Shown: one piece after another, positions 1-64,000 of the stretch | Layout of the letters: every line of letters begins with the position of its first letter | Position numbering within the stretch: position 1 is the stretch's first letter | Origin: Salpingoeca rosetta | Taxonomy: Eukaryota > Protista > Choanoflagellata | DNA: 64,000 nucleotides | Assembly: GCA_033442325.1 (NCBI GenBank) | Contig: JAWQFM010000025.1 | Coordinates: 871,541-935,540, forward strand | Direction: 5' to 3' | Position numbers and translations under genes: made by a program | Notes under the pieces: model-generated | Databases searched by the model: none | What the model saw: only the letters and a program-made list of their open reading frames with translations | Told to the model about the DNA's origin: nothing

Positions 1-1
1 A

Positions 2-3000
2 GATGATGTGCGGCGGCTGATGCGCGCGCAACACAGCGCCCCGCTGCCTCCCTTCTCGCCAGCGTGCTGGGCAGACCTGCTCAGCCGCATGGGCCCGCGA
101 AACGAGGACGCACTCGTGCTGCTGCTGCGTGAGTGTGCGGCTGCCTCGCTCCACAGCGGCACCGCAGACGTCCGGGATGGCGTGGATGCTACCGCTCGTG
201 ACAGTGAGCAACAGAGGCTGCAGGTCGTGGCTGCCGTACGAACACTGCGCTCGTGCTTCTGCAGCAGCGGCCACCAATCGCCGCTGTCGCTGGACAATGT
301 TGCCACAGCGCTGCTCAAGCTGGTTGCTGGCCGCCCGAGTTTGGCCCACCGTGCGTTGTCTGCGCAGCAGCAGCCGCAGCCGCCAGGTCACAGCTGGAGC
401 ACGCGGCGCAGTCGCATGTTTGACGTGCTGTGCAGGGGCGTGGCTGACGTGGGTAGTGGCGACACCGGCAGTAGTAACGGCGCCAACGACGACGACGACG
501 ACGGCAATGGCGCCACTGATGGTGGCACCACATCAGCCAACTGCTGGGAGGATTGGGACTTTGAAGAGGATGATGCACCACCGTTGCACTTTGATGAGCT
601 GCAAAACCTCCGCCTCAAGCTCCTTCAGTTCTTGGAGACGCAGTGGCAAAATGAAACGGAAAAGGACGCCACGCACCTGGCGCAATTTGCGCGTCGATTT
701 CTCGCCAAGTTTGACGCCGTGTCCCTGGACCGCTTGCTTGCAGATGCGGAAACGAGTGTCGTGTACACCATGGCTCCACGTGATGGGCGTAACATCGCAT
801 CAGGCGACTCTCGCCACAACACTCACTCAGAGCGTGCCCGTGCAGCCATGCACGTGTACATGGTGGTCTGGGCACTTCGCCCCAGCCGTCGGTTTGTCGT
901 GGACTTGCAAGATCTGGGAGCTGTCAACTGGCGTCTTCTGCGCAACGTGTGTCGGGCACTTGGATTTTCAGAGCGCCTGAAGGGTGTGCTCATCCCGCCG
1001 CTGCTTGGCACCTACCTTGCCACACCAGAAGAGCTCTCCCTGGCCGCGTTCCTCTCCTACGAGCAAGTGGTTGCGCCCTATGAGGAGCGGAACGTGGAGC
1101 AGGAGACGCGCCTTGTTGGCCAACGTGGTGAACGCCCGCTCACCGTCACCGTGTACCAGCAGCGCGTAGACGGCCGTCCCATGTTTGAGAGGGTGGCGAA
1201 GGCGTTTGGACCTGACCTGATTGCGCAGGCCAAATCGGTCGGTGCCGTTGTGTTCTCGGTGGATTCTGGCTGCACCGAAGACATCATGATGATGAACCTT
1301 GGTGCCGTAGCCCAGCTGCTGAGCAAGAGCAGACGCGTGACAATGCAGAACGCATCGGCAGAGACATCCGAGCAGCGGGTTGCTGCAAACCGCCAGTACA
1401 TCATTGACCTCATTCTGGCCTGGTTTGTGATGTTGCGCGTGCCTGCGCGCGAAGCGAAACGCTGTGTTAAGCGCCACCTTGGCAACGACGACTTCGATGA
1501 CAGGTGCACCGACAAAGACTACATGGCACAGCCCGCTCTCATTGCCCCGCCAGGTGTCATTGATGTTCACATGCGCGCGAGCGGCACCTTCCTCGAGCCC
1601 TTTGGTCGGCAGGCGGAGGACCGCGAGTTTACGCTGCGGTACCTGCGTCTGTTCTGTACAGACGAGAACATTGTCTCTCGCGGGGGGCGTGAAGGTGCAG
1701 ATCTGAGTGACGTGGCGAACGCTGCCGCGCTTGCGTTTGGGCGCGCATTTGGTGAGGGTGACCCAACGAGCGAGGACGCAAATGGGCGCGTGCGCATGTT
1801 TATGATGGCTGTACAGGCGTTCTTCATGTTTGGCAAGGACGCACGTGTCCACGCCGAGAAAATGCTCAACAAGTGTATTGATGGCGTTGCATCTTGCCCC
1901 AACCCTCCGGCACCGGCCCCCAACGCACCGGCCCCCGGCCCCAACCCACCGGCACCGGCCCCAACCTGTGCTTGGTTCTTCAGGTGGGCTGTGCGCGCCG
2001 TTGGCTTCACGGACAACCCGACAGAGAGCGACAGGGAAAACCTGCAGCAGAGCGACAGCACCAACCGAAAGATTGTTGCGCACATTTTCCGCCACTACTG
2101 CGACAAGTCACTCACCATGTGCGACACGACCTTCAAGGAGCTCAAGTTCTGTGTGGAGGCGAAGCTGTTTCCCGAATCCGTGCTGAGGGAGGATGACGTC
2201 CAGGCACACCTACTGCTGGCAACAACGACAACCAGCAACGGCAGCCTGCGGGAGCTGTGCCGTCGCAGCCGCGATGGGTCTGTGACTCCCGCCATCGCGC
2301 CCACGAGGGAGCTGCAAGAACCGACGCTACACAGCAGTGCCCTGAATGCACGCAAAGATGACGATGACGATGGAGATGGGGATGGTGATGGCGATGGTGA
2401 TGGTGATGACGACAGCGACAGTGTTCTCACTGATGACGACCTGACGTCATTTTTCTCTGCTGCTGTTGCGTCAGAAGTGAGCGATTCGGACGAAGGACTG
2501 GGCGGTGGCAGTGGTGCAAAGGCGCGCAAACACACGCAGGGCCTTGAAGGCCCCGTTAGCCTCAGCTTCAAGGAGCGGAAGATTGTCATTCGCATGGAAG
2601 ACGTGCTGCATCTGAAGGACAATCTTGTGCCCACGGCCAACCGCACAAGTGCACCTGGCCGCAGCAACAGCAGCGCTACCGCTGACGCCACCGGCAACGC
2701 CAATGACGCAGGCGACAACAACAACGGCACCAACAGCCACGGCGAGCATCATGGCGGCGATGGCGCGACGAGTGCAACCCTGCCGCCTATGTCTGGCGGT
2801 GACGATGGCTTCCGCTTTGGTGCTCTGAACGTGAACATCCAACACGGAGACGGTGGTGTCCTGTGCATGAAGAAAGTGAGCTCGGGCAAGTTGACGTTTG
2901 AGTACAGGGAGATGGCGACACTGCGCTTCTTCCCTCGCTCCGCCTTCTACGGGCCCGATGCCTCGCAAATTCCCGAGAACTACACGCTCCTGCAGACCTT

Positions 3001-6000
3001 TGCCACGCACGAGATGGTGTGGCGGCACATTGCCAAGTTTGCACCTGCAGGGTCTGTTGTTGTCGGCAGTGGCGTCATCCTTGTTCGCAACAAGGAAACA
3101 CACCAGTTTGAGCCCTTGTTCCTGCGCCACCCGAACGCTTTGTCGCTGCGGCAGCGCCTGCTCTTGTTCAACCACCTCTCAGACTACGGCCTGGGCAGTG
3201 AGGTTGCAGCTGCGTTGCGGCTGGTGACGGTGCTTGCCGTGTTGACAGAGCAGACACACCAGCCCACCGATGAACAGCGCCGTGCAAAGACTGTTGATGA
3301 GCTCTACACGGTGCTGTCCTCCTCTGCTCACTTTACGATCGGCAGCCGGGAAAATCGGGAGGAAAAGGACGAAGAACAGCCAGAACAAGAAGGCCGCGAG
3401 TCTGAAGCGTTTGAGACCATCTTCCAGACGTTCCTTGGCTTGATTGGTGAAGACGATGTTCGAGGCCTGATCGACGCAGCCTATGAGCTCCTGCACAAAC
3501 CAGAGCAAGAGCAGTCAACAGCAGCAGAGGCCATGCGCAGAAGCGATGATGATAACGATGACGATGATGATGACGATGTTGGTGTGTTGCCGACCCTGTT
3601 TGATGCGACCAACAACGACGATGATGATGCAGGGCAAAGCCCTGCGCCGCCGTGCGAACAGTTTCTGAGAGACATCATCATGCCCTCCATCACAACCGTC
3701 ACGCAGCGGTTGAGGAAGAGCGAGTCGTATGCGTCCGCAATGGAGCACGCAACAGAGTACACGGATCCCATGCGTTTCCTGTTTCTCCTTCAAGACAACA
3801 CGGGCCGCTCCCGCGACGCTGCAGCAGACCAAGCAGCGCGAAAAGCAAGGCAGCAGTTCCCGGCCATTCCCGAGCAAATGAGCTCTTGCTTGCAAATTCC
3901 AGCAACCACCGCTGCGGTGAGCTTTGCCGGGGCAAACGACAAAGACACGTGTCGGTTCGTGTGGCTGGAGACGCGCAAGGCGAGCTCCGGGCCTTCCACC
4001 ACGCTCGCGTACCTGCTCATGTGGAAGAACGAGACAGGCGAGAACAAGGTGCGCCCAGAAGTGTCGCCAGAGGTGGTGACGTGGCTTGCAAAGGTGCTCG
4101 CTGCACCACTGCCCGCCAGCTTCCGCAAGTGGTTTGTGTGCGCAGCCCTCCTGCGCCACCCACAGCCGCCACCGCGGGTAAACCCCAACGAGTACCTCAG
4201 TCGGTTCATCACGTGCTTTTCGCTGGCAGACACCTGCCCCGATGATACTACCAGAAGCATGCTGCTGTCGCAGTTTGAGCTGCCACACCCCCTGCCCCAA
4301 TTCTTTGGGCACGTGAGCGAGGTGTATGGCGTGTACAACGTGCACGCGCGTGTGCTGGCCATCCTGCGCAAGCGACTGCGGGTGCCGCTCAAGGAAATCA
4401 ACAAGCAGGACCTGCGTGCCCGCGGCATTGTGACAAAGGACCACATCTTCGCCACCATTGTGGACGCCTTTGACGAGCGGACCGTGATTGTGTATGTGCG
4501 TGGCTTCAAGACCATCGACGACCTGCTGTTCAAGTGGTGTGCGGAGTACACAAAGGCCATGCCATTCCACTACATCTTCTTCGAACAGCTCGACATGTCA
4601 CGCAACTTCTGTGAGAACAGGGACAGGTGCAACATGTCCCTGTACCGCCCGCTCACCCTGGAAGAGCTGCAGATCCTCGGGTCCTCCGAAGCCGAATCAG
4701 GTACAGACACCACTGCAAGCACCGCCGTTACCAGCAGCACCGGCGGCGCCCGCGGCGTTGCTGGCCTTGCAGGCGTTGCTGCAATGGTCGATCAGCCACT
4801 CGCCAACGCAACCACTGACGGCAGCGGTGGCGGTCTGGGGCATCACCACCACCAGCAGCCACAGCAGCAGCAACAGCAGCAGCAGCCGCCACAAATGCAG
4901 CAGCAGCAGGCCCGACGTCACCATCACCGTCGTGGCGCGACGCAGTCGTTCCTGCAGGGGCAAGCAGCGCAGCTCAGCATTGAGAAGATTGAGTACAAGT
5001 CAACACAGCGCATGTGGGACAAACCCACCCTGGATGAGGTGGAGGCGGAAGAAGTGGCACTCCCGTACACGAGTGTGGCTGGAGACTGGAAGTACGAAAT
5101 TCGTCAATGGCTGGAACGTTCCCACGATCCACAACAGCAGGCGGGCGGCCACAGCAACTTGCACGCGCGTGTCATCTTCTCTCCTCCGGGCGCAGGGAAA
5201 ACGCGCTTCATGGAGAAAGTGATGATGAAACGGGCCAAGAACCTAGGGTTTGAGTGGCAGTACTTTGACTGCTCAAACAGCCGCCTTGTGGAGGAAAACC
5301 TGACGTCCTTGCTGGAGGAGGTGTGCAGCAACAGCAGCCGCAAGACATTTCTGGTTGTGGACGAGTTTCACATGCTCACGCGCGCGCAGAAGCGCGAGGT
5401 GTTTGAGTACCTGCTGCGGCGCCAGCAACGCATGTACACTGTGGTCATTGGCAACCGCAAGGAGAAGGAGGACGACGACTTGAAGCAGATGTGGGAGGAC
5501 GCGAAGGTGGACGTCAAGATGTTTGCGTGCCGCCTCCCCGTTTCGGACTTGTGCACGCTGCTGAGACAAGAAGAAAAGCTTCCCACGCTTGCGCAGGCAG
5601 ACACAAGTAAGGGCAAGGATGCTGGGAAACAGGATGCGCTGACGCACCTGATGTGGTGGTACGGTGCCAGTCGCGCGCTCTTCTCAGATGACGTGCTGAC
5701 ATTCCGCAACCGCAAGGCCGCCTTCGATGCCATCAGTGGAGCGAGTGAAAAGAGGCTGGATACCGTGCTGCTGTCTAAAGCACAGGCACTGGGCCCGCTC
5801 ATGTGCGAGCGCATGACGCACTTTGTGAAGCAGTTTTACGAGCAGTTTGGAGACAAGCCGCTCGCAGAGTCACTGGCGGGTCTGCTGGACGAGACAGACG
5901 GGGACCCGTTTGCCCTGCTCACGCGCGCAGGCGTTGCATCGTACCTGTTTATGAAGCTGAAGATGGAGCAACACGAGCAGCAAGGAGGTCAGGGCAATGG

Positions 6001-9000
6001 CGAAGAAGAAGGAAAGGGAGAGCCCAGTGGAGCGCCTGCTCGTGCTCCCAATGCCAGCGATGGTGCTGGTGATGACACTTCGGCAGCCAGCAACGGGAGC
6101 GCAGCAGCACAGCCAAACAAAGGCGGCGACGGCCAGTCCGACCCCATCATGGAGGGAAAACAGAAAGGCAATGAGCTTGACGAGTACCTGCTGCTGTCTT
6201 TCCCCGAGTACTGCCGCAAGCTTCCGGAGAGCCACACCATCCCGCCCATCGTGCGACTGTCGCTCTGGTGCCGCTGTGTTTTCCAGGAGTGCCTGGCCCT
6301 GTTGCACACGATTGGGCTGAACCCACGGGCCAACACCAACGATCGCCCCACCAACGCCAGCAGCGCCGTGGCAAGCACATCCATACCACAACACGTGGCG
6401 AGCACAGCGTGCTTGCAACTGTTGTGCGTGATCGACCAGCCCGACTTCCCCCTCGTCACGGGGCTTGCCTCTGAGGTGCAGCCGCTGGGCGAGGGGCGTG
6501 CCTTCTCCGAGGGCGGCGACTACGCTGATTTGGAGTGGATTCGTGTCAGCCTGCAGAAGAACGCGGCCATCAGCTGGGCGCGTGCTAAACGCGTTTGGAA
6601 GCAGCATTTCATCAGCGACATTGTGGGCATCACGCGCCTCCTCAACGAAGCGCCAGACCCGTACAGCGTGGTCAAGGCTTTGGACCCGGGCAACCTGTGC
6701 GCCCTCATGCGCGCCAACATCCAGTTCAAGACGTGCGAGGAGCTGTGCAAGGCTGTGATTCACGTCGTGCTGGAATACGGGCCGAGCCTCAACGATTCTG
6801 TCAGTGGTGCCACTGGGGATGGCAGTGGTGGTAGTGGTAGTGGTAGCAGTGGTGGCTCCTCCTCATCAAGCGCGGACACCGTTGACGCAGGAGACGGAGG
6901 CAGCGATGCAGCAGTCGACACGACGTTCAAACTTGATGCACAGAGCCCCATTTTCTTGGCGGTGTGGATTCTGTTTGACAAGCAGAAGGACGTGGAGGCG
7001 GACTTGTTAGCGCGCCTGACGAAGAAGACGGGGCGAGACACGGCGCAAGCAACCGCAGCCTTCACGCACAAGTGGGAGCAAGTGGTTGCGCGCACGCTCG
7101 TATGGGCTGCGATGTTCAGCAGCATCAAGCCTACCGCGCAGGGTAGCCCGGAGCAGGCCACCAACAATCTGCGCGCCGCTTTGCTGCAGGCCTCGTCACA
7201 GATCATCAGCACGAGCAGCGCACACACGGCAACGACTCGCCTCAACGCGCTGTGGGGACACAGGTTTGCACAGTTGCTGCCGCAGGACCCAGGCCTCCTG
7301 CGCAACAACAAGGCACTCGTGTTTGCGCTTGCAGGAACCACGGGCAAGCTGCCCGCGGAATGGCCAACCATCATCACGCTCATTCGACGCGTCATGGATG
7401 AGACTGCGCGGGAGATTGACGTTGTCACAATCAACGACCACCCCTTCTTCGGTGGCAGTGCAGATAGCAGTCGCAGCGGTAGCAGCAGCACACGCACACA
7501 GCGCGTACCATTCCCGCTGGTCGAGCTGCCACCTGAGACGCCCGGACGGCGAGAGGAAGAGCTGTTTGTGCGCGGGCTCCTCTCACCGAAGCTCAACTTC
7601 CACCTCCCTGTACGCATCCAGGACGCCCTCATTCGCGCAGAGCCAGCCAGCCTGGGATGTGCGTTTGACGTTGTGCCGATTCCGCTCAACTTGGAGTACA
7701 TGTCGCACAAATTCAAGCTATGCATGCTCACGCTGGCAACGTCTGACGACATTGAGTGTGGGCCGCTGAAGAGCGAGCTTCGAAGCCGGTATTACACCCT
7801 CCACGGTGCAAAGAGCCTGGCCGCCAAGCGGGAGGCAGTCAAGTCGGTGCAGCAGCAGCGGCGCAAGCAGGCAGACAAGCAACTGAAGGAGGACATGGAG
7901 CACATGTATCGCATCCTGGACGTGAAGGAAGCAGACATCCTTCAATACTACAACCGTCGCTTGGGCGAGCACTCGCTTAAGGCGCTTTCCGAGGGCAAGG
8001 TGGAGGTCGACAAGTACAAGAACCCGCGGGGTGGGCAGTTTGACCTGGCGTGCGACGGCGCGTTTGCCAACCATCATGTCCTCATTGGCAACTTCTTCAG
8101 AGCACGCATCGAATTTGTGCCGTGCCAATTCAAGAGAGCGTGGTCCGGCCGACGCAGGGACTTGTCTGCTCATCTCGGCCTGGAGCATCACGAGCTTCGT
8201 GACCACGAAGGTCAATTGTACGTGGCTGCGGGAAAGGCTGAGGCCGTGCGCACCCACAGAGACGTGCGGCACGTGGGTGGTGACAATGACAAGGTGGTGC
8301 TTGACGAGCTGCCGGAAGACATGCTGCGTGACAACGTCAAGGATTTCATGCAACGGAAGGGGTTTGCGTTCAGCATCGTGGGCAGCGAGCGTGAGTTCTG
8401 TCGCGAGCTTCACTCCAAGCGATACGATGTTGCGTGGGTGATCTCTGGCGCAGCTGGCGACGCCTACTACATGGAGGCGCACGGGCGCCCTGACGCAGTT
8501 GAGCAGTGGAAGAGCGATGTGATGGATGTGGCAAAGGCGTGTGCCCAGTTCCACCAGCGTGGCGGCGGACTGTTCCTGCTGGGCGAGAACGACCCCTTCC
8601 ACGTGCACGTGAACACCATTCTTGCATACTGCGGTGACAGCATGCGTGTGACAGACAACATTCCCGGCGGGAACTTCATTGTGCGCGACAGGTACTACCA
8701 GGGCACGCCAGGCGACACCGTCTTGTCCAAGCAGTCGAATGGCAGGCTTGACAGCCGCCACCCCATCACCACTGGTCTGGTGACGCTGTTTGAAGGCGTC
8801 ACCATCTGCTACCCGACAACAGAGTCCCGGGACGGGTCTTGGCGCACCGTTGCGAGCGGAGGCTTTGCAAAGGCCGACACCAGCCACAGACGCGTGCCCG
8901 TTGTGCTTGCACGCGACGGCGAGCGCCGGGGCTGCGGCCGCATTGCCGTCGACACGGGCTTCACCAAGATGTGGGTGAACTGGGACGTCGGTGGCACCGA

Positions 9001-9769
9001 TCGCTACGTTATGAACACGACAAGCTGGCTCGTGGGCACAGACCTGCGACTGAGAAAGTCGAAGACGAACGTTGCTGCGCTCCCTGGTGCTGCAAGTGGC
9101 TCCCACAACCACAACCACGCGCAAACTGCACGCGCGTTCTTGGACAAGGCTGTCCGGGAGGCGGCACCACCGGGCGTTGATCTGGTCTGCATCGTGGACT
9201 TGTCAGGCAGCATGTCGGGTTACTTCCAGCAGCTGTGTGACTTCTTGCACCAAATGATGGAGACGTTTGAAGTTGGTGTCGGTGCTTCTCGCAACCGGAT
9301 GGCCATCATCGGCTTTGGGACACACTCACGCATCGACACGTGGCTGACAAACGACCAGTCAACGTTGTCGCGCTGCATCAGGTCTCTCGATTGTCGTGGT
9401 GGTACACTGTTCCAACCTCCACTGCGTCAAGCATTGGATGCGTTGAGGCGGGACCAGAGTGACTACGCAACACATAACCGCCGCATTCTCATGTTCCAGA
9501 CAGACGGGATGAATGGAGACGCTGGCCCTGGTGTTGGGCAGCTTTCGCGCCAGATTGTTGACGGTTGCAACACCACAAGCTACGGCATTGTCGTCGGTGA
9601 TCGGAACGCCATGGACCGCGTGCGTGATATCTGTGGGCCTGCAGGCAGGTACGACAGCGAGAACCGCTCGCGTGGTGCGCACAGCGACTACATTCTGTTC
9701 ATCAACGATTACGAGGTCCTGCGGCGCGAAGCCGGAAACATTGCCCGCCAACTCCAAAGCGCCGCCTGA
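2..9769 (+). CDS. Gene A: giant P-loop NTPase (>3250 aa, 5'-partial) with C-terminal GATase/GIFT-like domain and vWA (MIDAS) domain
   Basis: One uninterrupted ORF, open at the window edge (codons GAT GAT GTG, no upstream stop), ending at TGA 9767-9769. Walker A SPPGAGKT at 5180-5203, Walker B FLVVDEFH at 5348-5371, sensor-like VVIGNR. vWA MIDAS DLSGS at 9197-9211, plus GGT and FQTDG. Collinear motif similarity to gene C. Confidence 0.88.
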   Translation, partial: DDVRRLMRAQHSAPLPPFSPACWADLLSRMGPRNEDALVLLLRECAAASLHSGTADVRDGVDATARDSEQQRLQVVAAVRTLRSCFCSSGHQSPLSLDNVATALLKLVAGRPSLAHRALSAQQQPQPPGHSWSTRRSRMFDVLCRGVADVGSGDTGSSNGANDDDDDGNGATDGGTTSANCWEDWDFEEDDAPPLHFDELQNLRLKLLQFLETQWQNETEKDATHLAQFARRFLAKFDAVSLDRLLADAETSVVYTMAPRDGRNIASGDSRHNTHSERARAAMHVYMVVWALRPSRRFVVDLQDLGAVNWRLLRNVCRALGFSERLKGVLIPPLLGTYLATPEELSLAAFLSYEQVVAPYEERNVEQETRLVGQRGERPLTVTVYQQRVDGRPMFERVAKAFGPDLIAQAKSVGAVVFSVDSGCTEDIMMMNLGAVAQLLSKSRRVTMQNASAETSEQRVAANRQYIIDLILAWFVMLRVPAREAKRCVKRHLGNDDFDDRCTDKDYMAQPALIAPPGVIDVHMRASGTFLEPFGRQAEDREFTLRYLRLFCTDENIVSRGGREGADLSDVANAAALAFGRAFGEGDPTSEDANGRVRMFMMAVQAFFMFGKDARVHAEKMLNKCIDGVASCPNPPAPAPNAPAPGPNPPAPAPTCAWFFRWAVRAVGFTDNPTESDRENLQQSDSTNRKIVAHIFRHYCDKSLTMCDTTFKELKFCVEAKLFPESVLREDDVQAHLLLATTTTSNGSLRELCRRSRDGSVTPAIAPTRELQEPTLHSSALNARKDDDDDGDGDGDGDGDGDDDSDSVLTDDDLTSFFSAAVASEVSDSDEGLGGGSGAKARKHTQGLEGPVSLSFKERKIVIRMEDVLHLKDNLVPTANRTSAPGRSNSSATADATGNANDAGDNNNGTNSHGEHHGGDGATSATLPPMSGGDDGFRFGALNVNIQHGDGGVLCMKKVSSGKLTFEYREMATLRFFPRSAFYGPDASQIPENYTLLQTFATHEMVWRHIAKFAPAGSVVVGSGVILVRNKETHQFEPLFLRHPNALSLRQRLLLFNHLSDYGLGSEVAAALRLVTVLAVLTEQTHQPTDEQRRAKTVDELYTVLSSSAHFTIGSRENREEKDEEQPEQEGRESEAFETIFQTFLGLIGEDDVRGLIDAAYELLHKPEQEQSTAAEAMRRSDDDNDDDDDDDVGVLPTLFDATNNDDDDAGQSPAPPCEQFLRDIIMPSITTVTQRLRKSESYASAMEHATEYTDPMRFLFLLQDNTGRSRDAAADQAARKARQQFPAIPEQMSSCLQIPATTAAVSFAGANDKDTCRFVWLETRKASSGPSTTLAYLLMWKNETGENKVRPEVSPEVVTWLAKVLAAPLPASFRKWFVCAALLRHPQPPPRVNPNEYLSRFITCFSLADTCPDDTTRSMLLSQFELPHPLPQFFGHVSEVYGVYNVHARVLAILRKRLRVPLKEINKQDLRARGIVTKDHIFATIVDAFDERTVIVYVRGFKTIDDLLFKWCAEYTKAMPFHYIFFEQLDMSRNFCENRDRCNMSLYRPLTLEELQILGSSEAESGTDTTASTAVTSSTGGARGVAGLAGVAAMVDQPLANATTDGSGGGLGHHHHQQPQQQQQQQQPPQMQQQQARRHHHRRGATQSFLQGQAAQLSIEKIEYKSTQRMWDKPTLDEVEAEEVALPYTSVAGDWKYEIRQWLERSHDPQQQAGGHSNLHARVIFSPPGAGKTRFMEKVMMKRAKNLGFEWQYFDCSNSRLVEENLTSLLEEVCSNSSRKTFLVVDEFHMLTRAQKREVFEYLLRRQQRMYTVVIGNRKEKEDDDLKQMWEDAKVDVKMFACRLPVSDLCTLLRQEEKLPTLAQADTSKGKDAGKQDALTHLMWWYGASRALFSDDVLTFRNRKAAFDAISGASEKRLDTVLLSKAQALGPLMCERMTHFVKQFYEQFGDKPLAESLAGLLDETDGDPFALLTRAGVASYLFMKLKMEQHEQQGGQGNGEEEGKGEPSGAPARAPNASDGAGDDTSAASNGSAAAQPNKGGDGQSDPIMEGKQKGNELDEYLLLSFPEYCRKLPESHTIPPIVRLSLWCRCVFQECLALLHTIGLNPRANTNDRPTNASSAVASTSIPQHVASTACLQLLCVIDQPDFPLVTGLASEVQPLGEGRAFSEGGDYADLEWIRVSLQKNAAISWARAKRVWKQHFISDIVGITRLLNEAPDPYSVVKALDPGNLCALMRANIQFKTCEELCKAVIHVVLEYGPSLNDSVSGATGDGSGGSGSGSSGGSSSSSADTVDAGDGGSDAAVDTTFKLDAQSPIFLAVWILFDKQKDVEADLLARLTKKTGRDTAQATAAFTHKWEQVVARTLVWAAMFSSIKPTAQGSPEQATNNLRAALLQASSQIISTSSAHTATTRLNALWGHRFAQLLPQDPGLLRNNKALVFALAGTTGKLPAEWPTIITLIRRVMDETAREIDVVTINDHPFFGGSADSSRSGSSSTRTQRVPFPLVELPPETPGRREEELFVRGLLSPKLNFHLPVRIQDALIRAEPASLGCAFDVVPIPLNLEYMSHKFKLCMLTLATSDDIECGPLKSELRSRYYTLHGAKSLAAKREAVKSVQQQRRKQADKQLKEDMEHMYRILDVKEADILQYYNRRLGEHSLKALSEGKVEVDKYKNPRGGQFDLACDGAFANHHVLIGNFFRARIEFVPCQFKRAWSGRRRDLSAHLGLEHHELRDHEGQLYVAAGKAEAVRTHRDVRHVGGDNDKVVLDELPEDMLRDNVKDFMQRKGFAFSIVGSEREFCRELHSKRYDVAWVISGAAGDAYYMEAHGRPDAVEQWKSDVMDVAKACAQFHQRGGGLFLLGENDPFHVHVNTILAYCGDSMRVTDNIPGGNFIVRDRYYQGTPGDTVLSKQSNGRLDSRHPITTGLVTLFEGVTICYPTTESRDGSWRTVASGGFAKADTSHRRVPVVLARDGERRGCGRIAVDTGFTKMWVNWDVGGTDRYVMNTTSWLVGTDLRLRKSKTNVAALPGAASGSHNHNHAQTARAFLDKAVREAAPPGVDLVCIVDLSGSMSGYFQQLCDFLHQMMETFEVGVGASRNRMAIIGFGTHSRIDTWLTNDQSTLSRCIRSLDCRGGTLFQPPLRQALDALRRDQSDYATHNRRILMFQTDGMNGDAGPGVGQLSRQIVDGCNTTSYGIVVGDRNAMDRVRDICGPAGRYDSENRSRGAHSDYILFINDYEVLRREAGNIARQLQSAA
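1897..1966 (+). repeat. Imperfect coding repeat PNPPAPAP-NAPAPG-PNPPAPAP in gene A
   Basis: Recurring ccccaac...ccggcaccggc units. Confidence 0.8.
8000..9040 (+). other. Class I glutamine amidotransferase-like (GIFT/DUF4350-type) domain in gene A, probably non-catalytic
   Basis: Pattern YDVAWVISG ... FHQRGGGLFLLGENDPF ... HPITTGL ... GRIAVDTGF ... YVMNTTSWL fits the flavodoxin-like GATase/GIFT fold. There is no Cys at the nucleophile-elbow position. Assigned by eye. Confidence 0.6.
9176..9745 (+). other. von Willebrand factor A domain with intact MIDAS in gene A
   Basis: VDLVCIVDLSGSM ... RMAIIGFG ... RGGTLFQPPLRQAL ... ILMFQTDG ... YGIVVG gives the canonical DxSxS..T..D motif. Confidence 0.93.
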
Positions 9770-10411
9770 GCGTGTTTGCGCGATTGCGTGCGTGTGTGTG
9801 TGTGTGTGAGTGAAGTTGTGTGTGCTTGTGTTTGTGGTTGCGGGAACGTGTGAATGAAATTGTTGTCTGGTTGCGTGTATTTGTTTGCGTTGTGCGTGTG
9901 CGTGCATGTCTGATTGTGCGTTTTTTGTGCGAACAGGCACATGAGGGTGCGAGAATGAGAGCTATGGGATGTGCCTGTTGTGTGTGCTTTTGGTTTCAAT
10001 GTGCGGGTGCAGCTGCCCCTTGTCTTTTCTGCGATGTTGCGCGTTGCTTGCAACCCTCTGTTGCCTTTCTCTGTGTGTTCATCTTGCTTTAGCCTCTGCC
10101 TGATTCCGTTCATTCTTCATTGGCACTGTTCCGTTTACAACATCACTGTACCATCCCACCACGACTCGTCAACGCCACAAACCAGACACAGAGAGAGGGA
10201 GAGAGAGGGGGGGGGGTATGGCTGGACAGAAAAGGCAGGTAGGCAGACAAAAGCACAAAATGGCACTGAACGCACAATCGCACTTGAAACGCAAACACAC
10301 ACACACACGGACAGACAGAAAGTACTCACAGAAAGTGCACAAACACACGGACAGACAGACAGACAGAAAGTACTCACAGACAGACAGACAGACAGACACA
10401 CACACACATGG

Positions 10412-10900
10412 CTATTGCTTGAGCACGAGCACAGCACGCACGAGTGCGTGCGACTCCTGCGAAATCATAATCTCGCCAGCAGGCACGTTGGTGTCCTCGT
10501 TCCAGTCCCACTCGCTGTGCGAGCCAAACGGCTGTGCTTCGCCACTGAAGTTTACCACAGCCACATGTGCGTCATGGCCCGGTTTCAGACCCTGTCCCAT
10601 CAGGGTCATGTCTGTCACGGGGTACGGGTTGGCGTACACGAGATCACATACGAGCACAACGCGGTATGTGCCATTAGCGAGGTTGAGATTCTCCAAGTCC
10701 GATGGTGGCAGGCGACCATCCTGCCTGTTGATGATGCAAGGCTCGGCGTACTCAAGCGCGTAGTGCAAGTTGGGGGTGAAGTATATGCCGGTGCCAAAGA
10801 ACCCGCTGTCCCGCGTGCGCAACTGGGCAAAGCCGCCAGCAACGATGCCAACAGCAGCGTCAAAGGTCTTGACGCCATGAAACACGCGCTGAATGCGGAT
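10412..10900 (-). other. PARP-like H-Y-E clade ADP-ribosyltransferase domain (terminal exon of gene B)
   Basis: RVFHG (His 10877-10879), GFFGTGIYFTPNLHYALEYA, VVLVCDLVYANP, GHDAH, AGEIMISQ (Glu 10472-10474). Confidence 0.85.
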
Positions 10901-13900
10901 GGGTGGATCGCCTTGCAAGTGCGGGGGTGAAAGCACCCTGAACGGATGCGGCCAAGCGTGTGCATCGGCTGCGCGTGCGTCTGCGGGCGACAGGGTCATG
11001 CGTGCCAGAACGGCCCGTTGTTCCGCATCAACAGCAGCGCCAGTTGCGGTGTCAAAGGCGTATTTTGGCGCGAAACTGTGGTCTTGGTTCGACAGGTGTC
11101 GTGCTGCTCGCGTTTTGATGGCGGCAAAGAACGCGGCCTGTGCTTGCGGATTGTGCACCGCCAACGCACCCGCCACGCTGCTGGCTGCTGAGCCAATGTG
11201 CTCGTCCATCGTCTTCACCTTTCCACCCGCTTCATCCACGAGCTATACAGGTGCACATGTGTGTGTGAATGTGTGCGTGTGAATGTGTGTGAATGTGTGT
11301 ATGCGTGTGAACGGTTGAGATATTGGATGAGTGATAAAGAGCGTGTGCTTTCAATGTGCAGTCAGTGGTCACAGCATTTCCTTCACCACACGTTTCAACA
11401 AAACACGTAAGCACACACACACACACACAGACACCGACACAGACAGACACACACAGACACCGACACAGACAGACACAGACACACACACGCACACACACAC
11501 ACACACCTGCTGAATGAGGGCCGCAGACCAGTCGTCAGTTGGCAGTGGTGCGACCCGCACACCACTGTTGTTGCTCATGGTACGCATGCTTGGCTGGAGT
11601 CGTCGCAATACATCTTCACTGAACTTCCACGCTGCGTCGGCAGGGCCTGTCTCCATCTCTTGCCTGCGCGATTCCTGCAGTTGTGTCACCATGCGGGAGA
11701 AGGTGGCGCTGCTGTTCGAGTCGCCATACACCACATACGTGCGATTGCCAGCTTCATCCCCGACAAGCATCGCGCCCTCCCCAGCGTAGTCCTCGTCGTC
11801 GTCGTCGTCATCGTGGTCGTTGTTGGGGTTGACGAGATAGACGTCGCAGCCGAGGTCTCGCGCTGTTGCGGCTACGTCTCGCCTCCGCACGATGCGTGAC
11901 ACGGGCACACGCGCAGGCCGCCATTCCGAGCTGATGAGGCCGGAGAGACGTTCACGCTCGCTCGTCACATCCTCGCGATACCCGTACACCAGCACAGCCA
12001 CCGAGGTGCGTTCGTGCAGACCAGTGAGCGACGCCGTTTCGCCAACACCCGCACAGTCCACGTCCAACACCCGCTGCACGTGCTGTTGCTGCTGCTGTGC
12101 ACGTTGGCGGCGCCTTTCGCGCCGTGACCCTGTGCGACTGCTGCTGTCGTCTCCTGTGATGGTGAAGCGCACGTGCGTTCCGTTGACGGCGATGTCCGTC
12201 ACACCGTGATTGCGCTTCCAGGAGTCCAACAGCCAAGCGGTCCATACTGCGTTGTCTGCATCGCCATTGTTCTGTTCACACCAGCGAAGCCAGCGGCCGA
12301 CTTGAACAAATGACATGTGGTCGTGGCTGCCACCGTGGTTGCGCTGCGCTTGCTGCTGCGTCAGGAGGTGCCAGCCTGGTGCCACGTTGCGAGCGTACGC
12401 ACACGCGCAAGCCGACTCATCATCGCCACCATCATCGCCCCTTTCAGCGTAGTATGTCTCTGGCAGAATAACACACTCGGCAACAATGTCTTGCTCAAGC
12501 TGGCGCAGGAGAGCGGCCAGCGCTTCTTCCGCCTGTGCTGTTTGGTACCCAAGACAGGTGATGTACACGCTTGCAATACAAGGGTCCTCCCCGCTGCTTG
12601 ACGCATTCACCATGCAGTCCAGCACCTTGCCCAGGCCTTGGTCTGTCCACATGTGCAGCAAGTCGCGACGCGTGTGTGCAGGGACACCTGGCAGCGCACT
12701 GGCAAGCGGCACGCTGACCCTGCACTCGCACAGCTGCTGCTCGACAATACTTTGCAGCTCATCAATAGCCGCTTGTAAGTCGTCGTCAAACGCCGCCCAG
12801 AGGCTGATGCCGCGCGCTGTGAGCGACACCACGCACGATTGTTCGCGCCACTCAAACTGGCTGGTGTTCTGTGGCACTCGCACGTTCAGCACTTCGCTGA
12901 GAACATGTGGGTCCTGCAGCGCCCGCAAGGCAACGTCTGTAAGGGCCACCGCATCCACGCTCGTGGCAAAACGAATGCTCTCCACCAGGGCCATTTGCTC
13001 TGGCGTGAACCCGCTGCTGCGCGGGAGAACAACAACTTTCTTGGCGTCACCTTGGCTGTGAACGTGTGATGTGCGTGAAGCAACATCGAGTAGGTCAATC
13101 ACCATCAGGCCCGACGTTTCCAGTCGACGCTCAACACGACGGTTCACCATGGCTGGGAATGGCGAACTCTCCAGTACCTGTTGCCGCTGTTGCTGTTGCT
13201 GCTGCCGACTTCCTCTGTTCCCTCGCTGTCCTCCCAACTGCTGCTGTTGCTGTTGCTGCTGTGCCAGTGACCTTGCTTGGAGGCTGAGGCCGCCCAAGCG
13301 CGCGTCCTCGCGGTGCAGCAGTGTGAGCAAGGGGTGCTCGAGCATAACGGGCAGGTTTGCAGCTGGGCCGCCACTGCCCGCTGTTGAGGTGATTTGGTCT
13401 GCCAGCCGGCGAACGTGCTGCGCGTAGTCGCTTGCGTAGAGCCACAACAACCCTGCAATGCCGCTTTGTCTTGTTGGATGCTGGGCCGAAGGAGGGAGAA
13501 CGGTGGCCATTGAAGCCACAGTAGGGCAATCATCATCATCCTCCTCCTCCTCCTCCTCCTCCTCCTCCTCCTCCTCCTCCTCATCATCATCATCATCATC
13601 ATCATCCCCTCTTCGTCCTCCACCACCACCACCACCACCACCACCACCACCACCATCACCACTGCTGGCACGTCCCCTTTCTCCCTGTTCGTCACCGCTG
13701 TCATCACTGTTGCCGTACCCGGTGCTGACATACGTCCACCCAAACGCTGCTGGGGGCGTTGCCATGCCATTCACAAGGTCCACCTCCTCGTGATACATCA
13801 CGACACAGCGCACGTGCTCGCCGCACTGCACACGCAAGTGCTCCAGAAACGTGGAGAGGGCATTCGGGTGCAGGTGACGGCTGCTTGCGTACACGAGAGC

Positions 13901-14261
13901 GACGGCACTTCTGCGCTTTGGCGACCCGCTGTGCTCTTGTTGTTCATGTGTTGACATGCCGTCGCTTCCACGTTCGCGCCCGTGCTGTGCCAGCTGCTGC
14001 TCCAACAAGGTGCGCACCGCTTCTGTTTGGTCCAACACCTTCTGCAGCGTTTCCATCGCGCTGCGTTTCACATAATCGTGACTGGTAAAGATAACCGTCA
14101 CATAATCCCAGCGCACGCAACCACGATCACCACTGTTCCCGTCACTCGTGTCTTGGCCAGCAGTGTTAATGCCGGCCTTGTGTTCGCCGTCATCACCATA
14201 CCCTTCCCCGTAGCCAGAGCCAGCATGGCTGTCCACACCCACGGCGCCGTCATAATCGCAG

Positions 14262-14339
<78 letters not shown>

Positions 14340-17300
14340 CTGTAGTGGTCAGAATTGTCGTCATCACTTGCGTCTGAGTCACTGGCCTGATTGACTGCGT
14401 GAAAGTCAAAAATGGTCGCTCCCCTGCACTCAAACGCCCGCATGAGTGCAGCAAACAGATCCTCTCCCACCATCTGATGGCACACAAGCAGCGGTGCAGT
14501 GGTCATTACCAGGTCAGGGATGCTGTTCACGGGGTGGAGCTCTGGGCGACACGTCAACGCGAAAGCTTCCTTGCACACCCGTATCAGGTCACTTGCGCCG
14601 TGCACTAGCCGCTCGCTGCCGTCGACCACATGTGTGGCCATTGCTGGAAGCGGTTGCTGGGGCGAAAGCAAATCGGGCAAAGCCGCCGCGCCCGGAATGT
14701 GACCATTTCCGGCGCTCTGAGTGGTTGTGTCGTTGTCGTTGCTGCTGCTGTTCGCGTCATCCTCACCCACATTGTCGCCGTCCTCATCATCAGTCCCAAG
14801 GATAACACGCGCCCTCATACTGTCAGCCGTGACGTACGCGGTGATGGCCTGCAACAGCGCGTGCGTGTGCACCATCCCAGAAACACGTGCCACCTGTAGG
14901 ATGCGTGCGATGGCGACGTTTCTGCTTGGCCGCTCAGCAGCCGCGGCGGCGCACATGATGTTTTCCAGCGCTGGCAGTGGGCAAAACACCTTCTGCACGC
15001 GGTTCAGAAACGCACGCGGGAGCGCCATCACAGCGCTCGGGTCGTCCACAAACACGAGTCGGCAGCTGTCGTGCATGCGCGTGTATCTCGAGCGACCCCC
15101 AACAGGGATGCGCACATAGGTCCACCCGCTCGCGCCAGCAGTGACGTCTGCAGCGGTGGCATGTCCGTTGATCACATCGTACAGCGTCTCCGCAATGAGG
15201 CGTGGGGCGAGCACGACACACACGCCCGGCTGCGCGATGGCAGCCAGCAGCCGCTTCAGGTACGCTGCCCGCACGCGTGCAAGCTGCGCTGATGTCCCAG
15301 CCATGGCTGATGTTGAACGTGTGCTGCTGCCATACCCACCGTGGCCGCACAGCGCTTGCATGTCTTCATCGCTCCAGCGTGGTGCCAGCACGCGCACGCG
15401 CACGCGCGGGACAGCTCCAGCAGGCATTGACATTTGACGAGACGCCTGTGGGAAAAGCGGTTGTACTGTGGGTGACGTCGGCGCTGCTGTCATGCTCGCC
15501 TGTGCCGGAAATGACGTATCAGGCAGCTGCGAGCTCAGTGCATATGGCGGGAGTGCTGAACGGATGATGATTTGCATGACAGCGGGCGTCAGTGGGGTGT
15601 CGCTCACCATGAGCGTGTGACGCTCACGCACACCCAACGACGATGGCACGGACGAGGACGTGCTGCCCCGATTGCGTCCCGTGATAGCAGCAGCAGCAGC
15701 AGCAGGAGAAGCAGAAGCAGTCGTTGAAGCAGCCGTGTGTGCCCCCCGTGTGCCGGGTGTTGAGGGCGCACTTGAGCTTGACGCGAGACTGGTGCCCGGC
15801 TGTATCGTGGGTGCGTGGATGCTGCTGACAAGCGCTGATGTGAGGAGCCGTTCCGAGCACGTGAGTGTTTGCACACGCCTGGTCACGTCACGCCACGCAG
15901 GGCGACGCGCCACGCAGTCAATGTGTTGCACTCTGCGGTTATTGAACAGGCGGCGCATACACTCTTCAATCAGGGACGGCTGAGAGACGGGCGACACAGC
16001 GCCGAATTCGCTCATCACGGCAATCCACAAGTTCTCCACAATGCTGCGGCCTGCCTCGTCAAATCCCTCGCCCCTGTTCCTGCGATCAACGGCATCATCA
16101 CCATCATCCCCATCATCACCATCATCCCCGTCGTCGTGTTTCCATCGTGGCTTCCTCTTTGTCCGCTGTTTCTGTTTCTTTCCTCTCTTGTTGGCGGCCG
16201 TGCTGCTTCCGCTCTGTCTTTGCTGTTGCTCCGACGTCTTGCCCCTTTGCGACTTCCTGTTCTTCTTCCTCTTGTTCCCCATCACCGCTGCCTCCTCATC
16301 GTCATCCCCGTTCTCGTCATCATCGTTGTCGTCGTCCGTGTGCGTCTGAGCGCGCGCGTGTGCGCCATCCTCTCTGCAGAGGAAGAAAAAGCGACGAAGC
16401 GTGCAGTAGAGGTCGCGAAGACCGTACGCACGCTGCTCACGTGTGGGTGTCGTCGTCTGGACACCGATGCTGGCTGCTGCAGTCAACTGCTGATACAAGG
16501 CAAGCAGCTCCTGTGACATGACGCGAATGGCGTCAACGACGTCCTCCACACTCACGCCGGAGGTGCGCTGCCTGTTCTGACCTTGTGGCGTTTGATGCAG
16601 GTGTGCAATGCGCGCCACTAGTTGTGTCATGTTCAGCTGTGCCAGTTGCACGTGGTTCGAGTAACGCTGCTGCAGTGCCCGCGCCAGGCCGCATGCAATG
16701 ACAACCTTGAGGTCGTGCGTGGACGCGCTGTGGCGCAGCACCACCGTGCCTCGGTTCATCTTCGCTGCGTCGAGAAACGTGTTGGAAAGCGCAAAGAACG
16801 GGATGCGGCTTGCTCGCGGCAAGCTGAGGTCGCACTGCCGGTCCAGCAGTGCATGGAGCACCTTGAGCGTGGGCACACGACCGGAGCCGGCGTACGACAG
16901 GCCAACCTCTTCGAGCACCACAGCCATAGCCTCCTTCATCTCCTCGGCACCGCTCTGTGCGTACGTCTGTGCACGCTCAAATTCTTTCTCCAGCATGCGT
17001 GCAGAGAGTTCAGGCGAGCACTGCAGAATGTACATGGTTGGTCGCCGCAGAAGCGAGCGCACGAAATCAGCCAGTCCTGTATCAACGCTGGCATGTGCGC
17101 CGTGACCACCATCAGCGCGGTTGTGTCCACCGCCCCCACGGCGCCGCCGCCGCCGCCGTGACCTTTGCCGTCGCCCCTGCTGCTGCTGCTGCTGTTGTTG
17201 TTGTTGCTGTAGTCCTGAGTTGGCAGGGTTGTGGTTCTGTTCTGCAGAGAGGTCGAGGTTGCGAAGTGCAGCGCGTGCGCATCGAGACACGAGTGCAAGG

Positions 17301-20300
17301 CTGATGGACTTGGATGTCCCCGGCTCACCAACGAGGAAAAGAGGCAGCCCCATGTAGATGTGAAGAATCATCAGAAACACGTTCTCGCACAGGGATTGCG
17401 TCAGGAATAGTCCTTCACACGCCTCCAATTGCAGCACGTGTCGCATCGCTTCCACGCACTCAAGCAGCGGTGATAGCAGCGTGACCACAGACGGGGGTAG
17501 CTGTGCAGTGAGCGACAGGGAGAGGAGATGCTGTTCAATGACAGGGTTAATAGGGCCCGCATCAATGGGGAACGATGGCACGTCCCATGCCTGCAAGCAA
17601 AACAGTTGGCGCTTGTGTTCGGGCAGCCGCAGCAGGAACACGGTCGCCACCGCCAAGCGCGCGCACCACCACAGGTCTTTGCGACGTCCTGCATGCGACC
17701 CTGCGCCTCTTCCTACACCGGAACCATGATGCACAGCACCGTCACCGTCATGGTTTGCACCACCACCGCCGCTGCCGTGACTGCCGCTATCATTTGCATT
17801 TGCACCGCTGCTGATGTGCGCAAACTCCGCCACCAGCTCGGCCGTTCGCACCACGTCACGAACACTTGGCGGCACAAGCTCTTCCTCCCGCGCACGTGCG
17901 CGTGTCTGAGATGCTGATGGGATGCCTGTTTGGCACCACTGCAGCAGCGTTGTGTAACAGCGGGCAACCAGGTGTGCAGCAGTAACCAACTGACCCGCAT
18001 CGCAACGAACGCCTGTGCTGGCGGCGTCACCGTGACGGCCACTGGCGCCTCTATCAGCACTGACATCATCATGCCCGTCCTCATCATCTCCAAAGTGCGG
18101 CGGCTGGTGGCTGCGGTCAAGGGTGAGCGCGGTGCTCAGCGCGCTGTACGCAATGAACTGAATATCCTCTGGGGAGTTGACGTCCATCGTCCAGGTGAAC
18201 TTGCGCAGGCTCGCTGTGAGCGGCAGCACCTTGTACAGGCCCACGCGCGTGTCTTGCTCACGTGAAGGGTTGCACGCGCCAACCACCCACACGTCCTGGC
18301 GCACGTGAGCCCGGCCAACCAGCCCATCGAGCATGCACGTCTGCACAACATCCAGAACATCGCAGCAGTTGGTTTCATCCATGAACACGACCGTGGTCGG
18401 TCTGGGTGGTGGCATGCCCACGTTACGCGCTCGCTGCATCTCTGCGCCTGTTGCTGTGATGCTGTGAGACGTCAACCACTCCAGCACTGTTCGCTCCGTG
18501 TGGCTGGGCTGAAGATCCAGAATGTGCAGCTGGGGTTGGGATGCGTGCACATTCTCTCCGTGCTGCTGGTGGTGGTGGTGCTGGTGCTGCCGCCGCTGCC
18601 GCCGCTGCCGCCGCTGCTGTTGGTGACGGTGGTCCTGATGTGGCTGCTCGTGCATGAGCTCGAAGAAGACGCGAATGAGGTACGTCTTGCCAACACCGGT
18701 TTCGCCTTCGAGGATGAGGGGCAGTCGCAGACTGGCGTGCAGGGCAAGCACAAGCAGCCGAATCATCACCAGTGGAGAGAACACAAACTGAGGAAACCTG
18801 CTGATGACGCGTTCCACTGCTGCCTCACCAAAGCAGTCCTCCACCGCCCTGGCCAGCGTGGCAACGGCCCATGCATAGTCCTGCGGGCTTCGCCGCCGCT
18901 GTTGGTGCTGGTGCTGCTGGTGCTGCTGCTGTTGTTGTTGTTGTTGTTGTTGTTCGCGGCGGGCATATTGTGTGCCCAGCTGTTGAATCACAGCGCCTGA
19001 TGTGCGTTGGATGTGTTCAAGCAGCCTGCTGTTGAGCAGTTCATGGGGTGCACTCGCGCCAGCAACTGGCGGGGGTGGCGGCTGTGCACCACTGCCCGCA
19101 CCGTTGCTGTTTTCGTCGCCCGCAACACCACCAATACCACCGCTGCCATCAGCGTGGAGTGGAGCGGGGTCTGCGAGCGATGACGGTTGCACGTGCTGCG
19201 GTGCTGCCGGAGCCAGAACAACCACATCGCTTGAACGATGGCGCATGCTTGGCACAACCAGACAGCACACGTCCTGCAAGCCCCACCTGCCTCCACCATC
19301 ACCACCATGATCACCATCAACACGACCACTATCACCACCATCATTGCGCGAGAGTAGCCACTGCAGGATGCGAGCAGCACCCCACCGCTGTTCCCACAGT
19401 GCGTGTGCAGTCGAACGCGCAGCACTATCAAGCGAAATGCCTTTCGTCAGCAGCATGGATGTGTTGCTGGTGGCTGACAGCCATGCAGCGAGCGCACAGC
19501 ACTTTCGCACCAACGCAAAGTCTCCACCCAGGGCAGACATGCGTGAAAACTCATGCAGTTGCGGGGACACGAGGTCTTGGCGCGCCGCCAGCCCATGGAA
19601 CAGGCCAAGCGCTGCTTTGGAGCTATCAACGCCCGAGGTGCTGCTGTCATCACCATCGTGCTCGCCGTGTGCTTGGAACGGCGCGACGGGCAGCTCGTCT
19701 GCAAGGAACGTGACAGGTGGTGTGCGTGCATGGCCGGGAGATGACGGGGTGGCGGGGGCGGTGGCGGTGATGCCTGATGTGGTGCTTGCATGCAGTTCAA
19801 TGAAGAACGTCATGGGTTGGCGCTCGTTGCCTCGAGCCGGATCTCGCGGCGTCGGCTGCCACAGCGTGCCTGCCGCTGACCGTGCACGACCAAACAGCGC
19901 AAGCTCAAGCAGCACACGTTCCATGGCGTTGTTTGGCGACGTGTTCAGGCGCGACTGCACCCACACAGTTGATGATGGGTCGTGGGCCAGCGAGTCCAGG
20001 AACGCATTCATGTCGGCACGCGAGAAGAGCATGTGGGGGTACACTGGGCGGCGGTGAGTGCGTTTTTGTAGCGTGCGCATGTGGTGCAGCAGGCGAAATG
20101 ACTTGCCAGTCTGCGCATCGCCCTTGACTGTGCTGGTGCTGATTGACCAGTGCTCAAGCAGCTCTTGCATGGCGTCAGGCAAGTGTCGGAGCGAGTCGAC
20201 GGTCGTATCGCGTGCGGCCCCGGACGGCATCACGTGTTGGTTGAAGTTCTTGACGACAGTGCGACCGACACTGCCAGCCTTGATGACGGAGAGGAAGACC

Positions 20301-23300
20301 ACATGTGTGGTTGCGCGTCGCAGGTTCCAACGCTTCACACGCGCCTCCACGTGTTTCCACTTGCGGAAATCAAGCGGCATCACGACCACGTGCGGTGCGC
20401 GTTCCTCGCACCACGTTCCGCGCTGCTCACCATCATCACCTCCTCCGCTGCCGTGTCCACTACCACCACGGCCGCTGCCACCACGTTGCTGTTGCTGTCG
20501 CTGGGTATGCTGGCCCTGACGCCGTTTGTCTTGTTCTTTGTCAGTCAGGTAGAGCGCACGCAGGAGAAAGCGATCAAACGCATCGCTGAAACCGCCATCG
20601 CCGCCAGCAGCAGCAGCAGCAGCAGTAGCAGCGACAGCATCGTCGGTACCAGCAGCAGGGAGGTGATGGTCACAGAAGAACACGGTGTGTAGCGCAGGGG
20701 GCGCGCTCACATGCTTCAAAGCCTCCAACATCCCCGCAAACAGCAGGCGGTGTGGTGAGGACGTATCATAAAGTCTGGGCGACACGCGCACGGACACGTG
20801 GATGCACGGGGCGCGCCGAGCACCAGTTTCAGACTGCGCTGTGTTCCTGCTCATCCGACGCGTGAACGACGCCGGCAACGATGGTGGCTCTGCCTGCGAG
20901 GCCATCAGAAACTGTTGAATGAACTTGAGCTTTCTCTCGAGCAGTGCGTCGATTTTCGCCGCCAAGTCACCTGGCGCTGCGGGGCCAAGCAGGTCTTTCA
21001 CGCGCTGTGCTTCCTCGTCCCTCTTTCGCGTTGAGAAGTGCGCCTTCCAGTCGCTGTCTGCAAGAGAGCGGAGGCGCTCGCTGCTGCCAATGCACTGCTC
21101 AAGCTGTGTCAGCTGTGGCAGCGACAGGCGGAGCAGGTGGTATCGGTCTCGCAAAAGCGCGCCGCGTTGCACACGGCCGTTCATCACCACCTTCTGCCAT
21201 TGCTGCGTGTACTTTTGCAGGTGAGACAGCACAGCCTTGCACTCACCCAGTCCGAACTTGAGCAGAACAGAGGACCTGCCTTCATCCCGGCTGACCGTGG
21301 GCGTGAAGTCAAACGCATTCACGGCATTCAGGTACTTGACAGCCGCCACGATGCTCTGCAAGTGCTCCACGCTCGTGGAGACCTCCTTCAGGACCTTTGC
21401 GCTGCCATCGCGTAGGCCGCTTGCATCTGCCGACTCCATGCTTTCCTTCAGGAACGCGAAAAAGTCGAGCAGCCGCTCCTTGTCCATCACATACGTGCAC
21501 TGTTCCCCACGGACGATGGTGAAATCAGGAATCAATGGTACATGCGCACTGCCAGGGCTGCTGCTGCTGCCACCATCACCACCATCACCACCATCGCTGC
21601 TACCACTGGCATCGCTAGCGCCGGTCATGGATTCCTCTTCAAAGCGCGGCTTGCGCAGGAACAGCTGGACTGAGTTCTGCGACTTGTCCCTGAGCTTGCT
21701 CAGTTCCCGCAGGTTTTCGGCAGAGCCAACTGCCTTGCCGCTGTGCGCGCGTTGCAGATCCTGCTCCAACCGCGTGATGTCCTGACGTCGTCTGATGGCG
21801 GCGTACGATGACACATCATCATCCTCATCGTTGTCAACTTCAGCACCGTCATCAACAACAGCGGGGAGACTGTCGCTGGAACCAGCAGCAGCAGCTGCTG
21901 CTGCTGCTGCATGTACCGTATCCCTCGCTTGCGCCAGCAAGAACGATTGGTCAAAGTAGCCCAGCAGCTTGTGATCCTCGCACACCTTGCGAAGAAACAG
22001 TGGAAGCCACAGGTCACCGTCACACAACCTCCGCGCGGTCCTGTAATTGCTGAAGAGGCGCGAATACTGCACAAAGAGGTCGCCGTTCGTGTCGTCAACA
22101 CGACCTGTGCGCTGCATGATGTAGCTGTCAAACGTGTCCGTGTCAAACGTGCTCTCGTACTTCTGCAGGAGGTCAAGCGGCAGCTGCTGCATCATCGCCA
22201 CAGCGCTCAGCACCGTTCTTGGGTTCAGCGCTGGGCAGCGCATGAGCGTCTCCTCCACGTGGATGTTGACGTCGTGGTTGTCGCCGCCGCAGAGGCCAAA
22301 GTCGCGCGGGAGAAGGTTGTCGTTTGCCAGGAGGCGGGCAAGCCTTTGCAGCTTGAAGTTGCCTCGCTCCCGCGCACACCGGAGGTGCTGAACGAACCAC
22401 GCGTCACGGTACGCTGACACCTTGTCGCGCACCTTGCTTGCCGCCTGCCCCGCCCACAAGAACGTCTTCACGTCGTCGCTCTCTCGTGGCAGCAGCATGC
22501 AAGCAAACAGCACCTGTTGCAAAAGGACAGCACGTGGACGTTTCAGCCAAGCGTGCACAGCCGTGTTGTCAGTTCCGCTCATCTTTGCAATGTCTGCGTC
22601 ACTAAATACCCGGACATCTGCGCCACACAGCCTGCCCTGCATCAACTTGTCTCCAAGCTCGCGTTCGGCACGCTCCTGCTGCTCCTTCAGCGCCCCAATG
22701 TATGGCGCACTGGCGGTGGCGATGTACTCCATGGGATCGACGTGGCACAGCGCCTTCGCGAGGGTGTAGGCTTCAATACCCGTGGGTAACGAGCCACGAA
22801 CCTCATCAATCAGTTTAGGGAACTGCATGATTGGGTAGTTGGCGAGCAGCGCAGCCACTTTCCTCGAGAGCGCCGCGTGCGTGCTTGGTGTAGCCGTGCT
22901 GCCAATGAACGCTGCTGCTGCTGGTGACGACGGTGTGGGTGTGGCGGCGTCAGCTGGCAGCGTGGGCGCGGTTGAAGAGGCGCCACCCACGTGATTGGAC
23001 GCAGTGCTGATGTGTCGCTGTGATGTGGTGGTGGTTGCCATCGTCATCATCGTTGCCGCTGTTGCTGCTGTTTTTGTTCTTGTTGAAAGCATTGCCTTGG
23101 ACTCTGTCACATCGGTGAGCGTGTGCTGTGTGTCGCGTTCGAGAGCAACAAGGGCATGATAGAGGGGCGAGTTCGCCAGGGCAGTTGGCGATGCCTGCTT
23201 CAGCACGTCGCTGATGATGGTCTGAACTTTAGATGGCAGCGGCTGAATGGCCTCGCGTACAAAGTTGGCCAGATGCCCTCGAAACTCTGCCAGGGCGCTG

Positions 23301-25578
23301 TCGATAAATGGGTGACCTAAGAGCAGCAGCACATCCTCAAGGGTTGCCGACGTTGCGTGTGCGCTGCTGGTGCAATGTGTATGCAGGCAGCATTGTGGCA
23401 GGTTCACTTGTTCGGGTGAAGAAGAGTTGGTGCCAGAGGTGCTGATGATCTTCGCCACAGCGTCAAGCTGACCTTCATATTCCTCAGCTTCAGCGAGCAA
23501 GATTGCAGCGAGTATATTCGCGTCATCGTCGCTGATCGTGTGCAGCGACAGGGACGTTGCACCGTCCTCACGTGAAGGTGTTGTCGTCGTTGCTGCTGCC
23601 GTTGCTGTTGGTGTTGCTGTCGGCGTTGTCGTTGCTGCTGCTCCTGTCGTTGTTGCTGCTGCTGTCGTTGTTGTCGTTGATGCTCCTGTCGGCGTTGTCG
23701 TTGCTGCTGCTGTTGCCGTCATTGCCGTGCTGCTGAAAGACGCCAGTGCAGCCCATACAGAGCGGACACCGGTCAAGGGCGGCACCAACTTGGCAACAGC
23801 GGCCGCATCCACGCGCTTCGTGCCTTCGTATTCACGTGCAATGTCTGCGAAGTGCTCATGGATGTTGCGTTGGCAAACGTCTGCCAGGCCACACAGCATG
23901 GCACGAAAACACGGGTGACCGTTGGGGAAACACTGGGAACGTAACGGCACAAGCTGCACCGGCAGCGGTGACGCTGGAGCTGTCGCTCCAGCCGAGGTTA
24001 TCGCTGCTGCTGCTGCTGATGATGACGGCGACGATGATGTTGTCGTTGTGGTTGATGTTGATGGGTGGTGGGTACTCGTCCACCCACGCCCAAAGAACGT
24101 TTGGAGTGATGATGTGAGTGAGCCCTCTGTTTCTGGCGGCAGGACAGCAGCCACATGCTGTCGCACCGCCCGCAGGTTGGGGAACAAGGTGGTGGCAGCG
24201 TTGTCATCGTGACCACTGCCAGGGTCACCCGTCTGCGTTGCACCGCCACCGTCATCATTCCCGCTGCTGCTGTTGATGTTGTTGCTGTCGCCACCAAAGA
24301 CGTGTGTTGTGAGCGCTGTTATGACAATGCAGAACGCCAGCACCTTTTCCTCGAGCGAGGTGAGCGTCATTGCGCGTGTGAACGCGTGCGAGTGGTTGTG
24401 TGACAACAGACCAACGGCGTGCCGTAACAAGCGCAAGTCACCATGCGAAACGCCGCCACTGCTGCTGCTGCTGCTGGTGCTGTTGAGTGATTGCGCCCAG
24501 TCGTGCACGCGCTGTTCATAGCTTGTGGTGCGGAGCGCAAGGACCTCAAGCAGCAGCCGCAGCTGGTGCGTGAGCGATGGCGGCGGGGTAGTTACTGCTG
24601 TTGTTGATGATGGTGCCGCTGTTGTTGTTGTTGATGTTGATGTTGTCGTTGCTGCCGCTGTTGTTGTCGTTGTTGGTGCAGTAGTGGCGTGTGCGCTGGA
24701 GCACCTGAGCCTGTCCAGGAAAGAGGTGGCCACATGTGCACGCAACTCTTCTGGGACAACCTGCAACACATGTGCGCACGTTGCGCGGTCATGTGTACAC
24801 GACTGCAGGGACGCGTCCACCTGCGAGACCACAGATGGCGGCACGAGGGTGCGGAGCGTGCTGATGAACACGGTGATCTGGTCAGGGGACGCAAACGTGT
24901 GCACGTGCGCGGCTGCCGCTGCCACAATGGCGTTTCCAATGTCATCGTTGTGCTTGAGCTCGCGCCACACCACCGCCATTCGCCGAAAATACTCCAACAC
25001 ATGCGTAGCGGTCGTGCTCACGGCGTGAGTGGTGCCGGGCGCACTGCTTGCAAGGGATGCAACGCTGCTGCCGCTGCTGCCGCTGGTGTTGCTGTTGGTG
25101 CTGCTGTTATTGGTATTGGCATGCGGTGTAGCTGCACGCACGACGGACTGGAACTCGTTCACCACCGCCCTCACGTGGTCGTTGTTGGCGGTCTTCCAGA
25201 GCAGAAAGAAGTTCCTCATCATCATGGACACGAGCGCACGAATGTCGTCGCCACTGCCACCGTCACCACGGTCGCCGACAGCGACTGTGCCGGGGAGCGC
25301 AAAGAGCTGGCGGGCAAATATGGCCGGGTTGCTGTGTAGGTGGTCCTTCACAGAGTCGAGTTGTGTCACGTAGTTCACAACATCTGGATGAAGCAGATCT
25401 TGCAGCGGCCACCGCTCAGTCTTCTTCAGGTTTGCCGCCAGTTCTGCATGGGACGTGATTAAGTTGGAGGGAACGGGAACGGTAAGGGTGAGTCGATGAA
25501 GGCAGTAGAGAGCGTGGCATGCGTCGGCTCATCAGAATGCACATGCGTGTACAGCGGGCAAATTGCGCTCACACGCTA

Positions 25579-25621
<43 letters not shown>

Positions 25622-27684
25622 CACACGTGTCAAAACGAACGTGCACACATAAACACACCTTTCTTCACCGCTTTATCCTGGGAGAGGGTGTAGAGCAGGG
25701 CTGGGAGGTGCTGGTGGAACGCAGGTATGACTGCTTGTGCCAGCCACAGCAGCACAGTCTTGTGCAGTTTCAGGTATTCTTTGTTCGTGGACGTGCCGAA
25801 TGCACTCTTCACCACATTGGTTACTTTCGTCCACCACCACTCTTTCGCCTCTTTACCATCCTTGCCCTTGCCCTTGCTCGCCTTCAGTTCCTTCTCCAAT
25901 ATGGCGGCTGGTGGTGGATGCACGATGACAAGGGTTGCGGTCTCCACGTGCCACTGTGCCCACATGGGCAGGCCACCGGTGACTGAGTTGACTGTTTCTG
26001 GACTTATGAGGCGAACAGGCGTGGTCTTGGTCAAGTGTTGGGGAAGTGCAGAGTGTGATGACTGCGTATCACCGTGCTGTTGCTGTTGGTGCTGTTGCTG
26101 TTGGTGCTGTTGGTGCTGTTGCTGATAACGCGAGAGAAGGCGCATCGATACACCGGCGCCGTTGTGTGTGTCAGCACCGCAGTACACGGGCGTCAGCGTG
26201 CTGGTTGCCGAAGCGGCAACAGCATCACGGATCGCTGCTGACGCCTGTGCAGCGGAGGTCTTTGCACTCATGTCGCCCTTGGTGTCCGCTTGCAGGTGAC
26301 CAGTGACAATGGCAACGTGATGGGCAAAGGGTACCACTTCACGCAAGATACAGCTTGGCACATTGCTGTCAGATGGAGGTCCCGGGCTACTACCATCACC
26401 ACCATGACCACCATCGTCATCATCACCATCACCACCATCACCACCATCATCATCATCATCACCACCACCTCCATCTTCGCCACCATCACCATCATCACGA
26501 CCAACATCATCACCATCGTCATCATCATCATCATCGTCGTCTCCATCGTCACCACCGCCTCCTCCTCCTCCTCCTCCTCCTCCTCCTCCTCCCCCTCCTT
26601 GTCCGCTCACAGTGTGGGCGGTGCTGCTGTCGCTCTTGTCCCCATCACCAACTTGGGCACCTCCATCATTGCTGGGATTGGCCTGCTGGTGCTCGTCTTC
26701 CTCTTTCGGCACGTCTCCTTTCCCGCCATCACCATCACCAACACCGCCAACACCACCATCGCCAGCATCACTGCCAGCACTGCTGCATGGTGCAATATCA
26801 GGTTCCTCCTGTTGACCATTAGCCTGCGCGAGGTTGTGGTCGCTCGCCTGTGCGTCCTCGTCGCTGGCACCGCCCGTCGCGCTGACAGCCGTGTCCTTCG
26901 CTTGTTGATGGCCGTTTTCGTTCTCGTTCGTGGTGCCACCATCTGCGGGGCCAGGCACGTTTGGCACGTCAGAACTGCCAGCGGCACGATCAGGCGCGTC
27001 CTCCATTGCCACCGTCGGGGCTTGGGGGTGACCTTGTGTGTACTCCTGCCGACGTGCGACCTCCGAAGCACTTGCCTCCTTGTCTTCCTGGCTATCTTCA
27101 TGACGCTGCTGCTTTTCCTTGTCGGCAGAATCGCCACTTGTTTGCCGATCTTGTGATCTGCCTCTATTTTGCTGTCGCTGTTGCTGCCCTTGCTGCTGTT
27201 GCTGTTGCTGCCCTTGCTGCTGTTGCTGTTGCTGCCCTTGCTGCTGTTGCTGTTGCTGCCCTTGCTGCTGTCGCTGTTGCCGCTGCTTCACGCTACGGCC
27301 ACCAGTAGCGGCGTTAGCGTAGCTTCGCTTGCCATCTGTCGTACCTCGTCCGTCCATTCTGGCGCCTTTGTCTGCCCGTTTCTGGGCCCGCGAAGCCTGT
27401 GGCTGCGACTGCTTCATTGTCGTGCTGCTGCTGCTGCTGTTGCTGTCCGCACCTGCGTTGTCCACTGTTTTCTGCTCATCCTGGTGTTGTGGTGGTTGTG
27501 GTGGTGGTTGCTGTTGTTGATCGGCCTGCTCCTGTCGTTCACTGCTGTCTCGGCCTGCCTCTCTCTGCTGCTGCTGCTGAGGCTGCTGCTGAGGCTGCTG
27601 CTGTTGTCGTTGCTTTCGCTGCCCACGCTGGCGGGCACTGGCAGGGCCGCCACCGCTGCGCCCTCTCTTGTTTCTTTTTCCCAT
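10412..27684 (-). CDS. Gene B: RNF213/mysterin-like tandem AAA+ ATPase with C-terminal ADP-ribosyltransferase domain; model complement(join(10412..11242,11507..25443,25659..27684)), ~5597 aa
   Basis: GT-AG introns 25444-25658 (phase 1, G|AA) and 11243-11506 (phase 0, CAG|CTC) join three ORFs in frame, total 16794 nt. RNF213-type motifs: GDAQTGKS, PLILEGETGVGKT (18683-18706), VFMDETN, GACNP, LYKVLPL, ENVFLM..LPLFLVGEPGTSKS (17306-17329), LQCSP, VVLEEVGL, LKVLHALLD, LSNTFLDAAKMNRG, YGLRDLY, LYDVIN, PRAFLNRVQK. Confidence 0.85.
14262..14339 (-). repeat. (GAT)n microsatellite encoding poly-Asp in gene B
   Basis: About 26 TCA units on the + strand. Confidence 0.95.
14980..20800 (-). other. Dynein-like/RNF213-type AAA+ core (several AAA units, two with full Walker A/B)
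   Basis: Motif order matches the RNF213 AAA2-AAA5 series as I recall it. The second full unit has a VVLEE variant of Walker B. Boundaries are approximate. Confidence 0.85.
27177..27270 (-). repeat. 24-bp tandem repeat (about 4 copies) encoding GQQQQQQQ in the gene B N-terminus
   Basis: Unit ttgctgctgttgctgttgctgccc repeated on the + strand. Confidence 0.85.
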
Positions 27685-28353
27685 GAGCTGCTCCTGCTGC
27701 TTCCACAAGCAACTCTCGACGACAACAAACCACTCGCACTGACGGCAGAACAAACAAAGGAAGTGTGTGTGTGTGTGTGTGTGTGCGGTTGTGGTTGTTG
27801 TTGTTTGTGTCTGTGTTTGCGGATAGTTGTGTGAAGATACACCTAATTACCAGGTATCCTGGGAAGCGGTGGCGATGTCCAACTGCAGATAAATTGGGGT
27901 GTCTTTAACAAAAGTTCGTAAGGGGACAACAACCAGCCGGCTGCTGCTGTCCGCAAACTCGACCACTTTCAGTCAGTCACACCAGGGATCAGTGCGACGG
28001 TCGTCGAGTTGTAGTTGTTGTTGTTCTTCTTCTTCTTCCCTTTCCCCTTCTCTTGTTCACGGTGTCCTGGGCACAGACGTGGTCATTTCCACTCCACACA
28101 GCACACCCACCCACGTACCTGCTGTGCCTTCCAGTCTCCTGAGCGGATCCAAGCACACTTTTTGAGGCAGCAAGCAAGCGCCACTCCACGACGGGTGGCC
28201 CGATCTGAGGATCTGTCCTTGTGTGTGTTCTGTTCTGGCTGGAGCAACACACGTCACGACGACCACACTTGCCTATTGCACTTTCAACACCACCACCACC
28301 ACCACCACCACCTCGACCACCTCGACCACCATCAGCCCCACCACCGCTTCACG
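27685..28353. promoter_or_regulatory. Putative bidirectional promoter between divergent genes B and C
   Basis: 669 bp between the two predicted ATGs, with a more AT-rich core around 27835-27930 and a small palindrome CCAGG-tat-CCTGG at 27850-27862. Positional inference only. Confidence 0.5.
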
Positions 28354-28679
28354 ATGGACGAGGCCCAAGTCGAGGAGTTGGTGGGCAACATCAACATATC
28401 TGCCGCCATCAACGGCATCCACAGGGATGAGGGCGACAGGGAGTTCTGGACGGACCTGTGTTTTGATGAGGAAACCATGCCCCGAAACCTCAACCAGCCC
28501 TTTGACGCAGCGGAGAAGAAAGACAGCTTCAAGCGAATCCTCAAAGACGGCATCCACCTGTGCCTGCGTGCCTTGTCTGACCTTCCCGTGGACGATCGCA
28601 GCCACAATGACGCCGTCTCGAAACAACTGATCGACCTTGTCCACAACCTTCCACCTGAGGATGGCAGTGACGACCAACA

Positions 28680-28757
<78 letters not shown>

Positions 28758-29283
28758 AGATCGTGCCCAACGGGTTGCAGAGAGAGTTATGGAGCTGCTG
28801 GACAATATGGACGAGAACACGGAGCTGCTCTTTGACTTTAACGACGAGGATCACGTGTTATGCTTTCTGCAGCACCTGCGGCGTTCATACATGGGCCCTT
28901 TCAGCCCTGCTCGCCGTGGTCAGCACAGACACATTCGCCTGCTGATGCAACACCTTCAATCTGCGTATGACCTCAGCGTCGACGATATGGAAGTTCTCGT
29001 GAACACCGCCAACGACCTCGCGTGGGCCGAGGATGCATCCACCATCTCCCTACCGATCCTGGACGAGCTTGCCCGGAAGATCAACAGAGACAGCGCAGAC
29101 ACCACAACTGACACCAACACCAACGCCGGCAACACCAACGACAACGACAACAACACCAACACCCGACCTGCCGAAAGCCTGAGTCAGTTCAAGCATCTCA
29201 GCTCCAAGCTGACAAGCCTCACCCCGCCCGAGTTCCGGGCATGGGCCCAAGCGTTTTACAACCATCACCAGGAGAACGGTGTG

Positions 29284-29345
<62 letters not shown>

Positions 29346-29572
29346 TGTGTGTGTGCGTGCATATGCGTGTGTGTGTGTGTGTATGTGTGTGTATGTGTGT
29401 GTGTGTGTGTGTGCTTGTGTGCTTGTGGCACGCGAGTCACAAACTTCACTGCGACAACCATCGCCCGTCAACTGGCTGCACTTATATTACGCGCCACTGA
29501 ATGTGCACACTCCCATCATCCCACATTCACACACACACACATCACGCATGCTCACCCCCTCCCCCTCCCAAC

Positions 29573-29659
<87 letters not shown>

Positions 29660-29730
29660 CACACACACACATACACCACGCACTAACTCCCCTTCCCACG
29701 CCCCTCCACGCACACACACGCACACACACA

Positions 29731-29769
<39 letters not shown>

Positions 29770-32700
29770 ACACACACACACGTACACATACACACGCGCG
29801 CGCGCATGCAGATCCCACGGTGCTGAATCACAAGATCACAAGGGCGCTTCGGCGGTATCCGCTCTTGCGTCACGGATACAAGCACGTGGAGAAGCTTGAG
29901 TTCTTCGAAAACGTCACGCAGGAAGACATGGCCAAGGTGTACAAGTCACCAGCGAAGCGGGTGCTCCTGAGAGACCCGCTCAACTTTGCCCTCGAGTACA
30001 ACAAGCTTGCAGCCAAGTTCCGCAAGCACATCAGGCGCGAGGTGGCGAAGCTGCAGAAACTTGAGCGCAACCGCGATTTGTCCACCAGGCCGCTCCACAT
30101 GTTGCAGCTGCTGGTGGACGACTTCACGGTGACAATGGACAACGCCCGCACCGTGCGCGCTGCCAAGATCAAGTGTTTGGTGAAGGGCAGGTACCCCATC
30201 ATCAGACGCCAGGTGACAAACGCGAACGGGCTCACGCTGATGCTGACCGGCCTGCCCAACGAGCAGACGTATGTGTTTCTGAACGCAGAGCAGTCGGCGA
30301 AGTTCAACAACTACCGCGACGGCACAAACCCTTCCAACAGCAGCAACAGCGCCGACGCGAGGGACAACAGCACCAATGGCAGCAGCAGCAACAGCAGCAA
30401 AACACGCGACGCGTCGGCGCGCTTTGTTGTGGTCGCACTGCAAAACGAGGATGAGTTCAAGACCCTGCAGACAACCATCCTTCAGACGGAGGTGGGCACG
30501 CAGCGCCCATGCAGCTGGCACGAACTGGTTGAGCAGTTGTCATCCTCGACCTCGCTCAATGGCGGTGGTGTTGATGGAGGCAGACACACCGTGGAGGAGC
30601 TCGTGTTTGAGACGACGAACGATGACGTGGTGCTCACCTTCAACACGAGGAACAAGGCCATCAACCCTCCCAGCAGCCCTGCCTTCCACATCATCCCTGT
30701 GACCAGCGCCACCACTGTTGTGCACGGCTCCCGCCACGGCCACGACAACCGCAGCCGTAACGATGGTCATGACAGTGATGACGGCGACGGGAATGACAAG
30801 GCGAGCAACCGTGGCAGCGGCCGCCACAGCGGGCGTGGCTATGATGATGATGGCGACGACGACGACGACGAGGAACATGGTGGTACGCTGGCAGCATCTG
30901 CTGATGGTGACCGTCACGATTGGCCCCAGGATGCTGATGCTGACGAGGATGCTGACGATGGTGGTGCTGTGAGCAGCATCCCATGTGTGCCACTCTGTCT
31001 GATTGTGAAACGTGAAGGCAATGGCAACATCGCGCCCGACACAAGCAACCGCATCTCCCACCTCTCAAACATGTTCCACGGAACGGGACGAGCACAACAA
31101 CAGCAGCAACAGGCTCACCAGCAACATGCTCAACAGCAGCGGAGTCTGCAGCTACAAGTTCAGCCACCGCATGCAGAGACACTGCGCGGCGTGGATTTCT
31201 CGCTGCCCGTGTTTGAAGGGCTTCTCACCCACAACAAGAAGGACGACGTGCCTTCCCGCCACAACATCGAGTTGCTCGTGCACCACGTCTCGCCGACACA
31301 ATGGGCACAGCTCTCCTCCCCATCGGCCGGCACCACACCCGCACCCGCTTCCACCACGACCGCTGCCACAACCGCCGCCATCACAACCGCCTCCACCAGC
31401 ACCAGCACCAGCAACAAAAACAACAGCAACAGCAACACGATTCCACGTCTGATGGCCTGCTTTGATGATGCACCGTGCGTGCCGTACACGGGCAGGCGCC
31501 AACGGCTCATCATCGACCCGACCCGCCTTGCGTCCCCGGCCGAATTCGACGCGTGCGTGGTGTGGCAGGCGTGGTTTTCCGCGGGCTATCCCGCCATGTC
31601 GTTTGTGGCGTGCAACACGCACCTGCTGTACCTTGCCGATTACGCACGCTACTCGTACTCCATTGACTTGAGCAACGTGTACCACCTCGACTCCAACAAC
31701 CTCACGGGCGTGCTGAAAGTGATCCAGGCGCGGTATGCCGACCGCAGCTGGCGTGGCATTCGCGTAGTAGTGCTGCACCTCCACCGCACCATGGCCCCAC
31801 ACGACATCGCCCGCGTTCTCGACATTGTGCACAGCCTGCCCAACCTGATGACACTCATCGGGTATGATCCCATCACCCTGAGCCGCATCAGCGCGCTTGG
31901 TCGCGCACACCACCTCCCGCCCTGCATGCACGAGAGCGAGGACATGCGCGCATACGTGCAGCACCACGTGGCCCCGCACCACGACCGCGTGCTTGTACTC
32001 TCCATGGTGCCCAAGAGCGCTAACCAGGTTGTTCCGTTCCGCTCCGACTCCCAGCGCGGCTTGGGCAGTCTCTTTGTCCTTGCAGACCAACTCGTCACCT
32101 CTCAGCCATCGAGGATGCACCCGCTCATCGCACGCGACGCCGAAGTGTTGACGCGCCTGGCCAACATTGGTGGTGAAGACAGGCGGGGCGATGACGATGG
32201 TGCTGGCGTGTGTCTGCGCTGGCCGCTGGACACCACGCTCCATGACGTTCTTGTACCACGCACGTTGCACCACAGCAGCAGCAACAGCAGCAACAGCAGC
32301 GACCGTCGCCATCCCGTGCATGCTCAGGAAGCACCCGCGCAGCCAATGTTCGAGGTGGTTGTGGTGGTGGAGGCGGAGTCCAGCGCCGCTGCACGTGCTT
32401 GCAAGCAACTGGACGCCCGCACGCTCGTGGTGAACTGCCGCACGCAGTTGGACGTGGACGAGTTTCTCAAAGACAACATGCCCTCTGCCGCCACCAGCAT
32501 TGTGCTGTTTGAGGCAGCGCACCTGCTGTCGTGGAAGACGCGCACACGTGTGCTGCGTGTCCTCCGTGACCACGCACTCACTCGCCGTGCGACGTCCGAC
32601 TTTTCAAGCAGCGACAGCGGCGTGTCCACGCGCGCAGGGAACCCGGTGTCCTCGCCACAATCGTCGTCATCATCGTCATCATCGCGTCGCAGAAGATCGG

Positions 32701-35700
32701 GTGCAGGATCGACACGGGCACGCGGACGCAACCCCACAACAGCAACAGCGACAGCAGCAGCAGCAGCTGTCACTTCCGGCAATGCTGCATACCAGGCAGA
32801 CGACGTGTCGCCGCTGACCGTTGTCATGCAAGAGACAGCACCCGATCCACGGTATTATGTGCTGGACATGGGGCGTGTGCCCATCACCGTGCTGCGGTAT
32901 GGTGCTGGTAACGTCGGCAACATGCCCACGTCGCAGCAGAACAGTGCCGCTGGGCAAGACGATGCCATTCAGCGTACGGTTGCGCACGCATCGTGGCTGT
33001 GTGGCCATACGCGCCTTGCCTCCGTCACCATCACAGATGCAGATGTCGCCAACGCCACGAGCACGCACGACCTCTTGACCTCGCTGCACGAGAACAACGC
33101 GGCCCACCAACTCAGGCCAACGGAGCTCGCCTTCTTGTCCCACATTGCCACCCAGCTGCATGCCCGAGCCACAGCTCCCACCGCTGACTTCGGCGACTCG
33201 GTCGAATCCATCGGCGATCCGCTGCAGCTGCTGTGCGTTGCCATTGCCCGCACTCTGCATGCACGCAACACCACCAGCGCCAGCAACACCAGCAGCAGCA
33301 ACACGGGCCGAGCCAGGAGCCAGCATCACAGGCGGTGCCCAAGCGCCCATGTGCTGTCCTTCCAGCAGTTTGTGGAGCATTCATCCCTGGCCACGTTTGC
33401 CAGCCAGCGTGCCCGCGTTGCATTTTACGTGTGCTACCTGTGGGCACTCGGCAGCGCCCTGATGCGTGCACGCGGGGAAGCGCAGCGCAGGTCCGGTGCA
33501 GACAGCAGCGGCGGCAGCGTTGGTGGTGGTGATCGTGTGACAGCTTCACTGTCCTCGACCAGACCATCTTCGCAGCCCCATCCACTGTTTGCGGATGACG
33601 ATGATGATGATGACGATGATGATGATGCTGATGATGATGACGATGACGATGTTGATGATGAGCCCCATATCAACGGCTTCTCCACCAGAGGACATCACAG
33701 GCACACCTACCACGATGGTGCTGCTGATGATGATGATGATGACAGCAGCCTCACCCGTTCTTCGGCCCCGGCGTCTCCTTCCTCATCGTCGCAAACAGGG
33801 TCCTCTTCCCGCGGAACTGAAACAACAGCAGCAGCGCTGCTCGCCCCGCTCCTGTCGTCCAGCGAGTGCGTGCACATTCTGAGGACCATTTGTGGTAGCC
33901 GGGACGAGGTGGGTGGCGCCAAGGATACCGCCTTTGCTGTTCGCAACATCATCCGCTCAGATCTGCTCGCCTCCTTTGATGTCGGCTCCGCCGATGGCAG
34001 TGCCGTGCGCGCGCAACAGTCGAGTGGCAGTGCTCTTCCTTCCGCCCGCACCCCAACGTACCTGCTCTCCAAGACGGCGGGCTGGGCAACAACGCGAGAG
34101 GGCCTGTACGAGGCTGTTGTGTCAGACCACCTGCTGGACTGGAACAGGCTTGACGCATCGTGGGCAACGTTCCCCTTTGGCGCCGATCTGCTTGCTGAGA
34201 TTGTGGTTGCAGGCGTGCACCCGCTCGCCTATCTCCTCTCCATCATGCCGCAGAGCCTGGCCAGGCTGCTGCAGTCCCGTGTGCTGGAGAAGACGCTGCG
34301 CCACAACCAGTTTCCGTCCCGCCTTTTGGAGCAGCAGCTGAGGGGCGTGGACGAGCTGGTGGACCTTCAGCAGCAGTGCGAGGACATTGGCACCGTCATC
34401 TCCACCCCCATGCGCGAGACGGTCGCCGCCCTGAAGTGGACGCTGGCATCGCACGGGCTGCTCAGCTTGGACGCAGTGCCGTTTACGGCGCAGCACATGA
34501 CCATGGTCACAGACATCTTTGAGATTCGCAAGGACACTGCCTTGACCAACAACACCCTGTACATGTGCGCAGCGCTGGACACAGACCTGGCGACCCATCG
34601 CGCCATTGAGAAGCGGCTGGTGAAGATGACTCTCCCAGACATCGCTGACGATGACGAGCTGCTTGTGATTGGCGCTGCGTACGTGCACGCCGTGCTTCGC
34701 GAGAGGAAGCGAGGAGACAGCAGTCACGCTGCCGCATTTGGTGCTCGGGCCAGCGTCACACCTGCGCGGGGGCGCTCCGACAACGTGCCACTACGCCACG
34801 CTCTGCCTTACATGGCCAGCAGCATGAGTAGCTATGCGGTCACGTTCACGCCAGCAGCTATCGGCACACTGCTTGGAGACGTGATTGACCCCACGCGCCA
34901 CACCACGTCCCTGGATGAAGAAGCCACACAGGCTGTCGCCTCCACGGGAATCGCAGGCGTGCATGGATCATCACCATCATCAACGTGGCTGACTCTGCCT
35001 GCCGTTCTCACCCTGGCCATCGGGAGCGCCGAGCGAGCAGCCCAAGGCAGCAACAGCAGCAGCACTGACACTCGCAACGTCGACAGGAGCGGCACTGCTG
35101 CCGTGGGCGGGTCTACTCCCAACAGCTTCTTGCACTTCATTGCAGCGTGCTTGGACGAACTCAAATCCCTGTCATCAAAGCTGTACGCAGCGTGCCTGCT
35201 GCGACAGAAGTGCGCACAGAAACACCCACACCTGTGTATCACAGAGCTGGCTGAAGCGCTGGTACACAGCGTGTCATCGACGTCATCATCGCCATCCATC
35301 GCCATTGTCCGGTTCGTGTGGACACCTTCCGATGACAGTGCAAGGAAGGGTGTGATGAGCCTCTTCCAAGAGCAGGGCGAGTGCTGCACAGCATGGCACG
35401 CCCCCATGGCAGCAGCGGAAGCAGCAGCAAGTGCAGGAGAAGCTTCACAGCGTGCTGCTCATGATGATGACGATGATGACGATGATGACGATGATGACGA
35501 TGATGGCAGTGGTGACGCAGCAGCTTTGGCGTCACAGACACCTTTGCACAGTGCGTCCGCCCCACCTGTCCTGCACGTGCTGTTGGACGACAAGTCACGC
35601 GCTGTGCGTCGCACGAAACAGTCCTCAGACGTAACGCCGCTGTTTGAAGCCATCGAGTGTCTCTTCCCCAAGAACAAGCAGGGCGCAGAGCAGTGTCTGG

Positions 35701-38700
35701 CTTTCTTCCAGCGCTGGTGCTGCGGCGACCTGCATCCAACGCTGCAGCGCGACACTGTCCTGGCCAGCGTGTTGTGGGCCGTGTTTCCAGGCAATCTCGT
35801 CGCTCCCCCACTGTGGCTGGTGGACGCGCCACGCAGTCAGCGGAATGCCCACATGAAGCTGCTCAACGACGTCATTCTCAAGTGCGCGTGCGAGCGCAGT
35901 CCATGCGGTGTTCACGCACTTTCCCAATTTGGCCTGACAGTGTTCCGCCCCTCCGAGGCCTATCCTTTTTCAAGCGAACACTTTACAGCGTCACTTGCCA
36001 ACAAGAGCAGCCCTCCACCCATCCTGATGCAAGAGACGGAGCTGCTCTTTCACCGCCCCGTTGTCGATAGCGAGCCTGACCTCAACCTCGCGCCGCAACA
36101 GCGCCAGCGAATCAGAGAAGCTTTGCGCGCCGTGGAAAGTTGTACTGATTTTCACGAATTCGTTCAGCAGTTCATTTGTGCTGAGGACGGTGACGAGGAT
36201 GGTAACATCAAGAGCATGTTGTCGTTGATTCTCACAGAGGGGCTCACCTTCAACTGCATCGCACATCTCGTCAAGACGGCTTTTGTCATCATCAAGGTGC
36301 GTGTGTGTGCGTGTGCGTGTGTGTGTGTGTATGTGTGTATGTGTGCGTGTGTGTGCGTGTGTGTGTATATATGTGTATGTGCGTGTGCGTGTGTGCTTGT
36401 TGTGGGGGGGGGGAGGGCTGGCCTGCTCGCGCACTTGCTTGTGTGTTTGTCTGGCACTATGGCAGTTGATAGTAATGTAACTGCGTGCTGTCTCTCTTCT
36501 CCCAACAACAAACATCATGGTCTCACCCGCCGACAAATCCTGTTGTGTCTTCTTGTTGCTCGTTCAAGGCCAAATCGATCCTGGAGGACCAGAAGGCAGA
36601 GGCGCAGCTGCACACTGAAGATGAGGAAGACGAAGGCAGGTCCACGAATGCACAATCCCACGACGCCCTGGAAAACGGGTTGGAGAAGCTAGCAGCACAT
36701 GAGACGGTGATCAGTATGTTCCTCACATCGGCCAGACTCAACTTTTCCAGTATTGTTGAAGAGGTGTTTTCGGTTGATGACAGTGTTGATGATGGTGATG
36801 ATGCTGCAAACCTGAAGGGGCGTGGCCATGGCAATGGAGACAGTGGAAATGACGAAGAAGAACAAGAACAAGAAGAAGGAGTCGAAGAAGAAGAAGACAT
36901 GAAAGACGAGGAGGAGGAGGAGGAGCAAGAGCAGGAGCAGGGTGGAGCAAGTGGTGCGCGTGCTGCCGCTGAAATGGATGCACATATTCGTTCCCAGCTC
37001 GAGAGTGCCTCCCTTGACGTCGGGTACCAGGCTGACACCGACAACCGCGACTGGACACACATTCTCATGCGCGCGTGCGAGCCTGATTCTTTCATCGAGG
37101 ATGTCACGTGTTCTGCGACACGTGTGACGAATGGCACGTTGATCGTGGATGCACGTCCCATCTCTCACGATGCCCAAGACCATTTGGAACAGCAACAGCA
37201 CCAGCAGCAACAGCACCAGCAGCAACAAGAGCATGCTTCATCCGGTGCGAAGCCGTCAATGGTTCTGTTTGGGCCGAGCTTGCTGAGCTACATGGCAACC
37301 ATCGACCTGATGTTCCGCTTCGACCCACGCTGCATCCCACGCGTGATGCGAGCCCTGCCCTACGACAAGTACAAGAACGCCGACAGCAGGATTGCAGCAG
37401 TGATGCTCGAGGTGAAGAAACACTACAAGGACACCGTGGTGCAAGTGTATCAGCTGATGTCCTCGCTGGACCAAGCGACAGCAGCGCAAGGGGAAACCCC
37501 ACAACAGGAGCTTGGAGTTGACTGCCTTCGAGAGCTGTTGAGCGCGTATGGTCAGGATGCCTGTGAAGGCATGGGGCACTTCATGGTGATTGCATCTACA
37601 GCACCCCGCCATGCGTACATGGCGGTGTTTCCACGAGTGTCTCAGCGTCTCAGTCCGCCGCCACGCGACGCTTTCAAGTCTGCCCGCGATTGCACAATGG
37701 CTCTCCGTGTACCGCTGGGTTACGAGCGACGCTATCGCATGTGCGCGCTGAGTGTTTCGGACGCCGGCACCACACATTCCCATGCCCATGCCCGTTTCGG
37801 TGACGATGTCGCAATGATGGTCAGCTCCAAGGCGTCTCGGGTGCAACTGTTCAGCAGCACGAGCAGCAGCGTGCCGCCACCGCCACGCCAGGTGGCCACG
37901 TCCGCAGCTGCGCTTGGCGGGAGCCCGAACGATGCATCCAAAGCACTGGCAGCGCTGCAATCCGCGTGTGTGTTGGATGTGCGTGAGCTCATCTGCGTTG
38001 AGCCTGATCCAGCAACGGTGCTGAACACGACGCCCGACGACCACCAAGGCGACGACTCTGAGCCCTACTTTGAGGTCAAGTGTCTGCCGGGACAGCAGTG
38101 CGTGTTGGTGAAGGATTACGCGCACGTCCTGGACAGATCGGGTAACAACAACAGGGGCGCTGGCAACGTGAACTATGCACTCAAACGTGCCTTCCCCACA
38201 GACTTTCTTCGTGTCGTGGCTGACATGAGCGCTCTGGGCGAGAACGTGGAAGTGCTGGCGGCATTTGACACCTTCCACGATGCCTGGCTCTTCCTGGACA
38301 CGCACCTCGGCTCCAAGGCCCTCGCTGTTGGGCAGAACTGTGTGCTGTACCGCACCGACATGTACAGCTGGGATGTGTCCCTCCCCGCCAGTGAGACGGG
38401 CGCAGGCAGCGGTGCTCCAATGCCTGCAGGCAACACCAGCAACGACAATCCCTTCAACGCCAATTTTTTGATGGCCTTGCACGCAGAGCTGGGTGGCTCC
38501 TTCTTGCCATCTTCTGTTGCAACCCTCTTTGAGAAGCTGTTGCGCGCGGGCGATGAAGAGGTTGCAACAATGGTCAGCTCCGCACTCAACGCATACGCGA
38601 ATGGAGAGATGGTCACCTTCAAGGGCGTGTGCGACAGTGCACTGATCGACCCCACAACACCGCACGTCGTGGAGGTGTGGAACGCCATGCTGAGCTGCCT

Positions 38701-41700
38701 CGGCACCCACCACCGCGCCATCATCCAGCTTGCGCTTGGCAGTGGATACAGCAAGGCAGAGCACAACCTGTGTCTACTGCACAAGTTGTCGCAAAGTGAT
38801 CTGATGCGACGGCAAGTGGCTGCGGGCGATGGTGGCTCAGCAGCAGGTGGCAACAGCAGCGGGAAGGGGCGGTTCAAGTTTGTTGATCTGTTGCGTTATC
38901 GCAAGGACACGCGCTCGCTGTTTGCAAAGGGGCAAACCGACGTGCTGCTGGTTGGATTCAGCACCCACATCGCGACCAAGGCAAGCCGGGATATCAACCA
39001 GCAACAGGAACAACAGCAGCAACACCGTGGTGATGCGGGCGAGGGTGAGGTTAACGCCGGCACGGACACGGGCACCACCTCCACCTCCACGACCACGCCT
39101 GTTCAGGATGCACTGTCCAAGCTCGAGCAGTGGCTGGTAAACGTGCTTGTGTCGCCACTACTGCCCTCCACCAAGCGAGGATTTGTGAACGTGATCAAGT
39201 CTGCCAACCCAGAGATGGCGCGCCTGGGTACCGATCGCAACTACTTTGTTGCCAGCCAGGACTGCGTCATTGCCATCACGCTCGCCAACAGCTGCCCGAA
39301 CGAGCGCCGTCGCAGGGCGCTGAGCAACCTCACGGACATCACAGCCAACAACCAGAACTTTGAGGAGCTTCGCACAGCCATCCGGCGCAAAGACGACATG
39401 TACGGGGTGCACGTGTGCAAGCCAATGTTCCAGCAGCTGCGTAAAGTCGGCAATGAGCTGCTGGGGCCTTTTATCGCCTCGCTCGACTTTTCCGGCCACC
39501 GTGCGGACGATTCTGATCGCTACCTCAAGATCACCTCCTGCTTCAACAGCAACTGCCACTTTGTGTACGTGAAAGGGCTGCGGCAGGCCAGCGACCTGTT
39601 CCTCAAGCGCTGCTGCGAGTTTACAGAGCAGTGGCCCTGGCGGTACATCTACTTTGAGAACCTGGACATCCGCTTCAACTTCCCCGAGATTCGGGACCGG
39701 TTTGTTGTGGGAGACCAGGATCAACTGCAGCAGTTTGTGGACGAAAACACGTGGATTCGCTCCTTCCCGCGCTATGAGGGCACTGGTGATGCTGCTGCTG
39801 GTGACGATGGTGATCGTGATGATGGTGTTGGTCGTGATGGTGATGAAGATGGTGATGATGATGTTGATGAATGGACGAAACAAGTGAAAGGGTACATCTC
39901 AAACAGCAAGCGGTGCGTGGTGCTGCTGACGTCGCCGCCGGGCGCTGGCAAAACACATTTTGCCCACGAGCTGATCCGCACTTACAACGCCGAGATTGGT
40001 GGCAACGACAATGACAAGGGCAAGGGCAAGAAGGAGCAGAGTGAGAACAACAATGGGAACAAGGGCAAGAACGTGTACTGCCACCGCTTTGACTGCAGCA
40101 ACGACAGGCTGGTGACGGAGAGCCTGTCTGTGCTTTTGGATGAGCAGTTTTCACGCCACAACGAGGCGTTCCTGGTGGCAGACGAGTTTCACTTGCTGTC
40201 GGCATCGCAGAAGGAGGAGCTGTTTGACTGGATCCGCAGCAACATGTCGCGTGTCAAGGTGCTGCTGATTGGCAATCGCGTGCTGAAGATTGACGACAAG
40301 CTCATGGACGACTTGCGTCGCGCCACCGCCCGCACGGAGAGCAACGGTCAGCAGCACGTCCAGGTGCAGAGCGTCAAAGTGCGCCTGACACCCCCGCGCA
40401 TCAGACGCATTGCGCAGCAACAACGCAACGCCAGCAAGGCAGGCGGGCAGCAGCAGCAGCAGCAGCAGTACGCGTTGTCGACACATGATTCACGTGATTC
40501 CGAGTGGGGCAAGGACTTGGAAAAGTGGTGCAGCCTGATTTACCTGCTGCTGGGGGAGGAGGCGCTGAGTCTTCGCGACATTGACGTGCTTGTGGCCGCA
40601 TTGCAGAAAAGCACGAACAACACGCTTGGTGGCATACGATCGGAGCAGGCGGCGGCGCTGTCAGCGGCCCTGCAGGCCAAGTGCCCGTACCTCTCTCCCC
40701 TGTTTGCAGACAGCCTGGGCGACGCGTTTGTGAAGCACAGAGGTGATGGCACGTTGGACAAGTTTTCCAGCGGGCTGCTGCCAACAATGCTGCTTGTGCT
40801 GATTCAGGCCATCCGCAACATGAAGTGGCGGCAACTGTGCGAGATCATGCCCTTCTCCGCGTTCTCTGCGTCGTCCGCACAGCAACAAGTCCCCGTGCGT
40901 GAGCGCTGCCGCCGCTGGCTCAAGCGCCACGTGCTGCAGCACATGGGCAAGCATGGAACGCGGGACATGCATGACATCAGCAAGGCGGTTGATGGCCTTC
41001 AGGTGAGCGCGAGTGCTGCGCGCGGTGGCAGCGCGCGGGTTGACGCGCACACGTGGATTGAGCAAGAGCCCTTCCCCTTCATCCGGGACTACGAGGACGG
41101 CGACAAGGAAGGCCTTGCCGTGGGCATTGCAGGCAACTACTCCGACATTCGCTGGGTGCAGGAGTGCGTCGTGCACTCGCGCCCCGTCAACTGGGAGGAG
41201 GCAAGTGCGTGCTGGAAGCAGAGCCCAATCACCGATCTGTCCGACTTTGAGGAGCTTGTTCGCGACTGCCCAAACAAGCTCCTTTGTCTGGACGCCGTGT
41301 CCACAGACAATCTGATTGGTCTGGCGCTCCGCTCCGAGATGATGGCAAACGGGCCTGGCCTGTTACTGCAACATATGTCCGCTGTATACACGCCGAACAC
41401 GCTACCAAAGGCGCTGGAGCCCGGCGATCACCTCCAGGACACGGTGTACAGGCACCTGTTTACCTTCTGGCGGTGCATGCTGTATGCCGTTGCACTCGGT
41501 GCTGATGGTGCTGATGGTGGTGCGGGCCATGGTACTGGCAATGGTACTCCTACCCTTGATACCGGCGATGGCGCCAAACGAACGCCCCGCACGCGGTCCA
41601 AGTGCCCGCAGTGGCTGGCAGCGTTCACGACGCGCATTCAGCGCAGCAGCGAGTGCATGGCTGCCATGTTTGCGTGGGCGGCGCAGAATGGCGAGGCGCT

Positions 41701-42256
41701 GCCACCTGTCGCCTGTGCACGTGGGATGGAGGCCAGCAACAACGAGCGCGTGCTGGACATGTTTGCTCGTTTCTGCTGGACCTTTGCCTGCGATGACAAT
41801 GCCAGCGGTGGCGGTGGTAGTGGTGTTGGCGGTGGTGGGTGGTTCGAACACGTGTGCCATGGCATGTTCATGGTGAAGATGGAGCATGTGCTCCAACAAC
41901 CCTCACGACGCGCGCAGCTGCTGCCCGCGTTTGTCCATCTACTCCGTCTCAACAAGACCACGCTTTCTGCGCAGAGCCACCCGTTCCTGCGGGCCCTGAG
42001 CTTGTTCCGCTTCCACGACAAGACGTGCACCAAGCTTGAGGACGACAAGGTGGAGCCAGACGCACTGCGTGACGATCAACGCAATAAGGCGCAGTTTGAT
42101 GGCGAACTGAAGCGCCTGTGGGGTGCTGCTCCACCTGGATGCATGGCCAGGCAGGAGCTGCGGTTTTTTGCCTCTCGAGTCCACAAACTACTGGATAATG
42201 CTACAAACAAGGAGGCCTTCAAGGAACTTCGTCACATGATCCAGTCTTGGATGTGA
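28354..42256 (+). CDS. Gene C: giant P-loop NTPase, paralogue of gene A; model join(28354..29278,29812..36296,36569..42256), ~4365 aa
   Basis: Phase-compatible GT-AG introns 29279-29811 (G|AT) and 36297-36568 (AAG|GCC), total 13098 nt. Walker A SPPGAGKT at 39932-39955, FDCSNDRLV, Walker B FLVADEFH at 40169-40192, LLIGNR. A second, degenerate module lies at about 31650-34280. Confidence 0.85.
29279..29811 (+). repeat. Intron with a 5' (GT)n block and a 3' (CA)n block
   Basis: GT-rich 29279-29425, CA-rich 29530-29805. Confidence 0.9.
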
Positions 42257-42807
42257 ATGTTTGTGTGTGTGTGTGTGTGTGATGTGTGTGTGTGTGTGCG
42301 ATGCGTGTGTGTGTGTGCGCGCGTGTGTGTAAGTGTGTGTGTGTGTGTGTGTGCATGGGTGTGAAACTGTTCTTTCGTTGCGGGCTGCCCCATTCGCGCC
42401 TTTCTTTCGTTTCTCTTTTCGTTTCCTACAAGTGAGAACCGCACGAAGACAAACCACTGCACGTGTGAACCCAGCACATTTCGACAAGTGACAGAGTGCC
42501 ACCACCACCACCACCACCGTCAACAGCAAGCGACCGCTGCACGTCGGCGGCATCACGATTGATTGATCGGGTGTGAGGCTGGGAGCTGAGGTTCTTAGGT
42601 TCTGAGGTTCTGAGGTTGGTTGGACTGGTGCAGGTGAGCAGGTGGGCGGCAGGCAAGCAAGGACAGGCGTTGTGGTTGTGGAGGAATATGCGGAATCATC
42701 CACCAATTATCGCGTGTTTTGTGTTGTGGAGGAGGCTTTCGTCCACTCCAACAAAACACACACAGATACACACACACACACCAAACAGCACTGCAACAGC
42801 AACCAAC

Positions 42808-46416
<3,609 letters not shown>

Positions 46417-46688
46417 TTTGCACTTCCACATTTCCCAGCCACTGCAACACCACAGTTACTCTTTCCCTGGTTTCCCCCGTGTTACTTTACGCGTGAGCAG
46501 CACACGCCCGTTTCTTTTGCTGTTCCTTCTGCTCCCTCGTGCTTGAGGGAGCATGTGGTCTGTGACTTGTGTCGGAGGGTTGCACACCCGCAACCTTGCT
46601 TGTTTCCTCCAGTCATTTGCGGTTGCTTGCAGGCACTCGCTTTGCCAATTGCACCCACACAATTTGTCATTTGCAAGCGGACAAAAGA

Positions 46689-48844
46689 ATGAACAGCAGG
46701 ATGAGAAGGGCGACGTTGGCACTGCTCGCATTGGTGGTGGTGGGTGAGGGTTGGTGCTGCGAGGGGGCTGGTGCTGCTGCGCTGGGTCAGCAACAACCGC
46801 GCGGCAGGAGGGGTGTCACTGGAGGTGCCAGGTCTCTGCTTGTGTTTGGTTCTCTCTTTGGGGAGGCAGACCAAGTCGATGCAAGCCTCAGCCGCCTGGA
46901 TCGAGCAAACACGGTGCGTCTGTGCTTGTGTGTTCGTGTGCGTGCGCGCGCTTGCGTGTGTGCGTGCGTGTGTGTGCGTGCGTGCTTGCGTGCGTGTGTG
47001 TGTGTGTGTGCTTGCGCGCACGTGTGTGCGTCATCGCTCTTGTTGTGATGGCAGCCCGACGATACCCGTCTCATGGCGTCTGGTGTAAACTGTAGGAGCT
47101 GGAACAAGTGCTGATGGAGCTGAGACACAAGCGCGAAGAGCTCGAAGCCATGAAGCGCGACATCCACGACATGCAGAGCGAGAAGACCGACACGGAAAAG
47201 TCAGTCGTTGCGTGTGTGCTGGCGCACATGGGTGCTTGCGATCTTGCTTTGCTGTGCGTGCTTGTGTCTTATGCATGCATGGCACATTACATTGTGTTCT
47301 GCCATGCTCACGGTCGTTGCTTGTCGTATGCAGGTCGCTGAGACAAGTGCGCAGCAAGCAGAAGGTGTTGGCGAATCACCAGAAACAGGTAGGGCCTGAG
47401 GGCCACATGCCCACGTGCATGCCCATATGTATGCGCGTGCGTATATGCATGTGTCCATGTGTGTATGTCTGTTGCGTGTGTGTGTGTGTTTCTGTCTGTC
47501 TCACTTACTCACTCACTCACTCACTCACACACTCACTCACTCACTCACTCACTCACTCAACTCTGTCTTTCTCTCTCTGTGCATGGCTCACTGCTTGTGG
47601 TCTGAACATTCCCCCCTCCCCTCAATCATGGCATCATAGTTGATGCAGCGGCGCAGCCAAGCACACCAGGAACGCGAGGAAGAAATCAAGAAGCGACAAC
47701 AAGTGTGTGCATAATGTGGTGTGTGCTGCGTGGTGTATGTCGTCGTGTGGTGTCCACCTTCGAATGATCAGTTGTTCTGCGCGTGCATCCCACTATTGGT
47801 TGGTCGATCAAGATATTCTCACCACCTCCGTCCCTACTACCCCATCGTTCGCCTTCATCGGCCAAGGCGCTCGATGCGCGTGACATCAAAGCGTTGGAGG
47901 ACGCATCCCACCGCAAGCACGCATTCAACGAATACAAGGTGCCGCATGCGCCGTGTGTGTGCGTGCGTGTGTGTGTGCGTGTGCGTGTGTGTATGTGTGT
48001 GCGTGTGTGTGTGTGTGTGTGCGTGTATGTGTGTGTGTGTGTGTGTGTGTATGTGTGTATGTGTGTGTGCGTGTGTGTATGTGTGTGTGTGTGTGTGCTA
48101 CCCATTGCCCACACCCCTCACACGCCTTCCCACTATCCCTCACAACCCCTTTCCCCTCACCACATGTTGCCACTGCTGCTGTTGTAGAGTTCACTGCTGC
48201 CGCTCGATCGCGCCATCCCTGACACCCGCATCAAGGAATGCCTTCCGCTCAAGGTGCCATAGTGCTGCTGTTGTGTTGTTGTGGTGCTGTCATGCTGTGG
48301 TGCTGTTGCGTTGCATGCTCTGGACGCGTGTGTGTCTTGTGTGCTCCAAACACATGCGTGTGCTTGCGTGTGCTCTGAACACATGTGTGTGTGTGCTTAC
48401 GTGTGTGATGGTTTCACAGTGGGACACGTCCAAGATGCCCAAGACATCCGTCATCATCTGTTATGTCAACGAAGCCTGGTCGACCCTCCTCCGCACCGTG
48501 CGTACCCAGCGTGTGTGCGTGCGTGTACGTGTACATGTGCGTGCCTGTGCATTCGTTGGGCATCTCTCCATCTCTGCTCCCTGCCTCACCCCACCATCCT
48601 CGCCTCAACCTCACACGACGATGTTGGCGGTGCACAGGTGTGGAGCGTGCTCAACCGCTCACCGCCAGAGCTGATTGAAGAAATCATTCTCCTGGACGAC
48701 GCCAGCGACGCGGAATGGTGCGATGCATGGTCACACGTGTGTGTATGTGTGTGTATGTGTGTATAAGTGTATGAAAGTCTGTGTGTGTGTGTGTGTGTGT
48801 GGGCGGGTGCATGTGTGTGTGTGTGTGTCGTACGGTCGTCGTCG

Positions 48845-48886
<42 letters not shown>

Positions 48887-49209
48887 GTGTGTGTGCGTGT
48901 GTGTGTGTGTGTGTGTGGAACTGTGTGATGTTGCACGCCATGTCATGGTTTTTCATCATCATCATCACCACCACTCCACCAATTACCACTTCACTTACCA
49001 TTGTCAACCGCCATCCAGGCTTGGCGAGAAGCTCGACACGTATGTACGCGAGCACTTTCCATCGCACGTGCGCATTGTGCGATCGCCAGATCGACTTGGT
49101 CTCATCCGCGCGCGTCTGCTCGGTGCCAAGCACGCAAAGGGTAATGTTGACCCTTGGAGGCACACGTCTGTTGTGTGTGTGTGTGTGTGTGTGTGTGTTT
49201 GTGTGTGTT

Positions 49210-49299
<90 letters not shown>

Positions 49300-50920
49300 C
49301 GTGTCTTGTAAATGTGCTGTTTCTTGCGTGTGCGCGTATGTGTGTGTGTATGTGTGTGTGTGTATGTGTGTTTGATCTCTCACATTGGACGTTCCATCCA
49401 TCTGCCACTGCACTTCCCCTCATGCCATCATCACTTCACATCGTCACCACCACCACCACCACCACCACCATCTCCCAGGCCCCGTGATGACGTTTCTTGA
49501 CAGCCACTGCGAGGCGAACCAGGGCTGGCTGGAGCCAATTCTGGACATCATTGCCACCAACCGCACGACTGTGGTGACACCCGTCATTGATACGATCGAT
49601 CACCGCACCATGGAGTATGCCAAGTGGACATCCAACATCCCCTCCGTGGGCACGTTCGACTGGTGCGTGGAATGAGGTGGGGATGGGGAGGGCGAGGGGT
49701 GGGATGAGGGATAGTGTGTGCACGTGGTTTGTGCGCATGTGTGATGATGATGATGATGATGATGATCCTGATCATGCTGATGGGCTTGGTGCGTGCTGAT
49801 GTTGGGGAAGCGGTGGCATGGTGGACTCCGGGCTCCGTCGATTGACACCGGCACTGTTGACACTGTGAATGAACGTCCACTGCGATTTGCAAACGATTGT
49901 TAGGACGCTAGACTTTAACTGGAAGTCGGGCGTGTTGCGGCCAGGACAGAAGCTGACAGACCCAATCGAGTGAGATGTGTGTGTGTGTGTGTGCGTGTGT
50001 GCGTGTGTGTGTGTCCGTGTGTCCGTGTGTCCGTGTGTGTGCGCGTGCGTGTGTGTGTGTCCGTGTGTGTGCGCGTGCGTGTGTGTGTGCGCGTGCGTGT
50101 GTGTGCTTGAATGGCTGTAACTTTCCCATCATTCAATCTCCATCACCGTCATCTCCACCATCGTCTCTGTTGTCATCACATCCCCCCCCCCCACAACCGA
50201 AACAACGCCTAATGTATTCAGCTCCCCAACAATGGCTGGCGGTCTGTTTGCGATCGATCGTGACTACTTCTACGAAATCGGTTCCTACGACGAGGTGACT
50301 TTGACCCGGCCATGAATGCACTGATGAACGAATGTGTGTGTGTGTGTGTTTCTTTTTGATGGTCGACAAGAATGACTTGCGGCTGTATCTCGCATCGATT
50401 CGCAACATACACACACGCACACGCACACACACACACACATCCACACGCACGCACGCACACACACACACAACATGAAACAATTGATAGGACATGGATGGTT
50501 GGGGCGGTGAGAATGTGGAGATGTCCTTCCGGATTTGGCAATGCGGTGGTCGTCTTGTCACGGCCCCATGCTCGCACGTCGGTCACATCTTCCGCGACAC
50601 CCACCCGTACAAAGTGCCAGGTGTGGTGAGATGCTGTGTGCGTGTGTGCTGCTGCTGCTGCTGTCTGGATCGTAACTCATTGACAATCCATCTCGTTTGC
50701 CTTTCCCTCATGTCACACGCAAACACACACACATGCTGCGTTCACACTCGTCTTCCGCGGGTTGTCCCTTTGTGTTGCCTGCAGGCAAAGGGATCCACCA
50801 CACGTTTATGAAGAACTCAATGCGCTTGGCGGAGGTGTGGATGGACGACTACAAGCAGTTTTTCTACGACACAAAACCAAAGCGTGGGTTGAACGCGGAA
50901 TGTGCGCGCGTCGGGGCGTA

Positions 50921-50992
<72 letters not shown>

Positions 50993-52689
50993 TGTGTTTG
51001 TGTGTTTGTGTGTGCGAAGTGGAGTGGCGAGTGCAAGTTGCAGTGATGGGCCATGCGTCGTTATCATTCCAGGTGTTGGGAAAGGCGCATCATTGCCCCC
51101 CTCCCCCCCCCCACACACACACACACATTCACCACACACACACATTCACACACACATACATACCCATATACACCTATTTCCACGCATTTACACACAAACG
51201 CCCATTCACACACCACAGGGGAGAACATTGACATTGGGGATTTGACGAAACGGAAAGCGCTGCGAGAGCGACTGAAGTGCAAACCGTTCAAGTGGTATCT
51301 CAAACACGTGCTGCCAGACCTCTTTGTACCGGAGTGAGTCCACCGGGGCATGTTTTGATTGCGTTTGGGTGTGTGCTTTGCACGTACATGTGTGTAATTG
51401 TGTGTGCGTGTGTGTGTGTGCGTGCGTGCGTGTACGTCTTGCCAATATGGGTGTTGCAAGACGCATTGTTTCTTACATGCACTGACGAGCTCGTGCTCAC
51501 TGGCTCATCCCCACTTTCCCACCGTGATCCTCACATCCTCATCACATCCGCCTTCGCCATAACTCCAAGCTCTGAGCACGTCTTGCACAAGGGCGCGTTG
51601 CGTGCAGGCAACGGCCTCTGCCTGGACAAGATGGGACACAGGGCTGGCGGGCAGGTGGGCCACCTGTTCGCGCGTGTGTGCATGCATGAATGTGTGCGAG
51701 AGGGTGTGTGTGTACATGTGTGTGTTTTGTGTGTGTATGTGGCCTCTATGCACTCCTGCTCACGCGCATGTATTTACACGTCTGTTGTTCGCTTACTGCG
51801 TGCGTGTGTATGTATGCGTGTGTATGTGTGTATGTGTGTATGTGTGTATGTGTGCGTGTGTGTATGTGTGCGTGTGTGTATGTTGGCTACAGGCTGGCGT
51901 GTTCAGCTGTCACGGAGAGGGCGGTAACCAGGGATGGATGTACACTGTCAATGACGAAATCAGAACAGGTGCGCATGTGCACATGTGTGCGTTATGTTTG
52001 CATGTGTGTGTGTGTGCGCGCGCGCGCGTGTGTGTGTGCATGTGTGTGTATGTGTTTGTGTGACCAATGACACGCACAAACACATACACACACCCATCCT
52101 TGCTCACCTCAAATAACCCCACCACCGCGCAACAGCGGACAGCCTGTGTTTGGATGTGTACTCGTCCAAGTTTCCTGCGCCAATCCATCTCCAGCGCTGT
52201 CACCAGGTAATGACGACGGCTCGTGCATGCGCGGAAGCGTTTTCTGCTCCTCCTCCTCCTCCTCCTCCCCCTCCTCCTTCGTCTGCTTACATCGCTCCGC
52301 TCAACACGCGTCCTCACTCCTCGTTATCACCTTTGCTGTCAACAGAAGCAGGGCAATCAGGCGTGGAAGTACGAGAACAACGTCTTCCGGCATGTCGGTG
52401 AGTCAGTTGGTTTGAAGGTGACGGGCGTGTGACGGGAGTGTGATGGAAACAAAGATGAGCAGGTCGTGGCGCTGCTGTGAGGAAGTGATCAACATGGTGC
52501 TGAGGTGGACTCACTCAAAGTTCCCCATGCGCACACGCACACACGCACGCACACACGCGTACACACACATATGCACACGTAGCGAGCAACGGATGCCTGT
52601 CAAGTGTTGTCTCGGGTAATGGACAGCACGAGTTGAAGTTGGACACATGTAAGGAAGGGAGCTCTGGTCAGCAGTGGACGTGGGTGTGA
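46689..52689 (+). CDS. GALNT: Polypeptide N-acetylgalactosaminyltransferase (GT27) with N-terminal TM anchor, coiled stem and C-terminal ricin-B lectin domain; about 20 exons
   Basis: Exonic motifs in order: [76 protein letters not shown] (DxH 49499-49507), [63 protein letters not shown]. Ricin repeats [21 protein letters not shown] and QQWTWV* (TGA 52687-52689). Confidence 0.95.
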
Positions 52690-53067
52690 TCGTTGCGATG
52701 GGTACAACCACGACGAACATACAGCCTCGACTGTGTTTGTGTGTGTGTGTGTGTGTCTGTGTATGCATGTGTGTGTGTGTGTGTTGCGTTACCAGCAATG
52801 TCCCATCTTCGTCAACGTCACAATTGCCTCCGCTTCCCGGTCATTTCGTCACAGCATGCGTACAGCACATAGCGTTCTTGTTGAATACAATTCTGGGTTG
52901 AGGAGAAACAGTGGTATGGCGCGCGCGTGAACATGCACACGCGCGGGAAAAATGAACAAACATGGAAAGGGATTTTCTGCCTGAACGTAGCTGAACCATC
53001 ACACACACACATACATACACACACACACACACACGTTGAATAAGTTGCTGCACTCATCAGTCCACGA

Positions 53068-64000
<10,933 letters not shown>

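What the first reader, a model, noticed from the sequence alone, without database searches (positions are those of the whole stretch)
10412..27684. RNF213-like AAA+ giant whose E3 module is replaced by an ADP-ribosyltransferase
Seen: the separate 275-aa ORF in the track joins the 4669-aa ORF through a phase-0 GT-AG intron (11243-11506, ...ALIQQ|LVDEAGG...). The resulting protein has a strongly RNF213-like AAA core and a C-terminal ART with an intact H-Y-E triad. I see no RING or complete RZ finger after the AAA core. Inference: this mysterin-type machine marks targets by ADP-ribosylation rather than ubiquitylation. The ART sits in its own terminal exon, which suggests effector swapping by exon shuffling.
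Basis: partly seen in the sequence, partly recalled or inferred. Interest (0 to 1): 0.88.

Follow-up and report, generated by a model that had tools for sequence, protein, structure and literature searches.

The report
RNF213-like AAA giant ending in PARP-type ART
A three-exon gene in a protist genome encodes a 5,597-residue protein whose ATPase core resembles the immune ubiquitin ligase RNF213, but which has no ubiquitin-ligase zinc fingers and ends in a PARP-type ADP-ribosyltransferase module shared with kinases and ROCO proteins of choanoflagellates.

Summary
The gene on the minus strand (27684 to 10412) has three exons, two GT-AG introns and 5,597 codons.

**Splice into the ART exon.** It is supported in three other ways:
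- More than 20 contiguous proteins align without a gap across the junction.
- Three Salpingoeca rosetta genes have a phase-0 intron at the same codon.
- Contig sets from four studies hold both exons but not the intron.

**ATPase core.** The two Walker-bearing AAA units are specifically but distantly RNF213-like. In the PDB only RNF213 matches (E 1.9e-13 alone, 3e-20 with a profile). hhalign gives 99.3% probability over 489 columns.

**No E3 finger.** The whole protein has no CxxC, RING, RZ or other Pfam E3 domain.

**ART.** The last exon folds as a PARP catalytic domain (pLDDT 88.5; Z 14.9 to PARP10 and tankyrase 2). Its H-Y-E triad is intact.

- The shared module (about 320-335 aa) starts about 47 residues (BLAST, about 40-90) upstream of the intron. 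The intron therefore lies inside the module, and the ART exon is not the shuffled unit.
- "Replaced" is unproven. A 3,402-aa homologue from a polyA mRNA also lacks RING and RZ and ends in a different, shorter PARP-like domain. This is better read as a separate family.

ADP-ribosylation of targets is an inference.

The parts
25659..27684 (-). Exon 1 (ATG at 27684..27682; 675 codons plus 1 base). Basic, Q-rich N-terminus. No Pfam family.
25444..25658 (-). Intron 1, GT..AG, phase 1, rich in GT repeats.
11507..25443 (-). Exon 2 (13,937 nt; aa 676-5321). Holds the N-arm, the AAA core, an unexplained region after the core with many low-complexity inserts, and the first ~47 residues of the shared ART module.
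16709..18793 (-). Span homologous to RNF213 AAA3-AAA4 (ORF residues 2196-2890; full protein about aa 2893-3587).
18683..18706 (-). Walker A of the AAA3-like unit, GETGVGKT (aa 2922-2929). Its Walker B, VVFMDETN, is at 18368..18391.
17306..17329 (-). Walker A of the AAA4-like unit, GEPGTSKS (aa 3381-3388). Its Walker B is at 16898..16921 and reads VVLEEVGL, with E-E where RNF213 has D-E. P0001 also has E-E.
11621..11647 (-). GPADAAWKF (aa 5275-5283), the first conserved motif of the C-terminal module shared with kinase-, ROCO- and ankyrin-ART proteins.
11243..11506 (-). Intron 2, GT..AG, phase 0, rich in GT/CA repeats. If it were retained, the frame would stop at 11371..11369.
10412..11242 (-). 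Exon 3 (aa 5322-5597 plus the stop). It begins at LVDEAGG and holds the PARP-fold ART domain.
10877..10879 (-). His 5443 of the H-Y-E triad (VFHGV).
10781..10783 (-). Tyr 5475 of the triad (GTGIYFT).
10472..10474 (-). Glu 5578 of the triad (AGEIMIS).

Best explanation
This is one expressed, three-exon gene for a 5,597-aa protein. It belongs to a small, undescribed family of giant AAA+ proteins. Their two nucleotide-binding AAA units descend from the same stock as AAA3 and AAA4 of RNF213. The family carries no RING or RZ ubiquitin-ligase finger and ends in a PARP-like domain.

In this organism the C-terminal ~320-335 residues are a lineage-specific effector module. It runs from GPxDAxWKF through LxxEAGG to an H-Y-E ART and has a conserved phase-0 intron inside it. 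In choanoflagellates the same module also ends LRR-kinases, LRR-Roc-COR-TIR proteins and ankyrin proteins.

Inferred mechanism: nucleotide binding by the AAA3/4-like units acts as a switch. In RNF213, by established knowledge, ATP binding to these units gates ligase activity. Here the switch would control or position the C-terminal ART, which uses NAD+ to ADP-ribosylate a target or the protein itself. The likely setting is conflict or immunity, given the sensor-like scaffolds that share the module.

Shown here: the gene structure, the AAA homology, the ART fold and triad, the absence of zinc fingers, and the promiscuity of the module. Inferred: enzyme activity, its control by the AAA core, and the biological role.
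For: Frame and splice sites.

Comparative proof of the join. The spliced tail aligns in a single HSP with more than 20 contiguous proteins. These alignments start 40-90 aa before the junction, and there is no gap at the junction.

Same intron position and phase. It is found in three S. rosetta genes: L003, kinase followed by PTSG_08612; L005, LRR-kinase-ART; and L004, LRR-Roc-COR-TIR-ART.

Expression. Contig sets of studies P2-P5 hold 0.80-0.87 of the words of 10412-12400. The expected share is 0.867 if all exon words and no intron words are held. The same sets hold 0.00 of the unique intron part 11312-11412. X1-3, X19 and X20 hold 1.00 of that part.

AAA homology. PDB hits are RNF213 alone apart from three SRP68 chains at E 0.002-0.004, at E 1.9e-13 alone and 3e-20 (RNF213 only) with a 2-sequence profile. 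hhalign against P0002, an RNF213-like protein that carries an RZ finger, gives probability 99.3%, E 3.5e-20, over 489 columns.

Family member P0001. It is 3,402 aa, from a polyA-tailed mRNA contig, and is collinear over 5 HSPs. Its Pfam PARP score is 34.2 bits, above the gathering score. It has no RING or RZ.

ART. AF2 pLDDT is 88.5. Foldseek gives 326 hits at E<=1e-3, with PARP catalytic domains filling the 50 rows shown. VIA gives Z 14.9 with 161 residues at 2.7 A to PARP10. H, Y and E sit in conserved columns.

Module partners.
Against:
- The run kinds are guesses, and the intron query had only 7 sampled words.
- RNF213 similarity is limited to about 500 aligned residues out of 5,597. The N-arm and the ~1,100 aa between the core and the ART match nothing.
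- A six-unit ring was not demonstrated.
- The Walker B of the AAA4-like unit has E-E instead of D-E.
- Pfam PARP is below its gathering score.
- The ART of P0001 is short, has D where this one has E, and is only weakly similar to it. A common ART-bearing ancestor is therefore not shown.
- No activity, target or regulation was tested.
Confidence: 0.6

Rival explanations
1. The ART ORF is a separate small gene with its own promoter and start (Met at codon 12 of exon 3). It merely lies downstream of the giant gene.
For: The closest named relative, S. rosetta PTSG_08612, is annotated as a stand-alone 367-aa protein. An ATG exists 12 codons into the ORF. There are no reads across the junction.
Against: Homology to more than 20 contiguous proteins runs without a gap from 40-90 aa upstream of the junction into the ART. 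The conserved LVxEAGG lies upstream of that ATG and directly after the acceptor. The S. rosetta 'stand-alone' gene itself follows a kinase gene whose last exon ends in the upstream half of the module, with a GT donor at the homologous codon, so that annotation is probably a split gene. P0001 is one mRNA carrying both parts.
Confidence: 0.05
2. The C-terminal PARP-like domain is not a transferase. It would be an NAD+/ADP-ribose-binding or purely structural pseudo-enzyme, and the protein's output lies elsewhere.
For: Pfam PARP is below its gathering score. A few family members have lost the His. The ART of P0001 is shortened and lacks the Glu. No activity data exist.
Against: H, Y and E are all present here. 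Glu is kept in at least 90%, and His in most, of 35 aligned module sequences. The fold model is confident and PARP-like over 160-170 residues.
Confidence: 0.2
3. The protein is still an E3 ligase. It would use a cryptic domain without zinc (U-box-like or new) in the unexplained ~1,100 residues between the AAA core and the ART, making it a dual Ub/ADP-ribose machine like DTX3L-PARP9.
For: That region has no assigned fold. AF2 failed on it with pLDDT 30.9, so nothing is excluded structurally. RNF213 and ZNFX1 show that non-canonical E3 domains exist (paper 10.1101/2025.10.14.682297).
Against: There is no Pfam E3 family even at E<=1. hhalign finds no match to the C-terminal 2,000 aa of an RNF213-like protein. 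The Atlas gives no feature hit. There is no CxxC in the protein. P0001 has only about 540 aa between the estimated end of the ring and its ART, against about 1,700 aa in RNF213 (an estimate).
Confidence: 0.1
4. It is the RNF213 orthologue of this organism, and its E3 module was secondarily replaced by an ART.
For: In the PDB only RNF213 matches at E<=1e-12. Size, a long N-arm and the position of the two Walker units are similar.
Against: P0002, an RZ-bearing protein, matches RNF213 at E 1e-105. This protein reaches only 1e-13 to 1e-20. A second, very divergent member (32% identity) shares the RING-less, PARP-ended layout, which points to an old separate family. An unchecked scan note reports a full-architecture RNF213 elsewhere in this genome.
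Confidence: 0.15

Closest known systems
RNF213 / mysterin (PDB 6TAX, 6TAY, 7OIK, 8S24)
   Same: Both are giant proteins of about 5,000 aa. Both have two consecutive Walker A/B-bearing AAA units with RNF213-specific motifs (ENVF..PLFLVG.PG.SKS; VVL[DE]EVGL; SN..LD.AKMNRG). In RNF213 these units bind ATP and gate activity. Both have a long N-terminal arm.
   Different: Similarity covers only about 500 aligned residues at about 26% identity. There is no RING, no RZ finger and no detectable E3 module or CTD. The Walker B of the second unit reads E-E. The C-terminus is a PARP-type ART.
PARP catalytic domains of the mono-ART and tankyrase type (PARP10, PARP14, PARP12, PARP15, TNKS1/2)
   Same: Same fold: Z 14.2-14.9, with 155-174 residues aligned at 2.4-3.9 A. 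The H-Y-E triad sits in motifs FHG, GxGxYF and xEhhh.
   Different: Only 13-19% identity. Pfam PF00644 is below its gathering score. The domain carries a ~110-residue N-terminal extension of its own (GPxDAxWKF ... LxxEAGG ...). It has no WWE, macro, SAM or PARP regulatory domain.
Salpingoeca rosetta proteins with the same C-terminal module (PTSG_08612; LRR-kinase-ART P0007; LRR-Roc-COR-TIR-ART P0008)
   Same: They share 43-55% identity over the whole ~335-aa module. They have the same internal phase-0 intron before LxxxAGG, and their introns are also rich in GT/CA repeats.
   Different: The N-terminal scaffold is a kinase, ROCO-TIR or ankyrin protein of 600-1,700 aa, not an RNF213-like AAA giant.
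P0001 (3,402 aa, polyA mRNA contig from runs SRR14727189 and SRR14727191; organism unknown)
   Same: It is collinear with the window protein over five blocks, with 32% identity in the AAA core. It has no RING or RZ and ends in a PARP-like domain.
   Different: It is much shorter because it lacks the low-complexity inserts. Its ART is a short variant of another subtype, apparently with Asp in place of the catalytic Glu. It lacks the GPxDAxWKF-LxxEAGG extension.

Membership tests
RNF213 / mysterin | Tandem nucleotide-binding AAA units homologous to RNF213 AAA3 and AAA4 | tested here: met
   PDB phmmer E 1.9e-13, with RNF213 the only family at E<=1e-12. Profile search E 3e-20. hhalign against RZ-bearing P0002: probability 99.3%, 489 columns. 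Walker A is intact in both units; Walker B reads DE in the first and EE in the second.
RNF213 / mysterin | Six-unit dynein-like AAA ring | tested here: inconclusive
   Only the AAA3-4 span and one weak block further on (ORF 3387-3466) align. No structure of the core was predicted.
RNF213 / mysterin | RING finger within an E3 module | tested here: not met
   No RING pattern and no CxxC in 5,597 aa. No Pfam RING, U-box, HECT or IBR domain.
RNF213 / mysterin | RZ finger (Zn site C-x3-H-x15-C-x2-C with a catalytic Cys/His pair; Pfam PF20173) | tested here: not met
   No such pattern and no CxxC. There is no PF20173 hit here, although the same scan finds it in P0002. The pattern was taken from paper 10.1101/2025.10.14.682297.
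RNF213 / mysterin | Homology of the region after the ring to the RNF213 hinge, E3 module and CTD | tested here: inconclusive
   No sequence or profile match. No Atlas feature hit. The AF2 model is unusable at pLDDT 30.9.
PARP / ARTD (H-Y-E clade of ADP-ribosyltransferases) | ART fold of the PARP catalytic domain | tested here: met
   AF2 pLDDT 88.5, pTM 0.88. Foldseek gives 326 PDB hits at E<=1e-3, and all 50 rows shown are PARPs. VIA Z 14.9. Atlas neighbours all carry PF00644.
PARP / ARTD (H-Y-E clade of ADP-ribosyltransferases) | H-Y-E catalytic triad | tested here: met
   H5443, Y5475 and E5578 lie in the conserved motif columns of alignment A3: Tyr invariant, Glu in at least 90%, His in most. 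Superposition on a solved active site was not inspected.
PARP / ARTD (H-Y-E clade of ADP-ribosyltransferases) | Pfam PF00644 at or above the gathering score | tested here: not met
   21.1 bits against 26.7. It is a divergent subfamily.
PARP / ARTD (H-Y-E clade of ADP-ribosyltransferases) | NAD+-dependent ADP-ribosyl transfer | not testable with these tools
   Needs a biochemical assay.
Unnamed choanoflagellate-type C-terminal ART module (GPxDAxWKF ... LxxEAGG ... H-Y-E) | Full-length collinear similarity, C-terminal position and the internal phase-0 intron before LxxxAGG | tested here: met
   E 1e-57 to 1e-24 against 27 cluster representatives, nearly all with the match ending at their C-terminus. 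Alignments span the junction. The intron is at the same codon in 3 of 3 S. rosetta genes examined.

The most novel reading that the evidence does not exclude
The RNF213-type AAA3/4 switch is an old, reusable chassis for marking targets. In unicellular relatives of animals, one branch drives an NAD+-dependent ADP-ribosyltransferase instead of a ubiquitin ligase. It may act on pathogen-derived or non-protein substrates, as RNF213 does on LPS. Its effector end is exchanged with the pool of ART modules used by ROCO-TIR and LRR-kinase sensors. This would be a pre-metazoan innate-immune toolkit built around ADP-ribosylation.
Probability: 0.2. Interest if true: 0.85.

Novelty: new variant of a known kind. 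Interest (0 to 1): 0.62.

Why it matters
RNF213 is a major human disease gene (moyamoya) and a cell-autonomous immune effector. Its AAA core is thought to gate a non-canonical ubiquitin ligase. A relative with the same two nucleotide-binding units but a PARP-type transferase at the output end would show that the giant AAA scaffold can be separated from ubiquitin chemistry. It would also offer a second, easily assayed read-out (NAD+ consumption) for studying how such a core controls an effector.

The ART module is shared with ROCO-TIR, LRR-kinase and ankyrin scaffolds, and it kept its internal intron in each. This documents DNA-level shuffling of an effector cassette in close unicellular relatives of animals. 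It also flags at least one split gene annotation in S. rosetta.

My literature searches found no description of an RNF213-like/ART fusion.

Tried and rejected
- **Read laying on 9400-13400.** There is therefore no read-level junction, 3'-end or depth evidence.
- **Word-based search with the region after the core (residues 3400-4620).** No hit.
- **Two metagenome scans with AAA-core alignments A5 and A6.** No relatives found.
- **AF2 of the region after the core** (P0001:2380-3290 with the window row). pLDDT was 30.9, so the model is unusable and was not searched.
- **hhalign of that region against the C-terminal 2,000 aa of RNF213-like P0002.** Nothing.
- **Atlas feature search of P0001 2440-3290.** No usable hit.
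- **Sequence search of both ARTs against the PDB.** Nothing meaningful. Only the fold search worked.
- **Paper search for SRR14727189.** Nothing, so the organism of P0001 remains unknown.
- **Midasin as the identity of the left neighbour.** Rejected: it has no PDB match at all.
- **The idea that the terminal exon equals the shuffled unit.** Rejected.
- **Organism identity.** Not established. The nearest named relatives are S. rosetta proteins at 43-55% identity. No identical protein is in the searched collections.
Full report
**Region and gene model.** The region lies in GC-rich (about 58-60%) eukaryotic DNA with very long ORFs. On the minus strand three ORFs (707, 4,669 and 275 aa) are separated by two stretches rich in GT/CA repeats, each bounded by GT and AG.

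Joining them gives:
- exon 1, 27684..25659
- intron 1, 25658..25444, phase 1
- exon 2, 25443..11507
- intron 2, 11506..11243, phase 0
- exon 3, 11242..10412

This is one open frame of 5,597 codons. The ART frame opens exactly at the acceptor, where the preceding in-frame triplet is TAG. If intron 2 were retained, the giant frame would stop at 11371..11369.

Three indirect lines support the splice.

1. *Contiguous homologues span the junction.* The spliced C-terminal 577 residues align in a single BLAST segment with more than 20 contiguous proteins. The alignments start 40-90 residues upstream of the junction and run to the end. In a MAFFT alignment of 17 sequences there is no gap at the junction. 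The motifs GPxDAxWKF (exon 2) and LxxEAGG (first codons of exon 3) keep the same spacing as in the contiguous proteins.
2. *The intron is conserved in other genes.* In Salpingoeca rosetta genomic DNA, three genes carrying this module have a phase-0 GT..AG intron directly before the Leu codon of LxxxAGG. They are the kinase gene followed by PTSG_08612 (L003), an LRR-kinase-ART gene (L005) and an LRR-Roc-COR-TIR-ART gene (L004).
3. *Contig sets hold the exons but not the intron.* Contig sets of four studies (P2-P5) hold 0.80-0.87 of the sampled words of 10412-12400, where 0.867 is expected for all exon words and no intron words. The same sets hold 0.00 of the unique intron part 11312-11412. X1-X3, X19 and X20 hold 1.00 of it. 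That is what spliced RNA contigs and DNA contigs would give. The caveats are that the run kinds are only guessed and that the intron query had 7 sampled words.

**AAA core.** Pfam gives only sub-threshold AAA hits. Against all PDB sequences the 4,669-aa ORF matches RNF213 entries at E 1.9e-13; the only other rows are three SRP68 chains at E 0.002-0.004 on a low-complexity stretch. The matched blocks hold:
- the AAA3 Walker A and B (GETGVGKT; VVFMDETN)
- the AAA4 Walker A (ENVFLMI..PLFLVGEPGTSKS)
- the AAA4 Walker B and following motifs (VVLEEVGL; SN..LDAAKMNRG)

These are shown. A two-sequence profile raises the match to E 3e-20, now with RNF213 alone. Against P0002 hhalign gives probability 99.3% and E 3.5e-20 over 489 columns at 26% identity. 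P0002 is a 4,649-aa protein that matches RNF213 at E 1e-105 and carries a Pfam RZ finger.

The kinship is therefore specific but distant, and it is confined to about ORF residues 2196-2890. The Walker B of the second unit reads E-E instead of D-E in both this protein and P0001. Atlas neighbours by features are AAA_5/AAA_7 proteins, including an RNF213-named cluster.

**Absence of an E3 finger.** The 5,597-aa protein contains no CxxC at all. It has no RING pattern and no C-x(2-4)-H-x(8-25)-C-x2-C pattern. The RZ zinc site is C-x3-H-x15-C-x2-C, according to the ZNFX1 preprint read. No Pfam E3 family appears at E<=0.01 over the whole protein or at E<=1 over the last 1,165 residues of exon 2.

The region between the core and the ART matches nothing by word search, profile, hhalign or Atlas features. 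Its AF2 model is unusable. A zinc-dependent RING or RZ finger is excluded. A cryptic zinc-free fold is not.

**The ART.** Pfam PARP scores 21.1 bits, below the gathering score, and there is no sequence hit in the PDB.

An exhaustive HMMER search found 217 representatives at E<=1e-3. Of these, 27 are at or below 1e-24, and in most of these the match covers most of the 275-aa exon and ends at the protein's C-terminus. In a 35-sequence alignment the His of FHG is kept in most sequences, the Tyr of GxGxYF in all, and the Glu of xEhhh in at least 90%. All three are present here.

The AF2 model built on that alignment has pLDDT 88.5 and pTM 0.88. Foldseek finds 326 PDB chains at E<=1e-3, and PARP catalytic domains fill the 50 rows shown. 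VIA-align gives Z 14.2-14.9 over 155-174 residues at 2.4-3.9 A to PARP10, tankyrase 1/2, PARP14, PARP12 and PARP15. Atlas structural neighbours all carry PF00644.

**What the module is attached to elsewhere.** The nine best representatives scanned were seven kinase proteins (four of them with LRRs), one LRR-Roc-COR-TIR protein and one ankyrin-repeat protein, each with the module at its C-terminus. Two of them are annotated S. rosetta genes. The closest named protein is S. rosetta PTSG_08612, at 43% identity. Its 'stand-alone' annotation is probably the 3' part of the preceding kinase gene.

The module is thus a promiscuous C-terminal effector cassette of about 320-335 residues. Its boundary lies about 47 residues upstream of the intron, so the terminal exon is not the shuffled unit. 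The intron travelled with the cassette.

**A second family member.** A word-based search with the core found P0001 (E 2e-126, 32% identity). It is 3,402 aa and is encoded on a 10.7-kb polyA-tailed contig in two runs of one project. It is collinear with the window protein in five blocks. It has no RING or RZ pattern and ends in a PARP domain above Pfam's gathering score (34.2 bits).

That domain is shorter. It appears to have Asp where this one has Glu, and it resembles the window's ART only weakly. A PARP-like C-terminus on an RNF213-like core therefore recurs in two very divergent species. Whether it is inherited, exchanged or gained twice is open. Two metagenome scans found no further members.

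**Interpretation.**
- *Shown:* one spliced gene; a core related to RNF213 AAA3/4; no zinc-finger E3; a PARP-fold H-Y-E ART belonging to a shuffled cassette.
- *Inferred:* the AAA units act as a nucleotide switch, as established for RNF213, that controls or positions the ART. The protein would then ADP-ribosylate targets, probably in a conflict or immunity setting given the sensor-type scaffolds that share the cassette.
- *Not shown:* 'E3 replaced by ART.' The protein is about 90 orders of magnitude further from RNF213 in E-value than P0002 is. Its only relative shares the RING-less layout. An unchecked scan note reports a full RNF213 elsewhere in this genome. I therefore read it as a separate family of RNF213-like AAA giants rather than an edited RNF213 orthologue.

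**Novelty.** Paper searches found no description of such a fusion. I class it as a new variant of a known kind.

**Organism.** The source organism is not identified. The nearest named relatives are choanoflagellate proteins, and no identical protein is present in the collections searched.

Noticed in passing
L003:6147-12178 (S. rosetta GL832978.1): The annotated kinase gene (578 aa) and the following 'PARP catalytic domain-containing protein' PTSG_08612 (367 aa) look like one LRR/kinase-ART gene split by annotation. The kinase gene's last coding stretch ends ...DAVTE|GT at nt 9664/9665. The ART exon starts after an AG at about nt 10398 with LVHAAGG. There is also a frame change between ...VDAT and QRVHIAPL around nt 9615, which could be a small intron or an error.
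   Followed up: partly
window 8-9769 (+): The left neighbour is a protein of more than 3,253 aa, running off the window, with weak AAA hits and a clear C-terminal vWA domain. It has no PDB match, so it is not midasin. Three blocks (26-35% identity) are shared with the ORF at 36485..42256, so the two are paralogous NTPases flanking the ART gene.
   Followed up: partly
window 29241-36692 (+): A 2,483-aa ORF with no Pfam family. Its N-terminal 50-215 residues weakly match a dynein heavy chain (E 1.3e-6). It is transcribed divergently from the ART gene.
   Followed up: no
window 16898-16921 and P0001 around residue 2035: The Walker B of the AAA4-like unit reads E-E (VVLEEVGL, IVLEEMGM) in both family members, where RNF213 has D-E.
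   Followed up: no
window 11243-11506 and 25444-25658; L003, L004, L005 introns: Introns in this genome and in S. rosetta are packed with GT/CA (and CT) microsatellites, starting right at the GT donor. One such stretch (11256-11311) tripped the reads tool's filter.
   Followed up: no
window exon 2, many places (e.g. ORF residues 2240-2280, 2715-2770, 3005-3107): There are long low-complexity inserts (poly-Q/R/H, poly-D/E, poly-G, poly-T/A/S) within conserved blocks, including inside the AAA units. They account for much of the size difference from P0001 (5,597 against 3,402 aa).
   Followed up: no
L001:10003-10342 (P0001 residues 3290-3402): The ART of the second family member is a miniature PARP-like domain, about 95 residues from the His to the stop. 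It apparently has Asp in place of the catalytic Glu (GTDVLIF).
   Followed up: partly
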